Shown: positions 1 through 25,324 of the stretch, one piece after another
Layout: each line of letters begins with the position of its first letter
How positions within the stretch are numbered: position 1 is the first letter of the stretch
Assembly: GCA_015694865.1 (NCBI GenBank)
Contig: GCA_015694865.1_3933.1
Direction: 5' to 3' (one strand)
From: a phage
Length of the DNA: 25,324 nucleotides
Program-made: the position numbers and the translations under genes
The notes under the pieces: generated by a model
Told to the model about the DNA's origin: nothing
The model's input: the letters and a program-made list of their open reading frames with translations, nothing else
The model's database searches: none

Positions 1-323
1 CCAGTTGCCAGAACAGAGCCTGATGGGTCGTAGATTACGAAGTTAGAAGAGATATCTTCTTCAAGTTCCATATTGTCTTGTTTAGCTTGAATTGCAGAAA
101 GCATCTGGTTAGAGAGAGAAGTCTGCATTAACTCAATCTCAATAGTACCTGTCTTGTCTGCATTTCTTGTCAGAGCAACTTGACCACCTGCACCAACAAC
201 TGGTGTCACAAGCGGTGATGTTCTCTGTAGACGCAAGAATGAATCTGGGGCAAAGCCTTCAATGGCAATACCATTCCAGCTACATACAACGTCTTTAGGG
301 GAATATTGCTGATACATAGCCAT
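1..323 (-). CDS. tail tube-like protein, N-terminal part only (gene runs off the window edge)
   Basis: Minus-strand ATG at 323..321 preceded by AGAGG-like RBS; my hand translation MAMYQQYSPKDVVCSWNGIAIEGF... stays open to position 1; lies directly downstream of the sheath-like gene. Not in the ORF track because it has no stop in the window. Confidence 0.45.
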   Translation of the reverse strand, partial: MAMYQQYSPKDVVCSWNGIAIEGFAPDSFLRLQRTSPLVTPVVGAGGQVALTRNADKTGTIEIELMQTSLSNQMLSAIQAKQDNMELEEDISSNFVIYDPSGSVLAT

Positions 324-338
324 TCCAATTTACCTCTA

Positions 339-1691
339 TTATTCGTAAGCCACTGTACCTTTCAAGTCAACATCCAAGATAGCCCCTGCTAAGATACCTG
401 CGAAGGTAACATCTTTCAGGATACGAGCTTTCTTGTCTGCCAAAGCAACTTGAGAGGCTTTAGGAACATTAACTGTGTAAGATGACAGGAAGTTTCTGTT
501 GACTGCTCTTTGTAGAGAGGTTTCAATGACTTGACGAATACGGGTAATACCAGTATCATCATAAGTAATCTTACCACCCTTCTGGTTAATTAGCAAGTCT
601 CTCAGAGAAGTTTTCAGGTCTGATTCTAACCAGTCAACGCCACGGACGATATCAATCCATTCCCCACCAGAAGTAATCCCTCTACGAACCACTGGAACAC
701 CACCATCAAGGTCAATAAAGCTACAGTGACGTACATCTAAAGCAGACTTCTGAATACTTGTCAGAGGTCTCTGATTAGATGGTTGTAGAGAAGCTGCTAC
801 ACCAGTTAGCTGAGCATTACCCCAAGCAATTGAACCTGCATCATATGGAGCACCATAAGCAATGTATGCCATCTCTGGGTAGTCTTCTGCTGCTGCGTGA
901 TGCCACAAGCAAACTGTACGAGTGTACATACTCTTAGCAAGCTGTGCTGGAACATCATTTGCACTGGCTAATTCTGTACCTTGCAGGGCTGTTACATCGG
1001 AGTTAGCTGTAAAGAAGATTTTCTTGCGAGCCTGAATCTCAGAAGCCATTGCTAAGACAAACTGTTGAGTTCTGTCTTCTGCTGCAATGAAATACCAGTC
1101 AGTAGAGTAAGCTTCGATAGCTGCCAGAGCAGTTGATGCTGTATCGGCAGTTGTACTTGCAATATGCACAGTCTGTGCTGTAGTTGTTACTTTCACAAAG
1201 TCATTATCACCAGCTTTGGTAATAATCATTGTGGCAGAGCCATTGCTACCAGTTACGTTCACAGAAACCTTATCTTTGATTGTTGTGTCATCTTCAATCT
1301 GTGTTTTAAACTGTTGCAACACTTTTTCAGCAGTGTCTTCATCTCGCGCTGTATACTGATATAGTTGAGAAATTCCACCGCCAGCAGCTACAGTAATTGA
1401 GTAGTCTGTACTTGCAGCAACGGCATTAGGAATTGATACAGTGTACTGCATAGCACGTCTACCAATATAAAGCTGAGTTACTTTAGGAGTCTGACTCCAA
1501 AGTTGTTTAGCAGCCTTATATGCAGCAGAGTTTTCATCGAAATCTTCAGCAACTTCAGTTAAGGAAGTGTAACCACGGACTCTTTCTTCAAAGTTATCTG
1601 TTGAAGCTAAGAATAGTGGCAAACCAAAACCTTCTCTTGTAGTTCCTGCGGTGTTCAATGTAATATCTACATTAACAATTGGATTCCACAT
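339..1691 (-). CDS. tail sheath-like structural protein (putative)
   Basis: 450 aa ORF; position after the head genes and before the tube-like gene; start codon abuts the stop of the upstream gene with an AAGGGG RBS. Family assignment is from memory of sheath-like proteins, not a search. Confidence 0.55.
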   Translation of the reverse strand: MWNPIVNVDITLNTAGTTREGFGLPLFLASTDNFEERVRGYTSLTEVAEDFDENSAAYKAAKQLWSQTPKVTQLYIGRRAMQYTVSIPNAVAASTDYSITVAAGGGISQLYQYTARDEDTAEKVLQQFKTQIEDDTTIKDKVSVNVTGSNGSATMIITKAGDNDFVKVTTTAQTVHIASTTADTASTALAAIEAYSTDWYFIAAEDRTQQFVLAMASEIQARKKIFFTANSDVTALQGTELASANDVPAQLAKSMYTRTVCLWHHAAAEDYPEMAYIAYGAPYDAGSIAWGNAQLTGVAASLQPSNQRPLTSIQKSALDVRHCSFIDLDGGVPVVRRGITSGGEWIDIVRGVDWLESDLKTSLRDLLINQKGGKITYDDTGITRIRQVIETSLQRAVNRNFLSSYTVNVPKASQVALADKKARILKDVTFAGILAGAILDVDLKGTVAYE

Positions 1692-2291
1692 TTATTTTAC
1701 CCCTTTGGAGTCTACATCTAGATGGATAGTATATTCTGGTGGCTCTTGTCCTTCTTCATAAACCAACTCACCATCAACAATGACACGCTCAATAATACTT
1801 CCACGTTCATCTTTCAGGACTGAATTTTTTACAAGAGTTACAACAAGAGGCGCAGAATTTTCGAAATCTGTATTGAGATAAGTGTAGTCATTTGGGATGG
1901 CTCCAGTGTCTAGTACTGTAGCTCCTGTCTCTTCAAGAATTAAATCCCTGACTGAACTCATCTCTAATCGTTGTTTAAGCTCAAGCATAATACTGTGAGC
2001 ACCTTTACCATTCACCGTAATTAATACTGGAATCTGAAAAGCAATTCTGTAGCAAACTACATCATCCTCAACAAACTTATCAAGAACCCAACCATAAGGT
2101 GTTGCAGCATCTTGACAATATACGGTAATAAATGGCTGGTCAGGTTTTAAACCTTTGTCATTTGAGTTATCAGAAGGGTAAGCTCTAATTACATTCGGTC
2201 TATTATTTTTATCACGAGCTAGTCTGTGACCAATAACATCCACTAAGGTTCTAACTAGACCTTTTTCAAGTTCTGCTGTTTCTAACTGCAT
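1692..2291 (-). CDS. hypothetical virion protein (head-tail/neck module)
   Basis: 199 aa ORF in the structural operon; start overlaps the upstream ORF end. Confidence 0.55.
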   Translation of the reverse strand: MQLETAELEKGLVRTLVDVIGHRLARDKNNRPNVIRAYPSDNSNDKGLKPDQPFITVYCQDAATPYGWVLDKFVEDDVVCYRIAFQIPVLITVNGKGAHSIMLELKQRLEMSSVRDLILEETGATVLDTGAIPNDYTYLNTDFENSAPLVVTLVKNSVLKDERGSIIERVIVDGELVYEEGQEPPEYTIHLDVDSKGVK

Positions 2292-2667
2292 TCATTTTAT
2301 CCCTTCTAATAATGATATATTCATAATGGGACGTATGGGCTAATTGCTGTGACCAATCCATAGTCATAAATACTTCATACTCATGACCATCAATCATAAC
2401 AATATCAGACTCATTCCACTCTACATCATCTGAAGTTCTAAGTTTATATGTGGTATACAGGATTCTTGTATCGGTAAGCCTAATACCTTCCGGTAAAGCA
2501 ATCTGTGTACCATTCTTTACAGAACCTTTGATATATGGCTGGATATTACCTTTGCAGTTAACCTCTACAATATCTTGCGAAGCTACCCAATCACCATCAT
2601 CATTATAATAACCGTCTTCAGAGACTTTACGCTTTACTACAAAGCTGTGTCTGTTTAAGAGTCTCAT
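2266..2667 (-). CDS. hypothetical virion protein
   Basis: 133 aa ORF; 4-nt overlap with the upstream ORF, typical translational coupling. Confidence 0.5.
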   Translation of the reverse strand: MRLLNRHSFVVKRKVSEDGYYNDDGDWVASQDIVEVNCKGNIQPYIKGSVKNGTQIALPEGIRLTDTRILYTTYKLRTSDDVEWNESDIVMIDGHEYEVFMTMDWSQQLAHTSHYEYIIIRRDKMNAVRNSRT

Positions 2668-3146
2668 TTTTTAATACCCTTCTTAGTAGAAATTTTATAA
2701 GCAAGGTTATCTCTTAAGTCACCTGTCTCAACAAGAGGTGCGTTAAAGCCTTTTTTCTTGACTGTGGAAGGTGCGTTAGGAGGGAGGATAGCAGAATTAC
2801 CAAAACCCCTTTTAATTACCTTTTGAGTATTCTTTGCAAATGCTTCTAAGGTATTTGAAGGGTCTGTGTTGAGACTGCTAAGTTGCTTATATAGATTCTT
2901 CTTAGTCTGCTCTAACAAGGTCTGTTTGTTTAGCATCATAGTGATTTCAAACAACCTACGATATACTTTACCAGAAGCTGAAGGAACCCCAATAACTTCT
3001 TGTAAATACATTAAAGCAGGATAAGAAAAACCAGAGCTATGTTGACCTTGTTCTTGAAAATACCCAACTTGAGCATTAGCCGTCTGCAAGTTCTTCATAG
3101 CCCCGACTAATTTTGCTCTAGCGGGGTGAATAACCCTTTTAACCAT
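2664..3146 (-). CDS. hypothetical head-tail joining/minor structural protein
   Basis: 160 aa ORF in a co-oriented operon; no specific motif recognised. Confidence 0.5.
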   Translation of the reverse strand: MVKRVIHPARAKLVGAMKNLQTANAQVGYFQEQGQHSSGFSYPALMYLQEVIGVPSASGKVYRRLFEITMMLNKQTLLEQTKKNLYKQLSSLNTDPSNTLEAFAKNTQKVIKRGFGNSAILPPNAPSTVKKKGFNAPLVETGDLRDNLAYKISTKKGIKK

Positions 3147-3595
3147 TATTCATCTCGCTCGATAATAAATACGCCATTAACACGGTTGCAGTAATCTCTG
3201 CCTTCGTATCTGGCAGCATCACCATATTCTGTGTATTTCTTGACAGAGCAAGGATTTTGACGACGCATGTCAATATCACACTGATTAATACCACCTGCAT
3301 AGGGTAGTCCTGAAACAGAGCTTTTAACAAGGTCGTCATAAACAGCTTTCAGAGACTTGAATCTGGAAGAGTTACGTAAATAAACACCACCAACCTTCTC
3401 ATCTCCCATCTTGGCTACTTGAAAGAGTAAATATTTAAGAGCTTTGATGGCTGCTTTCTTTTCATCCTTTCCAGATTCTAGATAGAACCACTCTAGCACA
3501 GACTGTTCAATAAGAATTTCGTCATTATTGGTGTCTGTGCAGAGGATTCTTACTCTATCAAGAGGGTTATTGGCTGGGTCGCCTGTATAACACAT
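3146..3595 (-). CDS. hypothetical virion protein
   Basis: 149 aa ORF immediately downstream of the major capsid gene. Confidence 0.5.
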   Translation of the reverse strand: MCYTGDPANNPLDRVRILCTDTNNDEILIEQSVLEWFYLESGKDEKKAAIKALKYLLFQVAKMGDEKVGGVYLRNSSRFKSLKAVYDDLVKSSVSGLPYAGGINQCDIDMRRQNPCSVKKYTEYGDAARYEGRDYCNRVNGVFIIERDE

Positions 3596-3616
3596 TAATA
3601 ACCCTCCTTAAGAATA

Positions 3617-4720
3617 TTAGTTTTGAGCGTCAGCACGAACATCTACCAGCAACTGAGGACGAGTACAGTATGGCAGCATGTAAGAGTGAGCTTCGAAGTC
3701 AATACCTTCGTCACGGTCTTTTTCGTATTCGAATACGTATAGTTCCTGACCAAGTGTATTTGCATAACCCATCTTAGGACATGGGCCGTATGCAACTTCA
3801 AAGATGTTGTTAGCTTCACCCAACATAGATACGTTAGGGAAAGCGTGCCCTACACCAACGCCTACACCAGCATCATCAATGTTAACCAGAGTGTGAACCT
3901 TACCACGCTTGTCTTTAAACTTACCGTTATACTGGACAAACTTAACGCCACCGTAGTAGAAAGTGTTCATGTGAGCCTGAACGCCGTCGGCACCACCAGT
4001 TCTCAGAGAACCAGTAATCTGTTGCCAAGCCAGTGGAGTCTGCTGTGCAAGATAAGCGTCACGAATCTTAGGATGCTTAACCAGTTTGCTGAAGAATACA
4101 CGGTCAACAACTACGTGAATCTCTTCACCGTTGATTACAGTGCCAGTCTTAGCTTCATCTTCCATGTGCATACGCAGTTCTTCAATAGAAGCGTCGATGT
4201 CAGCATTAGGGTTGTCAAGGTCGAAGTAAATAGTCTTCTTCCTAACGTCGAACTGCTTGTACAGGTCAGCGTACAGAGTACCACGAGCATCAACAACTTT
4301 ACCCTTCAGAGCTTGCATAAACAGGAACTCACGAGTAATATCGAACTTGGTACGAATCTTCATCAGCTTCTTGGCACGTACTACAGCTTCAGTAGTCAGT
4401 TCGTTTGCAGTGCCTGGCTGACGTACACCCTGAATCTCATCAGGAGTAATGCTTTCAACTTCTTTGAAGTACATCATTGGGAAGCTGATTTGACGAACAC
4501 GCTCAGGTGCGCTAGTCTCTGCTTTACGGCTATCACGGTCTACCGCATCAAGCAAGCTAACATCCCAATCAGTCAAGTCCATAAGGAAAGTAGTTTGGGT
4601 GATTGGTGCTGAACGGAATAGACCTAAGTTGGAAATATACCCATAAGTATTTGGGATAGACTGGACTTCACCAGTCAGGTCAGCAAGGAAAAATCTGCTT
4701 TTTTCAGAATTAGTCAACAT
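3617..4720 (-). CDS. major capsid protein (lambda gpE-like family)
   Basis: 367 aa ORF following the protease and decoration-like genes; size and gene order match lambda-like head modules. Confidence 0.7.
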   Translation of the reverse strand: MLTNSEKSRFFLADLTGEVQSIPNTYGYISNLGLFRSAPITQTTFLMDLTDWDVSLLDAVDRDSRKAETSAPERVRQISFPMMYFKEVESITPDEIQGVRQPGTANELTTEAVVRAKKLMKIRTKFDITREFLFMQALKGKVVDARGTLYADLYKQFDVRKKTIYFDLDNPNADIDASIEELRMHMEDEAKTGTVINGEEIHVVVDRVFFSKLVKHPKIRDAYLAQQTPLAWQQITGSLRTGGADGVQAHMNTFYYGGVKFVQYNGKFKDKRGKVHTLVNIDDAGVGVGVGHAFPNVSMLGEANNIFEVAYGPCPKMGYANTLGQELYVFEYEKDRDEGIDFEAHSYMLPYCTRPQLLVDVRADAQN

Positions 4721-4753
4721 TGTAAAATTCTCCAGAATGTCTTATTATTGTTA

Positions 4754-5131
4754 TTACAGGCCAGTTGGTACGAAATCAATACCTTTAGCAGCAAGAGCTG
4801 TCTTGACTGCACCAGCATCAACATCTGATTTAAGAGTAAGCAGGTCTTTTAGTTCTGCGTCACGGTAAATACCAACAACTTTCAACTGACCGTGGTAAGA
4901 CAGTTGTTGGTCTGCGTAAAAGTTAACGATACATACAGAATCAGCCTGATCTTCTTCCCCTACTGCAACTTTAGTACCATCTGCTTTCAGGACTTCACCT
5001 ACACGGTATTCTATTGAAGCAACTGGAGTGTACTCTTTGCGAGAGTGACCTGTTGGGGTAACCTGTTCCCAAAGAATGATATCATTCAGAGGTTCTCTTT
5101 TAACTAAGTGAGTAAAACCTTTATATGCCAT
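4754..5131 (-). CDS. head decoration-like protein (putative)
   Basis: 125 aa ORF between protease/scaffold and major capsid genes, the position of lambda gpD-type decoration proteins; sequence similarity not verified. Confidence 0.45.
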   Translation of the reverse strand: MAYKGFTHLVKREPLNDIILWEQVTPTGHSRKEYTPVASIEYRVGEVLKADGTKVAVGEEDQADSVCIVNFYADQQLSYHGQLKVVGIYRDAELKDLLTLKSDVDAGAVKTALAAKGIDFVPTGL

Positions 5132-5142
5132 TATTGTGTTCC

Positions 5143-6489
5143 TTATTTGATAAGAGATTTTAGAGCATTCTGGAGAGCCAGTTTGCGTTGTTCAGCGGTG
5201 TCTTCGGAAGCATTCTTAGCTGGTTCTTTTTCTTCTTCAACCAAATCAGCTTCGCCGTCATTACCCATTTCTTCCATAGCATTAGAATGTTCAAGAACAG
5301 CACCAGCAGTTTCTTTCAGCTTGGTAATTTCTGATTCTTTTTCTTCCATTGCAGAAGCATGGGACGCGATAGTTTCATTAAGTTTCTGGTTAGCACCTTC
5401 CATAGCATTCATAAACAGAACGCTCAGAGGGTTATCAAGACCAGCACCTAAAATAGTCGTTGCAGCTTCTTTTGCATCAAACCCAAAAGCTTCAGCAGAA
5501 GCAGAAATCTTATTAGTCAAATCTGACAAAGCAGCTTCCTGTTCTTTAGCTTTCATTTGAGCAACCTGAAGACGCAAAGCTTCTAGTTCTTGCTTTTCTT
5601 GTTCAGTCATTTCTTCACCTGAATTGTTAACGTTTAAACTTACAGGAGCCTCTTCAGAACCTTGTAAGTAATTTAAGAAATCATCTTGAGACATGATTGA
5701 GTTAATTAAACCAAGTTCAAGAGCTTCCTGAGCAGAATAAACATTCGCCTCAGTATTCTTTACAGCTTCTTCAGAGAGTTTACGAGATTCGGCTACAAAA
5801 CCTGTAAAGGTTGCGTAGGTATCATTAATTCTCTTTTGAAGTCTTTCTTTGCTTTCTTCTGAGAGTGCTTGGAATGGTGAACCCATCCCTTTAAATTCAC
5901 CAGCTTTAATGACGTTAATTGTTACGCCATTCTTTTCAAATGCCTTAGTTAATTCCTGATGAACCATAATTACACCAATAGAACCAACATCTGCATCTGG
6001 TGATGCAATAATTTCTTCAGCAGAAGATGCAAGAGCGTATGCAGCGGAACAAGCGAACTCATCTACATAAGCAATAATTTTCTTTTGGCCTCTTGAAGCC
6101 ATAATGTGACGTGCTAATTCAAAGCAACCTGAAGCTTCACCACCACCAGAATCGATGTGCAGAACAATAGTCTTGATTGACTCATCTGCTAAAGCTTCGT
6201 CAAAGCCTCTACGCAAACCTTCATAAGAGCTTAATCCACCTGTACACATTGCATCAATGAATGTCATACGATGGGTTAAACCACCCATAATAGGGATAAT
6301 AGCAATGTCATCTTTTACTTTTAAAAGACTTCTTGCTTCACCTTTGGGTTTATCAAAGTTTACTGCTGCTTGGACATCACCCAGCAATCTGTTATTCACA
6401 TAAGTTGCTGCTGAGTGAGCTAATGATTCAGTGGCTAGTAAAGGTTGGTTGAATAATCTATCAGCAAGTCTGAAGATATTCGAACTCAT
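5143..6489 (-). CDS. prohead protease, S49 (SppA/ClpP-like) family, with C-terminal scaffold-like coiled-coil extension
   Basis: 448 aa; S49-type core (…HIDSGGGEASGCFELARHI…IAYVDEFACSAAYALAS…VGSIGVIM…) followed by an E/K/A/Q-rich helical tail. Confidence 0.8.
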   Translation of the reverse strand: MSSNIFRLADRLFNQPLLATESLAHSAATYVNNRLLGDVQAAVNFDKPKGEARSLLKVKDDIAIIPIMGGLTHRMTFIDAMCTGGLSSYEGLRRGFDEALADESIKTIVLHIDSGGGEASGCFELARHIMASRGQKKIIAYVDEFACSAAYALASSAEEIIASPDADVGSIGVIMVHQELTKAFEKNGVTINVIKAGEFKGMGSPFQALSEESKERLQKRINDTYATFTGFVAESRKLSEEAVKNTEANVYSAQEALELGLINSIMSQDDFLNYLQGSEEAPVSLNVNNSGEEMTEQEKQELEALRLQVAQMKAKEQEAALSDLTNKISASAEAFGFDAKEAATTILGAGLDNPLSVLFMNAMEGANQKLNETIASHASAMEEKESEITKLKETAGAVLEHSNAMEEMGNDGEADLVEEEKEPAKNASEDTAEQRKLALQNALKSLIK

Positions 6490-6500
6490 TTTTACTCACC

Positions 6501-6833
6501 CTATTTGTTTAAATCTACAGAGACTGAAGAGATAACATAGATACCTTCTTCAGCGAAGAATTGAGGTTTGCTAAGAGCACCAGTTGCCACGCATTTATCG
6601 TTAGCATCCCACAAGCTATAGTGTGAGACCGTTGCAGAAGCTGGAACAGTAATATTAACTGTATCTTCTGAGGCAATTAAGCCATTATCCGGTTCAGAAA
6701 AATAAATAGCCACTGGCTGAGTAACCTTATTTGCTGTAGGGTCTGCCGTTGGGTCTACATTGTGTAAAATAATAGTTGTTGGGGTTAGCGTGGCGAGGAT
6801 TTTATTCTTACCATCAATAGTTAATGTTCCCAT
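6501..6833 (-). CDS. hypothetical protein
   Basis: 110 aa ORF between portal and protease genes; T/S/V-rich, beta-rich appearance. Confidence 0.45.
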   Translation of the reverse strand: MGTLTIDGKNKILATLTPTTIILHNVDPTADPTANKVTQPVAIYFSEPDNGLIASEDTVNITVPASATVSHYSLWDANDKCVATGALSKPQFFAEEGIYVISSVSVDLNK

Positions 6834-7333
6834 TAATTAAACCTTACTTTTTGTTTAAGGACTGTTGAATGGTTACCAGATTCATCTACCACATTTACAA
6901 TCATATCATATACTTTACCTTTGACAAGTACTTTGTAATCATTTTGTGAAAAAATGTATTCAAGTCTGTTTGTTTCTTTATTAACTGTCATTGGAGATTG
7001 AAATGCAGTGTCGAGGGTAATGAAAGCGGCTTCAATGCTATTAACATTGATACGTTTATTCTCGCAGTTATATAACTTTACACCCAAAAGGCATGAACTG
7101 TCAAATGGAATTTTAACAATTTCACTACAATTTCCTGAAATAAACGGTTTTCCACTCATTGGTGCATCAAGTAACCTGCAAATAGTGAAAACGTCAGAGG
7201 TTCCACCATCACTTACATAACCTGAAAGGCTGACCCTTGAGCCAGCCCCTACAGATAATTTGTCAGTGATAATAAGAACACCTCTATACGAATGCACTCG
7301 TGTAGCATTTGAAATAGAGATAACTTCAGCCAT
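6833..7333 (-). CDS. hypothetical protein
   Basis: 166 aa ORF; ATGA-type overlap with the portal gene stop. Confidence 0.45.
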   Translation of the reverse strand: MAEVISISNATRVHSYRGVLIITDKLSVGAGSRVSLSGYVSDGGTSDVFTICRLLDAPMSGKPFISGNCSEIVKIPFDSSCLLGVKLYNCENKRINVNSIEAAFITLDTAFQSPMTVNKETNRLEYIFSQNDYKVLVKGKVYDMIVNVVDESGNHSTVLKQKVRFN

Positions 7334-8808
7334 TATTTATTTGCCTTATTTGCTGTGCTTGGGTCTTTCGCTGAAGGTGTCTTTGCAGTACCTTCTCCAG
7401 CGGTCTTATAACCATCTCCTGAGCGGCTTTGACTATTTGGAGAAAGCTTTTCAGATACTGGTTGAGACTCATCAGCAGGAGGAAGACCAATATGCTCTCT
7501 AAGCTTGTTAGATAGCTCTTTGTCAACTTCCAAAGCACCTACTGCAACAGTCTTCTGGATATAAGAACCAATTGCTTCAAGGTCTGGAGTTTCGATATCA
7601 TCATATGTGATTTGTACATGTTCTTCATCGTCCCACATATTAAGAGCATAAGTCTGTGCAACTAAATCACGGTTAATTACGTTCTTAATTTGCTTCAGCA
7701 GGATATCTACCGACATTGCTAGTAAGCTTGTCTTAGAATCTGCAAGAGAGAATGAACCATATTTTGACTGACCCATAGCAAGAACATCTGACATAAATGC
7801 CATCATAATCTGCTTGGAATATCTGTCAATAATAGAACCTGTATCGTATGCTTTAGCACCCTGTCTAGAAACTAATGAGAACTCGAAAATATCCTCTTTA
7901 GTATCTGGGTCGATATATCTAGGCCAGATTAAACCTGCTCTATCATTAGCAATCATATCGTTAACAACAGTTTTGCAGTATTGTACGAAAGCTTTCTTTT
8001 CAGGTTCTGCATTTTCATCCAGATAATCTGGTGGTAAACCAATCTTTGGCATACCTACCAAGTCTCTTGAAACACCAACGGCTTCGTACTCTTCAATCTG
8101 AACTTTATACTTCCACGGTACATAGGCATTAAGTAATGGTGAACGACCTTCTGGGTTTCCATATTCATCATCATACTTAAACAGCATGAATTTAGCTCGT
8201 GGAAGTTTTCTTGTTAGTGGCCTTTCTACGAGATTAATTGCTCCAGCAATATGTGAAACATTTCTCAGATTCTGTCTAACACCAGTAACTTTTCTAAAGT
8301 CTTCGTCAAAATACCACTTATCAAGTGTTGATTGGTTTCTGATTGGTAATTTAGCCCATCCAATTAGACCATCATCAAATTTTGACTGGTACTTTCCTTT
8401 TTTACCCTGTCGCTTCTTATAAACTTTCTCGTTAACACAGAACCCATAAGTGCAGAATGACATTACAGAATTAATAAAATCTGCCCAATCATGCTCCATG
8501 TCATCCATTAAAGAATTAAAGAAGTCTGCTCTTTCAAGCATTTTAGGGTCTTGCTCTTTTCCCTTTGGAGGTACGAATCTCCAGTTGACTTTTCTGACAA
8601 ACATCTTAATAATATTTACAGATGCTGCTACAGCAGGGTCACGCATCATTAATTGGAAAGTTTTAATACTTTCAGGGAACCTTAGTGCCTGACGAGGTTC
8701 TTCATAGATTCTTCCATTCTTAACCTTCAGACCCAAAGAACCTACTTCACCCATTCTAAATGGTGGTAAGCTTTCTTGTGTTTCTGTAATATCTGCCATT
8801 CTTCTCAC
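7333..8808 (-). CDS. portal protein
   Basis: 491 aa ORF immediately downstream of the terminase large subunit; size and position typical of portal proteins. Confidence 0.7.
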   Translation of the reverse strand: MRRMADITETQESLPPFRMGEVGSLGLKVKNGRIYEEPRQALRFPESIKTFQLMMRDPAVAASVNIIKMFVRKVNWRFVPPKGKEQDPKMLERADFFNSLMDDMEHDWADFINSVMSFCTYGFCVNEKVYKKRQGKKGKYQSKFDDGLIGWAKLPIRNQSTLDKWYFDEDFRKVTGVRQNLRNVSHIAGAINLVERPLTRKLPRAKFMLFKYDDEYGNPEGRSPLLNAYVPWKYKVQIEEYEAVGVSRDLVGMPKIGLPPDYLDENAEPEKKAFVQYCKTVVNDMIANDRAGLIWPRYIDPDTKEDIFEFSLVSRQGAKAYDTGSIIDRYSKQIMMAFMSDVLAMGQSKYGSFSLADSKTSLLAMSVDILLKQIKNVINRDLVAQTYALNMWDDEEHVQITYDDIETPDLEAIGSYIQKTVAVGALEVDKELSNKLREHIGLPPADESQPVSEKLSPNSQSRSGDGYKTAGEGTAKTPSAKDPSTANKANK

Positions 8809-8815
8809 CTAGCTA

Positions 8816-10432
8816 TCAACGTCTAAGCCCCTCATATGGGTTTCCTCTCACTAAATCTGTGTGAGCACCCATTGATGGTGGCTTGAATAATTTAACTTCG
8901 TTAAGACTGTTGAAAGCATCACTGGTAGCATCCACTTGGTCATCTTTAGTTTTACCGTCACCACAAAAGCCTTCAAGTTCTTGAAAGTAAGCTTCATTCC
9001 AACTACCTCTCAAGACTTTTACAAGTCCAGCTTCAGAAGCAGCAGAAAATCCCGCAAAGCGGGTAACTTTATCTTTATTTGTTGGTTTGGCTCTTGCTCG
9101 ATAACCTTTCTCGGCAAGTTTCCTGATGAGGGATGTTGCGTAGGATTTACCAGCAGCGCCTGGGTCTTGAGGGATAAAAATACCAGTTCGCTTACCGTCA
9201 CTTTCAGCAGTCAAATTAATTTGTGTTTCGACTCCAGAGGGTCTATCTCTAAATCTTACTACATCAATGATATAATAGCAACCGTCTTTTTTAGATTTAC
9301 CCATCTTAACACCTGCTGTCCAGTCTGGATTAGGGTTAATCTCAGATGGTAAAGTTGCTGCTAAGTCCCATGCTCTAACATCAAATACATCTTCTGGGAG
9401 TGAATCAACAATTTCACACCATTGTCTTTGCCAATAGTTTGAACCTTCTGCACGAGCCTTCCAGTTACCGAAACGAAGTCTTGCAACGTTTACAGGAGTG
9501 TTGTTTTCCAACTTACCACGGTACTTAGGCTCTAAGAAGTCAAGGATTGGGTTATCATCAATCGTACCAGAGATGAAGGTGTATGTTTGAGGAATCTCAA
9601 GAGGGAACATTTCAAGAATCTTGTCTCTCTCCCAATCAGAAACCATCACACCATCATTCATTACATACCAACGAATACGACCACACTTTTCAGGGTCTGG
9701 ATAACCTTCTTCGTCTAAGAATGGTTCTACCCAATCGTAAATAAAGTGGTCTCTATCTGGGTTCATGGAAATCTTCATGTATGAATCGCCTTCAGCACCA
9801 GAACGTAGACGGGTTTGTAGGTATGAAATCTGTGAAGCAGAGAAGTGTGTACCTTCGTCAAAGTAAATAGCTGAGTATTCAATACCCTGATGACCTTCAG
9901 CGTGCTTTTCAAGTTCTAGGTAGGTAAACTTGATAGTTGCCCCAGAAGGGAATGTGATAGTCATTTTCTGCTCGTGAGGAATCCCACCAAACTTACCAAA
10001 TAGTTTCTTTGCAGCAGGCCATAAACCACCTTGTAACTGTGTTGTATTTCGACGGAAATATACAGCATTATAGTTAGGGTCTTCAATAAATCTTAAAGAG
10101 TCCATTAACAATGCGGCAGTCTTACCAGCACCAGCAGCACCACCATAGAGAACCAAGTCAGCATTAGTATTTAAAAAGACCTCTTGAGAACCCGGCTGAG
10201 GGGCTACATAGTTCTTATCAGTCATCAATTTAAAGATAAGGCGAACTTGGTCTGGTGTGTATCTTAATAAAGTCAGAATTTGAGTTGGAAGGAATTTAGA
10301 GGGGTCTTTACCGAATGATTTAATAATTTCTTTTACTTCATCAGAAAGCCCCAACTCTCCAGCTAGGACTTTCCTAACATCTTCCACTCGCTTCTGCTTA
10401 ACAGCATTTAAGTCCATTAAGCGCCTCCGCAA
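8816..10432 (-). CDS. terL: terminase large subunit
   Basis: 538 aa; N-terminal Walker A (VLYGGAAGAGKTAALL), Walker B-like (IYFDEGTHF) and a C-terminal nuclease-like region. Confidence 0.85.
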   Translation of the reverse strand: MRRRLMDLNAVKQKRVEDVRKVLAGELGLSDEVKEIIKSFGKDPSKFLPTQILTLLRYTPDQVRLIFKLMTDKNYVAPQPGSQEVFLNTNADLVLYGGAAGAGKTAALLMDSLRFIEDPNYNAVYFRRNTTQLQGGLWPAAKKLFGKFGGIPHEQKMTITFPSGATIKFTYLELEKHAEGHQGIEYSAIYFDEGTHFSASQISYLQTRLRSGAEGDSYMKISMNPDRDHFIYDWVEPFLDEEGYPDPEKCGRIRWYVMNDGVMVSDWERDKILEMFPLEIPQTYTFISGTIDDNPILDFLEPKYRGKLENNTPVNVARLRFGNWKARAEGSNYWQRQWCEIVDSLPEDVFDVRAWDLAATLPSEINPNPDWTAGVKMGKSKKDGCYYIIDVVRFRDRPSGVETQINLTAESDGKRTGIFIPQDPGAAGKSYATSLIRKLAEKGYRARAKPTNKDKVTRFAGFSAASEAGLVKVLRGSWNEAYFQELEGFCGDGKTKDDQVDATSDAFNSLNEVKLFKPPSMGAHTDLVRGNPYEGLRR

Positions 10433-10438
10433 ATAGAA

Positions 10439-10639
10439 TTATTCAGAGTCTGTAGCAGTCTCTTCTTTTTTAACTTCGAACTTTTCATCAACAGCATCAA
10501 GAAGTGCATCCATAGATGCTTCTTTAATATCAATACCTGTTGCTACAGATAATCTATCTGCAATTGCCATGATAGTGTTCTGCATAAATTCTAGCTTTTT
10601 ATTAGCTTCATAAAGTTCTTTGTAAACGGTCTCACTCAT
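10439..10639 (-). CDS. small hypothetical protein upstream of terL
   Basis: 66 aa acidic ORF; GGAGA RBS upstream of the ATG. Confidence 0.4.
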   Translation of the reverse strand: MSETVYKELYEANKKLEFMQNTIMAIADRLSVATGIDIKEASMDALLDAVDEKFEVKKEETATDSE

Positions 10640-10675
10640 TATGTTTTCTCCAAATAATTAACCATGTTTCCCCTT

Positions 10676-10699
10676 AAAAAAGACGGCACAGAGACCGTC
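10676..10699 (-). terminator. rho-independent terminator (minus strand)
   Basis: Plus-strand aaaaaa-GACGG-cacagaga-CCGTC, i.e. on the minus strand a GC hairpin followed by TTTTTT. Confidence 0.55.
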
Positions 10700-10764
10700 A
10701 AGGAGAAACCACAATGTACGTCAGAGACATACTGTATAAGTCTTCCTATAAAGTATAACTCTGT

Positions 10765-10824
10765 AAAAAAGCCCTGTCTAAAAATACTCTTCGGTAGCGA
10801 AAGGAAGAATACTTATAGCAGGGC
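10765..10824 (-). terminator. stem-loop plus U-tract downstream of tRNA-Cys (terminator or processing structure)
   Basis: GCCCTG (10771-10776) pairs with CAGGGC (10819-10824); minus strand has TTTTTT directly after the stem; an inner ttcg/cgaa hairpin sits in the large loop. Confidence 0.4.
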
Positions 10825-10861
10825 ATTATTATTATTTTAATTGAGAGAGAGTAAAATAACT

Positions 10862-10937
10862 TGGAGAATCCGAAGGGACTCGAACCCTTATAAACCTGTT
10901 TTGCAGACAGGCACATAGCCATTTCTGTCACGGATTC
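10862..10937 (-). tRNA. tRNA-Cys (anticodon GCA)
   Basis: 76 nt on reverse complement; acceptor GAATCCG/CGGATTC, T-arm AAGGG-TTCGAGT-CCCTT, anticodon loop CTGCAAA, CCA encoded. Confidence 0.8.
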
Positions 10938-10941
10938 AAAT

Positions 10942-11034
10942 TGGAGGAAGATACCAGACTTGAACTGGTACACCGATTTCTCAGCTACTGGCAGTTTAGC
11001 AAACTGCTCCCTTACCTTTTAGGGTTAATCTTCC
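10942..11034 (-). tRNA. tRNA-Ser (anticodon GCT), class II long variable arm
   Basis: 93 nt; acceptor GGAAGAT/ATCTTCC, anticodon stem GCAGT/ACTGC with loop TTGCTAA, about 21-nt variable arm, T-arm ACCAG-TTCAAGT-CTGGT, CCA encoded. Confidence 0.75.
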
Positions 11035-11035
11035 A

Positions 11036-11770
11036 TTATTTCTGTAATGCGTTCTTCATTTCTGGTGTTGCAATAGTGTCAATTACACCAGTTTTACAGG
11101 CATCATCAAACCAGTCTGGTAAGATACCTGCTAAGAACCCATTGATATTCGTTTTAAGGTACTCTGCAATAAGGGCAGCTTCTTCTTCAATCATCTGCAC
11201 AACTTCATCTGCATAAGCTGTAATCTTTGAGATACCTTCATTAATCTTACTGACAGCTTGGTTAGCTAAATCAGAAACAGTATCAAGACCCTTGTCAATA
11301 GCGTCTTGTAAGTCACTTAATACATCGTTAACACTCTCTAGTGTACTGTTAATCGTATCAATAGCTTTTTGACCATATTCTGTAGCAACACCCATAATAC
11401 CACTGAACGGTGTACAACCAACTTGTTCTCCTGCTGCACCCATAACATTGGAATATCCCTTTGCTACCTGCATACGTGATGAAAACTCATCAATAGATTT
11501 TTGACCGTAGTCTGTCAGGGTCTTAGTAGTTGCTGTAGTGCTTGTAAGGCTTGTTGTAAAGCTGTTTAGAAGGATTGTTGTAAGTCCAGCAGCAACAAGT
11601 TTCTCCTGCATTGTAGGGTCTGTTACAGAACTAATAGAGCTTACAAGTGATGTAGAAGCAGCTACGGTTCCACCGAGAACTGCTGCACCAGTAATAAGTG
11701 GGTTAGAAAACCCTTTACCGGTTTTTAAGAGATTAAAAATCTCCTTACCTTGTTCTGTCATCTCTTTCAT
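11036..11770 (-). CDS. hypothetical protein with N-terminal hydrophobic segment and long helical C-terminal region, embedded in the tRNA array
   Basis: ORF 11036..11833 trimmed to the internal Met at 11770 (AAAGG RBS) because the longer start would overlap tRNA-Phe; hydrophobic stretch LITGAAVLGGTVAASTSLVSSI. Confidence 0.5.
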   Translation of the reverse strand: MKEMTEQGKEIFNLLKTGKGFSNPLITGAAVLGGTVAASTSLVSSISSVTDPTMQEKLVAAGLTTILLNSFTTSLTSTTATTKTLTDYGQKSIDEFSSRMQVAKGYSNVMGAAGEQVGCTPFSGIMGVATEYGQKAIDTINSTLESVNDVLSDLQDAIDKGLDTVSDLANQAVSKINEGISKITAYADEVVQMIEEEAALIAEYLKTNINGFLAGILPDWFDDACKTGVIDTIATPEMKNALQK

Positions 11771-11786
11771 TAAGCACCTTTGAAAT

Positions 11787-11863
11787 TGGTAGTCCAGTGG
11801 GATTTGAACCCTCTTCTCATGTTTTTCAGACACGCGCTTTAACCATATAAGCTACTTGGACTA
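11787..11863 (-). tRNA. tRNA-Phe (anticodon GAA), acceptor/D-arm register ambiguous
   Basis: T-arm GAGGG-TTCAAAT-CCCAC, anticodon stem CGTGT/ACATG with loop CTGAAAA; the acceptor can pair as TAGTCCA/TGGACTA or a shifted register, so the ends are +/-2 nt. Confidence 0.55.
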
Positions 11864-11868
11864 TAAAT

Positions 11869-11944
11869 TGGGGTGACCTACGGGATTTGAACCCGTATAG
11901 ACCATGTTCACAGCATGGGTCATTACCATTTATGATAAGGCCAC
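11869..11944 (-). tRNA. tRNA-His (anticodon GTG)
   Basis: 76 nt; acceptor GTGGCCT/AGGTCAC, D-stem TCAT/ATGA, anticodon stem CCATG/CATGG with loop CTGTGAA, T-arm ACGGG-TTCAAAT-CCCGT, discriminator C, CCA encoded. Confidence 0.8.
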
Positions 11945-11975
11945 ATTTAAGGACTCTCGTAAGAACCCTTAGAAG

Positions 11976-12051
11976 TGGCAGCGGCATAAGGATTTGAACC
12001 TTAATAGGACAGCTTCAGAGACTGTTGCATTGCCAGTTATGCTATACCGCT
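11976..12051 (-). tRNA. tRNA-Gln (anticodon CTG)
   Basis: 76 nt; acceptor AGCGGTA/TGCCGCT, D-stem GCAT/ATGC, anticodon loop CTCTGAA, T-arm TAAGG-TTCAAAT-CCTTA, CCA encoded. Confidence 0.75.
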
Positions 12052-12056
12052 AAATT

Positions 12057-12135
12057 TGGTACTCCATATCGGATTCGAACCGATACATAACACAGATTTT
12101 AAGTCTGGCCTCTCTGCCAATTGGAGTAATGGAGC
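12057..12135 (-). tRNA. tRNA with Leu-type anticodon TAA but short variable region (atypical; isotype uncertain)
   Basis: 79 nt; acceptor GCTCCAT/ATGGAGT, T-arm ATCGG-TTCGAAT-CCGAT, best anticodon loop CTTAAAA on a 4-bp stem; no class II long arm. Confidence 0.5.
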
Positions 12136-12137
12136 AT

Positions 12138-12213
12138 TGGTGGGGGATGTTGGAATTGAACCAACTTCTTCGATTTCAAAGACCGAGGTTTTAACCTTGT
12201 AAACTAATCCCCT
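12138..12213 (-). tRNA. tRNA-Gln (anticodon TTG)
   Basis: 76 nt; T-arm GTTGG-TTCAATT-CCAAC, D-stem GTTT/AAAC, anticodon stem TCGGT/ATCGA with loop CTTTGAA; position 1-72 is an A-C mismatch. Confidence 0.7.
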
Positions 12214-12221
12214 TTAAATCT

Positions 12222-12779
12222 TTACTTTCTCAGTGGATGAATAAAGAATGCCAACATAACTCTTTCCCTTGAGAATGCTCTTTCTTCTGGGACAACACTT
12301 TTTAGTTTCCATCCAATATAAATTCTCCAGTAAAACTGTTTACCAAAGACTTTAATTGATGGGATAAAAGCGAATAATCCCCAAGCATTACTGTTCCACA
12401 TTAGGAGATAACCTGTCTGATTATCTTCAGGGTCAGAACTTACGTTGATATTACCTTTCCACTTAGTAACATCTTTTACATCTCTTCCTAATACATGGTA
12501 AGAGAAGTTATAGGCTTTGTTTCTCCAGAGCCATCCGACTCTCTGCATGTAGACACCCAGCTTACCAATCTTTCTAATCTTAGCCCATCGTTCGATATGA
12601 CCTTCGTCACCATCAATTGGGTTGTCATATGTCTCCATCCATCTAAATCCGAAAGGTAAGTGGCCTTTCTTCTCACTGTAAAATGGAACTACGAAAGGTG
12701 CTAAGATAACTGCTAAGGTTGCTGCTAATGGTTCTAGCAAAGCTAGGAAAATCCATGAAGCATATTTTAAATATCTCAT
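12222..12779 (-). CDS. hypothetical membrane-anchored protein embedded in the tRNA array
   Basis: 185 aa ORF; N-terminal hydrophobic helix (ASWIFLALLEPLAATLAVILAPFVVPF), Trp-rich soluble part; coupled to the upstream small ORF. Confidence 0.5.
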   Translation of the reverse strand: MRYLKYASWIFLALLEPLAATLAVILAPFVVPFYSEKKGHLPFGFRWMETYDNPIDGDEGHIERWAKIRKIGKLGVYMQRVGWLWRNKAYNFSYHVLGRDVKDVTKWKGNINVSSDPEDNQTGYLLMWNSNAWGLFAFIPSIKVFGKQFYWRIYIGWKLKSVVPEERAFSRERVMLAFFIHPLRK

Positions 12780-13018
12780 CGTCTAATCCTTGTAAGGAGA
12801 TAAATGTTATTATTCGTTTCTAAACCTTCTGGTAAAACTGTCTCAAAAATAACACTCTTTAGCTGTCTACCACCAAAACAATCACGTATAAATCTTTCTA
12901 CTCTAGCGGGGTCACATAAGTACCCTACTTTTAAGAAAATGTGGTGTTCAACACCAATGACCCTGACAAACTCAATATTCTCACAGTTTTCATGTTCAAC
13001 TACTGTTAATGTTTGCAT
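12776..13018 (-). CDS. hypothetical small protein (coupled to 12222..12779)
   Basis: 80 aa ORF; its stop overlaps the start of the downstream ORF (ATGA). Confidence 0.4.
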   Translation of the reverse strand: MQTLTVVEHENCENIEFVRVIGVEHHIFLKVGYLCDPARVERFIRDCFGGRQLKSVIFETVLPEGLETNNNIYLLTRIRR

Positions 13019-13035
13019 AGTATCACCTTTTTATC

Positions 13036-13111
13036 TGGCGCAGGATAAGGGATTCGAACCCCTATTAACAGCTTCGTAGACTGTTGCTCTATCCATTTGA
13101 ACTAATCCTGC
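13036..13111 (-). tRNA. tRNA-Arg (anticodon ACG)
   Basis: 76 nt; acceptor GCAGGAT/ATCCTGC, D-stem GTTC/GAGC, anticodon loop CTACGAA, T-arm AGGGG-TTCGAAT-CCCTT, CCA encoded. Confidence 0.8.
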
Positions 13112-13116
13112 AAAAT

Positions 13117-13194
13117 TGGTGTTCCAAGACGGATTCGAACCGTCACTAATACAAGGTTTGAGCTTACATCCTCTGCCAATTGGGATACTGGAAC
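13117..13194 (-). tRNA. tRNA with Leu-type anticodon CAA but short variable region (atypical; isotype uncertain)
   Basis: 78 nt; acceptor GTTCCAG/TTGGAAC, T-arm GACGG-TTCGAAT-CCGTC, D-loop AATTGGCAGAG shared with the 12057..12135 gene, anticodon loop CTCAAAC. Confidence 0.5.
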
Positions 13195-13195
13195 A

Positions 13196-13269
13196 TGGTA
13201 CTCACTAAAGGACTTGAACCTTTTCTTCATCTTGTAAGGGTGATGTTTTACCATATAAACTAAGCGAGT
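13196..13269 (-). tRNA. tRNA-Val (anticodon TAC)
   Basis: 74 nt; acceptor ACTCGCT/AGTGAGT, D-stem GTTT/AAAC, anticodon loop CTTACAA, T-arm AAAGG-TTCAAGT-CCTTT, CCA encoded; short variable loop. Confidence 0.65.
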
Positions 13270-13364
13270 GTGAAAGAGGTCTGAAGTTGTGCCGCTAACT
13301 CAACTCCGTGGAATTTGTTACGGTCTTCAGTTGACACCAGCGGTCTTTCACTTGACCTCTGAAT

Positions 13365-13441
13365 TGGTGCTGCTCACAGGACTCGAACCCGCATTTCCAT
13401 CCTTACAAGGGATGTGTAATAGCCAATTATACGAAAGCAGC
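13365..13441 (-). tRNA. tRNA-Thr (anticodon TGT)
   Basis: 77 nt; acceptor GCTGCTT/GAGCAGC, anticodon stem CATCC/GGATG with loop CTTGTAA, T-arm GCGGG-TTCGAGT-CCTGT, CCA encoded. Confidence 0.75.
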
Positions 13442-13448
13442 ATTAATT

Positions 13449-13524
13449 TGGAGCATCCAGAGGGAATCGAACCCTCAACCTCAGTTTGGAAGACTGTAAT
13501 TTTCCCGTTTAAACTATGGATGCA
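13449..13524 (-). tRNA. tRNA-Gly (anticodon TCC)
   Basis: 76 nt; acceptor GCATCCA/TGGATGC, anticodon loop CTTCCAA, T-arm GAGGG-TTCGATT-CCCTC, CCA encoded. Confidence 0.7.
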
Positions 13525-13529
13525 CTAAT

Positions 13530-13605
13530 TGGTGGAGAAGCAGGGAATTGAACCCTGTACTTAAGTTTGCAAAACTTATGTTTTAACCATGTAAACTACA
13601 TCCCC
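13530..13605 (-). tRNA. tRNA-Ala (anticodon TGC)
   Basis: 76 nt; G3-U70 wobble pair in the acceptor stem (Ala identity element), anticodon stem TAAGT/ACTTA with loop TTTGCAA, T-arm CAGGG-TTCAATT-CCCTG, CCA encoded. Confidence 0.75.
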
Positions 13606-13611
13606 AATGTA

Positions 13612-13687
13612 TGGTACAGGTGGAGGGAATTGAACCCATCGTCTTACTGATTAAGAGTCAGCCGCATAACCATTTTGCTACACCTGC
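13612..13687 (-). tRNA. tRNA-Lys (anticodon CTT)
   Basis: 76 nt; acceptor GCAGGTG/CACCTGT, anticodon stem GCTGA/TCAGT with loop CTCTTAA, T-loop TTCAATT, CCA encoded. Confidence 0.7.
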
Positions 13688-13694
13688 ATTAATT

Positions 13695-13772
13695 TGGTAG
13701 GAGACAAGGGATTCGAACCCTCAAACACCAACTTCTAAGGATGGTAGGTTTACCAATTACCGTCAATCTCCC
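13695..13772 (-). tRNA. tRNA with Leu-type anticodon TAG but short variable region (atypical; isotype uncertain)
   Basis: 78 nt; acceptor GGGAGAT/GTCTCCT, T-arm GAGGG-TTCGAAT-CCCTT, anticodon loop CTTAGAA on stem CCATC/GTTGG; D-arm poorly paired. Confidence 0.45.
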
Positions 13773-14028
13773 ATTAAATCTTTTTAGAGAACTTCTAAGA
13801 ACCTAAGCAACAAGGTTCCACAACAAGCTGTAATAACCTTAGAAGCCCTCTAAAAAGACCTAAAAAGGTCTTTGCATAGTCTTGTTTAATCCGGTGACTA
13901 GAACCTTTGGAGAGCTTGATATTATCTCTTCTCCGTGACACCTACTAGGTGCTTTACTGTGCTTGTACGACAATACACGAGGGATACCAAAGCAACATCC
14001 GAATGAAGCTTGGCTTTAAACCTTATTA

Positions 14029-14118
14029 GGCGGTAAGTAAAGGAGTCGAACCCTCACCGTATCTCTACAGTGGCAACTGTTTTCAAGACAGTTTGGCTAC
14101 CATTAGCCGCTACCTACC
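14029..14118 (-). tRNA. tRNA-Ser (anticodon TGA), class II
   Basis: About 88 nt; acceptor GGTAGGT/ACTTACC, D-stem GGC/GCC, anticodon stem ACTGT/ACAGT with loop CTTGAAA, long variable arm, T-loop TTCGACT; only CC of CCA encoded. Confidence 0.7.
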
Positions 14119-14131
14119 CCTAATAAGACTT

Positions 14132-14214
14132 TGGCATGGGACGGAGGAGTTGAACCCCTTTGAAACGGTTTTGGAGGCCGTTGCTCATGCCTTAGAGTCT
14201 TAACATCGTCCCAT
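14132..14214 (-). tRNA. tRNA-Trp-like (anticodon CCA) with abnormally long D-region; possibly a tRNA-like ncRNA
   Basis: 83 nt; perfect 7-bp acceptor ATGGGAC/GTCCCAT, T-loop TTCAACT, anticodon arm ACGGC-CTCCAAA-ACCGT, but about 16 nt between the D-stem strands. Confidence 0.5.
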
Positions 14215-14356
14215 ATTATAATTCGAAGCTTACCGTATTATCTCAACACTGTAAAGCCCCTTCTCAGATTATTTACATGTTCTGGAAAACATGAGATACA
14301 GACCACCTCCCTACAGGAAGACCCGCTTAGGTCGTCTAAGTAATCTGCTAACTAAT

Positions 14357-14433
14357 TGGCACACCCTACAGGATTCGAACCTGTAACTAACGATTTAGAA
14401 GACCGTTGCTCTATCCAATTGAACTAAGGGTGC
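14357..14433 (-). tRNA. tRNA-Arg (anticodon TCT)
   Basis: 77 nt; acceptor GCACCCT/AGGGTGT, D-stem GTTC/GAGC, anticodon stem ACGGT/ATCGT with loop CTTCTAA, T-arm ACAGG-TTCGAAT-CCTGT, CCA encoded. Confidence 0.8.
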
Positions 14434-14636
14434 ATTAATCTTTAAAGACTCTCTTAGAAAGCCCTTAAAGATGCCCACCTTATTAATCATACCGTGGGCT
14501 AGTACGCCAAATTCTTTGATGAGGGATTGGAAGACCTCACTGGTGTTTAGCCTATCAAGCTACTGCCAGAAAAACATTGTCGTTTGCATTTATTTTAAAT
14601 TTGCAAAATAGACGCTACGCAACGAAAACTAAGGTT

Positions 14637-14665
14637 ACTATAAAGTAGTCACATCTCAATGTCAA
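14637..14665 (-). promoter_or_regulatory. sigma70-like promoter on minus strand (TTGACA-17 bp-TATAGT)
   Basis: Plus-strand tgtcaa at 14660-14665 and actata at 14637-14642 give, on the minus strand, -35 TTGACA, a 17-nt spacer and -10 TATAGT, pointing at tRNA-Arg(TCT) and downstream tRNAs. Confidence 0.55.
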
Positions 14666-14680
14666 CAACTTTATTGAAAT

Positions 14681-14756
14681 TGGTACTGGTAGGTGGAATC
14701 GAACCACCGATGTTCCCTTATCAGGGGAGTGTTATAACCTTCTTAACTATACCAGC
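14681..14756 (-). tRNA. tRNA-Ile (anticodon GAT)
   Basis: 76 nt; acceptor GCTGGTA/TACCAGT, D-stem GTTA/TAAC, anticodon loop CTGATAA, T-arm GGTGG-TTCGATT-CCACC, CCA encoded. Confidence 0.75.
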
Positions 14757-14757
14757 T

Positions 14758-14834
14758 TGGAGGTTCAGATGGGATTCGAACCCATCGCCTGTCAGATTAA
14801 AAGTCTGCCGCATCACCATTCTGCTACACTTCCA
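14758..14834 (-). tRNA. tRNA-Lys-like (anticodon TTT) with poorly paired acceptor stem (possible pseudo-tRNA)
   Basis: Paralogous in sequence to the 13612..13687 tRNA-Lys; good T-arm ATGGG-TTCGAAT-CCCAT and anticodon arm GCAGA-CTTTTAA-TCTGA, but acceptor strands GGAAGTG vs CTGAACC pair at only 3 of 7 positions. Confidence 0.45.
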
Positions 14835-14837
14835 TTA

Positions 14838-14981
14838 AATTATCTTTGTAGATAAGCTACCCAGACTTGCTTAATGTCTGTAGCGATGTGCCTTTTTGGG
14901 TTTAAATCTAGAATTTACCCTTTCACCCTTTGTGGTCGCATACTCACAGGTAAGCTTAATAACTTATCTACAAAGATAATT
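14838..14981. repeat. 19-bp perfect inverted repeat (14838-14856 / 14963-14981) flanking a 106-bp non-coding segment
   Basis: aattatctttgtagataag at 14838-14856 is the exact reverse complement of cttatctacaaagataatt at 14963-14981. Confidence 0.7.
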
Positions 14982-15030
14982 ACCAGACCGTTGTTTATCA
15001 TCTTAAGTGCTACCATTACACCAACTCGAC

Positions 15031-15080
15031 ATCTGCCGAGTGAAGGAATCGAACCTTCGCCTTTTCTTTACCGGAGAAAT
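15031..15080 (-). ncRNA. tRNA-like fragment (T-arm plus 3' acceptor strand without a pairing 5' strand)
   Basis: Reverse complement gives TTTCT-CCGGTAA-AGAAA, then GAAGG-TTCGATT-CCTTC-ACTCGGC; no complementary 5' acceptor strand or recognisable D-arm within about 80 nt upstream. Confidence 0.35.
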
Positions 15081-15120
15081 AGATTGTTTAAGTTTTGCTG
15101 AATACGGTCTTCTGCAAAAT

Positions 15121-15197
15121 TGGAGGCGGGTGCAGGAGTCGAACCTACCGATACCATGCTAATGAGACATGTGAGACGCCCTTTCTCTATACCCGCA
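15121..15197 (-). tRNA. tRNA-Met (anticodon CAT; elongator, initiator or Ile2 not distinguishable)
   Basis: 77 nt; T-arm GTAGG-TTCGACT-CCTGC, anticodon stem CATGT/GCATG with loop CTCATTA, acceptor ACCCGCC with a 1-72 T-C mismatch in the best register, CCA encoded. Confidence 0.6.
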
Positions 15198-15287
15198 ATT
15201 CTCAATGACCAGACCAAATATCTTCTTTGTCCGATTTCGTGTCAGATGAGTAGATTAAGTTTGCTGTAATTGGTCTTCTGTCAAAAC

Positions 15288-15365
15288 TGGCGTTCCAGAA
15301 GGGATTTGAACCCTCAGATATCCACTTTGAAAGAGTGGTGACTTTACCATTTTGTCTACTGGAAC
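15288..15365 (-). tRNA. tRNA-Glu (anticodon TTC)
   Basis: 78 nt; acceptor GTTCCAG/CTGGAAC, anticodon stem CCACT/AGTGG with loop CTTTCAA, T-arm GAGGG-TTCAAAT-CCCTT, CCA encoded. Confidence 0.7.
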
Positions 15366-15375
15366 ATTAATTTGT

Positions 15376-15449
15376 TCTCTGTTGGAGGACTTGAACCTCC
15401 GGCCTTACCGCCCCAAACGGAACGCTCTACCAAGCTGAGCTAAACAGAG
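15376..15449 (-). tRNA. tRNA-Pro (anticodon TGG)
   Basis: 74 nt without CCA; C1-G72 pair, D-arm TAGCTCAGCTTGGTAGAGC, anticodon loop TTTGGGG with G37, T-arm GGAGG-TTCAAGT-CCTCC. Confidence 0.75.
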
Positions 15450-15567
15450 ATAAACTTTTCAAACTCTATGTAACCACTTTAACATTATTTTTTAGTGGTT
15501 GTCAAGAACTTTTTTAAAATATTTTTCAGTATCTTAGAAAAGCTCTCATTTCGTTTCTATGTAGAAC

Positions 15568-15596
15568 ATATTAAAGGGTATCAAACACATTGTCAA
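15568..15596 (-). promoter_or_regulatory. sigma70-like promoter on minus strand (TTGACA-17 bp-TAATAT) upstream of the tRNA array
   Basis: Plus-strand tgtcaa at 15591-15596 and atatta at 15568-15573 give, on the minus strand, -35 TTGACA, a 17-nt spacer and -10 TAATAT; the -35 sits in the loop of a 9-bp inverted repeat (aaagggtat/ataccctt). Confidence 0.5.
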
Positions 15597-15614
15597 TACC
15601 CTTTTTAAAACTTT

Positions 15615-17029
15615 TTACCAGATGTAACGGTCAATCATTACTGCTTTGAGCATTACACTGATTGGGTCAAACTTCTCACCACCAAGCAGAGCTTTTAAAG
15701 TAGCTGGAGAAAAACCAGATACCATTGCTACACCGTTATCCTTAACAGACACTTCGCAAGTACCATTACGGTTTGCTAAGTACCAGAATACCAGTTGAGG
15801 CATTTCGTATCCAGCTTTTTTGTACTTACTCTGAATTGCTTCAAAGTTTGTACGACCGTTAGCTCCATCAACCTGATTGAACTCCATATCGGAGAAGATG
15901 ATAAGCTTACTTGCATGTCTTTCTTAGTCAAGTTGTTTCTCTTACCTACCTCAAGAATCCGGTCAAAAGCTGCTTGTAAGTTAGTTGAGCCATATTCAAC
16001 ATGTCGCATCACCTGACGATGACGGTTTCGTAAATCACCACTCAGTTCGATGAAGTGAGGGTTTGTTGAATAAACCATTAACTCATCCTTAAAGCAACCT
16101 GTATTGCGTTCTGCTACATACAAGGCAAGGGATACACCAATATCAAGGGCAGTGATTGAACCAAGATTCACCCAAGACATTGAGCTTGAAACATCAGTCA
16201 TACACAAGATGTTTTCACCTTCTGCCATCCAGTTTGGTAGTGCTTTCCACTGCTCATTGGCAACATCTGCATTACCATGCTTGATAGACTTAATCACATC
16301 GTATGGGTAAACAGCACCAGCGTTAATCTTAGTCTCACCTTTTGATAAGGACTCAATGTAAGCTTTGTAACGTTCTCCATCCTTACGGTTAAACAGTTTT
16401 TGGTAACGTGCAGCAGCAAGTGAAGGAGTCTTACTGTAGTCAATCTTACCAAACTCATTAGCAGAGATTTTTTGCTCAACTGTATCAGATAGTGCAGACA
16501 ACAGTGTGCGGTACTCTTTCTCACTCAAGTTGGCAAACTTGCAGAAACGTTTTACAAACTGCTTATGACGTGGTTTGACTCGTGGTAACCACTTAGCCGC
16601 CAAACCTGCTGTTGCAGGTTCTAGTAATGCTGCTTCTAGATGTTTGAAGGCATCTGTCTCGAAACGAGTACCTACGAAGATTTTGAAGTCATCAAAACGA
16701 CCAAGTTCTGCAATCTTATCCATAATGCGAAGAACCTGCGTAGGCTCTAAAACTTTGTCTTCAATCGCTTGAAGTAAAACAGTTCTGAAGGCTTTACGCT
16801 CACCCATACCTTCTCGTACATCTCGCATATGAAGCAAAATACGAACTGCAACATCAACATCCTCACGCAAAGCTTTGTAGAACAGGTCTGGTAAGATTTC
16901 TACGTTGCTACGGCTTGAACCAGCAGCTTTGTAAAAGTCTACAAGAGCAGACATTGATGAAGTATGGTTTACAGCACCATTTTCAGTTCGACCTGCATGA
17001 AGGTGCGCATGTTTAAATAATTCGCTCAT
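15615..17029 (-). CDS. Ro60-like vWA-domain protein, interrupted by an apparent frameshift near 15885-15926
   Basis: Two overlapping minus-strand ORFs (15776..17029 and 15615..15887) in different frames; MIDAS-like TDVSSSM motif in the first; the second frame reads ...HASKLIIFSDMEFNQ..., typical of the end of a vWA fold. Ro60-like (DUF2828-type) assignment is from memory. Confidence 0.6.
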
Positions 17030-17110
17030 ATTTTACTCTCTTCTCTCATTTGTTTGTTGATGTGACAGACTTTAGAGCAACTTTGTAGAGTCTGTCAACA
17101 CCTTTTAAAA

Positions 17111-17482
17111 TTATTTTTTGAGAGTCGCTACAGCAGAGAACGTTGGTTTGTTATCTGTCTGAGACTGACCACCATTATCAGGGGTCTTCTTAGTGTCTGC
17201 TGCAATCGCTTTCATCTCACCTGCTGAGTGAGTCATGATGGTTTTACCAGCCTCCATCATCGACTTCAGGTTTACATCGTCAGTCGTCAAACCGAACTCT
17301 GCAAGCTTAGCAGCATCCCTTGTAACAACCGCCTCAAACAACTTTGCAGCAAACTCAGCAGAATTATCAATGGTCAGTTGAGCTTTTACAAGTGAGCTTT
17401 TGTTACGAGAGCCTTTTGGTCTTCCAGATGGGTTTCCAGACTGGCCTTTTTTAAACTGGCCTTTGTTTGTTCTGTTTTTCAT
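17111..17482 (-). CDS. small basic protein with GNPSGRPKG motif (candidate DNA-binding protein or small terminase-like protein)
   Basis: 123 aa ORF; N-terminal K/R-rich region with GNPSGRPKG; first gene of the minus-strand operon. Confidence 0.5.
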   Translation of the reverse strand: MKNRTNKGQFKKGQSGNPSGRPKGSRNKSSLVKAQLTIDNSAEFAAKLFEAVVTRDAAKLAEFGLTTDDVNLKSMMEAGKTIMTHSAGEMKAIAADTKKTPDNGGQSQTDNKPTFSAVATLKK

Positions 17483-17657
17483 TGGTATGCCTCTTATAAG
17501 ACCTCTTAAAAGGCTTTTAAGATAAAAGATAGATATCCAGAAAGATATCTGTTTAAATAGCCTTTTTAGAGGAACCTTTTAAGTTATCTTCTAAGTATTT
17601 AGAAGCCTACACCTTGTCAAGTACTTTGTCAACAACTTTTTTAACTTGCAATAGTTC

Positions 17658-17686
17658 TTGACTTGTTGTATGGATTACTGTACCAT
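17658..17686 (+). promoter_or_regulatory. candidate sigma70-like promoter for the rightward gene block (TTGACT-17 bp-TACCAT)
   Basis: TTGACT at 17658-17663, 17-nt spacer, TACCAT at 17681-17686, about 45 nt upstream of the first plus-strand ATG; weak -10. Confidence 0.3.
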
Positions 17687-17731
17687 CTTACTTAAAGCTG
17701 TAGGTCTGCCTTGTTATACAAAGGAGACTTA

Positions 17732-17893
17732 ATGAGAAAATCAAATAAACCGAAGAAAGGTAAGAATACCAATCACTGTAAGGAATCAAAAAGGGTAGAG
17801 TTAATCTACTATTCATCCTCTGAAATTGGTCTGTACCTGTTCTTTCAAAATTACAGAAGACAAGAGGATTATCTATGTGTAGTTCCCAATTAG
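17732..17893 (+). CDS. small lysine-rich hypothetical protein
   Basis: ORF 17711..17893 trimmed to the ATG at 17732, which has an AAGGAG RBS 5 nt upstream. Confidence 0.45.
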   Translation: MRKSNKPKKGKNTNHCKESKRVELIYYSSSEIGLYLFFQNYRRQEDYLCVVPN

Positions 17894-18108
17894 AAATCGC
17901 AGATATTATAGATTTATATCAAACTGCAAAGAGTCATGGCTATATAACCTCAATTGGAAAGAATAGTCACTATGATGCTTTGACTGGAATGTATTTCAGG
18001 GCAATGGCTCAATCTAGTGAACAACACTTAATGGTTTCTTCCAGTGAGTTTACTTCGTTTCTCTATTGCAGCAAAATTATAAACCGCAGGAGAACTGAAA
18101 AATGTTAA
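17875..18108 (+). CDS. hypothetical protein
   Basis: 77 aa ORF with AAGAGG RBS upstream; overlaps the previous ORF by 19 nt. Confidence 0.45.
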   Translation: MCSSQLEIADIIDLYQTAKSHGYITSIGKNSHYDALTGMYFRAMAQSSEQHLMVSSSEFTSFLYCSKIINRRRTEKC

Positions 18109-18692
18109 CAGTAAGTTTTAATTACAATAGTGATGGCTCTGTATCAATTAATTCACCATATGCAAATGACCTGCTTAAAGAGCTAGTTAATCAGTGTGAT
18201 AGAGGTCTTCACTATGTTCAAAATTCTTTTAAACAGAAGACTATTGCTAATAACTTGATGCGTGTAACAGTAACGGCATCGAATCAAAATTATGACTTTG
18301 ATAGTGAAAGTCCGTACTCATTAGTTGCGCTTGGAGAGAGCAGCCAATTCAAACTTGTTTGCCACGACTCAGAAACATTCCTTAAGGTATTTTCAAACCT
18401 TATCCATAATAATAAGTACAGCTACGTTGATGGTAGTGTAAACTTCTATCCAGCAAATTATACATGTTTGTTGGTTGATAACATGAGAAAGAGTAAGCAA
18501 GAGCCTACAGAAATTTCATTTGATGTGAACTCTAGTCCAGACGCAGAAACAAGTAAGAACTTTGATATGAGTTACGCATTGTCGCTCAGTAAGAAATCCG
18601 AGTTCATTGATTATGTCAATGGATTTGATTTTAAGTTTGATGAGAGTATGAATCTTAAAAAACTTAAAAACCTACTTAAGACCAAAGCTTAA
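18102..18692 (+). CDS. hypothetical protein
   Basis: 196 aa ORF; GGAG RBS; start overlaps the previous stop. Confidence 0.55.
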   Translation: MLTVSFNYNSDGSVSINSPYANDLLKELVNQCDRGLHYVQNSFKQKTIANNLMRVTVTASNQNYDFDSESPYSLVALGESSQFKLVCHDSETFLKVFSNLIHNNKYSYVDGSVNFYPANYTCLLVDNMRKSKQEPTEISFDVNSSPDAETSKNFDMSYALSLSKKSEFIDYVNGFDFKFDESMNLKKLKNLLKTKA

Positions 18693-18739
18693 GTGTGAAT
18701 AGGGGCATCAGTCCCTTTAACTATTTATAAGGATATTTA

Positions 18740-19111
18740 ATGAAAGCTAAGAGTGCAAAAGACTTTTATTGCTTACTACAATCCTATATCAATTCCGTGC
18801 AAAATGGTGAAAGGTACAACCTTAATGATGTTATCCCAACACCTTTGACATGGAGACTCAGTAAATGGCCTGAAGAAGATATTACACCAACAAGCAAACA
18901 ACACACCTACAAACCTGAAATCAATATTCCAGACTCTGAGAACCTATTATATCCAATGTTCCATATTGTTGGTCTTGGGAGATTCCTTATGGATATTCAG
19001 TATGTAATTGGTAAAGGTTATAAGGTTAAAGGCATTGTTGTTGGTGATGTATCTCCACACCACAAAGGTTATTTTAGACTAAACGCACATTTAGAGGCTA
19101 AAAAGAAATGA
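18740..19111 (+). CDS. hypothetical protein, paralog of the N-terminal region of 19108..19740
   Basis: 123 aa; AAGGA RBS; shares motifs with the next ORF (W.EEDI / WPEADI, YKP, DSE..LY / SDELLY, MDIQY / MDLQY). Confidence 0.55.
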   Translation: MKAKSAKDFYCLLQSYINSVQNGERYNLNDVIPTPLTWRLSKWPEEDITPTSKQHTYKPEINIPDSENLLYPMFHIVGLGRFLMDIQYVIGKGYKVKGIVVGDVSPHHKGYFRLNAHLEAKKK

Positions 19112-19740
19112 TTAAAGCAAAGACTTACCCAGACTTTAAAGAGTTTGTGAAGGGCTTCATTGCAAACGTAAAGGTTGGTAAGAGATATGATTTTAGAACA
19201 TATCAAGAGGCTATTTTACCACTTACCTATAGTTCATATTGGCCTGAAGCTGATATTGCAGAAGTTGAGAAGTTTGACTACAAACCAGACTACAAAGTTC
19301 CATTTAGTGATGAATTGCTTTACAGTGTTGGTGCACAGATGAGAACTGCTGATTTCTTCATGGATTTGCAGTATGCAATCATCAATGGTAAAGATGTTGA
19401 CACAATTTACTGTGAATGGTTGGCAAGAGTTAAGCCGTTCTCAATGTTGAATGCTAAGTTGAAAGATGTCATCACACCACCAACAATCACTCAGCAACCA
19501 ACCAATCAAACAGTAAATGAAGGGGGTACACTTACCCTAAGCGTTATTGCAACTAATGCCACTGGTTATCAATGGAAAAAGGATGGTGAGGACATCCCTA
19601 GTGCCAATTCTGCAACTTACACCAAAGAAGGTGCAACCGCTGCTGATGCAGGAAGCTACACCTGTGTAGTTACTGGTGCAGGTGGCTCTGTAACATCTAA
19701 TGCAGCAACAGTTACTGTTAACCCAGCAGGGGAGGCATAA
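19108..19740 (+). CDS. hypothetical protein with C-terminal Ig-like domain
   Basis: 210 aa; ATGA overlap with the previous gene; C-terminus ...TLTLSVIATNATGYQWKKDGEDIPSANSATYTKEGATAADAGSYTCVVTGAGGSVTSNAATVTV... has the Y-x-C pattern of Ig-like domains. Confidence 0.6.
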   Translation: MIKAKTYPDFKEFVKGFIANVKVGKRYDFRTYQEAILPLTYSSYWPEADIAEVEKFDYKPDYKVPFSDELLYSVGAQMRTADFFMDLQYAIINGKDVDTIYCEWLARVKPFSMLNAKLKDVITPPTITQQPTNQTVNEGGTLTLSVIATNATGYQWKKDGEDIPSANSATYTKEGATAADAGSYTCVVTGAGGSVTSNAATVTVNPAGEA

Positions 19741-20204
19741 TGCAACTCTCAAGAAAAGGTTTAGAAGCTATTAAGTTCTTTGAAGGTCTTAAGCTTGAGG
19801 CTTACGAAGATTCTGCTGGAATCCCCACAATTGGGTATGGGACAATTCGTATTGGTGGGAAGCCTGTTAAGATGGGTATGAAGATTACCGCTGAACAAGC
19901 TGAACAGTATCTTCTTGCAGATGTTGAAAAGTTCGTTGCAGCAGTGAACAAAGCCATCAAGGTTCCAACTTCTCAGAATGAGTTTGATGCACTTGTAAGT
20001 GAAACATACAACATTGGTATCACAGCTATGCAGGACTCTACATTTATCAAGCGCCACAATGCTGGTAATAAGGTCGGTTGTGCAGAAGCTATGCAGTGGT
20101 GGAACAAGGTTACAGTAAAAGGTAAGAAGGTCACTTCAAACGGCCTGAAAAACAGACGTAGAATGGAAGCTGACATTTATCTTGACAGTGTATATCCAAA
20201 GTAA
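19740..20204 (+). CDS. endolysin, GH24 (T4 lysozyme-like) family
   Basis: 154 aa; N-terminal FEGLKLEAYEDSAGIPTIGYG carries the Glu…Asp…Thr catalytic arrangement; GGGGAGG RBS; terminator immediately downstream. Confidence 0.85.
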   Translation: MQLSRKGLEAIKFFEGLKLEAYEDSAGIPTIGYGTIRIGGKPVKMGMKITAEQAEQYLLADVEKFVAAVNKAIKVPTSQNEFDALVSETYNIGITAMQDSTFIKRHNAGNKVGCAEAMQWWNKVTVKGKKVTSNGLKNRRRMEADIYLDSVYPK

Positions 20205-20213
20205 TATCTTCAT

Positions 20214-20240
20214 AGGCTCCTTCGGGAGCCTTTTTTATTT
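20214..20240 (+). terminator. rho-independent terminator after the endolysin gene
   Basis: AGGCTCC-ttcg-GGAGCCT hairpin followed by TTTTTTATTTT. Confidence 0.8.
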
Positions 20241-20255
20241 TCTAAGGAGAAAACT

Positions 20256-20654
20256 ATGAAACTTTGGGCTAGTGACTTTGGAACTTTTAAGTACACTCGT
20301 AATGGCTCGCTTGTACGCATTGTCGGAAACAATGTGGTTTCAAGAGGTGACAAGGTGTATACACGGTTTACTGTAGAGCTTGTTGAGCTGTCGCCTATTG
20401 AGTCTGTGAACAATGGTCTGTTCAAGTTTGAGACTTACAATGTCAATGAGCATGGACAATTTAACCCTCTTGGCGAAAGTGGACTTGATATTATTTCAGA
20501 ACACCCGTTGACAAAAGAGCAACTTGCAGGTTACTATAAAACTGTTCTGGAAAGGCAGTTAGCAACACATGAACAAGAAGCTAACTACCACCTACATCAT
20601 TGCGAAACTTTAAGAGCAAAAATCGAACAAGCAGAGAGAGGTTTTTATGAATAA
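20256..20654 (+). CDS. hypothetical protein
   Basis: 132 aa ORF; AAGGAG RBS. Confidence 0.55.
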   Translation: MKLWASDFGTFKYTRNGSLVRIVGNNVVSRGDKVYTRFTVELVELSPIESVNNGLFKFETYNVNEHGQFNPLGESGLDIISEHPLTKEQLAGYYKTVLERQLATHEQEANYHLHHCETLRAKIEQAERGFYE

Positions 20655-21045
20655 AGATGTTAGAGATATCCAAGTAAAAGTTGACACGTTTGGCCATGAT
20701 GGTCGAGAAGATATAGGTTTTGCCGATGCAGTAATATACAAGTGCAACGGAGATTTATTCCTTCAGTTTACAGGGTCTGGAAGCACACTTCATCGAGTAC
20801 GAGATGATGAAGATGGTTGTCCTGTATTTGGTTGGTTTGACAGGGAGTTCCCTCTTTACGCAATCCACTACCCAGATGGTGGTGAAGATTGGACAACCCA
20901 ATCAATCTTTGATGAGCTTAATGGTGTTCCAGTTGAGCAAGAAGAGCGAGAGCCTGTTGAACTTACCTTCACCTTTATCAAAGAAGAGAAAGTAGGTGAC
21001 TTGTCAGTAACTGAAGCAATTCAAGTTTCACAGGTGATTCGTTAA
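20647..21045 (+). CDS. hypothetical protein
   Basis: 132 aa ORF; overlaps the previous stop; GAGAGG RBS. Confidence 0.55.
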   Translation: MNKDVRDIQVKVDTFGHDGREDIGFADAVIYKCNGDLFLQFTGSGSTLHRVRDDEDGCPVFGWFDREFPLYAIHYPDGGEDWTTQSIFDELNGVPVEQEEREPVELTFTFIKEEKVGDLSVTEAIQVSQVIR

Positions 21046-21338
21046 TGAGTAAAGTACAGGTTATTTTCCCTATTTGTGACTTCTCACTAGAGCGTGAACT
21101 TGACCTGTACGAAGAAATTACTGACGAAATCATCTGGTCTGTTGTAGAAGAGGCTATCAAGAAACTGTATGGTGGCCTCTTAAATCCATCAAGTAAAAAG
21201 CTCACTACTAAGCAAGTAGCTGATACGTACACTTCATATGATGCCTACAACAAACCTTTTGAAAATACCTGCTTTGACCTTATGGTAGGTAATAACAAAG
21301 TCAACTATTTCTTCGTCAGAGAGTTTAACGATGAGTAA
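21045..21338 (+). CDS. hypothetical protein
   Basis: 97 aa ORF; TAATG stop/start overlap. Confidence 0.5.
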   Translation: MSKVQVIFPICDFSLERELDLYEEITDEIIWSVVEEAIKKLYGGLLNPSSKKLTTKQVADTYTSYDAYNKPFENTCFDLMVGNNKVNYFFVREFNDE

Positions 21339-21675
21339 GCTCCATGTCACAGTGTACAAAAACTTCTCAGATATCAAAGAGTCTTTAACAAATAAGCTTG
21401 ACTTACAACGTAAAAGACTCTTCTTAATGTACGATATAGACAACTACAACCATCCTAAAGAGTTTAACTACAAAGATGGTACAAAGGTTGTTGAGTTTGA
21501 AGATTCTGTGACGGTATATGTCAAGCATGACTTACCAGCAAAGTACATAGGGATGTTAGAGTACTATATATTCAAACACACAGGTATGCGTGGTGAATCT
21601 GTCAAGATATCTTCTATAGAAGTTTTTGAGAAACCTAACACACAACTTAAAAAGTATTTAATGAGGAAACTGTAA
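21331..21675 (+). CDS. hypothetical protein
   Basis: 114 aa ORF; overlaps the previous gene end. Confidence 0.5.
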   Translation: MSKLHVTVYKNFSDIKESLTNKLDLQRKRLFLMYDIDNYNHPKEFNYKDGTKVVEFEDSVTVYVKHDLPAKYIGMLEYYIFKHTGMRGESVKISSIEVFEKPNTQLKKYLMRKL

Positions 21676-22256
21676 TGTCCGAAGAGCAACAGAATATTAC
21701 TCCACAAGTAACACTGGTACAACATTTTGGAAATATTGAAGGGTGTATTGCACTTTTTCAACCAAGCATCAACTCTCCTGCAAAAGTTTGTAAGTTGACT
21801 ATGAATGTGAACAATATCAGTGTTTGCCTTGTTGATGAAGTCCAGTACTTCAAATTCAATGACAGAGAGGTTGATGCTGCACTATTGAAGTATCGAGCAA
21901 GCCTCGAAAAAGACATCGACCACAAAGAACTTGTAACACTGTTTGGTGACCTTCACAAGCTTCTTGAAAAGGTTATGAAGCGCACATACTACATGAACAA
22001 CGGTTCAATCATCACCACTTTGATTTCACCATGTATTTCAGAGCCAATTTTAACTGATGACGGTGGATACTACGTGGTAGCATCAGCAGATTCTGATTGG
22101 TGGATGAAGAACACAGCACTTAAAACAGTGATTGAGGCTATCCGCGAACATATCCCTTCATTCAGCCCGTGGAAAGGTAAAAGTGATGATTTCATTGCAC
22201 TATTGAGTGAAGAGAGTAACAAGCGCAGTGCATTGCTGCCTAAAAAATACTCTTGA
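21675..22256 (+). CDS. hypothetical protein
   Basis: 193 aa ORF; GAGGA RBS; start overlaps the previous stop. Confidence 0.55.
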   Translation: MSEEQQNITPQVTLVQHFGNIEGCIALFQPSINSPAKVCKLTMNVNNISVCLVDEVQYFKFNDREVDAALLKYRASLEKDIDHKELVTLFGDLHKLLEKVMKRTYYMNNGSIITTLISPCISEPILTDDGGYYVVASADSDWWMKNTALKTVIEAIREHIPSFSPWKGKSDDFIALLSEESNKRSALLPKKYS

Positions 22257-22281
22257 CCGAGTATACAACACTGATTATGAT

Positions 22282-22312
22282 GGGAGCTATCGAGAGGTAG
22301 TTCCCTTTTTAG
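22282..22312 (+). terminator. candidate rho-independent terminator
   Basis: GGGAGCTA-tcgagagg-TAGTTCCC stem (one G-U pair) followed by TTTTT. Confidence 0.5.
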
Positions 22313-22339
22313 TTTCTAGATAAGAGACATGGTAAAAGA

Positions 22340-22558
22340 ATGAAAAAACTAACTACAGTTGAAGACTACTACAAACTGTCCCTGTTAGAGCAGTATCGTA
22401 GGAGCCAGAATATCAGAAAATGCTATGGTAAACACGCTGAAGGTGACTTTTACCGTTGCTACGATGCAGATTTAAAAGGTGTAACACCTAGAGGGAAAGT
22501 CCTGCAAAGGCTTGTTGACCTTGAGTGGAACAAACGATTGAGAGGGTTTGGGAAATGA
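22340..22558 (+). CDS. hypothetical small protein
   Basis: 72 aa ORF; weak RBS; stop overlaps the next start. Confidence 0.45.
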   Translation: MKKLTTVEDYYKLSLLEQYRRSQNIRKCYGKHAEGDFYRCYDADLKGVTPRGKVLQRLVDLEWNKRLRGFGK

Positions 22559-23058
22559 TTTACGAAGAAAGATACAAAATAGATTACCAGAAGACTGGTC
22601 ATCATACTTCTCTTAGAGTAACCAAACCAAATGGGGATACCGGTATCATAGCACACTTTGGTGGTGACTATTGGTACGGTACAGGTTGCTTTGAAGGCTA
22701 CACTCAAGAATACTTGAAAGCTTTCTACAGAGACTTTACAAATGACTACAACAGGGTTGTTGAAGAGAAGAATAAGTGCATTAAGCATGAATATCATGCC
22801 AGAGGTTGTCTAAATATTGTTATGATACTAGTGTTCTTCTTAGCAACATTACTAGCTGTATCAGCAATCAGCTACATAGCTCAAGACTTGACCATTACAC
22901 AGATTACTGCAAAGTTGCATGATGTCTGGTACTTGTATGTTGTTCCTTTAGCTGGTATCATCATCTCACTAATGAGGTTCAGAGTTCATAAGAAACGACT
23001 TAAGAATTCTGAGGTTAAACTTGAAGAGGTAAGTAAAGAATGCAACCTACAATTATAG
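22555..23058 (+). CDS. hypothetical membrane protein (two predicted transmembrane helices)
   Basis: ORF 22525..23058 trimmed to the ATG at 22555 (GAGGG RBS, ATGA overlap with the previous gene); hydrophobic segments LNIVMILVFFLATLLAVSAISYI and WYLYVVPLAGIIISLM. Confidence 0.5.
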   Translation: MIYEERYKIDYQKTGHHTSLRVTKPNGDTGIIAHFGGDYWYGTGCFEGYTQEYLKAFYRDFTNDYNRVVEEKNKCIKHEYHARGCLNIVMILVFFLATLLAVSAISYIAQDLTITQITAKLHDVWYLYVVPLAGIIISLMRFRVHKKRLKNSEVKLEEVSKECNLQL

Positions 23059-23134
23059 CTGTATGTGTTCGTTTTGCAATCGCTGAAATGATTAACAAGG
23101 CAATCTTAAAAGATGCCTATGGAGAGACTAAGTA

Positions 23135-23359
23135 ATGATTAAGACACCTGTACCAATCTTTGGATTTCCTTCTATAGAAGAGTTCAAAGTTTATCTTGAC
23201 AAAAACTTCTACAACGAGCAGCCTGTTACTTTGCTGAAGAGTGACTTATCAGAGCTTCTTGATATGGTTATTAAGGCAACTTCTGAGAAGGAGCCTGAAC
23301 AGAAAGCTGAGAAGAAGACTAGTAAGAAATCTGATAAGAAGACTGAAAAGTCTGAGTAA
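23135..23359 (+). CDS. hypothetical small protein with lysine-rich C-terminus
   Basis: 74 aa ORF; GGAGAG RBS; C-terminal KAEKKTSKKSDKKTEKSE. Confidence 0.45.
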   Translation: MIKTPVPIFGFPSIEEFKVYLDKNFYNEQPVTLLKSDLSELLDMVIKATSEKEPEQKAEKKTSKKSDKKTEKSE

Positions 23360-23412
23360 TAGCTTAAGGGGTTACTTGATAGCCCCTTTGTAGAAACTTA
23401 GAAGGTAGCGAA

Positions 23413-23841
23413 ATGAAAGAACTTATAGGTAAAGAGCTTGACGTTGTAGATGCAAAGACACAGAGGTATATAGCTACTGTTAAGTTTCTTGGAATGAATG
23501 ATGCAAGTGATGATTACCCTCTCAACTGCATAGTTTTAGATAAGTTTAAGGTTTGTGGTATTAATTTTAATGAGGATAACTTTATAAGCTTTGATAAGGA
23601 CGGTTTCTGGCGTGGTAAGAACCACCCTCAAGCAAATGAGTTTGATATGCGTCTAGTGATACCACAAAAAGGTAAATCACAAAATGTAAAAGATATCCTT
23701 GTAGAAGCCTATGCAGAAGGTATAATAGCTGTTGTGCATGATGTTGAAAAAGCTTTAAAGCTTGTTATGCCACATTTAGAATCTGGAAAGCTGACTTTAG
23801 AGATGCTTAATAGGGTTATTCGGAGAGCTTATGAAAATTAA
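23413..23841 (+). CDS. hypothetical protein
   Basis: 142 aa ORF; GAAGG RBS. Confidence 0.55.
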   Translation: MKELIGKELDVVDAKTQRYIATVKFLGMNDASDDYPLNCIVLDKFKVCGINFNEDNFISFDKDGFWRGKNHPQANEFDMRLVIPQKGKSQNVKDILVEAYAEGIIAVVHDVEKALKLVMPHLESGKLTLEMLNRVIRRAYEN

Positions 23842-24295
23842 AGAAGTAGTGCAAAGAGCAATGCTTGACAACTCAACTAAAGATGAGATGTACAAAGAGA
23901 TTTGTGATAAGTTGAATTGCTCAAGACATGCTGCTAAGGTTCTTGTACATTGTTTTATCTGGGAATGCTCAGAAGTTTATATGAAACACGTAGCTTTTGA
24001 GAGTTCTCATTTACTCGGTGATGCAAAAATAGGTGTAGCACTAAAAGAGCCTGAGATGAAAACAGTACCTAAAGTTGGTAATGTGTATAAACTAAAAAAT
24101 TTTATTACAGGCGAGATTGTTGCAGAAGGTGAAGTGCAACAGGTTTATCATGATGGTAAATATCTGTTTAAGATATTCGAGTATGATAGTCGTTACAGAC
24201 ACTTATGTGGTATTACATTTTTAGTTTCAGAGGATGACCTCATCAAGAACAATAGTAATAAATTCGCAGTACCAGAATATCAAGTTTTACGATAA
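23831..24295 (+). CDS. hypothetical protein
   Basis: 154 aa ORF; GGAGAG RBS; overlaps the previous gene end. Confidence 0.55.
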   Translation: MKIKEVVQRAMLDNSTKDEMYKEICDKLNCSRHAAKVLVHCFIWECSEVYMKHVAFESSHLLGDAKIGVALKEPEMKTVPKVGNVYKLKNFITGEIVAEGEVQQVYHDGKYLFKIFEYDSRYRHLCGITFLVSEDDLIKNNSNKFAVPEYQVLR

Positions 24296-24308
24296 TGGTG
24301 TGATAGAT

Positions 24309-24857
24309 ATGGAAAAAGATAACTTAAAAGAAGTTGAAGGTAACTACTTAGTACTTGACTGGAAGGATGTTCGGGAAGCACTCTCCGAAGAAAATCTTGA
24401 CTGGTTCGAACAAATTATCTTTGCAGTACGGCATAACCGAGAAGTTGAAAATGGTAAAGAGCCACTTGAAGGAATCTTTGTAGAAAGGTCTTATCCATTC
24501 TATGAAGACACTTTGCAGAAAGTTAAGATGTACTTTAAACAGAAGAACCGTAAAGTGGTCACTATGGTATCTCTTGGTGGACAGAGTATGTCTGTGATGG
24601 AAGATATCAACCCTAAGAGACCAAGTAAGGGTGTCTGTATAAAAATCACAGGTCATGAAGAGTATATCTCAGCAAGTGATTTTAGTGCATTCTGTAATGG
24701 CTCTTGTGTCTTTAATGGTTTTCACTATGATATCCGAGTTTACCCAATCAAGGGTGATGATATCATGATGCAGATATTCGATAACAACAATGGATTTACT
24801 CATTTTTATCAGACAACCAAGTCATCATTGAAAACAGTTCTGGAAACACTGATTTAA
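24309..24857 (+). CDS. hypothetical protein
   Basis: ORF 24234..24857 trimmed to the in-frame ATG at 24309, just after the previous stop; terminator follows. Confidence 0.5.
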   Translation: MEKDNLKEVEGNYLVLDWKDVREALSEENLDWFEQIIFAVRHNREVENGKEPLEGIFVERSYPFYEDTLQKVKMYFKQKNRKVVTMVSLGGQSMSVMEDINPKRPSKGVCIKITGHEEYISASDFSAFCNGSCVFNGFHYDIRVYPIKGDDIMMQIFDNNNGFTHFYQTTKSSLKTVLETLI

Positions 24858-24867
24858 AATATCTTAA

Positions 24868-24900
24868 GAGCCTCCTTAATTGGGGGCTTTTTAATTTTTT
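24868..24900 (+). terminator. rho-independent terminator ending the rightward gene block
   Basis: AGCCTCC-ttaattg-GGGGGCT hairpin followed by TTTTTAATTTTTT. Confidence 0.65.
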
Positions 24901-24940
24901 ATAAAATTTTATCGGTTGTCCCAACCTCTGGGTCACCATC

Positions 24941-25324
24941 ATATGTGAATAAAGTATCTATCCTTCTTAACAACCTTCTTAATCTTACTCTCTATATAGT
25001 TATATAGTACTATATAGTATCTTAGTAACTATCTAGTGGTCTTAATAGCCCTCTGTATAGCCCTTCTAAATAGCCATCTAAACACTCTTCTAACAAGCCT
25101 TCTTAACAACCTATACAATCACCTTAACCATCCCTCTACACCCTCTTAGAAGCTCCTATACACCTCTTAATCTCTATGTCAGCTATGTTACCCTCTATAG
25201 GTGTTCACTAGGTATTACTAAGCCTCTATATAGACTGTTTTAACAAACTTAACAGGAATATCTTTACAGACCTTATCTCACAAGGTCTAACACGGTACTA
25301 ACAAGGTATCTTATAAGCCTGTTA
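24941..25324. repeat. non-coding, pyrimidine-skewed, repeat-rich region
   Basis: No ORF of 60 aa or more on either strand; plus strand almost devoid of G; three copies of TATATAGT at 24993-25018; repeated CCTTCTTAACAACC and CTTCTAA/CTCTTAGAAGC-type motifs. Confidence 0.6.

Follow-up and report, generated by a model that had tools for sequence, protein, structure and literature searches.

The 22 tRNAs of Salmonella phage Felix O1 were described in 2010 (PMC3185647), and 17-23 tRNA genes have been reported for the genus Felixounavirus (PMC8300805). The virulent coliphages T4 and T5 carry tRNA clusters of similar build, with co-oriented genes, short spacers and mostly encoded CCA ends. These clusters are processed by host enzymes, and the roles proposed for them are codon supplementation and, for T5, also defence evasion. 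T4 and T5 are of unrelated lineage and differ in gene order, and the Felix O1-type array also stands apart by three tRNALeu whose variable regions are short and by the aberrant D arm of its Trp gene.

The window, which is the whole 25,324-nt stretch of phage DNA analysed here, was matched by 302 phage records in a nucleotide comparison, 219 of which reach a query coverage of 80% or more. The top matches are Felixounavirus genomes at 97-98% identity, within a range of 95-98% for Felixounavirus genomes compared with the window. The tRNA arrays of Felix O1, wV8, Moogle, Sf13, Sf14 and SUSP1 share locus, flanking genes, gene order, promoters and spacers with the window. Gene order is the same in 8/8 relatives from three genera (Felixounavirus, Suspvirus and Mooglevirus). 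In the window, the terminase side borders the array at one end and a DUF2828 gene at the other. The window is a Felixounavirus, a Felix O1-like myovirus, and the interval holds its conserved tRNA array; for the whole explanation, including the expression and role proposed below, we put the probability at about 0.6. As the array is known in Felix O1 and keeps one gene order in three Ounavirinae genera, the island itself is ordinary; the first-pass annotation had called its complement unusually large, which is contradicted by the reported genus range (PMC8300805) and by the 21-26 tRNAs, in unchanged order, of the relatives analysed here. This copy is reduced by two deletions, and two RNA genes within it go unannotated.

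ARAGORN called 22 tRNA genes at 10862-15450, all 22 on the minus strand, and Rfam recovered 21 of them at the gathering score. The exception, the Met gene at 15121-15197, fell below the cut-off; the Met(CAU) gene of Felix O1 has a Cove score of 28.9 (PMC3185647). Together with one non-canonical Trp-like gene missed by both programs, the total is 23, close to the minus-strand island of about 24 genes first proposed from hand-built folds, which the ARAGORN run showed to be essentially right and not artefacts. The anticodon set likewise agrees with the earlier isotype list, and comprises Cys, two Ser, Phe, His, two Gln, two Arg, Val, Thr, Gly, Ala, two Lys, Ile, Met, Glu, Pro and three Leu. Between these genes lie three small ORFs, structured spacers and a tmRNA-like RNA. 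From high to low coordinates, the features are:

15568-15596, minus: P1, putative sigma70-like promoter upstream of the array, TTGACA-17-TAATAT; pattern match 10/12
15476-15505, minus: P2, putative sigma70-like promoter ~25 nt upstream of tRNA-Pro, TTGACA-18-TAAAGT with TG; pattern match
15373-15449, minus: tRNA-Pro(UGG), 3' end ACA, CCA not encoded; ARAGORN, Rfam 57.7 bits
15288-15365, minus: tRNA-Glu(UUC), CCA encoded, ATTAAT leader; ARAGORN, Rfam
15198-15287, minus: "clamp" spacer hairpin in the Glu/Met gap, 5' UUGACAGAAGACCAA pairing with 3' UUGGUCUGGUCA
15121-15197, minus: tRNA-Met(CAU), atypical, with U1.C72 mismatch and U37; ARAGORN, below the Rfam cut-off
15092-15122, minus: 447-nt deletion junction, formed between two clamp repeats (UUUGCAGAAGACCGUAUUCAGCAA)
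15007-15061, minus: tRNA remnants, T-arm and 3' strand at 15033-15061, 5'-half-like piece at 15007-15030
14758-14833, minus: chimeric pseudo-tRNA Lys(UUU)/Met(CAU)
14681-14756, minus: tRNA-Ile(GAU); ARAGORN, Rfam 62.3 bits
14637-14665, minus: P3, internal sigma70-like promoter, TTGACA-17-TATAGT; pattern match 11/12
14434-14630, minus: tmRNA-like RNA, no recognisable tRNA-like domain
14357-14433, minus: tRNA-Arg(UCU), ATTAAT leader; ARAGORN, Rfam 62.8 bits
14132-14214, minus: tRNA-Trp-like, non-canonical; covariation, no ARAGORN or Rfam call
14028-14118, minus: tRNA-Ser(UGA), variable arm long, CCA incomplete (3' end CCU); ARAGORN, Rfam 33.2 bits
13774-13863, minus: very stable long hairpin directly upstream of tRNA-Leu(UAG); z = -5.8
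13695-13772, minus: tRNA-Leu(UAG), short variable region; ARAGORN, Rfam
13612-13687, minus: tRNA-Lys(CUU), ATTAAT leader; ARAGORN, Rfam
13530-13605, minus: tRNA-Ala(UGC), G3.U70; ARAGORN, Rfam
13449-13523, minus: tRNA-Gly(UCC); ARAGORN, Rfam
13365-13441, minus: tRNA-Thr(UGU), ATTAAT leader; ARAGORN, Rfam
13274-13361, minus: conserved structured spacer in the Thr/Val gap, holding a third GAAGACCGUAA motif; z = -3.0
13196-13269, minus: tRNA-Val(UAC); ARAGORN, Rfam
13117-13194, minus: tRNA-Leu(CAA), short variable region, A73; ARAGORN, Rfam
13036-13111, minus: tRNA-Arg(ACG); ARAGORN, Rfam
12776-13018, minus: ORF of 80 aa inside the array, phrog_14202
12222-12779, minus: ORF of 185 aa, DUF7338 / phrog_2143
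12138-12213, minus: tRNA-Gln(UUG); ARAGORN, Rfam
12057-12135, minus: tRNA-Leu(UAA), A73, variable loop of 7 nt, D loop like that of E. coli tRNALeu; ARAGORN, Rfam
11976-12051, minus: tRNA-Gln(CUG); ARAGORN, Rfam
11869-11944, minus: tRNA-His(GUG), encoded G-1 opposite C73; ARAGORN, Rfam
11787-11862, minus: tRNA-Phe(GAA); ARAGORN, Rfam
11036-11770, minus: ORF of 244 aa, DUF7217 / phrog_2114
10942-11034, minus: tRNA-Ser(GCU), long variable arm; ARAGORN, Rfam
10862-10937, minus: tRNA-Cys(GCA), at the end of the array; ARAGORN, Rfam
10765-10824, minus: intrinsic terminator-like hairpin GCCCUG...CAGGGC with a U6 tail; z = -6.4

P3 is conserved in four Ounavirinae genera and is an annotated promoter in ASO1A. 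The interior of the clamp hairpin differs between genera, and the hairpin at 13774-13863 overlaps a small terminator-like hairpin (AGACC/GGUCU plus U5). CCA is encoded in 21/23 genes, in keeping with the earlier statement that nearly all encode it; the exceptions are Pro (ACA) and Ser(UGA) (CCU), and the Pro and Ser tRNA genes of T4 likewise lack CCA. The close packing first described is also borne out, with gene junctions of 4-8 nt at 9 of 22 positions and of 1-2 nt at three more. An ATTAAT motif had been said to sit often just 5' of the mature end. The exact hexamer occupies this position in four tRNAs (Glu, Arg-UCU, Lys-CUU and Thr), whereas about eight other leaders have one-off variants (ATTTAAT, ATTAGT, TTATAAT and others). 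Because the whole window holds 17 ATTAAT sites against 11.3 expected, four at the exact leader register are far above chance.

Judged from its sequence, 14132-14214 is a real cloverleaf-type RNA and the 23rd gene, although non-canonical: 8 of its 19 pairs covary, which upholds the Trp gene of the first-pass annotation that the software missed. It was found in 232 phage records. The acceptor stem AUGGGAC/GUCCCAU is followed by G73 and a CCA end, the anticodon is CCA, and the D stem, of 3 bp, is preceded by a 10-nt linker GAUGUUAAGA. ARAGORN made no call, relaxed thresholds included, and the Rfam score was just 23 bits, against tRNA-Sec. Alternative alleles of the anticodon loop differ at positions 32 and 38 (CUCCAAA versus UUCCAAC).

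No Asn, Asp or Tyr tRNA gene was found by ARAGORN or Rfam anywhere in the window, as had been noticed by eye. This absence is not a design feature, because a 447-nt deletion compared to nearly all relatives removed Asn-Tyr-Asp. The identical deletion occurs in VSe102, and since both phages lack these three tRNAs, they are dispensable on at least some hosts. A second deletion, of ~69 nt, runs from the T-arm of one tRNA gene to that of the next; it removed one Met gene and left Lys(UUU) defective. At 14758-14833, the 5' two-thirds of Lys(UUU) continue, within the T-arm, into the 3' acceptor strand of the Met(CAU) gene next to it, and the acceptor stem GGAAGUG/CUGAACC is broken, with 3/7 pairs. 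Of the two Lys genes proposed earlier, that for CUU stands, whereas that for UUU is this fusion and not an intact gene. Compared with other Ounavirinae arrays, the window copy has a Lys/Met fusion as Lys(UUU) and no Asn, Tyr, Asp or second Met. It retains tRNA-Arg(UCU), a gene that is missing or replaced in Felix O1, ASO1A, FSL SP-012 and VSe102. The remnants at 15007-15061 score 22 bits with the tRNA model (model positions 7-64) and are present in relatives too.

The chimeric gene, the remnants and the two deletions, which arose at repeats, could suggest that the island is largely the debris of a recombination and homing-endonuclease hotspot, where the gain, loss and breakage of tRNA genes hardly matter to selection. 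HNH endonuclease genes inserted in the arrays of Felix O1 (three) and SUSP1, alternative alleles in the slots of Arg-UCU (in ASO1A), Leu-UAG and Thr, and the genus range of 17-23 genes (PMC8300805) point the same way. We consider this reading highly improbable: gene order and most of the tRNA sequences show 95-100% conservation across the three genera, against just 80-86% identity for the neighbouring protein gene, stems are maintained by compensatory changes, and codon-matched anticodons argue for selection on most genes.

Codon usage of the phage was compared with an E. coli sample (14,748 codons). The most enriched codon is AGA, read by tRNA-Arg(UCU), which accounts for 42% of Arg codons in the phage and 2% in E. 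coli (18.8-fold). Also enriched are ACA (3.9-fold), CCA (2.8), CUA and UCA (2.6 each), UUA (2.5), GUA (2.0), GCA (1.9), GGA (1.85), AAG and CAA (1.6 each). A match between the array and codon usage holds for 11 of 23 anticodons, cognate to codons enriched at least 1.5-fold, whereas about half of the tRNAs read non-enriched codons (UGC 0.70, AUC 0.60, AGC 0.42, CGU 0.63, CAG 0.71, AAA 0.78), so codon supplementation alone is insufficient for the full set. Enrichment trends are alike in Sf14 and in Felix O1 (PMC3185647).

We propose that host RNA polymerase would transcribe the array from the sigma70-like promoters into polycistronic precursors that stop at the terminator past tRNA-Cys; no phage RNA polymerase was reported for Felix O1 (PMC3185647). 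Host RNase P would cut each 5' end, the AU-rich 1-7-nt spacers would be trimmed to the encoded CCA, and Pro and Ser(UGA) would also need the CCA-adding enzyme. The mature tRNAs may add to the host pool for the A/U-ending codons preferred by this phage of 39-40% GC, and may sustain late (structural) protein synthesis while host tRNA supply falls. The folded tRNA calls contain one U34 tRNA per four-codon box, a near-minimal design that would suit a set decoding nearly the whole code.

That design, with one U34 tRNA in each four-codon box, also favours the "all-destructive" model concluded in the Sf14 study, in which a near-complete minimal phage set sustains late translation as host DNA and tRNA synthesis collapses. 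So does the pan-array, whose 26 canonical genes cover 19 amino acids, to which the Trp-like gene would add the 20th. We think it quite unlikely, given that Asn, Tyr and Asp are missing from both the window phage and VSe102, the former also having no functional Lys(UUU) and the latter no Arg(ACG); without several tRNA genes, both phages still need host tRNAs.

The tRNAs might instead serve mainly as replacements against host defences that cleave or deplete specific host tRNAs (anticodon nucleases such as PrrC, PARIS AriB, retron-associated PtuAB, colicin-like enzymes); those of the phage would be resistant or merely refill the pool. Such a role is reported for T5: changes in the anticodon loop let its tRNAs escape defences aimed at tRNAs (PMC10264068), retrons and other systems are overcome by T5 tRNAs (PMC11555353), and PARIS is neutralised by a tRNA-Lys of T5 (PMC11464382). 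The pan-array spans nearly all amino acids, non-enriched codons included, which codon bias leaves unexplained, and the Trp-like alleles differ within the anticodon loop at positions 32 and 38. Replacement as the main role nevertheless seems unlikely: many anticodon loops are the same as those of the host, and for Sf14, a Moogle-like phage with the same array, escape from anticodon nucleases was excluded by the data according to a computational study. Moreover, the window phage does without the Tyr and Lys species that are implicated in T5, as both are among the genes lost or broken here (Tyr, Asn, Asp and Lys-UUU).

For the supply of tRNAs to late translation that we favour, charging identities are not certain, since for 14/26 Sf14 tRNAs the best-scoring isotype model is non-cognate. 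The phage tRNALeu (UAA, CAA, UAG) have 5-8-nt variable regions like type I tRNALeu of Streptomyces coelicolor and mitochondria; they keep A73, whereas the long arm of bacterial tRNALeu is absent. Streptomyces type I tRNALeu is not charged by E. coli LeuRS (PMC6614811). In Sf14, the short-variable tRNALeu score best with the Leu isotype model, and their charging by host LeuRS is putative.

The second unannotated gene, the tmRNA-like RNA, received no call from Rfam or ARAGORN. It resembles the two-piece (circularly permuted) tmRNA (Rfam RF04321/RF01850) of Betaproteobacteria and some viral contigs. Shared features are a resume-codon context (14579-14596; AUAAAU/GCA AAC GA), a 10-codon tag with a hydrophobic-Ala-X-Ala end (ANDNVFLAVA) followed by UGA UAG (14552-14587), helix 5 around the stop codon (14540-14569) and a downstream H-type pseudoknot. 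The pseudoknot covaries, with stem 1 at 14520-14539 and its loop CCAA (14527-14530) pairing with UUGG (14507-14510); further hairpins lie at 14473-14499 and 14438-14472. The 5' motif AGUUUUCG occupies 14618-14630, and a GUUUUCG motif sits at the place of the tmRNA GGUUUCGAC. Unlike two-piece tmRNA, it begins a few nucleotides past the promoter and has no acceptor strand, T-arm, CCA or G3:U70, and a search for its tRNA-like domain found none. Rfam tmRNA models score it at 15-29 bits (cut-off 47), compared to 124-130 for true permuted tmRNAs; conversely, the family model scores true tmRNAs at 28-35 bits and members at 95-118, with one contig at 51.

The RNA has homologues in 775 phage records and 756 E. 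coli genomes and is widespread in enterobacterial phages, and a model built from other phage groups alone finds the RNA in the window (E~1e-18). The family is missing from published lists of phages with ssrA. Phage-encoded tmRNA derivatives are described in mycobacteriophages of the Bxz1 group and in phage DS6A (PMC4131195, PMC11915505), whereas the hosts of the present family are enterobacteria. As in this family, DS6A shows that one tmRNA half alone can be phage-borne; DS6A has the tRNA-like half without the tag, whereas the window family has the tag and pseudoknot half without the tRNA-like half.

Within 10862-15450 of the window, ARAGORN called 22 tRNA genes, every one of them encoded on the minus strand, and the Rfam tRNA model RF00005 at its curated gathering cut-off recovered 21 of the 22 (33-63 bits). 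The Met gene at 15121-15197 was called by ARAGORN only and lies below the Rfam cut-off; in the original Felix O1 analysis, the Met gene at this position also scored poorly (Cove 28.9; PMC3185647). Neither program found a tRNA gene in the window outside 10862-15450. The first-pass annotation, built from hand-drawn folds, had proposed about 24 minus-strand genes, and the case that these folds were artefacts and software would call far fewer was checked with the 22 ARAGORN calls. Together with the Rfam matches and a Trp gene backed by covariation, they uphold the island, and the ARAGORN anticodons agree exactly with the proposed isotype list, Trp aside.

Direct reading of the gene ends showed that CCA is encoded in 21 of 23 genes, consistent with the proposal that nearly all encode it. 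The sole two genes without it are tRNA-Pro(UGG) at 15373-15449 and tRNA-Ser(UGA) at 14028-14118, both on the minus strand, which end in ACA and CCU, respectively. The Pro and Ser tRNA genes of phage T4 likewise lack CCA. The tRNA-His gene encodes G-1. Spacers of 4-8 nt, described earlier as frequent, occur at 9 of the 22 junctions between genes, and a further three measure 1-2 nt. The motif ATTAAT, with 17 sites in the window against 11.3 expected, was said to lie often just 5' of the mature end; it occupies exactly positions -6 to -1 of four tRNAs (Glu, Arg-UCU, Lys-CUU and Thr), and the remaining leaders are mostly one-off variants of this AU-rich motif. Every four-codon box is read by one U34 tRNA, which is a minimal-set design.

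Similarity search with the 4.7-kb interval returned 302 phage records, in 219 of which a single match covers at least 80% of the query; the best matches are Felixounavirus genomes with 97-98% identity over 100% of the interval. The array is flanked by the following features, located by ORF and domain searches.

Flanks of the tRNA array
8816-10432, terminase-like ORF, one flank of the array
10439-10639, small ORF, terminase-side flank of the array
15615-17029, minus strand, DUF2828/DUF7788 ORFs, opposite flank, same strand as the array

The same layout is found in Felix O1, ASO1A, VSe102, SUSP1, Moogle and Sf13. ARAGORN analysis of eight relatives from three genera revealed an invariant gene order: Pro, Glu, Met, Asn, Tyr, Asp, Lys(UUU), Met, Ile, Arg(UCU), Ser(UGA), Leu(UAG) and Lys(CUU), followed by Ala, Gly, Thr, Val, Leu(CAA), Arg(ACG), Gln(UUG), Leu(UAA), Gln(CUG), His, Phe, Ser(GCU) and Cys. 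The window array has exactly this order, minus the deleted genes. Published counts are 22 tRNAs for Felix O1, reported in 2010 (PMC3185647), 17-23 tRNA genes for the genus (PMC8300805), and 26 tRNAs for 19 amino acids in the Moogle-like phage Sf14 (PMC12482277). By these counts the island is a known feature of normal size for the group; thus, of the description "unusually large", the large island stands but its size is not unusual. Overall, the first-pass observation and its interpretation were correct, and the window copy is a new, partly degraded allele of an array known since 2010, which in itself adds little. The analysis adds four things: it explains why isotypes are missing, shows that one "Lys" gene is a broken chimera, confirms through covariation that there is a hidden Trp-like gene, and reveals a widespread, unannotated tmRNA-like RNA within the array interval. 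The Trp-like gene and the tmRNA-like RNA are the two items that would matter, if confirmed.

The array forms a hotspot at which mobile elements insert and alleles are replaced. Annotated HNH homing endonuclease genes sit between tRNAs in Felix O1 (2900-3313, 4231-4623 and 5111-5596 of its locus) and SUSP1 (3627-4031), and LF110P1 carries a 609-nt stretch in the Ser(UGA)-Leu(UAG) gap and an 89-nt insertion just past P3, a promoter inside the array. The genes for Leu(UAG) at 13695-13772, Thr(UGU) at 13365-13441 and Ala(UGC) at 13530-13605 (all minus strand) have two alleles each, 76-91% identical, which are spread independently of genus (the window compared with loci L001, L002 and L004-L007); for example, the window Thr gene is 77% identical to that of ASO1A versus 96% to that of Sf13. 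This distribution indicates that single tRNA genes are exchanged in a cassette-like manner. The canonical tRNA-Arg(UCU) is kept in the window, and is absent or replaced in Felix O1, ASO1A, FSL SP-012 and VSe102. The Arg(UCU) slot of ASO1A (about 5062-5142 of its locus, minus strand) holds a different tRNA-like RNA, called by none of the software, with the acceptor CGGGGCG/CGCCUCG-A-CCA, the anticodon loop CUUCUAA (UCU), a nearly absent D arm and a variable region of ~23 nt, so that the UCU anticodon is carried on a body with a long variable arm.

Alignment of the window against ASO1A gave three colinear blocks, so that the window has suffered two deletions. In relatives, a second Met(CAU) gene lies 5 nt past Lys(UUU). 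In the window, the gene at 14758-14833 has its first ~60 nt, anticodon included, from Lys(UUU) and its 3' end, CUGAACC-U-CCA, from the Met gene, with the crossover in the shared T-loop sequence GGGUUCGA. The resulting acceptor GGAAGUG/CUGAACC forms three of seven pairs and no cloverleaf fold, and this chimera is most likely a dead gene. Both ARAGORN and Rfam nevertheless score it as tRNA-Lys (Rfam 42.7 bits, above the cut-off). A search with the chimeric junction found it split into two pieces in every top match.

The second deletion removed 447 nt with Asp, Tyr and Asn, which accounts for the absence of these three isotypes noted in the first pass; no such gene is present in the window. Its breakpoints fall within two copies of a ~26-nt repeat UUUGCAGAAGACCGUAUUCAGCAA, each copy being the 5' half of a spacer hairpin between tRNA blocks (hereafter clamp), in which AGACCGU pairs with ACGGUCU around a variable interior. 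Among 60 records sampled of 254, the deletion is common only to VSe102. Clamp hairpins form a family, found on the minus strand of the window at 15198-15287, 14980-15119 and 13274-13361 and in ASO1A at 6309-6385 of its locus, in which 5' ...CAGAAGACC[GA]N... pairs with 3' ...N[CU]GGUCUGG...; the motif GAAGACCRWWW occurs five times in the window against 0.18 expected. Two clamp copies mediated the Asn-Tyr-Asp deletion, and a processing role of the clamps is possible.

In the Trp-like gene at 14132-14214, all 7 bp of the acceptor stem (AUGGGAC/GUCCCAU) are formed, and CCA comes directly after G73. The T-arm is normal, and the anticodon arm has the loop CUCCAAA, the anticodon CCA being unchanged in all variants. 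Its defect is an invariant 10-nt linker, GAUGUUAAGA, between the acceptor stem and a D stem of 3 bp. ARAGORN made no call here at default, ps80 or ps70 settings; relaxed runs (introns allowed, ps80, ps70) yielded just obvious false positives in gaps, and Rfam gave only a tRNA-Sec match below the cut-off (23 bits, E = 0.39). Distinct versions of the gene, nine in all, came from the genera Felixounavirus, Mooglevirus and Suspvirus and from an unclassified Yersinia phage. In their alignment, 8 of 19 pairs changed on both sides, in all four helices, compared to zero two-sided changes in slid controls of the alignment; 99.4% of the alignment cells were paired, a percentage inflated by deriving the structure from the same sequences, which leaves the compensatory changes unaffected. 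The Trp gene of the first pass, missed by the software, is therefore borne out by compensatory changes in four helices, and 14132-14214 is, as judged by sequence comparison, a real but non-canonical Trp-like tRNA gene.

The E. coli TrpRS identity set comprises the anticodon CCA, G73 and A1-U72. All three can be read in the Trp-like gene. The element occurs in 232 phage records, and the 60 of these that were listed carry no tRNA annotation at its position; SUSP1 has a different, shorter allele, and the more distant Erwinia phage phiEa21-4 an ordinary annotated tRNA-Trp. If the RNA is charged, the pan-array (the union of tRNA genes over Ounavirinae relatives) would cover all 20 amino acids versus the published 19. 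If the gene is confirmed, standard tools overlook it in at least 232 genomes, and a set completed to 20 amino acids would alter the premise of the published 19-amino-acid analyses.

The three tRNALeu are 78-79 nt long including CCA, with variable regions of 5-8 nt. Compared to the bacterial type II tRNALeu, they lack the long variable arm; however, they share with it A73 in all three genes and a Leu-type D loop, which in the UAA and CAA species is AAUUGGCAGA. The phage tRNALeu of Sf14 scores best against the Leu isotype model (PMC12482277). Streptomyces has a type I tRNALeu that E. coli LeuRS failed to charge (PMC6614811), which bears on the charging of the phage tRNALeu; a literature search on short-arm phage tRNALeu returned nothing directly relevant.

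Candidate signals for expression of the array are as follows.

Candidate transcription signals of the tRNA array
15568-15596 and 15476-15505, minus strand, sigma70-like promoters upstream of Pro, by pattern match
14637-14665, minus strand, sigma70-like promoter P3 inside the array, 11/12 consensus positions, conserved in four genera
10765-10824, minus strand, strong hairpin with a U-run past Cys, z = -6.4

Felix O1 encodes no RNA polymerase (PMC3185647). In the most probable pathway, host RNA polymerase would produce polycistronic precursors, RNase P would set the 5' ends of the tRNAs, and exonucleases would remove the short AU-rich trailers as far as the encoded CCA. Three conserved ORFs (DUF7217, DUF7338 and phrog_14202), none with an assigned function, lie between the tRNA blocks.

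In a comparison of 6,449 phage codons with 14,748 E. coli codons, 11 of 23 anticodons match codons that show an enrichment of 1.5-fold or more in the phage; the extreme is AGA (42% of Arg codons versus 2% in E. coli). As the codons of the other half are not enriched, codon supplementation of the host is ruled out as the sole explanation, and we infer that it is the best-supported yet incomplete role of the array. Two rivals are the self-sufficient late translation modelled for Sf14 (PMC12482277), in which the full set would serve the phage's own needs, and defence evasion by means of tRNAs, which three reports describe for T5 (PMC10264068, PMC11555353, PMC11464382). The window phage is a useful natural knock-out, with Asn, Tyr, Asp, one Met and Lys-UUU missing or broken, and bears on whether Felix O1-like phages rely on their own tRNAs; that these five were lost in nature argues against any strict need for the complete set.

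A gap of 247 nt separates tRNA-Ile from tRNA-Arg(UCU). It opens with P3, past which the sequence reads ...AGUUUUCGUUGCG...AAAAUAAAU GCA AAC GAC AAU GUU UUU CUG GCA GUA GCU UGA UAG... on the minus strand. This corresponds to a tmRNA resume-codon context followed by the tag ANDNVFLAVA and two stop codons, in a frame without a start codon. The E. coli tmRNA tag is ANDENYALAA. Seventeen distinct homologous tags all have ten codons and a stop, with the consensus AN[DE]xx[FY]L[AM][VA]A; Leu7, Ala10 and the stop are invariant yet written with differing codons, and variability at third codon positions is about double that at positions 1 and 2. The 5' end of the RNA lies a few nucleotides past the promoter, at the position matching the tmRNA D-loop motif. 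Covariation is seen in helix 5, which encloses the stop codon, in a hairpin further downstream, and in the pseudoknot that the loop of this hairpin forms with a segment beyond it. Nine of 13 pairs changed on both sides, including all four pseudoknot pairs (CCAA/UUGG in the window, CCAG/CUGG in Carvaje, CCGA/UCGG in Vi01, CUCCA/UGGAG in the IMG/VR locus L065), and 94.5% of cells were paired.

The ARAGORN tmRNA search of the window was negative, and the Rfam tmRNA models (RF00023 / RF04321 / RF01850) gave 15.2 and 29.2 bits, short of the cut-off of 47. Of 16 family members, not one passed these models, compared to two genuine permuted tmRNAs from viral contigs, which passed with 124-130 bits. 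For an independent test, we built a covariance model solely from non-Ounavirinae members. It has exactly one match in the window, at 14501-14603 (100 bits, E ~1e-18); members score 95-118 bits and one contig 51, versus 28-35 bits for the genuine tmRNAs. The RNA thus belongs to a structured, conserved, tmRNA-derived family, represented at the following loci.

Loci of the tmRNA-like family
14434-14630 of the window, minus strand, tmRNA-like RNA
Phage loci: Vi01 (L017), Carvaje (L018), IME11 (L019), phiEa21-4 (L020), Cyrano (L021)
IMG/VR loci: L040, L046, L050, L058, L065, L072, L103, L105, L110, L113, L138

No tRNA-like domain for this RNA (acceptor strand, G3:U70, T-arm and CCA, joined or as a separate piece) was found in the window. 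A match to the tmRNA_permuted model raised the reading that tRNA-Ile and the downstream RNA form a true two-piece tmRNA. The only "acceptor" aligned by that model is the T-arm of tRNA-Ile, with mismatched connecting helices; moreover, a conserved promoter separates the parts, tRNA-Ile lacks G3:U70, and the 5' leader is not conserved (the 89-nt insertion of LF110P1 falls there). We rejected this reading. We likewise rejected an ordinary small ORF in place of the tag, since neither a start codon in frame nor a Shine-Dalgarno sequence is present; the frame that overlaps it and opens with AUG ranges from 7 to 13 codons, and its most variable codon position would be the second.

Homologues of the stretch were found in 602-775 phage records of unrelated groups, including Ounavirinae with phiEa21-4, Ackermannviridae (Vi01, CBA120), N4-like phages (IME11), HK620, SSU5, several Klebsiella siphoviruses and the 108-kb phage Cyrano, which we take to be T5-like. 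In addition, 756 of 5,426 complete E. coli genomes carry a homologue, at 150 places on chromosomes and 657 on plasmids, the listed plasmids being ~77-155 kb. The family is found in ~1.5% of the phage genomes on deposit and in 14% of the complete genomes of E. coli, and the annotation under the matches is always "none" or "hypothetical protein". In published surveys, the only phages listed with ssrA are mycobacteriophages, Bacillus phage G and DS6A, the last with the tRNA-like domain only (PMC4131195, PMC11915505); a literature search on phage tmRNA-like RNAs returned nothing directly relevant.

The codon-like variation points to decoding of the tag, for which a tRNA-like partner would have to be provided in trans. 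The RNA may instead be a decoy or inhibitor, or a decaying relic. The most far-reaching reading, to which we give a probability of roughly one in three, is that this is a large undescribed tmRNA-derived family of enterobacterial phages and prophages, comprising Ounavirinae, Ackermannviridae, N4-like, T5-like, lambdoid/P22-like and SSU5-like elements and several Klebsiella siphoviruses, in which the tag and pseudoknot half is kept without its own tRNA-like domain. The tag would be decoded in infected cells via a separate tRNA-like partner or the host tmRNA/SmpB, the phage would redirect or re-tag ribosome-rescue products, and together with the hidden tRNA-Trp, which takes the pan-array to 20 amino acids, the island would be a broader translation-takeover module. 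If confirmed, the RNA would give direct access to the question of whether ribosome rescue and protein tagging are manipulated by phages.

A D-armless tRNA-like module, composed of AAGGGCAUUG, a GGCGAC hairpin, a T-arm and CAGUGCUCUU-U-CC[A], directly abuts the core in lambdoid- and Klebsiella-type contigs. It was seen in the ~100-200 nt that flank the core on either side in L113, L050, L058, L072 and Carvaje, within repeated cassettes CACAACAGGTAAGAGCATT...AGTGCTCTTTCCGTTGTGG, presumably the lambda late-leader region. A related remnant is present in phiEa21-4, and a T-arm remnant at 15033-15061 of the window is similar by eye. As a lead, this module could be the missing acceptor piece of the tmRNA-like RNA.

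In each of the Ounavirinae examined, the gene immediately upstream of the array, at 15615-17029 (minus strand) in the window, belongs to PHROG 850, "RNA-binding protein". It matches Pfam DUF2828 and DUF7788 and, weakly, vWA; no TROVE domain (Pfam), NCBIfam match or PDB sequence match was found, and a literature search on DUF2828 returned nothing directly relevant. A pairing of this protein as a Ro60/TROVE homologue with the Trp-like RNA as a Y RNA was considered and is not supported, given that TROVE was not matched and the RNA ends in G73-CCA like a tRNA. At ~15914, the window lacks 1 nt (ATG-CAAG, where Felix O1 and VSe102 have ATGCCAAG). The conserved 471-aa DUF2828/DUF7788 gene is thereby broken into ORFs of 417 and 90 aa; the deletion is a genuine frameshift or else an error in sequencing.

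Two further structured elements lie on the minus strand of the array. The Ser(UGA)-Leu(UAG) gap (13774-13863 and 13870-14027) carries three hairpins. One is hypervariable in sequence with its structure kept, one is small and terminator-like (AGACC/GGUCU and then U5), and the third, 90 nt long, is very stable (z = -5.8) and shows compensatory changes in SUSP1, Moogle and Sf13. At 14260-14310, a block of ~50 nt, GGAGGUGGUCUGUAUCUCAUGUUUUCCAGAACAUGUAAAUAAUCUGAGAAG, is invariant in nine sequences of three genera and conserved beyond most of the tRNAs. This block contains a Shine-Dalgarno-like GGAGGU, a mini-ORF of seven codons (MFSRTCK) and the hairpin CAUGUU/AACAUG, and occurs in Ounavirinae only (254 records).

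Follow-up and report, generated by a model that had tools for sequence, protein, structure and literature searches.

Three open reading frames (ORFs) encoding proteins of 244, 80 and 185 amino acids (aa), which lie among the tRNA genes of the window (the whole stretch of 25,324 nucleotides that was analysed), are genuine conserved genes already annotated in Felix O1-like phages, and purifying selection acts on all of them. The explanation that best covers the data jointly, to which we assign a probability of roughly 0.45, is that they are genes of a tRNA transcription unit, in which the 244-aa protein (DUF7217) is a minor virion component, the 185-aa protein (DUF7338) is a lysis accessory and the 80-aa protein acts independently of both.

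The window derives from a Felixounavirus (Felix O1-type myophage) with 99% identity to published phages, and the region was matched by 292 phage records. On the minus strand, ARAGORN detected 22 tRNA genes between positions 10862 and 15450, of which 21 were confirmed by Rfam. As originally described, the three ORFs are situated on the same strand as these tRNA genes (Table 1), in the orders tRNA-Phe/ORF244/tRNA-Ser and tRNA-Arg(ACG)/ORF80-ORF185/tRNA-Gln(UUG), and the gaps between the ORFs and the flanking tRNAs are 1–18 nt. Since the distances are this small and the ribosome-binding sites fall within the short spacers, the messages of the ORFs would probably be freed by cutting of a polycistronic tRNA precursor. 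The ORFs are real, separately evolving genes, probably inside the tRNA transcription unit of Felix O1-like phages. The promoter matches and the terminator-like hairpin listed in Table 1, both called by pattern matching alone, are the candidate start and end of this unit.

Table 1. Positions in the window of the three genes, their start signals, the bordering tRNAs and the candidate ends of the transcription unit.
Feature	Position	Strand	Basis and remarks
Two sigma-70-like promoter matches (TTGACA boxes), candidate	15476..15596	-	Consensus scan only; just upstream of first tRNA
tRNA-Arg(ACG)	13036..13111	-	ARAGORN/Rfam; upstream border of variable cargo slot
Shine-Dalgarno AAGGTG of 80-aa gene	13024..13029	-	Upstream sequence; within 17-nt spacer after tRNA-Arg
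80-aa ORF	12776..13018	-	phrog_14202
185-aa ORF	12222..12779	-	Pfam DUF7338 / phrog_2143; orthologue of Felix O1 ORF48
tRNA-Gln(UUG)	12138..12213	-	ARAGORN/Rfam; downstream border of variable cargo slot
tRNA-Phe	11787..11862	-	ARAGORN/Rfam; directly upstream of 244-aa gene
Shine-Dalgarno AAGGTG of 244-aa gene	11775..11780	-	Upstream sequence; within 16-nt spacer after tRNA-Phe
244-aa ORF	11036..11770	-	Pfam DUF7217 / phrog_2114; orthologue of Felix O1 ORF49
tRNA-Ser(GCU)	10942..11034	-	ARAGORN/Rfam; begins 1 nt past 244-aa stop codon
Terminator-like hairpin + T6, candidate	10682..10699	-	Consensus scan only; between tRNA-Cys and 66-aa ORF/terminase

The AAGGTG motif sits 5–6 nt before the starts of the 244-aa and 80-aa genes, and the start of the 185-aa gene is preceded by AAGGA, its ATG overlapping the stop codon of the 80-aa gene (ATGA). 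The length of 244 aa is counted from an ATG; an alternative GTG at 11833 would give 265 aa and an overlap with tRNA-Phe. Comparison with relatives gave dN/dS values of 0.05–0.11, 0.05–0.12 and 0.16–0.18 for the 244-aa, 185-aa and 80-aa genes, respectively (0.05–0.18 over all three), where dS of the 80-aa gene was about 1 compared to about 0.2 in neighbouring genes. Conservation and a coding signature, the points on which the original prediction could have failed, were thus both found, in the form of hundreds of relatives, ribosome-binding sites and purifying selection.

Profile searches placed all three proteins in families that the original prediction had not recognized, i.e. Pfam DUF7217, Pfam DUF7338 and PHROG 14202, although the 80-aa protein had no Pfam match. 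The proposed HMM and structure-prediction checks therefore led to family assignments, together with confident AF2 models for the 244-aa and 185-aa proteins. Searches of PDB sequences returned only coiled-coil-type noise, those of NCBIfam and PADLOC nothing meaningful, and experiments on any of the three proteins were not found in the literature searched. Felix O1 (ORF48 and ORF49) and wV8 (gp52–54) carry direct orthologues with 94–97% nucleotide identity at matching positions between matching tRNAs; wV8 has all three genes, whereas Felix O1 does not have the 80-aa gene, and both records annotate them as hypothetical proteins. Protein genes among phage tRNAs whose presence varies between close relatives are likewise exemplified by the HNH genes ORF44/45/47 of Felix O1 and by segB and trna.1–4 of T4. 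Unlike the HNH cargo, however, none of the three proteins bears an HNH, GIY-YIG or LAGLIDADG nuclease domain according to Pfam and PHROGs, and the 244-aa gene is fixed rather than mobile.

Presence and absence across relatives, also proposed as a check, divided the three genes into one that is fixed (244 aa) and two that are variable (185 and 80 aa). In related phages, four states of the tRNA-Arg/tRNA-Gln slot are found (both genes, either alone, or empty): Sf17 has an 80-aa homologue without DUF7338, Felix O1 and VpaE1 have DUF7338 without the 80-aa gene, and in Moogle and Kolesnikvirus DUF7338 is absent and tRNA-Arg abuts tRNA-Gln. Because each gene is found alone elsewhere, the two do not constitute an obligate functional pair; the coupling that had been noted holds only for the ATGA translational overlap in this phage. 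The idea of accessory cargo was likewise borne out in part: it applies to the optional 185-aa and 80-aa genes, but the 244-aa gene is a core gene with a homologue confirmed by mass spectrometry in LIMEstone1 virions (see below). Relatives of the 80-aa protein were not found outside Felix/Moogle-type phages, and it would be an independent, variably present small cytoplasmic (soluble) protein that uses the slot of DUF7338.

The 185-aa protein matched Pfam DUF7338 (PF24027) over residues 1–184 with 209.4 bits (E = 4.3e-62, gathering cut-off 27 bits). Its description as a membrane-anchored, Trp-rich protein proved accurate: the N-terminal hydrophobic helix is strong (Kyte-Doolittle 2.16; AF2 helix at residues 2–33), a single membrane helix is predicted, and the Trp content is 5.4%. 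The C-terminal domain is basic, Trp-rich and of alpha+beta type in the AF2 model (pLDDT 93.4), and structure comparison returned no solved fold related to it. The positive-inside rule did not give a clear orientation. Polar residues T50, D52, R86, N87, Y90, R152 and K158 are strongly conserved. We also considered E49-x8-D58 as a lysozyme-like catalytic motif, which was rejected as E49 is not conserved and the protein does not have a lysozyme fold. T4-like phages carry copies of DUF7338 with 55–62% identity, and the protein would be an optional, inner-membrane-anchored one exchanged horizontally between Felix O1-like and T4-like enterobacterial phages. Some records label the family 'holin'.

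The original prediction had suggested host-interaction or exclusion functions for such genes. Nothing pointing to exclusion was found: the 185-aa and 80-aa proteins had no match to described exclusion or anti-defence families in Pfam, NCBIfam and PADLOC, and the 244-aa protein had only weak, far sub-threshold coiled-coil-type matches, e.g. to ZorA. The gene neighbourhoods of distant DUF7338 members instead point to the lysis cassette, which favours an accessory function in lysis over one in exclusion. IMG/VR yielded 253 DUF7338 loci. In 9 of about 21 independent contexts, DUF7338 had an endolysin or spanin gene within 3–4 genes (binomial P of about 1e-4 at a generous chance rate of 10%), as judged from crude ORF calling and classification by hand. 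The neighbours were the e lysozyme of Aeh1 (+1), GH108 (+2, at two loci), Peptidase_M15_4 (+2), Phage_lysozyme (+2 and +3), Hydrolase_2 (+3), Rz (+3) and, in one case, a full holin-lysozyme-spanin cassette directly upstream. In addition, a small protein with one transmembrane (TM) helix and a coiled coil recurs beside DUF7338, which is the architecture of Felix O1 gp79 and Moogle gp54 ('putative holin'); the endolysin of Felix O1 is gp35. Neither in this window nor in T4-like phages is DUF7338 adjacent to lysis genes. At many distant loci the lysis cassette follows tail-fibre genes, with DUF7338 at the junction of the two; this junction is a classic slot also for unrelated accessory genes. A 245-aa gene beside DUF7338 at one of the loci (L013) was tested as a possible relative of DUF7217, and no relation was found.

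DUF7338 is unlikely to be the main holin, because Moogle does without it and canonical holins are present in some of the phages that carry it; it would most likely be an accessory holin-like protein or a holin regulator, not an essential holin. The closest parallels would be the antiholins and lysis accessories T4 RI and P2 LysA/LysB, membrane proteins that adjust the timing of holins and are themselves dispensable; like them, DUF7338 is dispensable, membrane-anchored, located near lysis cassettes in many phages and accompanied by canonical holins, but it has no homology to them, and the analogy is one of gene neighbourhood only. A broader proposal, possible but on the whole doubtful, would make DUF7338 a widespread phage lysis class with a new fold, a partner (holin or regulator) of the gp79-type TM-plus-coiled-coil proteins, spread horizontally across Felix O1-like, T4-like, Mu/P2-like, lambdoid and jumbo phages and parked in the tRNA operon of Felix O1-like phages.

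The 244-aa protein matched Pfam DUF7217 (PF23854) over residues 8–243 with 296.4 bits (E = 2.2e-88, gathering cut-off 29 bits). About 290 Ounavirinae records encode DUF7217, with at least 80% identity in 255 records of Felix/Moogle type and about 45% in Kolesnikvirus, and in every case the gene lies immediately upstream of that for terminase. It is the last gene ahead of the terminase/head module and thus a conserved, fixed core gene of the subfamily and no cargo. In the T4-related Ackermannviridae, the DUF7217 gene is located 3–4 genes downstream of the major capsid gene, and in LIMEstone1 it is not part of a tRNA array. LIMEstone1 ORF129, which has 242 aa and both conserved cysteines, matched the DUF7217 profile with E = 2.4e-76 and the 244-aa protein with 27.6% identity (E = 4e-29), and a late promoter is annotated upstream of it. 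This protein was identified as structural by ESI-MS/MS (25.03 kDa, 18% coverage, 2 peptides), and the same authors state that phage ViI has a structural counterpart of every unknown structural protein they found (PMC3296691). Virion association was thus seen for LIMEstone1 ORF129 and reported for its ViI counterpart; judging from this homology, the 244-aa protein is probably a minor virion protein. It would enter virions as a minor component in the form of a soluble, acidic helical bundle. Virion detection of DUF7217 comes from distant (27% identical) Ackermannviridae homologues only, by 2 peptides. In Felix O1, a structural band named 'Gp49' ran at 51 kDa compared to 26 kDa for ORF49, so the assignment is ambiguous, and ORF49 is missing from the shotgun list; the supplementary table of VpaE1 gives the homologue only as hypothetical. 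DUF7217 as the small terminase was ruled out because Ackermannviridae carry their own small terminase alongside it, and as a scaffold because a long C-terminal extension is already present on the head protease gene.

Alternatively, the 244-aa protein could be a non-structural membrane or cytoplasmic protein whose detection in virions was adventitious, a reading that we consider quite unlikely. Several GenBank records label the family 'putative membrane protein', and the original prediction also included an N-terminal hydrophobic segment and a long helical region. The helical character was confirmed, the AF2 model of this acidic protein consisting entirely of helices (pLDDT 95.5), but the hydrophobic stretch is weak (Kyte-Doolittle maximum 1.62) and not hydrophobic in homologues; in the model, it is part of a soluble helical bundle and not a conserved transmembrane segment. 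The small number of peptides from LIMEstone1 is in favour of adventitious detection, all the more since clearly non-structural proteins were also recovered there at low coverage, yet the 18% coverage of ORF129 exceeds the under-5% of the suspect proteins and the ViI counterpart was reported to be particle-associated. Likewise, the location within the tRNA unit, with the terminator-like site separating the gene from terminase, is to be set against the position of DUF7217 beside head genes in two phage families. RT-PCR of Felix O1 showed expression of both ORF48 and ORF49 to be highest at 5 min. A maximum this early is unusual for a lysis or structural gene and fits a non-structural ORF49; the table also gives 5 min for the capsid gene.

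The same early maximum of ORF48 would suit a reading that we regard as rather unlikely, namely that the 185-aa protein, alone or together with the 80-aa protein, is cargo for host interaction and blocks superinfection or changes the envelope or receptor. DUF7338 is patchy within Ounavirinae and shared between phage families at 55–62% identity, its conserved polar residues suggest catalysis or binding of a specific ligand close to the membrane, and in about 10 of the 21 contexts its gene directly follows tail-fibre or tail-fibre-assembly genes, a position in which genes for receptor blocking and conversion are common. However, besides the lack of similarity to the exclusion and defence families searched (Pfam, NCBIfam, PADLOC), the link to lysis genes is present without a nearby tail fibre in three contexts (L029, the L110 cluster and L092), and the carriers are mostly virulent phages. 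It appears very unlikely that DUF7338 itself serves Felix O1-like phages as the holin, one of class III that, like T4 T, combines a single TM helix with a large periplasmic domain. The two proteins do have a common plan, in which a single N-terminal TM helix is followed by a large globular C-terminal domain, DUF7338 is first in the lysis cassette in Aeh1, L015 and L027, with the Aeh1 gene occupying the slot of T4 t between tail-fibre genes and asiA, and Felix O1 has no assigned holin. Moreover, the genome announcement of phage Mushroom named DUF7338 a class III holin and the label was copied into other records, but topology was its only basis, and a later paper of the same laboratory states that no holin was identified in the Felix O1-like phage Meda. 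DUF7338 showed no sequence or profile similarity to T4 T (Pfam Phage_holin_T; hhalign probability 0.2%) and no fold match, and its N-terminal tail is very short. Moogle and Kolesnikvirus lyse their hosts without it, the putative holin of Moogle being gp54, 92% identical to Felix O1 gp79. Furthermore, DUF7338 occurs alongside T in T4-like phages (Enterobacter phage id4496 encodes both DUF7338 and a true T), alongside a class II holin in L029 and alongside 2-TM holin-like genes in L015 and L110, and its early expression peak in Felix O1 does not fit a holin either. An accessory function in lysis is consequently the reading of DUF7338 that we prefer.

Because hundreds of Felix O1-like genomes already carry annotations of these ORFs, which also have Pfam and PHROG entries, no new element is added by this analysis; they are ordinary, already-annotated genes of families catalogued as being of unknown function (DUF/PHROG), and the direct value of the findings is modest. 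The 'holin' label of DUF7338, which automated pipelines are spreading, goes back to a guess from topology and is best regarded as unproven. For DUF7217, 'probable minor virion protein' would be a reasonable new annotation. The single inter-tRNA slot with its four occupancy states provides a clean small example of cargo turnover in phage tRNA arrays. Felix O1-like phages are widely used in biocontrol of Salmonella and E. coli, and the recurrent neighbourhood of DUF7338, TM-plus-coiled-coil protein and endolysin directs attention to gp79 and ORF48 as candidates in the search for their holin.

The three ORFs of the tRNA array were found where the original prediction had placed them, on the minus strand, which carries all relevant genes of the window. 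A search with the surrounding 2.5 kb matched 292 phage records: Felixounavirus LF110P1 and Escherichia phage ASO1A are 99% identical, wV8 and Felix O1-type phages 95–97%. Flanking tRNA genes lie 1–18 nt from each ORF, AAGGTG stands 5–6 nt 5' of the ATG in the 244-aa and 80-aa ORFs, and the stop codon of the 80-aa ORF shares ATGA with the start of the 185-aa ORF. The dN/dS values, calculated by the Nei-Gojobori method against four or five relatives, were 0.05–0.11, 0.05–0.12 and 0.16–0.18 for the 244-, 185- and 80-aa ORFs, respectively, indicating purifying selection on all three. The original prediction had placed the proteins in no family, but all three are already catalogued in Pfam and/or PHROG; sequence searches of NCBIfam, PADLOC and PDB added nothing. 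Their counterparts are ORF49 (244 aa) and ORF48 (185 aa) in Felix O1 and genes 54, 53 and 52 (244, 185 and 80 aa) in wV8, labelled in GenBank as 'hypothetical', 'putative membrane protein' (244 aa) or sometimes 'holin' (185 aa). The three ORFs are ordinary, already annotated genes of a well-known phage genus.

Features of the tRNA array and its surroundings (window positions)
Feature	Position	Strand	Remark
66-aa ORF	10439–10639	minus	directly upstream of large terminase
Hairpin, then T6	10699–10682	minus	between tRNA-Cys and 66-aa ORF/terminase
22 tRNA genes	10862–15450		ARAGORN
244-aa protein	11036–11770	minus	Pfam DUF7217 (296 bits) / phrog_2114
Spacer-motif sites examined	12214–12235, 13019–13035
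185-aa protein	12222–12779	minus	Pfam DUF7338 (209 bits) / phrog_2143
80-aa protein	12776–13018	minus	phrog_14202
tRNA-free gaps	13772–14029, 14118–14357, 14433–14681, 14830–15121		240–290 nt, inside array
Sub-threshold tRNA-like and tmRNA-like matches (examples)	15041–15091, 14138–14212, 14434–14623		in gaps
Candidate sigma-70-like promoter	14665–14637	minus	strong match (11/12), inside array
tRNA-Met	15121–15197	minus	ARAGORN
Candidate sigma-70-like promoters	15596–15568, 15505–15476	minus	just upstream of first tRNA
Felix O1 ORF42 homologue	15615–17029	minus	just upstream of array; ORFs 15776–17029 and 15615–15887

Rfam confirmed 21 of the 22 tRNA genes at gathering score, and the tRNA-Met was not reported by the Rfam tRNA model even at E ≤ 0.5. 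The four gaps contained no ORF of at least 60 aa on the coding strand and only sub-threshold RNA-like matches; the corresponding Felix O1 regions hold HNH endonuclease genes and tRNA-Asn/Tyr/Asp. Downstream of the array on the same strand follow the 66-aa ORF, large terminase, Mu-type portal and S49 head protease. The 66-aa ORF gave no family match and is conserved, its dN/dS of about 0.04 indicating strong purifying selection; the small terminase is not annotated in Felix O1-like phages. If the predicted promoters and hairpin are used, the three ORFs would lie within the tRNA transcription unit, and tRNA end-processing could free their messages with 16–17-nt leaders bearing a Shine-Dalgarno site. 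The ORF42 homologue (the Felix O1 gene is called 'RNA-binding protein') combines Pfam DUF2828 with DUF7788/VWA, a pair presumably comparable to the TROVE + vWA arrangement in RNA-binding proteins of the Ro60 type. Compared with Felix O1 and Moogle, it carries a 1-nt deletion at about 15914 (GACATG-CAAGT against GATATGCCAAGT) and is thereby split into two overlapping ORFs; pseudogenisation, a sequencing error and a programmed frameshift are the candidate explanations. Two records look like database anomalies: GU169904.1, 'Staphylococcus phage SA1' (147 kb), which includes the Felix O1-like region of the window at 94.6% identity, and PV390658.1, the Felix-like Escherichia phage P54 (88 kb), which is filed under Tequatrovirus.

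All three ORFs had been proposed to be accessory cargo, which stands for the 185-aa and 80-aa genes but not for the 244-aa gene, a conserved gene for a probable virion protein. DUF7217 occurs at ≥ 80% identity in 255 Felix/Moogle-type records, at ~45% in Erwinia Kolesnikvirus and at 36% in a Yersinia phage, in every case immediately ahead of the small ORF and terminase; this distribution and fixed position indicate a core gene of Ounavirinae. With 25 clusters at E < 1e-3 among 1.8 billion representatives, every one of 220–270 aa, the family is a small one. Its Ackermannviridae relatives (26–29% identity) are encoded 3–4 genes downstream of that for the major capsid protein, beside genes for a YAcAr/SLOG and a DUF7424 protein. 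One of its homologues, ORF129 of Dickeya phage LIMEstone1 (E 2.4e-76 to the family profile, 4e-29 to the 244-aa protein), carries the annotation 'confirmed structural protein' and is preceded by a putative late promoter. ORF129 was detected among the virion proteins by ESI-MS/MS (25.03 kDa, 18.18% coverage, 2 peptides), and all 12 unknown structural proteins were stated to have structural counterparts in ViI (PMC3296691). The Felix O1 report is ambiguous: 'Gp49' was named structural from a 51-kDa band, which its authors thought possibly the sheath, and ORF49 is missing from the shotgun list. In the VpaE1 supplement the homologue is entered only as hypothetical. The predicted hydrophobic segment is present but weak (Kyte-Doolittle maximum 1.62); homologues are not hydrophobic there, and it is modelled as a helix within a soluble bundle. 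We consider the 244-aa protein to be probably a minor virion protein.

The 80-aa and 185-aa genes occupy the interval between tRNA-Arg(ACG) and tRNA-Gln(UUG), which is known in four states: with both genes (the window, wV8 and Citrobacter phage HP1), with DUF7338 alone (Felix O1 and VpaE1), with the 80-aa homologue alone, its stop codon abutting the tRNA (Shigella phage Sf17), and with neither (Moogle and Erwinia phage Tian). Thus, the two genes are independent modules despite their translational coupling in the window. The empty slot of Moogle reads CCA-ATTTAATA-GGGGATTAG, and ATTTAA(A/T)AG, closely similar to this junction, recurs at both insert ends in Felix O1 and HP1, suggesting that cargo may be gained or lost via short homology. 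The 80-aa protein is without a TM segment or a match in Pfam, NCBIfam, PADLOC or PDB. Among phage records it occurs in just 70, each from a Felix/Moogle-type phage, and a 5.8-billion-protein collection contains seven clusters with it. Between the 80-aa and 75-aa variants, conservation is limited to one cysteine, in the CDP motif, and to the motifs FET-LPE and NN-Y-L-R-R. Its gene shares only 76% DNA identity (dS about 1) with the alleles of phages in which the neighbouring genes match at 95%, which indicates an old, divergent allele imported by recombination rather than relaxed constraint.

DUF7338 is patchily distributed, with about 222 Felix-type records carrying the gene; Moogle and Kolesnikvirus are without it, and there tRNA-Arg(ACG) abuts tRNA-Gln directly. 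T4-like phages (Slopekvirus, Karamvirus, Dhakavirus and others) have copies with 55–62% identity, likewise near tRNA genes, which points to horizontal exchange between phage families with common enterobacterial hosts. The AlphaFold model (pLDDT 93.4) consists of one N-terminal helix (residues 2–33), a short helical stretch and a sheet of five strands. The domain is basic, with a net charge that averages +8.5 over the family, and has 7–14 tryptophans; its orientation is ambiguous by the positive-inside rule. A 28-sequence alignment gave the motifs WMETYDNPIDGD, WLWRNKAYNF and GWKLK, with W9, P28, T50, D52, G57, W83, W85, R86, N87, Y90, R152, G156, W157 and K158 invariant.

Gene neighbourhoods were compared in about 21 DUF7338 lineages (mutual identity < roughly 60%) from GenBank phages, public assemblies and IMG/VR, ORF calling in IMG/VR loci being crude. 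An endolysin or spanin gene lay within 3–4 genes of DUF7338 in 9 of them (binomial P about 1e-4, assuming a generous 10% chance rate), from five families: Phage_lysozyme/GH24, GH108, Peptidase_M15_4, Hydrolase_2 and Rz. Relative to DUF7338, GH108 was at +2 in loci L015 and L106, Peptidase_M15_4 at +2 in L027, Phage_lysozyme at +3 in L086 and at +2 in the L110 cluster (2-TM ORF at +3), Hydrolase_2 at +3 in L112 and Rz at +3 in L092, while L029 carried the full cassette holin–lysozyme–i-spanin–o-spanin immediately upstream. In Aeh1 the order is tail fibre gp37–DUF7338–e lysozyme–TM/coiled-coil ORF–asiA, placing DUF7338 exactly in the T4 t slot. These neighbourhoods favour lysis over exclusion, one of the roles that the original prediction had mentioned. 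They are confounded by tail-fibre or tail-fibre-assembly genes immediately upstream in about 10 of the 21 contexts; the junction of tail-fibre genes and lysis cassette is a classic site of unrelated accessory genes. The chief alternative, a function in the envelope or in exclusion, appears rather unlikely.

That DUF7338 is 'the' holin has only a slim chance of being correct. The centre that had called Mushroom's DUF7338 a class III holin later reported that it had identified no holin in the Felix O1-like phage Meda; its putative holin in Moogle is gp54, encoded just after the tail-fibre gene. No similarity of DUF7338 to T4 T was found by sequence, profile or fold; holins or holin-like genes accompany it, namely a true T homologue in the genome of Enterobacter phage id4496, a class II holin in a lambdoid contig and, elsewhere, holin-like genes with 2 TM segments; and in Felix O1 RT-PCR, ORF48 was among the genes peaking at 5 min. 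For these reasons it is unlikely that DUF7338 acts as the essential holin. Felix O1 gp79, a protein with one TM helix and a coiled coil, shares 92% identity with Moogle gp54. Outside the window, the pair after the tail-fibre gene (Felix O1 ORF78–79, L032 3046–3606; Moogle gp54–55, L031 36143–36711) is conserved as a 64-aa ORF and a 121–124-aa protein of this architecture. Small one-TM, coiled-coil proteins matching gp79 in architecture recur beside DUF7338 (96 aa in L015, 114 aa in L027, ORF321w in Aeh1), in phages that are unrelated and have an endolysin gene nearby. We therefore tentatively favour a lysis-accessory role for DUF7338, holin-like or holin-regulating (probability about 0.4). Together with the gp79-type proteins, DUF7338 might be an unrecognised part of phage lysis systems.

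Follow-up and report, generated by a model that had tools for sequence, protein, structure and literature searches.

The 25,324-nucleotide window analysed here derives from a Felix O1-like phage of the Ounavirinae and carries the phage's tRNA cluster. ARAGORN placed 22 tRNA calls between positions 10862 and 15450, all on one strand (minus) and with small ORFs interleaved among them, in a layout collinear with Felixounavirus and Mooglevirus records. One tRNA in the window, a Lys/Met hybrid, is clearly broken. A PDB sequence search with the neighbouring DUF2828 protein gave no match. Three genes of the cluster, all on the minus strand and already annotated as tRNA-Leu in public records, are the subject of this analysis: tRNA-Leu(taa) at 12057-12135 (79 nt), tRNA-Leu(caa) at 13117-13194 (78 nt) and tRNA-Leu(tag) at 13695-13772 (78 nt), each length including an encoded CCA. 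The initial annotation had described them as tRNAs with Leu-type anticodons lacking the long variable arm, and had concluded that either its anticodon registers were wrong or the tRNAs were structurally unusual. Its coordinates were identical to those returned by ARAGORN and by the Rfam tRNA model RF00005, which scored the genes at 47.5, 40.8 and 40.0 bits, respectively, all above the gathering score of 29 bits.

Structure of the three tRNA-Leu genes

Alignment to the Rfam covariance model gave the anticodon loops CUUAAAA, CUCAAAC and CUUAGAA for the UAA, CAA and UAG genes. ARAGORN found the same 7-nt loops in the same register, and the anticodons TAA, CAA and TAG of the initial annotation were thereby confirmed. 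With 5 bp assigned to the anticodon stem, the variable region reads GUUAUGU (7 nt) in the UAA gene, AUUAGU (6 nt) in the CAA gene and UGUUU (5 nt) in the UAG gene; the earlier figure of 6-7 nt was accurate for the first two and slightly too high for the third. No variable-arm helix can form in any of them, and all three stay below the stem-loop of more than 10 nt that marks class II, so the long arm is indeed absent. Two tRNA-Ser genes of the same cluster serve as class II controls: Ser(gct), at 93 nt, and Ser(tga), at 90 nt, both have a real variable stem, so the short arm is specific to Leu and no software artefact.

The UAA gene has a 7-bp acceptor stem with G1.U72, followed by U8, a D arm made up of a 3-bp stem with C13.A22 and an 11-nt loop (CAAUUGGCAGA), a variable loop with U48 at its end, the T loop UUCGAAU, and A73. 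In the CAA gene the D arm is the same (UCC / CAAUUGGCAGA / GGA), the last base of the variable loop is again U48, A73 is present, and the anticodon stem contains two G.U pairs, of which U29.G43 is particular to the window. The D-loop string AATTGGCAGAG, which the initial annotation had seen in two of the three genes, is the one common to these two. The UAG gene belongs to the T5/BF23 type and has G1.U72, U8 and A73. Its D loop, AAUUGGUAAA, carries one extra base, its D stem is irregular (a C.C mismatch or an alternative register) and its anticodon stem includes a U.U mismatch. For this gene Rfam and ARAGORN agree on the anticodon and are off by one nucleotide in the register of the acceptor stem and D arm.

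Conservation and distribution of the short form

The three genes are maintained in related phages. Of the 264 phage records that match the UAA gene, 216 do so at 99% identity or more; for the CAA gene, 246 of 298 records fall at 95-99% identity and none reaches 99%. The UAG gene recurs unchanged, at 100% identity, in records of Mooglevirus and in some of Felixounavirus, and shares 81% identity with tRNA-Leu L1 of BF23 and 80% with a Seunavirus gene. More broadly, short-arm homology extends at 80-86% identity to T5-type genes and at 67-74% to Sf14 and actinobacterial genes. The UAG slot of the Ounavirinae is occupied by three unrelated alleles, every one of them short-armed, and two Felixounavirus alleles differ throughout the anticodon stem with pairing kept. 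When 78 diverse sequences were aligned, 98.9% of cells were paired, against 35-46% with the partner slid, although the former percentage is inflated by the pre-selection of the set as ARAGORN calls. Double compensatory changes were found at all 20 stem pairs, RNAalifold alone predicted the identical cloverleaf, and the homologues aligned gap-free across the anticodon region.

Among 169 distinct short-arm viral Leu genes, A73 was present in 168 and U48 in 166; both positions lay outside the pattern used to search for such genes. The two bases occurred jointly in 98% of short Leu genes, 100% of long Leu genes and 19% of other tRNAs on the same contigs. The variable loop was 5 nt long in 141 of the 169, slightly shorter than in the UAA (7 nt) and CAA (6 nt) genes of the window.

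The frequency of the short form was estimated from viral clusters sampled with a generic tRNA signature, a small but less biased sample than that of the short- and long-spacing Leu signature searches, which gave at least 120 matches each. Of the 36 bystander Leu genes in the generic sample, 12 had the short arm, compared with 0 of 35 Ser and 0 of 11 Tyr genes; in the Leu-selected sample the counts were 1 of 133 for Ser and 1 of 52 for Tyr. Short-arm tRNA-Leu is also found in T5/BF23 and in Seunavirus, Aeromonas, Erwinia, Xanthomonas and Enterococcus phages, as well as in bacterial tRNA arrays and, as a solitary gene, in many Actinomycetota chromosomes. Some phages have both Leu forms together, and T4 retains an 87-nt class II tRNA-Leu. 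The expectation that phage tRNA-Leu is normally class II is therefore not borne out. Of the two outcomes foreseen by the initial annotation, wrong registers can be set aside, and the departure from the textbook structure is genuine; such tRNAs are, however, not unusual among phages. Since this conserved short form is common in phages and also in some bacteria, the finding, though real, is for the most part ordinary: the three Leu genes are off-textbook, yet ordinary for phages.

A search for genes similar to the UAA gene found none in 5,426 complete E. coli genomes, and the three genes are only 52-60% identical to E. coli isoacceptors of matching anticodon. A recent origin from host genes is ruled out by these two results, and the genes are thus no recent deletion products of host tRNA genes. 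We found no description of short-arm tRNA-Leu in phages in the searchable literature, where absence is no proof, and the variable arm is not mentioned anywhere in the Sf14 tRNA paper. The short-arm tRNA-Leu genes seem to form a large and coherent class that has been under-described. Homologues are labelled 'Pseudo' or 'OTHER' in some annotations, and these labels are probably wrong.

Probable leucine identity and decoding

According to published work, E. coli LeuRS recognises its tRNA by A73, A15-U48, G18G19, A20a and the contacts between D and T loops, and requires neither the long arm nor the anticodon (PMC9976931). The premise that the long arm is an identity element for LeuRS therefore fails for the E. 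coli-type enzyme. We read the three genes against the determinants given in PMC9976931 and PMC6614811. A73, U8:A14, A15-U48, G18G19 and A20a are readable in all three, as are U54, U55, C56 and A58 of the T loop, and the D loops read AAUUGG(C/U)A. The D arm of bacterial tRNA-Leu is kept cleanly in the UAA and CAA genes and irregularly in the UAG gene.

In the Sf14 tRNA paper, the tRNAscan-SE isotype models scored Leu highest for the UAA (60.2), CAA (49.1) and UAG (67.4) genes, so that anticodon and top isotype model agree for all three; the Sf14 UAA and CAA genes are each 1 nt from those of the window, and the Sf14 UAG gene is a different allele. In the same paper 13-14 of the 26 phage tRNAs scored best with a non-cognate model, which indicates that phage tRNA bodies are generally divergent. 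Our own profile HMMs, with the anticodon masked and the arm deleted, placed Leu on top for the UAG gene and marginally for the CAA gene, and Tyr on top for the UAA gene; these profiles are noisy, giving the right top isotype in only about 13 of 22 window tRNAs, and were built without an Arg model.

On the strength of these sequence features, we consider it quite likely that the three genes are working tRNA-Leu with a short variable loop ('type I'), charged by the host LeuRS and supplying UUA/UUG/CUA decoding. Each would have the body of a bacterial tRNA-Leu, with its 3-bp D stem, unpaired 13.22 and D loop NAAUUGGYARA, in which the variable arm is cut to 5-7 unpaired nucleotides. The cluster would be transcribed and then processed, with CCA already encoded, and the host leucyl-tRNA synthetase would then charge the three tRNAs with leucine. 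Recognition would rest on A73 and on the tertiary core (U8:A14, A15-U48, G18G19 and A20a against the T loop), and neither the anticodon nor a long arm would take part in it. The predicted decoding is UUA/UUG by the UAA tRNA, UUG by the CAA tRNA and CUA, perhaps also CUG, by the UAG tRNA. This AT-rich phage makes heavy use of these codons: in the window ORFs TTA accounts for 23.7% of Leu codons, TTG for 15.1% and CTA for 11.9%, with CTG at only 13.2%, and according to the Sf14 paper the phage uses TTA and CTA more than its host does. The short arm would be tolerated for Leu because LeuRS can do without the arm, and this independence would also account for the Ser and Tyr tRNAs of the same phages staying long-armed. 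The Leu-specific loss of the arm matches the known needs of the synthetases for it. The annotation of the three genes as tRNA-Leu is correct, and no special explanation is needed for the window.

The architecture of the phage genes is that of arm-less E. coli tRNA-Leu variants (Asahara 1993/1998, Tocchini-Valentini 2000, Larkin 2002). According to PMC9976931, these variants stay active with E. coli LeuRS as long as A73 and the tertiary contacts between D and T loops are preserved. They are laboratory constructs made from host sequence, whereas the phage genes are natural. The class II tRNA-Leu of E. coli (leuZ, leuX, leuW, leuQPV, leuU) and of phage T4 share with the phage genes the 3-bp D stem, a loop GAAU(U/C)GGUAGA, A73, U48, the anticodons UAA, CAA and UAG and, in some isoacceptors, G1.U72; they differ in their length of 85-87 nt and in a variable region of 13-15 nt that folds as a stem-loop. 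Animal mitochondrial tRNA-Leu also lacks a long arm and derives its identity from A73 and A14 (PMC9976931), but it has a reduced, floppy structure and a dedicated LeuRS, while the phage genes keep the canonical D/T elbow.

A close known relative is tRNA-Leu L1 of BF23/T5 (Tequintavirus, AJ604530), which reads CUA and comprises 77 nt with CCA, the anticodon UAG and A73. Like the UAG gene of the window, it has a 5-nt variable loop (GUUUU) and an anticodon stem interrupted by a U.U mismatch; unlike that gene, it has a regular D arm, with the 3-bp stem AUG/CAU, no extra base and an 11-nt loop (GAAUUGGCAUA). Its virus is a siphovirus, of a different family from the Felix O1-like myovirus of the window, and the UAA and CAA genes belong to another sub-lineage, with 54-62% identity to L1. 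L1 also carries a functional annotation that the window's genes lack: its GenBank record describes a derivative with a changed anticodon as an 'effective amber suppressor', the inserted amino acid being unstated.

The UAA and CAA genes have a different counterpart in the actinobacterial short-arm genes retrieved here, which are 67-70% identical and share the D arm CC-CAAUUGGCAGA-GG; these are chromosomal and high in G+C, unlike the phage genes. In S. coelicolor a type I tRNA-Leu(CAA) with a 5-nt variable loop exists alongside type II under a single LeuRS, which disregards A73 and works with a specialised leucine-specific domain (PMC6614811). E. coli LeuRS failed to charge this tRNA in the only direct test of that enzyme with a natural type I tRNA-Leu, and the authors describe the E. 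coli enzyme as charging only type II (PMC6614811). Points against working type I tRNA-Leu in the window include this negative result, the Tyr top score of the UAA gene in our own profiles, and the irregular D arm and U.U mismatch of the UAG gene. The first of these may be reconcilable, since the S. coelicolor tRNA has C48 and is thus without the A15-U48 element, which the phage genes keep with U48. The 'type II only' description of E. coli LeuRS rests on that one Streptomyces substrate with its C48. The tRNAs of T5, BF23 and Felix O1, with U48, predict that E. coli LeuRS is able to charge natural type I substrates.

Alternative readings

The short arm could also be an adaptation, by which phage tRNA-Leu, still charged by LeuRS, evades a host factor that reads class II tRNA-Leu, for instance a defence nuclease directed at tRNAs. 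We regard this as unlikely, and it would supplement the reading as working, host-charged tRNA-Leu instead of replacing it. In its favour, about one third of phage Leu genes are short-armed, against no similar gene in the E. coli genomes searched, and all three unrelated alleles at the UAG slot have the short arm. Moreover, evasion of anticodon nucleases by phage tRNAs through sequence changes is known (PMC10264068, PMC11464382, PMC11555353). On the other hand, the solitary chromosomal gene of many Actinomycetota has no obvious driver in defence escape, T4 keeps its class II tRNA-Leu, and some phages have both forms. No defence system that targets tRNA-Leu through the variable arm was found, and none is known to us. 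The fuller version, in which arm loss was selected for host-factor escape, E. coli LeuRS routinely charges both types during infection and the short-arm lineage is mobile, is similarly doubtful. If it were true, E. coli LeuRS in infected cells would contradict its published type II-only description, and a mobile lineage would be shared by phages of unrelated families, by bacterial tRNA arrays and by Actinomycetota.

That the three tRNAs receive another amino acid or none, and serve in recoding, as decoys or as regulatory RNAs, seems improbable. That E. coli LeuRS left one natural type I tRNA-Leu uncharged would fit such a role, as would our crude profile test, which left the UAA gene outside Leu, and the 13-14 of 26 Sf14 tRNAs that match a non-cognate model best. 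However, the Sf14 Leu genes themselves have anticodons that match the top isotype model, and 98% of short Leu genes combine A73 with A15-U48 and a Leu-type D loop, just as long ones do. Recoding of Leu throughout the phage would harm its own proteins, which are heavy users of these codons, and the BF23 homologue was active in translation as a suppressor, as noted in its record.

We give very little credence to decaying pseudogenes, that is, class II tRNA-Leu genes with the arm deleted. The label 'tRNA-Pseudo-TAG' in one T5-like record, 'Pseudo-CAA' in the record of Aeromonas phage Akh-2 and the presence of the broken hybrid in the window could be taken as hints of decay, but the genes are near-identical in hundreds of isolates, the two Felixounavirus UAG alleles stay paired despite their anticodon-stem differences, and the compensatory change in every stem across the family effectively refutes this reading.

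A wrong anticodon register with another isotype, or a hidden class II fold, has next to no probability and was ruled out by the Rfam alignments of all three genes, since the one-nucleotide disagreement between programs in the UAG gene concerns the acceptor and D arm, both programs give the same 7-nt loop and anticodon in each gene, and the homologues are gap-free in that region. With the registers right and no class II structure hidden, it is the structurally unusual alternative of the initial annotation that holds.

Position, fold and relatives of the three genes

ARAGORN called 22 tRNA genes between 10862 and 15450 of the window, all on the minus strand. Three of them are tRNA-Leu genes, taa at 12057-12135 (-), caa at 13117-13194 (-) and tag at 13695-13772 (-), which scored 47.5, 40.8 and 40.0 bits, respectively, with the Rfam general tRNA covariance model (threshold 29 bits). 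The initial annotation had placed at these coordinates three tRNAs with the Leu anticodons TAA, CAA and TAG and no long variable arm. When the genes were aligned singly to the Rfam model, the anticodon loops read CUUAAAA (taa), CUCAAAC (caa) and CUUAGAA (tag), in the same register as ARAGORN in all three cases. The observation of short-arm tRNA-Leu is real, and its location and reading are correct; the proposed 6-7 nt variable regions hold for taa and caa, but that of tag is slightly shorter (5 nt).

In the ARAGORN cloverleaves, the three genes share a 7-bp acceptor stem followed by U8, a 5-bp anticodon stem, a canonical T arm (GGUUCGAAUCC), and A73 with an encoded CCA. The taa and caa genes have an 11-nt D loop, CAAUUGGCAGA, on a 3-bp D stem. 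In the tag gene the D arm is irregular: it has one extra base, and its stem either contains a C.C mismatch or adopts another register. The anticodon stem of tag contains a U.U mismatch. Both tRNA-Ser genes of the cluster (93 and 90 nt) form a real variable helix.

Phage records that match the cluster at 80-99% identity numbered 302. Almost all belong to Felix O1-like myoviruses of the subfamily Ounavirinae (Felixounavirus and Mooglevirus) with Escherichia, Salmonella, Shigella, Citrobacter and also Erwinia as hosts, and in these records the depositors had entered each of our genes as a 78-79 nt tRNA-Leu. The taa gene was found at 99% identity or more in 216 of 264 matching records, the caa gene at 95-99% in 246 of 298, with none at 99% or more in the phage collection, and the tag gene at 99% or more in 71 records, with other alleles elsewhere. 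At nucleotide 29 of the caa gene the window has U29.G43, in contrast to C29-G43 in the related phages Sf14, FSL SP-012 and ASO1A. A record labelled Staphylococcus phage SA1 (GU169904, 62026-62103) matched the Felix O1-type tRNA-Leu(UAA) at 100%; this record is probably chimeric or mislabelled.

Leucine identity and covariation

We compared the genes side by side with leuZ, leuX, leuW, leuQPV and leuU of E. coli K-12. The D arm of the phage genes is still of the class II Leu type, with a 3-bp stem and unpaired 13.22, and a D loop of NAAUUGG(C/U)A(G/A)A versus GAAU(U/C)GGUAGA in E. coli. The determinants described for E. coli LeuRS are A73, U8:A14, A15-U48, G18G19, A20a and the D/T-loop contacts (PMC9976931; PMC6614811, introduction), and all of them, 47n excepted, were readable in the three phage sequences. 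Judged by sequence, the three genes are tRNA-Leu bodies without a long arm. The arm had initially been regarded as an identity element for LeuRS. This view does not apply to the E. coli enzyme, for which both anticodon and long arm are dispensable and armless variants are still active (PMC9976931, PMC6614811).

The main counter-evidence to leucine charging of the phage tRNAs comes from S. coelicolor, whose natural type I tRNA-Leu(CAA) was not a substrate of E. coli LeuRS, an enzyme described there as type II-only (PMC6614811). The variable loop of that tRNA reads A44 C45 A46 G47 C48, and because of C48 it has no A15-U48 pair, which E. coli LeuRS reportedly needs. In contrast, 98% of the phage genes have U48, and the three of the window are among them. 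It is plausible that this difference at position 48 reconciles the S. coelicolor result with the predicted charging of the phage tRNAs.

Isotype scores from tRNAscan-SE were published in 2025 for the Ounavirinae phage Sf14 (Mooglevirus). The Leu model scored highest for Leu_TAA (60.2), Leu_CAA (49.1) and Leu_TAG (67.4), whereas for most Sf14 tRNAs the best-scoring model disagrees with the anticodon. The taa and caa genes of Sf14 each differ from those of the window by one nucleotide, and its tag gene is a different allele, also short-armed. We also built one profile HMM per isotype after masking the anticodon and cutting out the variable region; the Leu profile came from long-arm genes only, none of them picked by the Leu pattern. 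These gave Leu for tag, Leu marginally for caa and Tyr for taa, and for 109 short-arm Leu genes out of 183 from viruses the best score was that of the long-arm Leu profile. Such crude profiles named only about 13 of the 22 window tRNAs correctly, so the test lends weak support.

For covariation, 78 diverse short-arm sequences were aligned, including the three genes and tRNA-Leu L1 of phage BF23. The cloverleaf was 98.9% paired, versus 35-46% with the 3' partners slid, a figure inflated by the selection of ARAGORN calls with canonical layout. Both-sided changes occurred at all 20 pairs, the covariation score was 1.08 versus 0.25 after shuffling, and RNAalifold predicted the same cloverleaf with no structure supplied. 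Between two Felixounavirus tag alleles, the anticodon stem differs at every position (CCAUC/GUUGG and UCUCG/CGAGA), and both are paired. Such abundant compensatory changes argue against decaying pseudogenes. Some short-arm Leu genes carry the pipeline label 'tRNA-Pseudo-TAG' or 'Pseudo-CAA', as in NC_019919 (Yersinia phage phiR2-01) and at 1046-1119 of Aeromonas phage Akh-2 (L005); since the family covaries, these labels are probably wrong.

Alongside the observed gene structure, conservation, covariation and determinants, we infer leucine charging and decoding by the three tRNAs. The cluster would be transcribed and then processed, host LeuRS would charge the tRNAs through A73 and the tertiary core, and decoding of UUA/UUG (taa), UUG (caa) and CUA(/CUG) (tag) would be supplied. 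In the 25 longest ORFs of the window, TTA makes up 23.7% of Leu codons, TTG 15.1%, CTA 11.9% and CTG only 13.2%; Sf14 uses TTA and CTA more than its host does (Sf14 paper). The prediction is that a natural type I tRNA-Leu is charged by E. coli LeuRS.

Short-arm tRNA-Leu in viruses and cells

IMG/VR was scanned for a Leu D-loop, anticodon and T-loop signature at short spacing, and at least 120 contigs matched. ARAGORN, applied to the contigs listed and to reference phage loci, gave 169 distinct tRNA-Leu with variable regions of 8 nt or less, of which 141 have exactly 5 nt. Features outside the search pattern were near-invariant: A73 in 168/169, U48 in 166/169 and U8 in 160/169. Within these Leu-selected contigs, A73 and U48 occurred together in 98% of short-arm Leu, 100% of long-arm Leu, 19% of other tRNAs, 2% of Ser and 31% of Tyr genes. 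Variable regions of 8 nt or less, by definition in all short-arm and no long-arm Leu genes, were found in 97% of the other tRNAs, 1/133 Ser and 1/52 Tyr.

A less biased sample of viral tRNA clusters, collected by a generic T-arm plus CCA signature, comprised 103 new loci with 484 tRNAs. Bystander Leu genes were 12 short versus 24 long, and all Leu genes 18 versus 29; as this sample is small and not dereplicated, we give the short-arm share of viral tRNA-Leu as about one third, with a plausible range of a fifth to a half. No short-armed gene was seen among its 35 Ser and 11 Tyr genes. Bacterial SerRS and TyrRS use the long arm and LeuRS does not, and arm loss confined nearly to Leu fits this division.

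Among individual phages, a short tRNA-Leu is present in Akh-2, and in Xanthomonas phage X1 together with long-arm Leu genes; Erwinia Ounavirinae have three, of 79-80 nt, and in Enterococcus phage EFDG1 a 74-nt tRNA-Leu accompanies an 84-nt one. T4, in contrast, retains a class II Leu gene of 87 nt. According to the BF23 record, changing the anticodon of L1 to CUA yields an 'effective amber suppressor', which shows function in translation, the inserted amino acid not being named there. The three genes belong to an existing, widespread kind rather than to something new, a large and little-discussed class of short-arm tRNA-Leu in phages.

The short-spacing signature was also run on one genome per prokaryotic species. 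Among the matches listed, a subset, nearly all were tRNA-Leu with 4-7 nt loops, and most were solitary tRNA-Leu(UAA) of Actinomycetota with the D arm CC-CAAUUGGCAGA-GG, whose D loop is that of the window taa and caa genes. The remaining ones were part of tRNA arrays, 10-26 genes long, from Acidobacteriota, cyanobacteria and mycobacteria. Solitary genes, mostly UAA, occurred in Nocardia, Mycobacterium, Gordonia, Rhodococcus, Arthrobacter, Rothia and Bifidobacterium (comparison loci L353-L472). The literature examined contained one cellular case, from Streptomyces; the distribution seen here is broader.

Origin and turnover of the cluster

By identity, the three genes fall into two sub-lineages. 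A T5 type (75-86%) comprises the window tag gene, the FSL SP-012 allele, BF23 L1 and a Seunavirus gene; a CAAUUGGCAGA type (63-74%) comprises window taa and caa, the Sf14 tag allele and the actinobacterial genes. Within the T5 type, tag has 81% identity to L1 of BF23/T5 (77 nt) and 80% to the Seunavirus gene. Recent arm-deleted copies of host genes are excluded, because identity to the E. coli isoacceptor that shares the anticodon does not exceed 60% for any of the three, and a search of 5,426 complete E. coli genomes gave no match to taa.

The Leu(UAG) slot (window 13695-13772; L001, L002 and L473 in the comparison loci) holds at least three different short-arm alleles in Ounavirinae: that of the window and Mooglevirus-Mordin, that of FSL SP-012/ASO1A (86% identity, anticodon stem fully compensated), and that of Sf14 (55%, a different sub-lineage). 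This diversity suggests that phage tRNA clusters recombine with one another and that the gene is replaced like a cassette. In three virus groups, represented by the window (13695-13772), BF23 and Seunavirus (loci L003 7997-8073 and L004 6001-6077), the T5-type Leu(UAG) gene has the same U.U mismatch, located at the second anticodon-stem pair counted from the loop.

Three minus-strand proteins of unassigned function flank or interrupt the cluster. One, at 15776-17029 (-), is a 417-aa DUF2828 plus DUF7788 (vWA-like) protein, which the Sf14 annotation calls 'RNA-binding protein' and which had no match in a PDB sequence search; the other two, at 11036-11770 (-) and 12222-12779 (-), are DUF7217 and DUF7338 proteins. 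At about 14830-15121 the window is without the roughly 400-nt tRNA-Asn/Tyr/Asp block found there in FSL SP-012, ASO1A and Sf14, so that this phage lacks tRNA-Tyr, the other class II tRNA in related phages. A deletion has produced a hybrid gene at 14758-14830 (-), called by ARAGORN as 'tRNA-Lys(ttt), anticodon at position 30'. Relative to ASO1A, 82 nt are missing across the shared T-loop sequence GGGTTCGAA/TCCC, and the first (5') three-quarters of tRNA-Lys(UUU) now run into the T-stem and acceptor strand from the 3' part of the tRNA-Met that follows; the acceptor stem of the hybrid is unpaired, so this gene is probably dead.

What the first reader, a model, noticed from the sequence alone, without database searches (positions are those of the whole stretch)
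13776..14028. 250-nt structured spacer with nested inverted repeats and a small hairpin
The spacer contains CTTCTAAG (13796-13803) pairing with CTTAGAAG (13843-13850) around an inner GAACC/GGTTC hairpin, followed by an AGACC-taaaaa-GGTCT hairpin with flanking T/A runs. It separates two tRNA sub-clusters and could hold an internal terminator, promoter or a small RNA.
Basis: seen in the sequence. Interest (0 to 1): 0.4.

Follow-up and report, generated by a model that had tools for sequence, protein, structure and literature searches.

The report
Conserved structured spacer RNA in phage tRNA array
The 256-base gap between two tRNA genes of this Felix O1-like phage encodes a chain of RNA hairpins, including a 24-base-pair stem kept by compensatory mutations and an almost invariant 80-base core. 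It is probably a processed non-coding spacer RNA rather than a promoter or terminator, and it sits in the same tRNA operon as a Ro60-like protein and an unannotated tRNA-mimicking Y RNA.

Summary
The window is a Felixounavirus tRNA array on the minus strand, and the spacer 13773-14028 lies between tRNA-Ser(UGA) and tRNA-Leu(UAG).

In tRNA sense it folds into about seven hairpins:
- A hypervariable, terminator-like hairpin sits just after tRNA-Ser.
- An 80-nt core (13876-13955) is as conserved as the best tRNAs across three genera.
- A small AGACC/GGUCU hairpin has a hypervariable loop.
- A 90-nt hairpin has a 24-bp stem that is 98.5% paired in 17 variants, with compensatory changes. About 17% of its pairs are G·U, so it works only on the tRNA-sense strand. 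It ends 2 nt (13773-13774) before tRNA-Leu.

Similar long stems precede two other tRNAs. I found no sigma-70 promoter, no canonical terminator, no conserved ORF, no tRNA and no Rfam family in the spacer.

Best reading (about 0.45): a processed spacer RNA whose long stem is an RNase III-type processing or stabilising element. The function of the core is unknown.

Main rival (about 0.2): a ligand of the adjacent Ro60-fold protein. I also found a YrlA-like permuted-tRNA Y RNA at 14985-15112, outside the finding.

The parts
13773..14028 (-). Whole spacer between tRNA-Ser(UGA) (upstream in RNA sense) and tRNA-Leu(UAG) (downstream). It is read as RNA on the minus strand.
   Evidence: tRNA map. Fold z = -3.6. 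Conserved at 80-99% in 254 phage records.
13986..14014 (-). Module 2: a hairpin that is hypervariable in sequence but always present. A U/C-rich tract follows it, making it terminator-like or a 3'-end stabiliser after tRNA-Ser. It is also an insertion hot spot.
   Evidence: At least six unrelated sequence versions all fold as a hairpin followed by UUU(U)CCCUC or UUUUUAC. In CHB7 a PD-(D/E)XK endonuclease gene is inserted between tRNA-Ser and this point. In this window it was not called by the terminator scan.
13964..13979 (-). Module 3: a small conserved hairpin, GUGUA(U)-loop-(G)UACAC.
   Evidence: RNAalifold pairs at columns 3-7 and 12-16 of A2. Two pairs (3-16 and 6-13) each carry a one-sided wobble-compatible change; three cells across these two pairs are unpaired (C.A x2, G.A x1).
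13876..13955 (-). Ultra-conserved core. Predicted hairpins are H-a CACCU-AGU-AGGUG (13939-13951), H-b GGAGA...UCUCC (13909-13934) and H-c UAGUC-14 nt-GACUA (13877-13900).
   Evidence: 97-100% identity across Felixouna-, Moogle- and Suspvirus, equal to the best tRNAs. Practically invariant in 31 distinct haplotypes, with the few substitutions all in predicted loops. One compensatory pair in H-c (U-A to C-G) occurs in the divergent loci L059 and L062. Thermodynamic stability is unremarkable (z = -1.15).
13854..13873 (-). Small hairpin AAAGACC-loop-GGUCUUU. The loop is hypervariable, with 1-2 nt indels. Its 3' arm and U-run overlap the base of the long hairpin.
   Evidence: 100% of cells are paired in 17 variants, with two wobble-compatible changes (A-U to G.U and C-G to U.G) that pair only on the minus strand. 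MFE -7.2 kcal/mol, z = -3.8.
13774..13863 (-). Long hairpin with a main stem of about 22-24 bp and a branched or short tip. It ends 2 nt (13773-13774) before the tRNA-Leu 5' end in the extended fold, or 4 nt (UAAU, 13773-13776) in the minimal one.
   Evidence: Inverted repeat I1. 98.5% of 408 cells are paired, 2 pairs show double changes in A1 and 4 pairs do in the long stem of the wider alignment A2 (the fifth double change there is in H-c). 70 of 408 cells are G.U. The stem is rewritten but still paired in L059 and L062.
13805..13813 (-). Apical loop UUGUUGCUU, pyrimidine-rich. Its UUGUUGCU part is invariant across all genera even though the stem below it changes.
   Evidence: Invariant columns in A1 and A2. 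Retained as AUUGUUGCU in L059 and L062.

Best explanation
The spacer is transcribed on the minus strand as part of the polycistronic tRNA precursor of a Felix O1-like phage. It is a functional, structured, non-coding spacer RNA.

**What is shown:**
- It folds into a series of hairpins.
- The last one, a helix of about 22-24 bp ending 2-4 nt before tRNA-Leu, is maintained at the RNA level on the tRNA-sense strand.
- It belongs to a set of three long stems that each sit directly 5' of the first tRNA of a sub-cluster.

**What is inferred:**
- The long stem is a double-stranded processing and stability element of the kind host RNase III uses in phage T7 early transcripts and in rRNA operon stalks. 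It has two helical turns of A/U-rich duplex.
- Together with RNase P cleavage at the tRNA 5' end, it cuts the precursor into sub-cluster units.
- After cleavage, a protective 3' hairpin remains on the upstream fragment.
- That upstream fragment carries the 80-nt invariant core, which would persist as a small stable RNA. Its own role, whether protein binding or base pairing, is not yet known.
- The hypervariable hairpin after tRNA-Ser acts as a weak terminator or 3' stabiliser for the upstream unit.
For: **Strand and context.**
- All 22 tRNAs are on the minus strand.
- A strong promoter, TTGACA-17-TATAGT, lies at 14665-14637 upstream. It equals P45 of the Felix O1 genome paper PMC3185647.
- A good terminator appears only after the last tRNA, at 10699-10682. 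The spacer is therefore expected to be co-transcribed.

**RNA-level selection on the long stem.**
- 98.5% of cells are paired.
- Compensatory changes occur: U-A to G-C in 5 variants and U-A to C-G in 1.
- Seven pairs show wobble-compatible one-sided changes.
- Sliding the partner by +/-1-3 columns drops pairing to 38-64%.
- Five double-change pairs appear in the structure on the wider alignment, four of them in the long stem.
- 17% of cells are G.U, which would be C.A on the other strand.
- The stem is 11 kcal/mol more stable on the minus strand.

**Helix length.** The stem matches the idealised E. coli RNase III substrate of 22 bp, two A-helical turns (PMC3867540).

**Recurrence.**
- I3 (14438-14472) and I2 (14838-14981) end 4-7 nt before tRNA-Arg(tct) and tRNA-Lys(ttt).
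- The motif UCUUUnnAG...CUnnAAAGA occurs only at I1 and I2 in 25 kb, against 0.12 expected.
- More distant relatives carry 21-27 bp stalks ending 4-12 nt before tRNAs.

**Independence from the tRNA.** In three relatives an HNH endonuclease gene follows the hairpin directly. This fits an inter-cistronic processing site rather than a tRNA-specific signal.

**Alternatives excluded.**
- Not coding: loop indels of 1-2 nt break the 48-aa ORF.
- No promoter or terminator.
- No Rfam family; only spurious miRNA-precursor hits, which merely reflect a long hairpin.
Against: - No transcript ends, cleavage sites or RNase III dependence are known for any Felixounavirus. I found no transcript-mapping paper.
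- The invariant apical loop UUGUUGCU and the invariant 80-nt core are not needed for a mere RNase III site. They point to an additional sequence-specific function.
- In Moogle- and Suspvirus the stem has a U.C mismatch 8-9 bp from the base.
- RNase III antideterminant positions could not be evaluated, because the cleavage site is unknown.
- The core is not thermodynamically unusual (z = -1.15), so its conservation is unexplained by this model.
Confidence: 0.45

Rival explanations
1. The spacer RNA is a ligand of the phage's Ro60-like protein, in other words a second Y RNA without a tRNA-like domain (YrlB type). The binding part would be the long hairpin with its conserved pyrimidine-rich loop, the AAGACC/GGUCU helix, or both. 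It would work alongside the YrlA-like RNA found at 14985-15112.
For: **A Ro60-fold neighbour.**
- The gene directly upstream of the array (15776-17029 plus the frameshifted tail 15615-15887, minus strand) has a Ro60/TROVE fold.
- The AF2 model has pLDDT 88, and the top 7 PDB hits are all Ro60 proteins (E 2e-8 to 2e-7).
- The spacer is about 1.75 kb downstream on the same strand, within the 4 kb and same-strand criterion of Chen et al. 2014 (PMC4201824).

**Resemblance to described Y RNAs.**
- The present hairpin has exactly that form, with an invariant UUGUUGCU loop.

**A Y RNA in the same array.**
- A YrlA-like permuted tRNA-like RNA is present in the array.
- Its closing stem, and that of a shorter paralogue, read CAGAAGACC...GGUCUGG.
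- The spacer's small hairpin reads AAGACC...GGUCU.

**Distribution and open partner.**
- Erwinia phage phiEa21-4, which lacks the Ro-like gene at this position, lacks the spacer element.
- The PhageMaP preprint reports that Bas63 gp130, which is Ro60-like, counters the Ppl defence system. Its RNA partner is not identified (PMC11482910).
Against: - The spacer has no CGAA or GNCGAAN0-1G motif, read directly from the sequence.
- There is no Rfam YrlA or Y_RNA hit even at E <= 10.
- There is no significant sequence similarity to the Y-like spacer (z = 1.0).
- The AAGACC...GGUCU coincidence is not statistically significant.
- L060, L061 and L065 carry the Ro-like gene at 52-55% identity but have no detectable homologue of the spacer.
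- The phylogenetic co-occurrence is confounded by relatedness.
Confidence: 0.2
2. The spacer is a transcription punctuation signal. The hairpin after tRNA-Ser, the AGACC/GGUCU hairpin with its U5 run, or both, terminate or attenuate transcription between the sub-clusters.
For: - Module 2 is a hairpin followed by a U/C-rich run in every version.
- AAAGACC-loop-GGUCUUUUU has the A-tract, stem and U-tract layout, a conserved stem and a free loop.
Against: - Neither element passes the terminator scan in this window.
- The stems are weak (-7.2 kcal/mol).
- The window's module 2 tail is GGUAUCCC.
- No promoter lies downstream to restart transcription of the next eleven tRNAs.
- The U-run is constrained as the 5' arm of the long stem, since it covaries with the 3' arm.
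- This model explains neither the core nor the 24-bp stem.
Confidence: 0.12
3. The element works at the DNA level. It could be an operator or phage-specific promoter, such as the palindrome CACCTA-C-TAGGTG, or a recombination or homing target. On this view the hairpins are incidental palindromes.
For: - The core is conserved in sequence rather than by strong structure (z = -1.15).
- It contains a perfect 13-bp palindrome.
- Both ends of the spacer are insertion points for endonuclease genes in relatives.
- A 9-nt direct repeat, AAGATTTAA, flanks the spacer in most relatives.
Against: - Strand-asymmetric G.U pairing and wobble-only substitutions in two hairpins are expected for RNA, not for DNA palindromes.
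- H-c shows a compensatory change.
- No sigma-70 match was found.
- No second copy of any core motif occurs in the 25-kb window beyond chance.
Confidence: 0.08
4. The spacer is a decayed tRNA or a remnant of a mobile insertion with no present function.
For: - Other spacers in this array do hold degenerate or atypical tRNA-like sequences, at 14138-14212 and 15041-15091.
- GGUUCUAGUC in the core faintly resembles a T-loop.
Against: - Near-invariance of the core in 31 haplotypes and three genera, while the flanking linkers vary freely, is incompatible with neutral decay.
- There is no tRNA covariance-model or ARAGORN hit.
Confidence: 0.05

Closest known systems
RNase III processing hairpins of phage T7 early transcripts and rRNA-operon processing stalks (E. 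coli RNase III substrates)
   Same: - A helix of about two turns (about 22-24 bp) lies between functional units of a polycistronic phage transcript.
- The helix is A/U-rich, and its structure is conserved with the sequence partly free.
- After cleavage the stem would stay on the 3' end of the upstream RNA.
- The paralogue I2 encloses 100 nt, as an rRNA stalk does.
- The T7 and rRNA comparison itself rests on established knowledge, not on a test made here.
   Different: - Cleavage is untested.
- T7 sites have a characteristic internal loop that is absent here.
- This stem abuts a tRNA 5' end and carries an invariant apical loop that RNase III would not need.
Stable small RNAs encoded in phage tRNA clusters (T4 species 1 and 2 RNAs, rnaC and rnaD), recalled from memory
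   Same: A non-tRNA, non-coding, conserved segment lies inside a phage tRNA operon and is expected to be released by the tRNA-processing nucleases.
   Different: No sequence or family relationship could be tested, and Rfam returned no relevant family hit. Accumulation of an RNA from this spacer has not been shown.
Bacterial and phage Y RNAs (YrlA, Rfam RF02553; YrlB-type long hairpins; Thermus phage phiLo Yrl1 and Yrl2)
   Same: - It lies within 4 kb of, and on the same strand as, a Ro60-fold protein.
[quoted passage not shown]
- It is co-transcribed with tRNAs.
   Different: - It has no CGAA or GNCGAA motif, no T or D arms and no covariance-model hit.
- The true YrlA-like RNA of this phage is a different spacer, 14985-15112.
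Rho-independent terminators
   Same: It has hairpin plus U-run motifs: module 2 and the AGACC/GGUCU hairpin.
   Different: The stems are too weak, the U-tracts too short or interrupted, and there is no restart promoter.

Membership tests
E. coli RNase III substrate (processing hairpin) | Continuous double helix of about 20-22 bp or more (two A-form turns) | tested here: met
   The 24-pair stem (main helix plus its basal extension; 22 bp in the single-sequence MFE) is 98.5% paired in 17 variants, with MFE -37.6 kcal/mol. The 22-bp idealised substrate is from PMC3867540.
E. coli RNase III substrate (processing hairpin) | The helix forms in the transcribed RNA strand | tested here: met
   G.U pairs make up 70 of 408 cells, and every one-sided change is wobble-compatible only on the minus strand, which is the tRNA sense. 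Transcription itself is inferred from the tRNA orientation and promoters.
E. coli RNase III substrate (processing hairpin) | No antideterminant base pairs in the proximal and distal boxes; actual cleavage by RNase III | not testable with these tools
   The cleavage site is unknown. This needs an in vitro assay or a wild-type versus rnc comparison.
Rho-independent terminator | G+C-rich stem of at least 5 bp directly followed by a run of at least 5 U in 8 nt | tested here: not met
   No site in 13773-14028 on the minus strand was found in the scan. The small hairpin is -7.2 kcal/mol and its U-run is part of the next helix. Module 2 has better U-tracts only in some relatives.
Sigma-70 promoter | -35 and -10 hexamers at 16-18 nt spacing, conserved among relatives | tested here: not met
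   No match with at least 9 of 12 positions lies in the spacer. The -10-like hexamers coincide with the only variable triplet of the core.
YrlA-type Y RNA (Rfam RF02553) | tRNA-like module (T arm, closed acceptor-like stem, D arm) plus a 5'/3' stem with GNCGAAN0-1G | tested here: not met
   No YrlA or tRNA covariance-model hit in the spacer at E <= 10, and no CGAA in the sequence. A different spacer, 14985-15112, shows the T, AS and D architecture by eye and by fold, though it also gets no RF02553 hit.
YrlB/Yrn2-type Y RNA (long hairpin, small pyrimidine-rich loop; Chen et al. 2014) | Long hairpin with a pyrimidine-rich loop, encoded near Ro60 on the same strand | tested here: met
   A 90-nt hairpin with an invariant UUGUUGCU(U) loop, about 1.75 kb downstream of a Ro60-fold gene on the same strand. 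The description is quoted.
YrlB/Yrn2-type Y RNA (long hairpin, small pyrimidine-rich loop; Chen et al. 2014) | Ro60-binding motif (GNCGAA or CGAA) and Ro-dependent binding or accumulation | tested here: not met
   The motif is absent from the spacer sequence. Binding cannot be tested with these tools.
tRNA or tRNA pseudogene | Cloverleaf detectable by ARAGORN or the Rfam tRNA model | tested here: not met
   No call in 13773-14028.
Small protein gene (annotated 'hypothetical protein' in some records) | Reading frame conserved among relatives | tested here: not met
   The 48-aa GTG ORF at 13795-13941 crosses the small-hairpin loop, which has 1-2 nt indels, and the 12-nt-shorter stem tip. Annotations differ between records.

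The most novel reading that the evidence does not exclude
The spacer encodes a new class of phage Y-like RNA. The invariant 80-nt core, the AAGACC/GGUCU helix and the long hairpin with its invariant UUGUUGCU loop would form a second RNA partner of the Felixounavirus Ro60-like protein. That protein is the orthologue of Bas63 gp130, reported to counter the Ppl defence system. The spacer RNA would act together with the unannotated YrlA-like tRNA mimic at 14985-15112, for example by tethering or gating a host exoribonuclease during infection.
Probability: 0.2. Interest if true: 0.75.

Novelty: new member of a known kind. Interest (0 to 1): 0.5.

Why it matters
- **Spacers may be functional parts of the array.** Phage tRNA arrays are usually annotated as tRNAs plus junk spacers, and some records put spurious 'hypothetical proteins' on this one. 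Here at least one spacer is under RNA-level purifying selection as strong as that on the tRNAs.
- **Processing architecture.** Long stems placed directly 5' of sub-cluster tRNAs are a recurrent feature of Felix O1-like phages. They probably organise how the roughly 4.6-kb precursor is cut.
- **The Ro60-like system.** The same array follows a Ro60-fold protein that a recent screen links to anti-defence activity and whose RNA partner is unknown. The conserved non-tRNA RNAs mapped here are the obvious candidates to test: the YrlA-like RNA, its short paralogue and this spacer.

Tried and rejected
1. **Rfam.** Only tRNAs reached the gathering threshold. At E <= 10 the hairpin hit plant and animal miRNA-precursor models (MIR473, 32.7 bits against a gathering score of 52). 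This only reflects a long hairpin.
2. **Promoter and terminator scans.** Nothing was found in the spacer.
3. **Coding potential.** The 48-aa ORF is not conserved.
4. **Leader-anticodon pairing.** The hairpin's 3' arm shares the 10-mer CUUAGAAGUU with the anticodon arm of tRNA-Leu(UAG). However, the two tRNA-Leu anticodon-stem alleles do not covary with hairpin type, so the match is incidental.
5. **Paralogy with the Y-like spacer.** Local alignment gives z = 1.0, which is not significant. The AAGACC...GGUCU pattern scan was also not significant.
6. **Motif recurrence of core 11-mers elsewhere in the window.** Chance level only.
7. **Host homologue.** There is no match in 5,426 E. coli genomes.
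8. **More distant homologues.**
   - There is none in Erwinia phage phiEa21-4.
   - Two extra IMG/VR hits and seven metagenome hits were chance matches in coding or unrelated DNA.
9. **Sequence-level link of the neighbouring protein to Ro60.** Neither phmmer nor a profile search against PDB found one. Only the fold search did.
10. **Supplement of Chen et al. 2014.** It is not held, so I could not check whether Felix O1-like phages were among their 22 phages.
Full report
**Setting**

The window is a Felix O1-like phage. A 701-nt query around the finding matches 256 phage records at 80-99% identity, mostly Escherichia, Salmonella and Shigella phages of the genus Felixounavirus. ARAGORN finds 22 tRNA genes, all on the minus strand, between 10862 and 15450, and Rfam confirms them.

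The finding's spacer, 13773-14028, lies between tRNA-Ser(UGA) (14029-14118) and tRNA-Leu(UAG) (13695-13772). In RNA sense tRNA-Ser is upstream and tRNA-Leu downstream.

**Checking the observation**

- CTTCTAAG is at 13792-13799 and CTTAGAAG at 13838-13845.
- GAACC is at 13799-13803 and GGTTC at 13814-13818.
- AGACC-TAAAAA-GGTCT is at 13856-13871.

The inverted repeat is longer than reported, with 26-nt arms at 13774-13799 and 13838-13863.

On the plus strand it has an AA/CC mismatch. On the minus strand this becomes two G.U pairs, giving a continuous main stem of about 22-24 bp.
- The 96-nt segment folds at -37.6 kcal/mol (z = -6.7) on the minus strand and -26.2 kcal/mol on the plus strand.
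- The whole spacer has z = -3.6 on the minus strand.

**Anatomy from comparison**

I collected the spacer from 50 or more loci: GenBank phages, IMG/VR, metagenomes, and contigs found through the neighbouring protein. In RNA sense the modules are as follows.

1. **Short linker.** It follows directly after tRNA-Ser.
2. **Module 2 hairpin (14014-13986).**
   - It exists in at least six unrelated sequence versions.
   - It always folds and is always followed by a U/C-rich tract.
   - In Suspvirus CHB7 a PD-(D/E)XK endonuclease gene is inserted between tRNA-Ser and this point.
3. **Small conserved hairpin (13979-13964).**
4. **Variable linker.**
5. **80-nt core (13955-13876).**
   - It is 97-100% identical across Felixouna-, Moogle- and Suspvirus, the same level as the best-conserved tRNAs. 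The hairpin tip next to it drops to 13%.
   - It is practically invariant in 31 distinct haplotypes, and the few substitutions all lie in predicted loops.
6. **Small hairpin AAAGACC-loop-GGUCUUU.**
   - The loop is hypervariable, with 1-2 nt indels.
   - The stem changes only by A-U to G.U and C-G to U.G.
7. **The 90-nt long hairpin, then 2-4 unpaired nt (13773-13776, depending on the fold) and tRNA-Leu.**

**Evidence that the structure is selected as RNA**

On 17 distinct variants the 24-bp stem is paired in 98.5% of 408 cells.
- Two positions show compensatory double changes: U-A to G-C in five variants and U-A to C-G in one.
- Seven positions show one-sided, wobble-compatible changes.
- Sliding the 3' partner by one to three columns lowers pairing to 38-64%.
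- Seventy cells are G.U and would be mismatches on the other strand.

Two more divergent loci, L059 and L062, carry a neighbouring protein only 60-61% identical to the window's.
- They keep the element between tRNA-Ser(UGA) and a tRNA(UAG).
- The upper stem is rewritten but still paired.
- The apical loop keeps AUUGUUGCU.
- Core hairpin H-c shows a compensatory change, UAGUC/GACUA to UAGCC/GGCUA.

RNAalifold on 19 sequences predicts 54 pairs, five of them with double changes.

That consensus also reveals two alternative folds around GGUCU, and the data fit both.
- In one, the small hairpin forms.
- In the other, the long stem is extended at its base, and GGUU pairs with GACC to close H-c.

**What it is not**

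- *Not a sigma-70 promoter.* No match was found, and the -10-like hexamers fall on the only variable triplet of the core.
- *Not a canonical terminator.* No site was found in the scan. The small hairpin is -7.2 kcal/mol, and its U-run covaries as part of the long stem.
- *Not a tRNA*.
- *Not a member of any Rfam family.* Only spurious miRNA-precursor hits appeared.
- *Not coding.* The 48-aa ORF that some records annotate is broken by indels in relatives.
- *No host or distant homologue.* There is none in E. coli genomes, none in the Erwinia phage phiEa21-4 array, and none outside this phage group in IMG/VR or metagenomes.

**A family of leader stems**

Two other long stems sit directly 5' of the first tRNA of a sub-cluster.
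- I3 is at 14438-14472, a 16-bp stem at -17.4 kcal/mol (z = -4.3). It ends 4 nt before tRNA-Arg(UCU).
- I2 has arms at 14838-14859 and 14960-14981 that enclose 100 nt. It ends before tRNA-Lys(UUU).

The base motif UCUUUnnAG...CUnnAAAGA occurs only at I1 and I2 in the 25-kb window, against 0.12 expected. More distant relatives (L060, L061) have 21-27 bp stalks enclosing 120-140 nt and ending 4-12 nt before tRNAs.

In three relatives a 150-aa HNH endonuclease gene directly follows the hairpin, using the first 11 nt of the former tRNA-Leu as its ribosome-binding site. The stem therefore marks a boundary between transcript units rather than being tRNA-specific.

**Mechanism proposed**

- The array has strong promoters upstream: 15596-15568, 15505-15476 and 14665-14637. 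The last is P45 of the Felix O1 paper PMC3185647.
- A good terminator appears only after the last tRNA. That paper lists no terminator inside the array.
- The spacer is thus expected to be part of a long precursor.
- A 22-24 bp A/U-rich helix matches the idealised E. coli RNase III substrate of two helical turns (PMC3867540).

I infer that the long stem is a processing and stability element. RNase III would cut in the stem, RNase P would cut at the tRNA 5' end, or both. This separates the sub-clusters and leaves a 3' hairpin on the upstream fragment, which carries the invariant core as a small stable RNA.

This parallels T7 inter-cistronic RNase III sites and the stable species 1 and 2 RNAs of the T4 tRNA cluster. 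Both comparisons rest on established knowledge and my own recollection, not on tests made here.

The model does not explain why the core and the UUGUUGCU loop are invariant in sequence. The core is not unusually stable (z = -1.15).

**The Ro60 and Y RNA context**

The ORF directly upstream of the array (15776-17029, minus strand) belongs to PHROG 850, 'RNA-binding protein', and to Pfam DUF2828 plus DUF7788.
- It is 33-35% identical to mycobacteriophage 'Ro-like RNA binding proteins' (E-values from about 1e-47 to 1e-61, best 1e-61).
- An AlphaFold model of the 98%-identical full-length orthologue has pLDDT 88. Its seven best PDB matches are all Ro60/TROVE proteins: Thermus phage phiLo, Xenopus and Deinococcus (E 2e-8 to 2e-7, TM up to 0.64).
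- Sequence searches against PDB find nothing.

A preprint reports that gp130 of the Felixounavirus Bas63 is Ro60-like, lies directly upstream of the tRNA genes and counters the Ppl defence system. Its authors speculate that some 'tRNA genes' are Y RNAs (PMC11482910).

I found such an RNA in a different spacer, 14985-15112 on the minus strand.
- It has a 7-bp closing stem (AGACCGU/ACGGUCU), a V hairpin, a T arm (GAAGG-UUCGAUU-CCUUC), a closed acceptor-like stem-loop and a D arm.
- Across genera the T and D arms are invariant. The acceptor-like stem has three unrelated but paired sequences.
- This is the pattern described for YrlA (PMC4201824).
- The Rfam YrlA model does not detect it. That model scores only 21.7 bits on a clear mycobacteriophage YrlA next to a homologous protein.
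- A shorter paralogue with the same CAGAAGACC...GGUCUGG stem lies at 15211-15277. L059 has three such elements, with covarying stem extensions.

**Does the finding belong to that system?**

For:
- It is on the same strand and about 1.75 kb from the Ro-like gene.
[quoted passage not shown] This describes the present hairpin.
- The small hairpin shares AAGACC/GGUCU with the Y-like stems.

Against:
- It has no CGAA motif and no model hit.
- It has no significant similarity to the Y-like spacer.
- The shared 6-mer is not statistically significant.
- Three Ro-bearing relatives lack the element.

I give this reading about 0.2.

**Verdict**

The promoter and terminator readings are not supported. The 'small or structured RNA' reading is supported.

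The element is best filed as a new member of a known kind: a structured, processed spacer RNA with an RNase III-type stem in a phage tRNA operon. It also carries an unexplained invariant core and may be linked to a phage Ro60/Y RNA system that deserves experimental follow-up.

Noticed in passing
window 14985-15112 (minus strand): An unannotated YrlA-like Y RNA candidate, in effect a permuted tRNA.
- It has a closing stem AGACCGU/ACGGUCU, a V hairpin, a T arm GAAGG-UUCGAUU-CCUUC, a closed acceptor-like stem-loop ACUCGGC-AGAU-GUCGAGU and a D arm.
- T and D arms are invariant across three genera.
- The acceptor-like stem has three unrelated but paired sequences.
- Rfam RF02553 does not detect it.
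   Followed up: partly
window 15211-15277 (minus strand), in spacer 15198-15287: A short paralogue of the Y-like RNA.
- It shares a 33-nt 5' segment with the Y-like spacer (z = 7.5).
- Its closing stem is AGACCAAU/AUUUGGUCU.
- L059 has three such CAGAAGACC...GGUCUGG elements with covarying stem extensions.
- The segment also contains TTGACA, and a CTGACA-17-GATATT promoter-like site lies inside it.
   Followed up: partly
window 15615-17029 (minus strand): A Ro60/TROVE-fold protein gene (DUF2828 plus a VWA-like domain; PHROG 850) lies directly upstream of the tRNA array. In this window it is split by a frameshift into ORFs 15776-17029 and 15615-15887, whereas relatives encode one 471-aa protein. 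This is either a sequencing error or a real frameshift.
   Followed up: partly
window 14131-14214 (minus strand): An unannotated atypical tRNA-like gene.
- It has a 7-bp acceptor stem AUGGGAC/GUCCCAU, discriminator G and an encoded CCA.
- Its T arm is AGGGG-UUCAACU-CCUCC.
- The anticodon-loop region contains CCA (Trp-like), with either a mismatched closing pair or a 9-nt loop.
- It scores only 23 bits against the tRNA-Sec model, and some GenBank records call it tRNA-OTHER.
- A perfect TATAAT lies just upstream.
   Followed up: no
window 13270-13364 (minus strand): The 95-nt spacer between tRNA-Thr and tRNA-Val is 99-100% conserved across genera. It folds well (-30.7 kcal/mol, z = -3.0) and has no Rfam or tRNA call. 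It is probably another small structured RNA.
   Followed up: no
window 14838-14981 (minus strand): A 22-bp stalk (95% complementary) encloses a conserved, branched 100-nt RNA and ends just before tRNA-Lys(UUU). It is homologous in L059. Analogous 21-27 bp stalks enclosing 120-140 nt lie 5' of tRNAs in L060 and L061.
   Followed up: partly
window 14434-14680 (minus strand): This spacer holds the strong promoter TTGACA-17-TATAGT (14665-14637, which is P45 of Felix O1). About 160 nt later comes a 16-bp leader hairpin (14438-14472) ending 4 nt before tRNA-Arg(UCU). In L059 the identical hairpin precedes an ORF instead of a tRNA.
   Followed up: no
L033 7364-7816 (also L023 and L025): In some relatives a 150-aa HNH endonuclease gene is inserted right after the long hairpin. 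The first 11 nt of tRNA-Leu (GGGAGAUUGAC) are retained as its Shine-Dalgarno region, and a different tRNA with anticodon UAG follows. This suggests homing-endonuclease-driven tRNA replacement.
   Followed up: partly
window 14758-14833 (minus strand): The 3' half of tRNA-Lys(UUU) in this window differs from that of all relatives, and the tRNA-Met that normally lies between Lys and Ile is missing. The gene looks like a deletion chimera. ARAGORN places the anticodon at an odd position, 30, and the Rfam score is 42.7 bits.
   Followed up: no
L006 1429-1770 (phage CHB7): A PD-(D/E)XK endonuclease gene is inserted between tRNA-Ser(UGA) and the conserved part of the spacer. Both ends of the spacer are therefore insertion hot spots for nuclease genes.
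   Followed up: no
window 13773-13785 and 14014-14028; relatives: A 9-nt direct repeat AAGAUUUAA flanks the whole spacer in most relatives; in this window the 5' copy reads AAGGUUUAA. It may be a target-site-like duplication, or simply the recurrent A/U-rich tRNA leader motif, which is also seen before tRNA-Gln at 12213.
   Followed up: no

What the first reader, a model, noticed from the sequence alone, without database searches (positions are those of the whole stretch)
13796..17607. Recurring motif TTAGAAG(C)C / CTTCTAAG in non-coding regions
Close variants occur at about 13796, 13843, 14452, 15535 and 17590-17607 (the last as a palindrome cttctaa-gtat-ttagaag), and again in the terminal repeat region near 25150. 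All copies are in intergenic or spacer DNA. Such recurrence suggests a binding site for a phage regulator or a phage-specific promoter element.
Basis: seen in the sequence. Interest (0 to 1): 0.45.

Follow-up and report, generated by a model that had tools for sequence, protein, structure and literature searches.

The report
Phased CT-N4-AG boxes in Felix-O1-like phage
The recurring TTAGAAG/CTTCTAAG word is real, but it is only one spelling of an 8-bp box (CT, any four bases, AG) that Felix-O1-like phages carry at twice the expected density across the whole genome, spaced about one DNA turn apart, which suggests an undescribed protein-DNA packing or recognition code rather than a promoter.

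Summary
The window is part of a Felixounavirus genome: structural genes, a 22-tRNA cluster, a divergent control region, and the start of the noncoding region that holds the terminal repeat. TTAGAAG is enriched (16 vs 6.7 expected; 9 copies in the 11% that is noncoding). The copies are heterogeneous. 13796 and 13843 are the two arms of a conserved 22-bp RNA hairpin 7 nt upstream of tRNA-Leu. 14452 and 15535 are length variants, not the motif. One arm of the 17590-17607 palindrome is a near-private SNP. The copies near 25063-25152 belong to a 12-bp-phased iteron array beside the terminal repeat. What unites the true copies is the frame CT-N4-AG. This dyad is the top-enriched one in noncoding DNA (3.3x). 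It is 2x enriched in coding DNA beyond synonymous-codon shuffles. It needs all four bases and exactly four spacer bases, is phased at about 11.3 bp, and reaches about 40/kb around the terminal repeat. It is shared by three Ounavirinae genera and absent from T5, rV5 and E. coli. Most likely these boxes are contact points for an unidentified phage protein that lines one face of the DNA. A promoter element is not supported.

The parts
13779..13858 (-). Long AU-rich RNA hairpin ending 7 nt upstream of tRNA-Leu(UAG). The 22-bp stem pairs 13779-13800 with 13837-13858.
   Evidence: Inverted repeat I1 has 26-nt arms. The spacer MFE has z = -3.6. In 10 distinct relatives 97.7% of cells are paired, 8 pairs change on one side only through G.U/A-U, and one pair shows a compensatory UA->GC change. 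G.U pairs exist only on the minus strand.
14438..14472 (-). 12-bp hairpin ending 4 nt upstream of tRNA-Arg(UCU). CTTTAAAG at 14440 is a true box.
   Evidence: Inverted repeat I5. Relatives show only structure-preserving stem changes (C-G to U.G, G.U to G-C) and a loop indel, and the hairpin is kept where the downstream tRNA differs.
15534..15542 (+). It lies between two sigma70-like promoters upstream of tRNA-Pro, does not fit CT-N4-AG, and is probably a chance resemblance.
   Evidence: The word is lost (CTAAG to CTGAA) in diverged relatives L023-L027.
17588..17605 (.). Palindrome CTTCTAAG-TAT-TTAGAAG. The box at 17588-17595 is conserved in all relatives. The arm at 17599-17605 exists only here and in two related loci, because of a C where most relatives have A (CTTATAA).
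   Evidence: Alignment of 12 distinct relatives. The site sits just downstream of tandem minus-strand TTGACA boxes at 17632-17627 and 17620-17615.
17493..17583 (-). Almost invariant ~90-nt inverted repeat between the leftward promoter and the DUF5681 gene. It is built from the boxes CTTATAAG 17493, CTTAAAAG 17505, CTTTTAAG 17514, CTTTTTAG 17562 and CTTTTAAG 17576, and folds as a long 5'-UTR hairpin on the minus strand.
   Evidence: MFE -34.3 kcal/mol, z = -4.0. The region is near-invariant in relatives that are about 80% identical overall, and one pair follows the path C-G to U.G to U-A. At 17493 the inner four bases vary (TATA/TAGA/TAAA/TCAT) while CT..AG is always kept.
24858..25324 (.). Start of the ~1.65-kb noncoding region that contains the direct terminal repeat in relatives. 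It holds 16 CT-N4-AG boxes in 467 nt. TTCT(T)AA iterons lie at 24963 and 24975, and at 25063, 25075, 25087 and 25099, each run at exactly 12-bp spacing. CTTAGAAG lies at 25145-25152.
   Evidence: The D4 terminal repeat was mapped by BLAST. Box density is 36-42/kb in the repeat and its flanks. Equivalent arrays, including CTTCTAAG x4, occur in phiEa21-4 and Michonne.
11968..11975 (+). CTTAGAAG box abutting the 3' end of tRNA-Gln(CUG), in the 31-nt spacer before tRNA-His. A second box, CTCGTAAG, lies 12 bp away at 11956.
23375..23404 (+). Three boxes at 11-bp spacing (CTTGATAG 23375, CTTTGTAG 23386, CTTAGAAG 23397) just upstream of the gene starting at 23413. The last box overlaps the ribosome-binding site.
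   Evidence: The same chain is present in garuso at 51638-51667.
1..25324 (.). Window-wide excess of CT-N4-AG: 261 sites against 130 expected. This comprises 53 against 14.9 expected in noncoding DNA and 191 against 96 +/- 8 in genes. Site-to-site distances peak at 11-12, 21-24 and 32-36 bp.

Best explanation
CTTCTAAG and CTTAGAAG are two spellings of an 8-bp box, C-T-(any 4)-A-G, which reads the same way on both strands.

Shown:
- Felix-O1-like phages (Ounavirinae) carry this box at about twice the expected density everywhere, about 3.3x in noncoding DNA, and about 40 per kb in the noncoding region around the direct terminal repeat.
- All four fixed bases and the exact 4-bp gap are required.
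- Boxes sit preferentially 11-12, 22-24 and 33-36 bp apart, and avoid half-turn offsets.
- CT dinucleotides as a whole show an ~11.5-bp periodicity.

Inferred:
- The boxes are contact points for an abundant, lineage-specific phage protein (or protein complex).
- That protein would bind with two-fold symmetry and polymerise along one face of the helix. It would nucleate at the terminal-repeat region and at the divergent control region, and spread weakly over the rest of the genome.
- It would thus resemble phage chromatin or a terminase/initiator wrap.

Because the frame is its own reverse complement, these arrays also fold, in the leftward (minus-strand) transcripts, into long AU-rich hairpins: a 22-bp stem before tRNA-Leu, a 12-bp stem before tRNA-Arg, and a ~90-nt 5'-UTR hairpin. 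These probably act as RNA processing or stability elements. RNase III-type cleavage is the best guess for the 22-bp stem.
For: - Unbiased dyad scan of a complete relative (garuso): CT-N4-AG is the top dyad in noncoding DNA (174 sites vs 53 expected, z = 22) and 662 vs 343 in coding DNA (z = 17). Gaps N0-N3 and N5-N8 are not enriched.
- Synonymous-codon shuffles give 340 +/- 15 against 665 observed, with all three codon phases enriched. The window's own genes give 191 against 96 +/- 8.
- Changing any one of C, T, A or G abolishes the excess. Flanks and interior bases are irrelevant.
- Phasing at about 11.25 bp is seen in garuso, Michonne, phiEa21-4 and the window, in coding-only pairs as well, and not in T5. 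CT autocorrelation peaks at 11.5 bp.
- The signal is lineage-specific: 2.0x in Mooglevirus and Kolesnikvirus, and absent from T5, rV5, E. coli K-12 and a distant DUF5681-bearing contig.
- There is a hot spot of 36-43 boxes per kb in the terminal repeat and its flanks.
- In noncoding boxes the fixed positions are 0.905 identical across relatives, against 0.835 for the interior and 0.830 for the flanks. At 17493 the interior varies while the frame is kept.
Against: - No binding protein is identified. Pfam, PHROG and NCBIfam scans of the window's proteins, and an AF2 model of DUF5681, gave nothing usable.
- Individual boxes in coding DNA are not better conserved than control dyads in relatives that are about 80% identical. 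If there is selection, it acts on density and not on position.
- A sequence-dependent DNA-shape code without a specific reader would give the same statistics.
- The hairpin substitutions favour an RNA-level constraint for the local copies, which could be the whole story for them.
- All evidence is computational.
Confidence: 0.5

Rival explanations
1. RNA-only reading. The local copies matter solely as base-paired arms or loops of leader and 5'-UTR hairpins in the leftward transcripts (tRNA precursor processing, mRNA stability). The genome-wide CT-N4-AG excess is an unrelated background property.
For: Stem substitutions are wobble-compatible only on the minus strand, and there is one compensatory pair. 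A C-G to U.G to U-A path is seen in the 5'-UTR hairpin. Fold z-scores are -3.6 and -4.0. In diverged relatives the 5' arm word becomes TTGTTAAG, so the box is lost while pairing is kept.
Against: It does not explain the copies beside the terminal repeat, the 12-bp direct arrays, or the conservation of the CT..AG frame with a variable interior at the box at 17493, which lies at the base of the hairpin. It also does not explain why the hairpins are assembled from the very words that are over-represented genome-wide.
Confidence: 0.22
2. DNA-shape code without a sequence-specific reader. The ~11.5-bp alternation of CT and AG steps gives the genome an intrinsic curvature or torsional preference that helps spooling in the capsid, supercoil handling, or non-specific wrapping by a histone-like protein.
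For: All CT dinucleotides, not only those in boxes, are periodic at 11.5 bp. CT to AG peaks at distance 6 and AG to CT at 5-6. Density is uniform over early and late genes. Individual coding sites turn over.
Against: The strict need for all four bases and for exactly N4, with no graded tolerance, looks like base-specific recognition rather than a shape preference. The 4-fold hot spot at the terminal repeat and the conserved arrays in the control region point to specific sites.
Confidence: 0.15
3. One reading: TTAGAAG(C)C is the operator of a classical phage regulator or a phage-specific (middle or late) promoter element.
For: The word is enriched in noncoding DNA. One copy (17588-17595) lies just downstream of tandem TTGACA boxes and is conserved. 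The phage encodes a Cro/C1-type HTH protein elsewhere in the genome. The temporal control of Felix O1 is unknown (PMC3185647).
Against: There is no consistent distance to -35/-10 boxes, start codons or tRNA 5' ends. No noncoding copy occurs in the other ~60 kb of a complete relative, including its many early intergenic regions, apart from one at position 278. The palindrome is not conserved. The variants at 14452 and 15535 differ in length, and the one at 15535 is not conserved.
Confidence: 0.06
4. Mutational or repair bias, or a restriction-modification-related target: a sequence-specific enzyme (methyltransferase, nickase or very-short-patch-type repair) creates or protects CT-N4-AG.
For: The motif has a bipartite, four-base, gap-exact form typical of enzyme recognition sites. 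Individual sites turn over while density is maintained.
Against: Such processes do not predict helical phasing, depletion at out-of-phase distances, or a hot spot at the genome end. Recognition sites of restriction systems are normally avoided, not enriched. No methyltransferase or nickase was seen in the annotations read.
Confidence: 0.05
5. Decayed tRNA pieces or chance. CTTAGAA and CTTCTAA are the anticodon loops of tRNA-Leu(UAG) and tRNA-Arg(UCU), so the spacer copies could be tRNA remnants or low-complexity coincidence.
For: Two exact hits are anticodon loops. The tRNA cluster shows deletion scars and tRNA-like fragments.
Against: ARAGORN and Rfam find no tRNA features around the spacer copies. 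Shuffles exclude chance. Copies also occur far from the tRNA cluster.
Confidence: 0.02

Closest known systems
Bacillus phage phi29 protein p6 nucleoprotein complex (from established knowledge, not tested here)
   Same: A phage genome-wide signal with a period longer than 10.5 bp (12 bp for p6, about 11.3-11.5 bp here). Preferred nucleation regions lie near the genome ends. Proposed roles are in replication initiation and the early/late switch.
   Different: p6 reads a bendability pattern, not a base-specific box. No p6 homologue was seen. The genome here is a DTR myovirus of enterobacteria, not a protein-primed podovirus. Binding here is inferred only.
Arrays of short boxes bound by ribbon-helix-helix or Cox-type proteins (MetJ 8-bp metboxes AGACGTCT, P22 Arc TAGA subsites, TP228 ParG, pSM19035 omega, P2 Cox boxes) (from established knowledge)
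   Same: Short (4-9 bp), often two-fold symmetric boxes are repeated in direct and inverted arrays about one helical turn apart at control regions, with cooperative filament-like binding. The 8-bp dyad frame resembles a metbox with the specified bases at its ends.
   Different: Those arrays are confined to a few operators or centromeres. Here the box is also 2x enriched inside genes across 86 kb. No RHH or Cox-like protein was identified.
Short repeat arrays flanking the T7 terminal repetition (SRL/SRR) and pac-site arrays bound by small terminase (SPP1 pacL/pacR) (recalled from memory, a lead only)
   Same: Phased short direct repeats lie immediately beside a direct terminal repeat, as with the TTCT(T)AA iterons at 25063-25106 at 12-bp spacing and the box-dense DTR flanks.
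   Different: T7 and SPP1 repeats are local. No small terminase is recognised in Felix-O1-like phages (PMC3185647). The function of the arrays here is untested.
RNase III processing hairpins in phage polycistronic RNAs (T7 early mRNA sites; the site upstream of the first tRNA in the T4 tRNA precursor) (from established knowledge)
   Same: A ~22-bp, largely perfect dsRNA stem on the transcribed strand lies between a long spacer and the next tRNA, and its pairing is conserved across genera.
   Different: Cleavage was not shown. The stem is AU-rich and assembled from CT-N4-AG words. The 12-bp stem before tRNA-Arg is too short for a canonical RNase III substrate.
SeqA-GATC clusters and other genome-wide over-represented words (Chi, KOPS, uptake sequences)
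   Same: A short word is enriched genome-wide including in genes. It is maintained as a density rather than at fixed positions, and for SeqA, pairs lie on the same helical face.
   Different: Chi, KOPS and uptake sequences are asymmetric and oriented. GATC is contiguous and marked by methylation. CT-N4-AG is bipartite, symmetric, confined to one phage subfamily and absent from the host.

Membership tests
Promoter element (sigma70-type or phage-specific) | Fixed position relative to -35/-10 hexamers, transcription start or gene start | tested here: not met
   Copies lie at about +2 of a predicted promoter (17588), about 170 nt downstream of another (14454), between two promoters (15534), after a tRNA 3' end (11968), in hairpin arms (13792, 13838), and far from any gene (25145).
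Promoter element (sigma70-type or phage-specific) | Confined to intergenic DNA upstream of transcription units throughout the genome | tested here: not met
   In complete garuso, all noncoding TTAGAAG copies but one lie in the 50.3-64.2 kb segment homologous to this window. None occurs in the many early intergenic regions. The CT-N4-AG family is 2x enriched inside genes.
Palindromic operator of a dimeric regulator | Dyad-symmetric site conserved in relatives | tested here: not met
   The 7-4-7 palindrome at 17588-17605 exists only in the window and two related loci. Most relatives read CTTATAA in the second arm. The 8-bp CT-N4-AG frame itself is dyad-symmetric and conserved.
Palindromic operator of a dimeric regulator | A cognate DNA-binding protein | not testable with these tools
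   The only recognisable regulator is a 99-aa HTH_3 protein outside the window. Nothing links it to the box.
Iteron / pac-type arrays beside a terminal repeat | Tandem short direct repeats in helical phase | tested here: met
   TTCT(T)AA lies at 25063, 25075, 25087 and 25099, and at 24963 and 24975, all at 12-bp spacing. Box chains spaced 9-14 bp occur across the noncoding region of garuso and D4. CTTCTAAG pairs lie 11 bp apart in phiEa21-4.
Iteron / pac-type arrays beside a terminal repeat | Location at or next to the physical genome end | tested here: met
   Phage D4 (termini set with PhageTerm, PMC11737134) has a 581-bp DTR inside the homologous noncoding region. The window end maps 135 bp from it. 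The termini of this particular phage were not determined.
Iteron / pac-type arrays beside a terminal repeat | Binding by initiator or terminase and a role in replication or packaging | not testable with these tools
   No small terminase or initiator is identified. The DUF5681 protein has a basic GRP-containing N-terminus but no fold match.
RNase III-type processing hairpin | About two turns of mostly perfect dsRNA on the transcribed strand | tested here: met
   A 22-bp stem, 13779-13800 with 13837-13858, on the strand of the tRNAs. Pairing includes G.U pairs that exist only on that strand.
RNase III-type processing hairpin | Pairing conserved through substitutions | tested here: met
   97.7% of 220 cells are paired. 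8 pairs vary on one side and 1 on both sides. Slid controls give 40-63% paired. Only 6 of 500 shuffles reach the observed pairing, so support is moderate.
RNase III-type processing hairpin | Cleavage within the stem in vivo | not testable with these tools
   No transcript-end data for any Felixounavirus was found in the library.
Rho-independent terminator | G+C-rich stem followed by a U run | tested here: not met
   The stems are AU-rich and are followed by AUUUAAU or UAAU and then a tRNA. The terminator scan does not call them.
phi29 p6-type genome-wide nucleoprotein signal | Periodic signal over the whole genome with nucleation near the ends | tested here: met
   A period of 11.25-11.5 bp in four genomes, including coding-only pairs. 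Density reaches about 40/kb at the DTR region against 9-10/kb elsewhere. This is a sequence signal only.
phi29 p6-type genome-wide nucleoprotein signal | A p6-like or other histone-like protein | tested here: inconclusive
   Pfam, PHROGs and NCBIfam gave no DNA-binding assignment for the proteins of this window that were scanned. The other ~90 proteins of the genome were not scanned.
tRNA or pseudo-tRNA remnant | Cloverleaf features around the word | tested here: not met
   ARAGORN and Rfam (E <= 1) find tRNA features only at the two anticodon-loop copies, not at the spacer copies.

The most novel reading that the evidence does not exclude
Ounavirinae genomes are written in a helically phased CT/AG code: CT-N4-AG boxes about every 11.3 bp, at 2x density even within genes through synonymous codon choice. 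The code would be read by an as yet unidentified phage protein that coats or wraps the viral chromosome. It would nucleate at the terminal-repeat region, distinguish phage from host DNA, and couple replication, packaging and transcription timing. This would be a sequence-specific form of phage chromatin with no described counterpart.
Probability: 0.35. Interest if true: 0.85.

Novelty: new variant of a known kind. Interest (0 to 1): 0.66.

Why it matters
Felix O1 is a classic typing and biocontrol phage whose temporal regulation, packaging recognition and small terminase are all unknown (PMC3185647). A four-base, gap-exact, helically phased box would be an unusual example of a whole viral genome shaped by a DNA-level code on top of the protein code. 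It doubles in density across the genome, peaks at the terminal repeat, and is shared by three genera while absent from the host. It gives a concrete bait sequence for finding the missing DNA-recognition protein. It also bears on synonymous recoding and engineering of these therapeutic phages, and suggests a way for the phage to mark self DNA. The leader hairpins give testable processing sites for the phage tRNA cluster.

Tried and rejected
- Rfam (E <= 1) on 10.6-18 kb found only tRNAs and spurious weak hits. One was a miRNA-precursor hit that merely flags the long hairpin.
- The promoter/terminator scan found promoter-like sites no more often than in shuffles (30 vs 34). It gave no link to the word.
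- Literature searches for CTNNNNAG, Felix O1 motifs, Felixounavirus transcriptomes and Bas63 promoters found nothing on this motif.
- A positional-conservation test of coding boxes against CT-Nk-AG controls showed no excess. Site-by-site purifying selection in genes was therefore dropped.
- The search for a candidate reader protein produced no assignment:
  - Pfam, PHROGs and NCBIfam scans of window proteins and of the HTH_3 regulator.
  - A PDB sequence search of DUF5681.
  - A homologue search.
  - An AF2 model of DUF5681 (pLDDT 70, helical with a disordered basic N-terminus) and a Foldseek search of the PDB (best E = 3.4).
- A codon-usage artefact was rejected by synonymous shuffles and by the lack of enrichment at N1 and N7, which share the codon phase.
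- A composition artefact was rejected by gap specificity and single-base variants.
- A general enterobacterial or phage property was rejected by the T5, rV5 and E. coli controls.
- The idea that leader hairpins mimic the anticodon loop of the downstream tRNA was set aside. The hairpins persist where the downstream tRNA differs.
- NC_015294 (PAK_P1) was not in the collection.

Full report
**What the window is.** Megablast places the region in Felixounavirus (Felix-O1-like myoviruses), at 96-97% identity to many E. coli, Salmonella and Shigella phages.
- Minus strand: the structural and terminase genes (1-10639), 22 tRNA genes (10862-15450), a Ro60-like/vWFA gene (15615-17029, frameshifted here), and a DUF5681 gene (17111-17482).
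- 17483-17710 is a divergent intergenic region.
- Plus-strand genes run to 24857.
- From 24858 the window enters a ~1.65-kb noncoding region.

**Checking the observation.**
- TTAGAAG occurs 16 times against 6.74 +/- 2.44 expected, and 0 of 100 shuffles reach 16.
- Nine copies lie in the 2,895 nt of noncoding DNA, five in 20.7 kb of coding DNA, and two in tRNAs.
- Within noncoding DNA the 8-mer CTTAGAAG/CTTCTAAG is among the two most enriched words (6 vs 0.29).
- The copies at 13796, 13843, 17590-17607 and 25150 are as described.
- Those at 14452 and 15535 are TTAGAAAG and TTAGAAAAG.
- The two tRNA copies are the anticodon loops of tRNA-Leu(UAG) (CUUAGAA) and tRNA-Arg(UCU) (CUUCUAA).

**The copies are heterogeneous.**

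*13792-13799 and 13838-13845.*
- They are the two arms of a 26-nt inverted repeat. On the minus strand, the strand of the tRNAs, it folds into a long hairpin ending 7 nt before tRNA-Leu.
- Across 10 distinct relatives, 97.7% of the 220 stem cells pair. Eight pairs change on one side only, through G.U/A-U, and one pair shows UA to GC on both sides. Slid controls pair 40-63%.
- The G.U pairs would be A.C mismatches on the plus strand, so the constraint is on the RNA.
- In the diverged group the 5' arm reads TTGTTAAG. The word is therefore not conserved, but the pairing is.

*14454-14461.* This variant sits in the loop of a 12-bp hairpin 4 nt before tRNA-Arg. Its stem changes are again structure-preserving, and it persists where the downstream tRNA differs.

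*15534.* This variant lies between two sigma70-like promoters and is lost in diverged relatives.

*17588-17605.* The box at 17588-17595 is invariant. The arm at 17599-17605 results from a C found only in this window and two related loci. Most relatives read CTTATAA.

*25063, 25087 and 25146.* The first two belong to a run of TTCT(T)AA iterons at 25063, 25075, 25087 and 25099, spaced exactly 12 bp, with a further pair at 24963 and 24975. 25146 is part of the CTTAGAAG box at 25145-25152, 46 bp beyond that run.

**The unifying feature.**
- The other enriched noncoding 8-mers (CTTTTTAG, CTTAAAAG, CTTATAAG, CTTTGTAG, CTATATAG) all have the form CT-N4-AG. I tested this frame directly.
- In the window's noncoding DNA, CTNNNNAG occurs 53 times against 14.9 expected (z = 10), and CTWWWWAG 20 times against 2.6. 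The N3 and N5 versions and swapped controls are not enriched.
- An unbiased scan of all dinucleotide pairs at gaps 0-8 was run on a complete close relative (garuso, 85.8 kb).
  - CT-N4-AG ranks first in noncoding DNA (174 sites vs 53, z = 22).
  - It is among the top dyads in coding DNA (662 vs 343, z = 17).
  - Every other gap is at or below expectation.
- Synonymous-codon shuffles that preserve every protein and each gene's codon usage give 340 +/- 15 against 665 observed. All three codon phases are enriched. For the window's own genes the figures are 191 against 96 +/- 8.
- Replacing any one of the four bases removes the excess (ratios 0.87-1.38 against 2.08). Flanking and interior bases make little difference.
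- Of the nine noncoding TTAGAAG copies, six are CTTAGAAG boxes. Two more overlap boxes in another register: CTAAATAG at 25066 and CTAACAAG at 25090.

**Phasing.**
- Distances between boxes peak at 11-12, 21-24 and 32-36 bp, and fall below random expectation at 15-20 and 28-31 bp.
- This holds for garuso (38 and 41 pairs at 11 and 12 bp against 8.5 expected), for coding-only pairs, and for Michonne, phiEa21-4 and the window. The best period is 11.25-11.5 bp. T5 shows nothing.
- All CT dinucleotides share an ~11.5-bp autocorrelation. CT to AG peaks at distance 6 and AG to CT at 5-6.

**Distribution and range.**
- Density is 5-15 per kb along the genome, except for 43, 23 and 21 per kb at 49-52 kb of garuso. 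That stretch is the noncoding region whose first 467 nt end this window.
- Phage D4, whose termini were set with PhageTerm (PMC11737134), carries a 581-bp direct terminal repeat (1-581 = 88859-89439) inside that region. The window end corresponds to D4 position 716, 135 bp from the repeat.
- Boxes reach 36-42 per kb in the repeat and both flanks.
- The 2x excess is also present in Mooglevirus Michonne (481 vs 236, z = 16) and Kolesnikvirus phiEa21-4 (159 vs 77, z = 11). The end-region of phiEa21-4 holds CTTCTAAG four times, plus about ten TTCTAA variants at 11-12-bp spacing.
- The excess is absent from T5, rV5, E. coli K-12 and a distant contig.

**Conservation.**
- In noncoding boxes the four fixed positions are 0.905 identical in relatives that are about 80% identical overall. 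The interior is 0.835 and the flanks 0.830.
- The region 17493-17600, containing six boxes, is almost invariant.
- At 17493 the interior is TATA, TAGA, TAAA or TCAT in different genera, while CT..AG is always kept.
- In coding DNA, individual boxes are no better conserved than control dyads. Density is maintained while sites turn over.

**Interpretation.**

*Shown:* a gap-exact, four-base, dyad-symmetric box with a genome-wide excess, helical phasing, a hot spot at the terminal repeat, and restriction to one phage subfamily.

*Inferred:* base-specific recognition by a two-fold symmetric protein that lines one face of the helix. A period above 10.5 bp is what wrapped or torsionally constrained DNA shows.
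- The nearest functional analogue is phi29 p6.
- The nearest architectural analogues are box arrays of ribbon-helix-helix or Cox-type proteins, and repeats beside terminal repetitions.
- These comparisons rest on established knowledge and were not tested here.

*RNA hairpins.* Because the frame is its own reverse complement, inverted arrays of boxes are also RNA hairpins. The substitution patterns show that the hairpins at 13779-13858 and 17493-17583 are themselves constrained on the minus-strand RNA. Processing of the tRNA precursor (RNase III-type for the 22-bp stem) and 5'-UTR control are the likely roles. These roles are unproven.

*Reader protein.* I could not identify it.

*What remains possible or unlikely.* A DNA-shape code without a specific reader, and an RNA-only reading of the local copies, both remain possible. 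A classical operator or promoter, an enzyme-target or mutational bias, and tRNA remnants or chance are all unlikely, for the reasons given under rivals.

**Verdict.** It is wrong in its specifics, because this is not one operator or a promoter element. The finding leads to a broader and apparently undescribed property of Felix-O1-like genomes. No report of it was found in the searchable literature.

Noticed in passing
window 15615-17029 (-): The Ro60/TROVE-vWFA-like gene ('RNA-binding protein' in RefSeq TP1) is split by a frameshift near 15,890 into ORFs 15776-17029 and 15615-15887. It is intact (471 aa) in relatives. A preprint (10.1101/2024.10.10.617714) reports the Bas63 orthologue gp130 as Ro60-like and as a counter to the ppl defence. 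It suggests that some neighbouring 'tRNAs' are Y RNAs.
   Followed up: partly
window 14138-14212 (-) and 15041-15091 (-): tRNA-like fragments are missed by ARAGORN (weak Rfam tRNA hits, E about 0.5). Relatives carry tRNA-Asn, tRNA-Tyr and tRNA-Asp, and in some an HNH endonuclease gene, where this window has the 290-nt gap 14831-15120. The tRNA cluster is therefore a deletion and recombination hot spot. The ~250-nt spacers may encode small stable RNAs, as annotated in the T5 tRNA region.
   Followed up: partly
window 15085-15120 and 15250-15287 (-): A ~40-nt repeated trailer follows tRNA-Met and tRNA-Glu: TTTTG(A)CAGAAGACC(G/A)..CAGCAAA(A)CTTAA, a small hairpin. It accounts for the enriched noncoding k-mers GAAGACC and AGACCGT.
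   Followed up: partly
window 17098, 15596, 15505, 14665 (minus-strand -35 starts): Several promoter-like sites have a perfect TTGACA -35 box but a weak -10 (TAAAGT twice, TAATAT, TATAGT). The site at 17098 is embedded in a 12-nt inverted repeat (17063-17097).
   Followed up: no
whole window and relatives: CTAG (CT-N0-AG) is strongly depleted (41 vs 106 expected in the window). TG-N1-TG / CA-N1-CA is strongly enriched in coding DNA, and also in T5, so this is probably codon-related.
   Followed up: no
garuso 48952-50603; D4 1-1032 and 88527-89439; window 24858-25324: The terminal-repeat region is a mosaic of several iteron classes, all kept in the CT-N4-AG frame even when the core shifts register. 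Examples are CTTGTTAG vs CTGTTAAG, CTTAACAG vs CTAACAAG, CTATATAG and TTCTAA. Orientation switches between the two halves of the region.
   Followed up: partly
window 17111-17482 (-): The DUF5681 protein has an invariant N-terminal FKKGQSGNPxGRPKGSRNK segment (basic, with an AT-hook-like GRP core) followed by helices. It is the first gene downstream of the box-rich control region. That makes it a speculative candidate for a DNA-binding or small-terminase-like role, with no supporting fold match.
   Followed up: partly
window 13853-13875: A small hairpin, AAAGACC-loop-GGTCTTT, lies immediately upstream (in the RNA) of the long tRNA-Leu leader hairpin. Its stem is conserved and its loop is variable in relatives (TTTTT, TAA, AAA).
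   Followed up: no

What the first reader, a model, noticed from the sequence alone, without database searches (positions are those of the whole stretch)
14132..17029. Ro60-like vWA protein gene next to a tRNA island that contains non-canonical tRNA-like elements: possible Y-RNA-like module
The gene at 15615..17029 encodes a helical N-terminal region plus a vWA domain with a MIDAS-like motif, the architecture of Ro60-related (Rsr-type) proteins. It sits directly upstream of the tRNA array on the same strand. In bacteria, Rsr genes are known to lie beside Y-RNA genes whose tRNA-like domains are often mis-called as tRNAs or tRNA pseudogenes. Three nearby elements fit that description: a Trp-like gene with an oversized D-region (14132..14214), a Lys-like gene with an unpaired acceptor stem (14758..14834), and a T-arm-only fragment (15031..15080).
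Basis: partly seen in the sequence, partly recalled or inferred. Interest (0 to 1): 0.75.

Follow-up and report, generated by a model that had tools for sequence, protein, structure and literature searches.

The report
Phage Ro-like protein and partner RNAs
A Felix O1-type phage has a gene (broken in this isolate) for a Ro60-shaped RNA-binding protein, followed by small structured RNAs lying between its tRNA genes; the same RNA "handle" sits beside this protein in dozens of unrelated phages and resembles the unexplained Class I RNAs of social amoebae.

Summary
The window comes from a Felixounavirus. Gene 15615-17029(-) is a DUF2828+DUF7788 protein. Its AlphaFold model matches full-length Ro60 structures, although no sequence similarity to Ro60 is detectable. 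In this window a 1-nt deletion near 15913 interrupts the gene.

- The Trp-like gene is a conserved, unannotated tRNA-Trp(CCA).
- The Lys-like gene is a Lys/Met deletion chimera.
- The "T-arm fragment" is the core of a 133-nt RNA (14981-15113,-). Its T arm, acceptor-like hairpin and D arm follow the permuted order of YrlA Y RNAs.

That RNA is closed by a 7-bp stem followed by (A/U)UUCAGCAA. A second RNA (15207-15279,-) has the same handle. Relatives carry four such RNAs.

A covariance model of the handle finds these RNAs beside DUF2828 genes in many phage lineages: 50 of 50 hits in 65 IMG/VR loci lie on the gene strand. Some sit in the gene's own 5' leader.

The handle (5' AAG, short stem, UUACAGCAA, 3' CUGU) matches Dictyostelium Class I RNAs.

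The Ro60 likeness and the Y-RNA idea were already published for phage Bas63. The RNAs themselves, their spread and the amoeba link are, as far as I could find, new. Protein-RNA binding is inferred, not shown.

The parts
15615..17029 (-). Ro60-fold protein gene (DUF2828 + DUF7788/vWA with complete MIDAS), interrupted by a 1-nt deletion at about 15913/15914. ORF pieces are 15776-17029 and 15615-15887.
   Evidence: ORFs, Pfam, frameshift, MIDAS residues DVSSS..T..SDM. (AF2 pLDDT 86; top 10 PDB matches all Ro60).
17069..17098 (-). Promoter-like site (TTGACA-18-TAAAGT) upstream of the Ro-like gene.
   Evidence: Consensus match only.
15476..15596 (-). Two promoter-like sites (15596-15568 and 15505-15476) upstream of tRNA-Pro, the start of the tRNA/small-RNA transcription unit.
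   Evidence: Consensus matches only.
15207..15279 (-). Small RNA E1, lying between tRNA-Glu and tRNA-Met. Its 7-bp terminal stem is AGACCAA (15276-15270) paired with UUGGUCU (15217-15211). The motif UUACAGCAA (15269-15261) follows the 5' strand. It has a variable body and a 3' GG tail.
   Evidence: 40.1 bits, E 1e-7. Orthologues exist in three genera.
14981..15113 (-). YrlA-like RNA E4; in this isolate it is an E2/E4 recombinant. Parts in order:
- handle stem AGACCGU 15110-15104 paired with ACGGUCU 14991-14985
- motif AUUCAGCAA 15103-15095
- V hairpin 15078-15062
- T arm 15058-15042
- acceptor-like hairpin 15041-15024
- UG, then the D arm to 15007
   Evidence: 30.8 bits, E 2e-5; this sequence was not in the model's training set. 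Compensatory changes in the acceptor-like hairpin.
14132..14214 (-). Unannotated tRNA-Trp(CCA) with an oversized D region and encoded CCA. It is a tRNA, not part of the Y-like module.
   Evidence: Compensatory changes AACGG/CCGUU to GUAAG/CUUAC, and in the T stem.
14758..14834 (-). Chimeric tRNA: the 5' part of tRNA-Lys(UUU) joined in the T loop to the 3' part of a second tRNA-Met that relatives keep. Probably non-functional.
10862..15450 (-). tRNA array that hosts the small RNAs in its spacers (context).

Best explanation
The region encodes a phage ribonucleoprotein module analogous to Ro60 with its Y RNAs.

Protein. It is a Ro60-shaped ring (HEAT-like repeats plus a vWA domain with MIDAS) of the DUF2828 family.

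RNAs. The proposed partners are small RNAs transcribed with the tRNA array and released from the tRNA spacers by the tRNA end-processing enzymes. They begin 1-5 nt after an upstream tRNA's CCA and end about 10 nt before the next tRNA.

Every RNA carries a constant handle: a 5' AAG, a 7-bp terminal stem, a single-stranded (U)UACAGCAA directly after the 5' stem strand, and a 3' (C)UG(U/G) tail. I propose that this handle is the protein-binding site.

The body varies. It can be a short hairpin (E1 here), or that hairpin plus a circularly permuted tRNA-like domain of T arm, closed acceptor stem and D arm (E4 here). The tRNA-like domain would recruit tRNA-recognising factors, as proposed for YrlA.

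Likely role. The module probably acts in RNA or tRNA surveillance and counter-defence during infection. In Bas63 the orthologous protein counters the ppl defence system.

State in this isolate. The module is decayed: the protein gene is frameshifted and two of the four ancestral RNAs are deleted.

Shown here: the fold; the RNA architecture and its conservation and covariation; the strict co-location and co-orientation with the gene.

Inferred: transcription and processing; direct binding of the handle by the protein; the biological role.
For: Protein:
- AF2 model pLDDT 86, pTM 0.87.
- Foldseek against PDB: the top 10 are all full-length Ro60/TROVE chains, including phage phiLo Ro60, with TM 0.5-0.67.
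- MIDAS residues are invariant in the family.

RNA in Ounavirinae:
- Four conserved elements E1-E4 occur in Felixouna-, Susp- and Mooglevirus. Their stem NN positions co-vary (GU/AC versus AA/UU).
- The E4 acceptor-like hairpin is replaced compensatorily: ACUCGGC/GUCGAGU, ACACG/CGUGU, ACCCUUC/GAAGGGU.
- The T loop (UUCGAUU) and the D arm (U8, A14, G18G19, A21) are canonical.

Generality:
- Model R1, built from 26 short elements, finds new members next to DUF2828 genes in six lineages not used to build it.
- In 65 IMG/VR loci it gives 50 hits at E<=0.05. All 50 are on the gene strand, they fall in 34 of the 65 loci, and they are mostly within a few hundred nt of the gene.
- In the window only the two elements hit.
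- The permuted T-hairpin-D descriptor gives 30 hits in 800 kb and none in shuffles; 27 of the 30 have CAGCAA within 90 nt upstream.

Link to the protein:
- Minimal handle-only elements lie just 5' of the Shine-Dalgarno sequence of the DUF2828 gene in several uncultivated phages and in phiM19.
- In ValKK3 and KVP40-like phages they overlap the Shine-Dalgarno sequence and the AUG.

Against: - There is no expression, processing or binding data for any of these RNAs.
- The association with the protein is by position only.
- No sequence similarity to TROVE is detectable.
- The RNA lacks a conserved YrlA Ro-binding motif, so the Ro/Y analogy rests on fold and architecture.
- MFE z-scores of E1 and E4 alone are unremarkable (-0.7 and -1.1).
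- The 100% stem pairing is circular, because the sequences were selected for perfect stems.
- About half of the IMG/VR loci, and phages Ah1 and CBB, show no hit within the flanks examined.
- In this window the protein gene is broken, so the module may be inactive here.
Confidence: 0.7

Rival explanations
1. The stem-plus-CAGCAA elements are signals for processing or spacing of the tRNA precursor (RNase sites, folding insulators) or transcription signals. On this reading they have no relationship to the Ro-like protein.
For: In Ounavirinae they sit in tRNA spacers and abut tRNA ends. Many DUF2828 genes lie beside tRNA arrays, so co-location could be indirect.
Against: - The same elements flank DUF2828 genes where ARAGORN finds no tRNA in the whole locus (Rumpelstiltskin) or only one tRNA far from the elements (Krypton555), and in S-CoN_Ph16 they sit directly after the gene, away from its one annotated tRNA.
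- They occur in the gene's own 5' leader.
- A tRNA-like T-acceptor-D domain with conserved tertiary-interaction nucleotides is not expected of a spacer signal.
Confidence: 0.12
2. E4 is the acceptor piece of a two-piece (permuted) tmRNA. Its coding part would be the tag-like region ANDNVFLAVA** found 450-600 nt downstream.
For: - ARAGORN calls a permuted tmRNA spanning E4 and the tag in both Mooglevirus genomes.
- Rfam tmRNA models match 14434-14623 weakly (E 1.4e-3).
- The tag is conserved, with synonymous changes.
Against: - There is no G3:U70 in any E4 acceptor helix.
- CCA is absent in Felixounavirus and Suspvirus.
- E4 has a full D stem and is closed by its own handle stem.
- Three tRNA genes and a separate promoter (14665-14637) lie between E4 and the tag.
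- E4-like RNAs occur in five other lineages that lack any tag.
Confidence: 0.05
3. The elements are decaying tRNA pseudogenes or selfish repeats that merely promote recombination in the tRNA island.
For: Both window-specific deletions have endpoints in repeated sequence: the E2/E4 handles and the T loops. VSe11 carries the same E2/E4 deletion.
Against: - The handle and the permuted order are conserved across phages of Gram-positive, Gram-negative and actinobacterial hosts.
- Base changes are compensatory.
- Strand bias is absolute.
Confidence: 0.05

Closest known systems
Bacterial and phage Ro60 (Rsr, TROVE) with YrlA-type Y RNAs (Chen et al. 2014, PMC4201824; phage phiLo Ro60 with Yrl1/2, PMC12135203)
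   Same: - Ring-shaped HEAT-repeat plus vWA/MIDAS fold.
- Small RNAs encoded within a few hundred nt to ~2 kb of the gene on the same strand.
- Several RNAs per locus (compare YrlA and YrlB).
- One RNA has a tRNA-like domain in the order V, T, closed acceptor stem, D, closed by a stem formed by the RNA ends.
- Some homologues have a 7-bp acceptor stem with encoded (N)CCA, like M. smegmatis YrlA.
   Different: - The protein is DUF2828/DUF7788, with no detectable sequence similarity to TROVE.
- The RNA handle is a 7-bp stem plus single-stranded ACAGCAA, not the GNCGAAN0-1G/CGAA bulged helix.
- The RNAs are embedded in tRNA spacers.
- No Rfam Y-RNA family matches.
- Binding has not been tested.
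Dictyostelium Class I RNAs (Rfam RF01414; Kjellin et al. 2021, PMC7919456)
   Same: - 5' AAG, a 6-7 bp terminal stem, and the motif (CC)UUACAGCAA directly after the 5' stem strand.
- A variable, A-rich body, a 3' CUGU end, and a length of 42-90 nt.
- The positions universal in Dictyostelia (C6, C9, A10, A11) are invariant in the phage set.
- Some members of both sets carry a T arm (asu_can_20, ppa_can_99).
- The Rfam model aligns full length to the phage elements.
   Different: - Scores stay below Rfam's gathering score: 13-30 bits against 41.5.
- The window's copies end in CUGG, and the first two motif positions differ.
- Class I RNAs come from eukaryotic genes with a DUSE promoter.
- The only known direct binder is the RRM protein Rnp1A/CIBP.
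- Whether dictyostelids have a DUF2828 protein could not be tested here.
Bas63 (JohannRWettstein) gp130, PhageMaP preprint 10.1101/2024.10.10.617714
   Different: No RNA was identified there. Here the candidate RNAs are non-tRNA spacer elements, not annotated tRNAs. The window's copy of the gene is frameshifted.
Phage T4 stable RNAs species 1 and 2 in the tRNA gene cluster (from my own knowledge)
   Same: Small stable RNAs of unknown function, co-transcribed with phage tRNAs and released by tRNA processing enzymes.
   Different: No known Ro-like partner and no known shared motif. Not compared here.

Membership tests
Ro60 / TROVE (Rsr) proteins | Sequence match to the TROVE domain (Pfam PF05731) or to solved Ro60 sequences | tested here: not met
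   Pfam scan at E<=10 gives only DUF2828 and DUF7788. A family HMM against all PDB sequences finds no Ro60.
Ro60 / TROVE (Rsr) proteins | Ring of helical repeats followed by a vWA domain, superposable on Ro60 | tested here: met
   AF2 model. Foldseek top 10 are all Ro60 chains over about 520-560 columns, E 2e-8 to 5e-7, TM up to 0.67.
Ro60 / TROVE (Rsr) proteins | MIDAS motif (DxSxS...T...D) in the vWA domain | tested here: met
   D279, S281, S283, T349 and D381 are invariant in 36 homologues. They are present in the frame-corrected window protein, but D381 lies downstream of the frameshift.
Ro60 / TROVE (Rsr) proteins | Binds Y RNA and misfolded RNA | not testable with these tools
   No binding data. 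Only positional association.
YrlA-type bacterial Y RNA | Encoded within about 4 kb of the Ro gene on the same strand | tested here: met
   E1 lies 336 nt and E4 502 nt downstream of the gene's end, on the same strand.
YrlA-type bacterial Y RNA | tRNA-like domain in the order V, T arm, closed acceptor-like stem, D arm, enclosed by a stem formed by the 5' and 3' ends | tested here: met
   E4 at 15113-14981. The same plan is seen in Cronobacter S13, Mycobacterium Rumpelstiltskin and Krypton555, Ralstonia RSP15, Bacillus MrDarsey and IMG/VR loci.
YrlA-type bacterial Y RNA | GNCGAAN0-1G motif in the 5' strand of the Ro-binding stem | tested here: not met
   The only match, GGCGAAGG at 15061, overlaps the T stem rather than the closing stem. 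It is absent in finno and Mordin.
YrlA-type bacterial Y RNA | Match to a curated Y-RNA covariance model | tested here: not met
   No Y-RNA family appears at E<=10 in 13700-15700 or in 14960-15130.
Dictyostelium Class I RNA (RF01414) | Short terminal stem joining the 5' and 3' ends, with the conserved 11-nt motif next to the 5' strand | tested here: met
   E1 reads AGACCAA-UUACAGCAA...UUGGUCU; E4 reads AGACCGU-AUUCAGCAA...ACGGUCU. Nine of the 11 motif positions are identical in E1.
Dictyostelium Class I RNA (RF01414) | Conserved ends: 5' (A)AG and 3' CUGU | tested here: inconclusive
   The phage family consensus is auAAG...CUGUUa. The window's copies have AAG but end in CUGG.
Dictyostelium Class I RNA (RF01414) | Score at or above Rfam's gathering score (41.5 bits) | tested here: not met
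   Window elements score 17.5 and 13.3 bits. The best phage elements score 28-30 bits, E 0.14-0.4.
Dictyostelium Class I RNA (RF01414) | DUSE promoter about 60 nt upstream; dictyostelid genome | tested here: not met
   This is a phage genome. Sigma-70-like promoters lie upstream of the array.
Two-piece (permuted) tmRNA | Alanine-identity acceptor stem (G3:U70) with a CCA end on the acceptor piece | tested here: not met
   The window acceptor-like helix is GUCGAGU/ACUCGGC with no CCA. Mooglevirus has GCCA but an A3-U70 pair.
Two-piece (permuted) tmRNA | Coding piece with resume codon and tag contiguous with the tRNA-like domain | tested here: not met
   The tag at 14587-14552 is separated from E4 by tRNA-Lys/Met and tRNA-Ile and by its own promoter.
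Canonical tRNA (Trp-like element 14132-14214) | Cloverleaf with 7-bp acceptor stem, anticodon loop, T arm and CCA, maintained by compensatory change | tested here: met
   AUGGGAC/GUCCCAU plus G plus CCA; loop CUCCAAA; the anticodon stem and T stem co-vary across three genera. The D region is atypical, and ARAGORN and the Rfam tRNA model miss it.
Canonical tRNA (Lys-like element 14758-14834) | Paired acceptor stem | tested here: not met
   Four of seven acceptor positions are flagged as non-standard pairs. The 3' strand comes from the neighbouring tRNA-Met of relatives.

The most novel reading that the evidence does not exclude
The handle-bearing phage RNAs and the Class I RNAs of dictyostelid amoebae are one RNA family whose cognate protein is the Ro60-fold DUF2828 protein.

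On this reading, Class I RNAs are not unique to Dictyostelia, as has been reported. They would be the Y-RNA equivalents of a second, widespread Ro-like RNP lineage, possibly acquired from bacteria or phages.

DDB_G0281243, the uncharacterised protein pulled down with Class I RNA DdR-21, is a candidate DUF2828 partner.
Probability: 0.4. Interest if true: 0.9.

Novelty: new variant of a known kind. Interest (0 to 1): 0.8.

Why it matters
- Ro60 with Y RNA is a conserved but poorly understood RNA-surveillance RNP. This work gives a second, sequence-unrelated Ro-shaped protein family (710 phage records) a concrete, searchable RNA partner with a simple handle. Binding, structure and function become directly testable.
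- It explains "orphan" spacers and mis-called or oversized tRNAs in many phage tRNA islands.
- It offers RNA candidates for the reported anti-ppl activity of Bas63 gp130.
- It suggests autoregulation through the gene's own leader.
- If the match to Dictyostelium Class I RNAs is real, it gives that abundant, developmentally regulated RNA class a candidate protein partner and a candidate evolutionary origin, both long-standing open questions.

Tried and rejected
- Rfam Y-RNA or YrlA match: none.
- Sequence homology to solved Ro60 by HMM: none. Only fold comparison shows the relationship.
- AlphaFold-database fold search, intended to find a dictyostelid homologue: library unavailable.
- Avesson 2011 (the DdR-21 pull-down paper): not held. 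Searches for DDB_G0281243, DUF2828 and UCP015417 gave nothing useful.
- Similarity between the bodies of phage and Dictyostelium RNAs: weak. Mean best local score was 19.0 against 17.7 in shuffles, and only a subset shares UUCAAUUG..GAAA. The window's E1 shows none. The Dictyostelium link therefore rests on the handle.
- MAFFT alignment of YrlA-like members from seven lineages (A4): too rough for a covariance model. I used a descriptor scan with a shuffle control instead.
- Pair statistics on A3: discounted as circular. The out-of-sample searches carry the argument.
- MFE z-scores of E1 and E4: not significant.
- The first GNCGAA pattern search failed on syntax and was redone in Python.
- The T-arm fragment as a window-specific deletion remnant: rejected, because it is conserved in all relatives.


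Full report
**Identity of the window.** The region 13700-17100 is 96-97% identical to E. coli and Salmonella phages of the genus Felixounavirus (ekra, finno, HY02, UAB_Phi87). 279 phage records match. On the minus strand lie a DUF5681 gene (17111-17482), the gene in question (15615-17029), and then 22 tRNA genes (10862-15450). The same order is kept in Suspvirus and Mooglevirus.

**The protein.**
- In relatives the gene is one 1416-nt ORF, annotated "vWFA protein" or "RNA-binding protein".
- In the window it is 1415 nt and split into ORFs of 417 and 90 aa. One C of ATGCCAAG is missing at about 15913/15914, at invariant Pro373. This lies just before the strand that carries the last MIDAS aspartate.
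- The cause is either a real inactivating mutation or a sequencing error. Truncated homologues exist in other isolates (P0009, P0012, P0015).
- Pfam finds DUF2828 and DUF7788, and no TROVE hit even at E<=10. PHROG 850 is named "RNA-binding protein".
- A 36-sequence family profile finds no Ro60 among PDB sequences.
- An AlphaFold2 model of the intact orthologue (pLDDT 86, pTM 0.87) has Ro60/TROVE chains as its ten best PDB matches. These include Xenopus, human and Deinococcus Ro60 and Thermus phage phiLo Ro60, aligned over their whole length (E 2e-8 to 5e-7, TM 0.48-0.67, 11-15% identity). Isolated vWA domains follow far behind.
- So the fold, but not the sequence family, is that of Ro60.
- This was already reported for the orthologue Bas63 gp130. 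The same preprint showed that gp130 counters the ppl defence, and speculated that some Bas63 "tRNA genes" might be Y RNAs. Actinophage annotators already use the name "Ro-like RNA binding protein".

**The three odd elements.**

*1. The Trp-like element, 14132-14214.*
- It reads AUGGGAC...GUCCCAU-G-CCA, with anticodon loop CUCCAAA and T loop UUCAACU.
- It is conserved in three genera with compensatory replacements: AACGG/CCGUU becomes GUAAG/CUUAC in the anticodon stem, and GGGG/CCUC becomes UGGG/CCUA in the T stem.
- Trp is the only amino acid otherwise missing from the tRNA set of intact relatives.
- I read it as a real tRNA-Trp with an unusual D region that standard tools miss.

*2. The Lys-like element, 14758-14834.*
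- finno and HY02 carry tRNA-Lys(UUU) followed by a second tRNA-Met(CAU). The window lacks about 82 nt, with a 14-nt overlap in the T loop.
- The Lys 5' part is therefore joined to the 3' acceptor strand of the Met gene. That explains the four acceptor-stem positions Rfam flags as non-standard pairs.
- It is a deletion chimera, not a Y RNA.

*3. The T-arm "fragment".*
- It is conserved in all relatives and is not a fragment.
- On the minus strand the sequence runs in this order:
  - handle stem and motif
  - a hairpin UUUCU-CCGGUAA-AGAAA
  - T arm GAAGG-UUCGAUU-CCUUC
  - directly abutting it, a 7-bp hairpin ACUCGGC-AGAU-GUCGAGU
  - UG
  - a canonical D arm GUGU-AAUGGUA-GCAC
  - handle 3' strand
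- T arm, then a closed acceptor-like stem, then D arm, preceded by a variable hairpin and enclosed by a stem formed by the RNA ends: this is the layout described for YrlA.
- The acceptor-like helix changes compensatorily between genera. In Mooglevirus its loop encodes GCCA.

**A repeated handle.**
- E4 is closed by AGACCGU/ACGGUCU, and the 5' strand is followed by AUUCAGCAA.
- A second element (E1, 15207-15279) between tRNA-Glu and tRNA-Met has AGACCAA/UUGGUCU followed by UUACAGCAA.
- Intact relatives have four such elements: E1 after tRNA-Glu, E2 after tRNA-Met, E3 after tRNA-Asp, and E4 directly after E3.
- The window's 512-nt deletion is a crossover between the handles of E2 and E4. It removed the E2 body, tRNA-Asn, Tyr and Asp, and E3. 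Salmonella virus VSe11 has the same deletion but an intact gene and intact Lys and Met genes.
- The elements start 1-5 nt after the CCA of the upstream tRNA. E1 ends 9 nt before tRNA-Met. tRNA end-processing would therefore release them; this is an inference.
- ORFs annotated over this region differ between records in strand and position and are probably spurious.

**Generality and association with the gene.**
- tblastn finds homologues of the protein in 710 phage records, from hosts as different as Mycobacterium, Listeria, Staphylococcus, Bacillus, Campylobacter, Vibrio and Ralstonia.
- A simple scanner (7-bp stem, 2-4 nt, CAGCAA, matching 3' strand) found clusters of elements beside the gene and on its strand in:
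  - Aeromonas phage 4_4572 (8 elements)
  - Mycobacterium phage Rumpelstiltskin (3)
  - Listeria P100 (3)
  - Campylobacter CP30A (2)
  - Ralstonia RSP15 (5)
  - Bacillus MrDarsey (5)
  - Cronobacter S13 (1)
  - Yersinia P778 (1 with a perfect stem; two further CAGCAA-bearing copies noted by eye, one scoring E 0.017 and one only E 0.26 with the model)
- The shuffled background was 0.45 per 10 kb.
- A covariance model (R1) built from 26 short elements was tested on sequences not used to build it.
  - It scores the window's E4 at 30.8 bits and the E4 copies of other Ounavirinae at up to 36 bits.
  - It finds elements directly next to the gene in Staphylococcus S-CoN_Ph16, Mycobacterium Krypton555, Enterococcus VRE9_2 and Prevotella Lak-B1.
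  - In 65 non-Ounavirinae IMG/VR loci (465 kb) it gives 50 hits at E<=0.05. All 50 are on the gene strand, in 34 loci, mostly just after or just before the gene.
- The pairing statistics are circular, because stems were selected as perfect. The out-of-sample searches carry the argument.
- tRNA-like versions with the same T-hairpin-D order occur in at least six further lineages, several with an encoded (N)CCA in the acceptor loop.
- A descriptor for that order gives 30 hits in 800 kb and none after shuffling. 27 of the 30 have CAGCAA within 90 nt upstream. Two of the other three are ordinary tandem tRNA junctions.
- In Aeromonas 4_4572 and Cronobacter S13 the CAGCAA motif and a short stem are instead inserted into the anticodon arm of an otherwise normal-order tRNA-like gene.

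**A pointer to direct interaction.**
- In several uncultivated phages and in Sinorhizobium phiM19, a minimal ~43-nt handle-only element lies immediately 5' of the Shine-Dalgarno sequence of the DUF2828 gene.
- In ValKK3 and KVP40-like phages the 3' strand of the stem contains the start codon, and the loop contains the Shine-Dalgarno sequence.
- That arrangement is typical of RNA-binding proteins that repress their own translation.
- It is the best available hint that the protein recognises the handle, but it remains an inference.

**Resemblance to Dictyostelium Class I RNAs.**
- The only Rfam family that aligns to these elements is RF01414. It aligns full length, at 13-17 bits in the window and 28-30 bits (E 0.14-0.4 after correction for 4227 families) for three Aeromonas-phage elements.
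- Class I RNAs are defined by four features: a 5' (A)AG; a 6-bp terminal stem; an 11-nt motif CCUUACAGCAA next to the 5' strand, in which U3, C6, C9, A10 and A11 are universal; and a 3' CUGU. The body is variable and the length is 42-65 nt. They are reported to be unique to Dictyostelia.
- The consensus of the phage model is auAAG-stem-UUACAGCAA-(A-rich body)-stem-CUGUUa. C6, A7, G8, C9, A10 and A11 are invariant in the phage set.
- A sequence-only HMM built from 37 published Class I RNAs places 34 of its 35 hits (E<=10, 221 kb) on the phage elements. This is partly expected, because both sets share the motif.
- Some Class I RNAs carry a T arm (asu_can_20, ppa_can_99).
- Similarity of the bodies is weak and limited to a subset.
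- A DdR-21 pull-down recovered Rnp1A/CIBP, GuaB, NdkC and an uncharacterised protein, DDB_G0281243. I could not determine whether that protein, or any dictyostelid protein, is a DUF2828 member.
- I therefore treat the link as a strong resemblance of the handle and as an open hypothesis about homology.

**Mechanism.**
- I propose a Ro/Y-like RNP. The ring protein binds the constant handle, and the variable bodies act as effector modules. The tRNA-like body presents a tRNA elbow and acceptor helix without an anticodon loop.
- The neighbourhoods are rich in tRNA arrays, RNA ligases and CCA-adding enzymes. Together with the Bas63 result, this points to RNA or tRNA surveillance or counter-defence.
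- The fold, the RNA architecture and the association are shown. Expression, processing, binding and role are inferred.
- In this isolate the module looks degraded: a frameshifted gene, two RNAs lost, and one chimeric tRNA.

**Rivals.**
- Spacer or processing signals. This is unlikely given that ARAGORN finds no tRNA in the Rumpelstiltskin locus and only one, far from the elements, in Krypton555, and that elements occur in the gene's own leader.
- A two-piece tmRNA. ARAGORN calls one in Mooglevirus, combining E4 with a conserved tag-like frame ANDNVFLAVA**. But no E4 has alanine identity. The tag has its own promoter and is separated from E4 by three tRNA genes. E4-like RNAs also exist without any tag elsewhere.
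- Decaying pseudogenes or repeats. This is contradicted by the covariation and the absolute strand bias.

**Verdict.** The Ro60 likeness and the Y-RNA idea are already published for a close relative. New here, as far as the held literature shows, are the actual RNAs, their constant handle, their wide association with DUF2828 genes, and their match to Class I RNAs.

Noticed in passing
window 14434-14665 (-): A tmRNA-like messenger domain without a tRNA-like domain.
- Promoter-like TTGACA-17-TATAGT at 14665-14637.
- A strongly structured ~200-nt region (z = -4.6).
- It holds GCA AAC GAC AAU GUU UUU CUG GCA GUA GCU UGA UAG, reading ANDNVFLAVA** (14587-14552).
- The frame is conserved in three genera with synonymous changes.
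- Rfam tmRNA matches weakly (E 1.4e-3).
- Its function is unknown.
   Followed up: partly
L004 2989-3738 and L005 2989-3737 (Citrobacter phages Mordin and Moogle): ARAGORN calls a permuted tmRNA that joins the YrlA-like element (whose acceptor loop encodes GCCA in Mooglevirus) to the tag region ~600 nt downstream, across three tRNA genes.
   Followed up: partly
window 14838-14981 (-): Directly after E4, a perfect ~24-bp stem encloses a branched ~100-nt region (MFE -48.8 kcal/mol, z = -5.6). The region includes a mini-hairpin CAGAC-AUUAAGCAA-GUCUG that echoes the handle. Its sequence differs in Suspvirus and Mooglevirus.
   Followed up: partly
window 14132-14214 (-): Probable tRNA-Trp(CCA), not called by ARAGORN or the Rfam tRNA model and not annotated in finno or HY02. 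It would complete a 20-amino-acid tRNA set in intact Felixounaviruses.
   Followed up: yes
window ~15089-15122 and ~14771-14784: Two deletions relative to finno and HY02, both at repeated sequence.
- ~512 nt between the handles of E2 and E4, removing tRNA-Asn, Tyr, Asp and E3. VSe11 shares this deletion.
- ~82 nt between two T loops, producing the Lys/Met chimera.
finno itself has a 91-nt insertion at about window 14632.
   Followed up: yes
window 13768-13867 (-) within the 257-nt gap 13772-14029: A long hairpin, which gives weak matches to plant microRNA precursor models, and a terminator-like AAAGACC-UUUUU-AGGUCUUU lie between tRNA-Ser and tRNA-Leu. Not examined further.
   Followed up: no
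L012 2426-2977 (Listeria phage P100): A ROOL RNA match (86 bits, below the gathering score of 99) lies ~1 kb upstream of the DUF2828 gene, among tRNAs and three handle elements.
   Followed up: no
L009 2494-2610; L010 6896-7016 and 7026-7138: Oversized tRNA-like genes in normal order with CCA. A stem followed by (CC)UUACAGCAA or AUUCAGCA replaces the anticodon loop. In S13 they are annotated as a 121-nt tRNA-Ser and a 113-nt tRNA-OTHER.
   Followed up: partly
L008 4961-5010, L038/L039 ~2965-3010, L054 2943-2985, L041 2892-2936, L095 2901-2946, L019 3893-3934: Minimal handle-only elements in the 5' leader of the DUF2828 gene itself. In ValKK3 and KVP40-like phages they overlap the Shine-Dalgarno sequence and the AUG. 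This suggests translational autoregulation.
   Followed up: partly
window 11036-11833 (-), 12222-12779 (-), 12776-13018 (-): Protein-coding ORFs (265, 185 and 80 aa) are interspersed in the tRNA array. The 185-aa ORF is a conserved Felix O1 protein in relatives. Not examined.
   Followed up: no
L019 2570-2622 (Sinorhizobium phage phiM19): A permuted T arm-hairpin-D arm element with no CAGCAA within 90 nt upstream. It may carry a diverged handle or belong to a different class.
   Followed up: no

Follow-up and report, generated by a model that had tools for sequence, protein, structure and literature searches.

An unannotated tRNA-Trp gene of Felix O1-like phages belongs to a widespread family of non-canonical phage tRNAs

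Background

The tRNAs closest in build to the gene described here are those whose 12-bp acceptor/T branch is split into 8 and 4 pairs. Mukai et al. (2017) reported (8/4) tRNA-Ser and tRNA-His in phage tRNA clusters, together with an (8/4) "E-loop" tRNA (PMC5389517). According to that paper, 12-bp 8/4 branches work in EF-Tu-dependent translation, and the irregular "E-loop" tRNA was uncharged in vitro (PMC5389517). The species covered there are Ser, His, Cys or suppressor tRNAs, most of which have an extended variable arm and, right after positions 8-9, a D stem resembling that of tRNA-Sec. Bacterial tRNA-Sec (RF01852) also has an 8-bp acceptor stem, along with a long variable arm, a UCA anticodon and a 5-bp T stem.

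E. coli has one annotated tRNA-Trp gene, trpT, which we take to be its only copy. It is a 76-nt cloverleaf of the 7/5 type, with the D stem GUUC/GAGC and a U31-A39 pair. Recognition of tRNA-Trp depends on its anticodon, its discriminator base and the first pair of the acceptor stem (PMC9976931). Here, we describe an 83-nt gene in the tRNA array of a Felix O1-like phage that combines these Trp determinants with an 8/4 branch and a non-canonical core.

Results and discussion

A tRNA-Trp gene overlooked in a phage tRNA array

The window analysed here is a stretch of 25,324 nt (GenBank assembly GCA_015694865.1, contig GCA_015694865.1_3933.1). Its source is a Felix O1-like myovirus (Felixounavirus), with 98.9% identity over 1 kb to Escherichia phage HY02, and 279 records of Felixounavirus type match it. 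The minus strand carries a tRNA array in which ARAGORN called 22 genes, none of them for Trp codons; all but one of these (21 of 22) also reach the Rfam tRNA threshold. Between tRNA-Arg(UCU) (14357-14433) and tRNA-Ser(UGA) (14029-14118) lies a gap of 238 nt. It is here, on the same strand as the array and 13 nt upstream of the tRNA-Ser gene, that the first-pass annotation had flagged 83 nt (14214..14132) as a Trp-like tRNA gene. Both the coordinates and the strand proved exact.

Standard tools overlook this gene. It is absent from the 22 ARAGORN calls and from the 21 Rfam tRNA matches in the window, and the Rfam model RF00005 (threshold 29 bits) does not match it even at E<=10. The sole match within the tRNA clan at that cutoff was to the tRNA-Sec model (RF01852), with 23 bits against a gathering threshold of 47. 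The first-pass annotation would have been refuted by a well-scoring alternative fold with a canonical D-arm and a different 5' end; no such fold exists, and the Rfam tRNA model is silent.

On the minus strand, positions 14214..14132 read AUGGGACGAUGUUAAGACUCUAAGGCAUGAGCAACGGCCUCCAAAACCGUUUCAAAGGGGUUCAACUCCUCCGUCCCAUGCCA, which can be segmented as AUGGGACG-A-UGU-UAAGA-CUC-UAAGGCAU-GAG-C-AACGG-CCUCCAAAA-CCGUU-UCA-AA-GGGG-UUCAACU-CCUC-CGUCCCAU-G-CCA. The parts of the gene are listed below, with the support that each of them receives from the family alignments.

14132..14214, minus strand: whole gene, an 83-nt non-canonical tRNA-Trp(CCA); RNA nt 1 is 14214 and nt 83 is 14132; 107.4 bits with the family covariance model, E 1e-25
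14207..14214, minus strand: acceptor stem 5' strand AUGGGACG, nt 1-8; 8/8 Watson-Crick with 14136-14143, two-sided changes in 6/8 pairs (alignment A1)
14206, minus strand: A9, unpaired junction adenine; A in 29/29 long family members
14203..14205, minus strand: 5' strand UGU of helix X, the predicted connector-variable helix, nt 10-12; U10-A54 and G11-C53 paired, U12.U52 mismatched; covariation in the family
14198..14202, minus strand: junction strand UAAGA, nt 13-17, with the conserved U-A-A motif (U 27/29, A 22/29, A 27/29)
14184..14197, minus strand: D-like hairpin CUC / UAAGGCAU / GAG, nt 18-31, with GG in the loop; all 3 pairs covary
14164..14182, minus strand: anticodon arm AACGG / CCUCCAAAA / CCGUU, nt 33-51; 5 pairs, 100% paired, two-sided changes in 4
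14172-14174, minus strand: anticodon CCA, read from the sequence; loop CUCCAAA
14161..14163, minus strand: 3' strand UCA of predicted helix X, nt 52-54; runs on directly from the 3' strand of the anticodon stem
14159..14160, minus strand: dinucleotide AA, nt 55-56, which separates helix X from the T stem; without variation in alignment A4 (29 sequences)
14144..14158, minus strand: T arm GGGG / UUCAACU / CCUC, nt 57-71, a 4-bp stem with a TPsiC-type loop; compensation GGGG/CCUC to UGGG/CCUA in Mooglevirus
14136..14143, minus strand: acceptor stem 3' strand CGUCCCAU, nt 72-79; pairs with nt 1-8
14132..14135, minus strand: discriminator G73 (14135) and encoded CCA end (14132-14134); in the family, G 29/29 and CCA encoded 26/29

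The acceptor stem is perfect, as first reported, with a length of 8 bp and not 7. Meanwhile, the description of the T-arm and anticodon arm as well formed holds for the CCA anticodon and less so for the stems. Only 4 pairs, including one G.U, make up the T stem (GGGG/CCUC), with A.C at the fifth position of a 7/5 reading. If the anticodon loop is drawn with 7 nt, its closing pair is a C31.A39 mismatch (C38.A46 in the numbering of the gene); in the alternative drawing, the stem has 5 bp and the loop 9 nt. The first-pass annotation is right that about 7 nt too many lie between the acceptor and anticodon stems, as the span from the 8th acceptor pair to the anticodon stem is 24 nt compared with about 18 in a standard tRNA. 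This span includes a 9-nt strand that precedes a 3-bp hairpin with an 8-nt loop, and the variable region is 5 nt long (UCAAA). The minimum-free-energy fold likewise has an acceptor stem of 8 bp, followed by 9 unpaired nt, a small hairpin and the anticodon arm. The folding energy itself is unremarkable (z = -1.39 for the gene and -0.2 to -0.9 for its homologues) and uninformative, as is usual for tRNAs.

These features place the gene among tRNAs in the broad sense and outside the canonical and the tRNA-Sec-like classes. It has an acceptor helix with N73-CCA, a TPsiCRA-type T loop that fits the GTTCRANYC motif of the window's tRNAs, an anticodon loop, and a GG elbow loop. It lacks the defining set of a canonical tRNA (7-bp acceptor and 5-bp T stem, 2-nt connector, D stem 10-13/22-25), as well as that of allo-tRNAs and tRNA-Sec-like molecules, in which the variable arm is long and an extended D stem with a tetraloop comes right after 8-9. 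With an 8-bp acceptor stem, the 8th pair of which covaries, and a 4-bp T stem, it belongs to the (8/4) class. Like the (8/4) tRNAs and allo-tRNAs of PMC5389517, it splits a 12-bp branch 8/4, sits in a phage tRNA cluster, scores with the tRNA-Sec covariance model and not the tRNA model, and is of a kind that standard tools miss or mis-annotate. Unlike them, it is a Trp species with pairing between positions 10-12 and the variable region, neither of which appears in the text of that paper considered here. The gene shares with tRNA-Sec (RF01852) the 8-bp acceptor stem and an anticodon stem extendable to 6 pairs (through 26-44 pairs), whereas the long variable arm and the UCA anticodon are missing, the T stem has 4 bp instead of 5, and the D region is different.

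The set of Trp identity elements is complete: anticodon C34 C35 A36, discriminator G73 (14135), and the pair A1-U72 (A14214 with U14136). The likeness to E. coli trpT comprises the CUCCAAA anticodon loop, A1-U72, G73, the CCA end and the CGG/CCG core of the anticodon stem, in contrast to the 7/5 cloverleaf, the D stem and the U31-A39 pair of trpT. The loop has U33 and a purine at position 37, the layout of a decoding tRNA. Furthermore, in the arrays of relatives, e.g., KhF1 and JohannRWettstein, tRNAs for 19 amino acids are present and Trp alone is missing. Since the 83-nt element fills this sole gap, it can be read as a tRNA-Trp. Together with its position and strand within the array, this agrees with the original assignment, and we conclude that the element is a conserved, unannotated Trp tRNA gene of Felix O1-like phages.

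A gene rejected by tRNA finders, with a strongly non-canonical core, might instead specify a tRNA mimic, as the first-pass annotation allowed, i.e., an RNA that is no adaptor at all: a decoy, regulator, primer or processing signal with tRNA-like ends, left uncharged or unused on the ribosome. Some of the irregular 8/4 tRNAs of Mukai et al. were uncharged, or charged yet unused. Such an RNA would not need the TrpRS identity set, which is kept throughout the family (G73 in 29/29 members, with a CCA anticodon), nor would it be expected to supply the one amino acid that the array lacks, to carry the U33 and purine-37 decoding layout, or to alternate with a conventional tRNA-Trp at the same slot (see below). 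We thus regard this explanation as improbable.

Conservation and compensatory changes

Homologues of the gene are present in 230-240 phage records. Approximately 230 Ounavirinae records contain the interval, and none of them has a tRNA annotated there. In Yersinia phage P778, the 83-nt element is the only part of the intergenic interval that is still alignable, and Pectobacterium phages carry near-identical copies of the P778 version. The junction strand UAAGA is identical in these Yersinia and Pectobacterium homologues despite changes in all stems.

Alignment A1 comprises 17 distinct sequences obtained by pattern scans of IMG/VR and metagenomes. When these are laid on the 8-bp acceptor stem, the hairpin, the 5-bp anticodon stem and the 4-bp T stem, 96.8% of the pair cells are standard pairs, compared with 36-52% in controls with slid partners. 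Two-sided (compensatory) changes occur in 14 of the 20 pairs, and none of 500 shuffles attained the observed values. Examples of compensation were found in the hairpin (CUC/GAG, CAC/GUG, CACA/UGUG, CGU/ACG), the anticodon stem (AACGG/CCGUU, GUAAG/CUUAC, GUAGG/CCUAC, ACUUG/CAAGU) and the T stem (GGGG/CCUC, UGGG/CCUA). A covariance model built from the Ounavirinae subset, which includes the window gene, scores this site at 107.4 bits, whereas none of the 21 ordinary tRNAs that it also matches in the window exceeds 39.4 bits; wider members of the family were found independently of the model, by pattern scans.

These alignments also bear on the fold that was first proposed, in which UGUU and AGCA enclose a 16-nt D loop. 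Three of the four 3' partners in that stem sit in covarying pairs of other helices: columns 33, 34 and 36 of A1 covary with columns 19, 18 and 54 instead. The proposed D stem was thus rejected, as was the 7/5 reading with A.C at 49-65, a position paired in 0/29 long members while the 8th acceptor pair is formed in 29/29.

Nor is a tRNA with an insertion and an oversized D loop the right description. The presumed insertion varies less than any other part of the gene, and the surplus bases form a conserved, structured portion of a fold common to phages of very different hosts; they are no recent insertion into a canonical D loop. Another possibility is that the gene is a decaying pseudogene, a formerly canonical tRNA-Trp with 7 nt inserted. 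The array is in fact decaying elsewhere in the window, where the genes for Asp, Tyr and Asn have been lost and one tRNA is a Lys/CAU chimera, and the gene itself has the 31.39 mismatch and a U.U in helix X. Yet every stem is kept across genera by compensatory changes, and the same architecture recurs in Vequintavirinae, Bacillus phages and many uncultured phages. Because of this covariation, and since the 83-nt Trp gene is intact amid chimeric and deleted neighbours, a pseudogene is effectively ruled out, with a residual probability that we consider close to nil.

About 23 Ounavirinae (wV8, phiSUSP1, LNA1 and others) carry a different tRNA-Trp(CCA), of 71 nt, at exactly the same slot. This allele is callable by ARAGORN, reaches 29.8 bits with Rfam, and is followed by an ORF annotated as an HNH endonuclease. 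Approximately 10% of the relatives have swapped the 83-nt allele. As the slot in Ounavirinae is occupied by either the 83-nt or the 71-nt type, a CCA tRNA is always there; the particular 83-nt fold is thus dispensable, and a CCA tRNA at this slot apparently is not.

Possible sources outside these phages were also considered. A host origin or prophage copy was rejected, as BLAST of the phage gene against 5,426 complete E. coli genomes gave no match at E<=10. The connector motif of Ounavirinae gave 53 pattern matches in bacterial genomes, none with the 8-bp acceptor architecture; the motif lay either upstream of an ordinary tRNA or in unrelated sequence. Finally, "AUGUUAAGA" was discarded as a universal signature, as its invariance outside Ounavirinae is an artefact of the search pattern; the wider family keeps A9 and U-A-A alone.

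A wider family of long tRNA-Trp genes in unrelated phages

The lead to this wider family came from a divergent second copy of Trp type that the model matched in a high-GC viral contig (L016, 272-353). We scanned IMG/VR for CCA loops with the shared T arm behind them, which yielded approximately 30 different genes for tRNA-Trp, each 81-86 nt long, in a wide variety of phages. The distance from the 5' end to the anticodon loop is always 36-40 nt, in place of the usual 31 or so, and ARAGORN overlooks nearly all of these genes. BLAST placed members in Vequintavirinae (PVP-SE1, Av-05), in Klebsiella, Proteus and Raoultella phages of ~142-150 kb, and in Bacillus phages of the Bastillevirinae, and long members also occur in many uncultured phages.

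A few members already bear a tRNA-Trp annotation, among them an 81-nt gene in Salmonella phage PVP-SE1 and an 84-nt gene in Bacillus phage TsarBomba, as opposed to the Felixounavirus and Mooglevirus copies, which are not annotated. Rfam returns only sub-threshold tRNA-Sec matches for these two genes. Both resemble the window gene in the 8/4 branch, A9, helix X, U-A-A, the GG hairpin, G73 and the CCA anticodon, and both differ from it in the greater length of the D-like stem (that of PVP-SE1 has 6 bp and a loop of 3 nt), in the sequence of helix X and in a 31-39 pair that is normal or G.U. In the Bacillus phage versions, an A is bulged out of the acceptor stem.

For pair counts, 29 long CCA members were aligned to the covariance model. 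The 8th acceptor pair is formed in all of them (G-C in 8, U-A in 18 and U.G in 3), and none has the canonical 49-65 pair. The discriminator is G73 in 29/29, CCA is encoded in 26/29, and the 1-72 pair is A-U in 20, G.U in 5 and G-C in 4. A9 is universal (29/29), with the U-A-A motif a few bases later. A hairpin of 3-7 bp, with differing stem sequences, separates the connector from the anticodon arm in 29/29, and GG is present in nearly all hairpin loops, including the CGG of member L260 and, in part, the loop of L263. The gene of the window displays every family feature (8/4 branch, A9, pairing of N10-12 with the variable region, U-A-A, GG hairpin, AA, G73, CCA, and a length within 81-86 nt), and is thus a member of a widespread, non-canonical family of phage tRNA-Trp.

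The same fold also occurs with Lys and Gly anticodons. From a descriptor scan for other anticodons, only matches of 79-86 nt with a separate hairpin were kept. As a side observation, the descriptor also catches canonical 77-nt tRNAs, through G10/C11 against G46/U47 and U8 against A65.

A predicted helix between the connector and the variable region

An all-against-all screen of alignment columns revealed that the base two positions past the 8th acceptor pair covaries with a base of the variable region. The three bases that follow A9 (N10-N12) can pair antiparallel with the three bases between the anticodon stem and the invariant AA. We refer to this predicted element as helix X. Its pairs hold in 28/29, 26/29 and 13/29 members, respectively. 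Across 20 distinct combinations, 47 of 60 cells pair, compared with 30.4 +/- 3.2 in shuffled data, and 0 of 5000 shuffles reached 47.

Because the first set of sequences had prompted the idea, an independent set with other T-stem sequences was fetched. A perfect 3-bp complement was present in 8 of its 11 distinct members, against 2.0 +/- 1.2 in shuffled data (0 of 20000 shuffles reached 8), in the forms AGC/GCU (the helix X of TsarBomba), AAC/GUU, GGG/CCC, GGA/UCC, GAC/GUC, GUU/AAC, ACC/GGU and GUC/GGC. Pair counts on the mixed model alignment point in the same direction. RNAalifold recovered four helices from that mixed alignment, helix X not among them; the support for this helix comes from the pair counts and shuffles. 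The MAFFT alignment A4 (29 members) mis-registers the connector and was excluded from the pair counts. Within the window gene, helix X would consist of 2 bp and a U.U mismatch; since these bases are invariant within Ounavirinae, its presence here is deduced by homology with the wider family.

The covariation therefore indicates that the extra bases are a helix and not a loop, with nt 10-12 paired to the variable region. Judging from the sequences, the order of the fold is an 8-bp acceptor stem, A9, the 5' strand of helix X, U-A-A, the GG hairpin, the anticodon arm, the 3' strand of helix X, AA and a 4-bp T arm. This order implies two nested three-way junctions instead of one four-way junction. 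Helix X probably stacks on the anticodon stem, with which its strand is continuous, at the place usually taken by the D stem, and the GG hairpin may replace the D loop in the elbow contact with the T loop.

Full-text searches of an incomplete literature set returned nothing on long or 8/4 tRNA-Trp in phages, or on this fold. The kind of gene was already known, through the annotated tRNA-Trp members, and what appears to be new is the fold, i.e., the 8/4 branch with a connector-variable helix. Based on these findings, we tentatively propose, at somewhat less than even confidence, a tRNA architecture not described previously, made of an 8/4 branch, a strand-swapped D stem and a GG-hairpin elbow. 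Many unrelated phages would use it for a functional tRNA-Trp, and occasionally for Lys or Gly. As it rebuilds the hinge on which decoding fidelity depends, a region also contacted by tRNA-targeting enzymes, it may confer UGA decoding or immunity to tRNA nucleases.

Proposed function of the gene during infection

In our view, the gene is likely to be the phage's own elongator tRNA-Trp(CCA), charged by the host TrpRS. It would be transcribed together with the minus-strand tRNA array and trimmed in the same way as its neighbours, which likewise encode CCA ends, with RNase P and 3' enzymes using the 12-bp acceptor/T helix and the encoded CCA. The host TrpRS would then charge it with Trp by reading G73, A1-U72 and the CCA anticodon, and EF-Tu would bind the 12-bp acceptor/T branch for delivery to UGG codons. 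In a host with a single annotated trpT, a phage copy would supplement scarce tRNA-Trp. The exchange with a conventional 71-nt tRNA-Trp(CCA) at the same slot argues that the 83-nt gene does the same job. As a counterpoint, decoding or the fit to the ribosome might suffer from the C31.A39 mismatch and from the re-wiring of the core.

The same two features raise the question of near-cognate decoding. Mutations at positions 9, 24 and 27/43 of tRNA-Trp(CCA) are reported to cause UGA read-through via hinge flexibility, and bottom-unpinned tRNA-Trp variants occur in bacteria (PMC13092985). The long tRNA-Trp family alters exactly that hinge (9-12, 23-26, 44-45) and has C.A at 31.39 in 14/29 members, such that the re-wired hinge and the unpinned pair might let the CCA tRNA read UGA as well, acting in opal read-through or suppression. 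The likeness to the known UGA-reading variants (Hirsh G24A, A9C, the 4-bp anticodon stem) lies in an altered hinge and/or one unpinned stem pair. Those variants, in contrast, differ from a canonical cloverleaf by point mutations, and their anticodon stem is unpinned at its top (PMC13092985), while the phage gene has a re-wired core and is unpinned at the bottom. Moreover, positions 31 and 39 pair normally in about half of the family. The stop-codon census of the window speaks against UGA recoding there: TGA is an ordinary stop that ends 7 of 35 long ORFs, each with another stop within 0-12 codons except for a probably spurious ORF inside the tRNA array, and no gene is split by an in-frame TGA. 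We thus give a role in UGA read-through a low probability.

Unlikely, too, is the idea that the gene is a defence-proof spare, i.e., a translating tRNA whose odd body escapes host nucleases or toxins that cleave or deplete tRNAs, such that phage translation could go on after the loss of the host's tRNA-Trp (or tRNA-Lys, tRNA-Gly). The retron Eco2 paper cites cases in which phage tRNAs counteract tRNA-targeting defences (a T5 tRNA against PARIS, phage tRNAs against retrons, and anticodon-loop variants), and that paper suggests D-loop cutting for some retron effectors, with Eco2 nicking acceptor stems, including that of tRNA-Trp. The persistence of the fold across unrelated phages, and its occurrence with Lys anticodons, tRNA-Lys being a classic nuclease target, are consistent with this idea. 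Against it, no nuclease is known to choose tRNA-Trp by its D region, the anticodon loop, which is the usual cleavage site, is the same as the host's, and no defence or counter-defence gene in the window is linked to the 83-nt gene.

Conclusions

This gene would supply a missing tRNA to over 200 phages with sequenced genomes (Felix O1-like, Moogle-like and related ones), including several therapy or typing phages, and arrays to which tRNA-Trp is added would cover all 20 amino acids. Surveys of phage tRNAs that rely on ARAGORN or Rfam would under-count tRNA-Trp. Should the proposed fold prove correct, viruses that infect bacteria would show that another secondary-structure topology can give rise to the tRNA L-shape. 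Such a topology would bear on how much RNase P, TrpRS, EF-Tu and the ribosome tolerate, and on tRNA engineering, in which 8/4 and 9/3 chassis are in use. The altered region is the hinge where point mutations yield UGA-reading tRNA-Trp, and it lies near sites cut by some anti-phage nucleases; this natural variant is therefore directly testable for both questions.

Variants of the long tRNA-Trp and its architecture

The architecture of the long tRNA-Trp, with an 8-bp acceptor stem, a 4-bp T stem (8/4) and pairing of nucleotides 10-12 with the variable region (helix X), was also found with the non-Trp anticodons Gly UCC, Lys UUU and Lys CUU, always with U73 as the discriminator base. These genes lie in the following comparison records:

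L279, 9828-9910
L268, approximately 6576-6654
L016, 518-602
L132, 1013-1098

Both Lys-type genes share the variable region UCAA(A/C) and the exact Ounavirinae connector GAUGUUAAGA, the bases between the eighth acceptor pair and the D-like hairpin. Their contigs are unrelated, and one of them is of high GC content. Among the long tRNA-Trp genes themselves, acceptor-stem bulges are lineage-specific:

L004 (Yersinia phage P778), 1499-1584: extra base on the acceptor 3' strand; Yersinia and Pectobacterium version
L289 (TsarBomba), 166-249: bulged A between acceptor pairs 7 and 8; Bacillus-phage versions

A promoter-like site lies upstream of the window gene and ends 4 nt before the first base of the long tRNA-Trp:

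14218-14246, minus strand: weak sigma-70-like site, TTGAGA, 17-nt spacer, AATTAT (9/12 matches)

The count of such sites in the surrounding region was no higher than in shuffled sequences.

Gene loss and fusion in the tRNA array

Two features of the window mark departures from the arrays of related phages:

14758-14833, minus strand: chimeric "tRNA-Lys(UUU)", from comparison with phage KhF1
15041-15091, minus strand: degenerate T-arm/anticodon-arm remnant (Rfam tRNA, 22 bits, sub-threshold)

Relative to KhF1, 81 nt are deleted from the T loop of tRNA-Lys(UUU) to that of the adjacent CAU tRNA, which leaves the body of tRNA-Lys joined to the T-stem and acceptor strand from the 3' side of the CAU tRNA; the CAU tRNA is lost. 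The chimera's acceptor strands (GGAAGUG and CUGAACC) have lost their pairing; ARAGORN nevertheless calls the gene, with the anticodon at position 30. The tRNA-Asp, tRNA-Tyr and tRNA-Asn of relatives are absent from 14830-15121 (minus strand), and the remnant is all that survives there.

The array of Salmonella phage PVP-SE1 holds an ARAGORN "tRNA-???" with a four-base anticodon (ggca; L276, 5994-6079), which may be a further irregular tRNA of this array. It is apparently the same gene as L287 568-653, a sub-threshold Rfam tRNA-Sec match (32 bits). In the jumbo-phage IMG/VR contigs L258 (413 kb) and L265 (248 kb), tmRNA genes adjoin the tRNA arrays; L258 also encodes a CUA-anticodon tRNA, labelled "Pyl" by ARAGORN, that is likely an amber suppressor.

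Replacement of the long tRNA-Trp

About 23 Ounavirinae, including LNA1, wV8 and phiSUSP1, carry a 71-nt tRNA-Trp(CCA) in place of the long tRNA-Trp:

L007 (Escherichia phage LNA1), 1148-1637: region of the 71-nt allele

This tRNA resembles E. coli trpT in its acceptor and T arm but has a reduced D arm. The ORF that follows it is 134 aa long and carries the annotation HNH endonuclease. The exchange of the long for the 71-nt gene looks as if a free-standing homing endonuclease had driven the replacement of one allele by the other.
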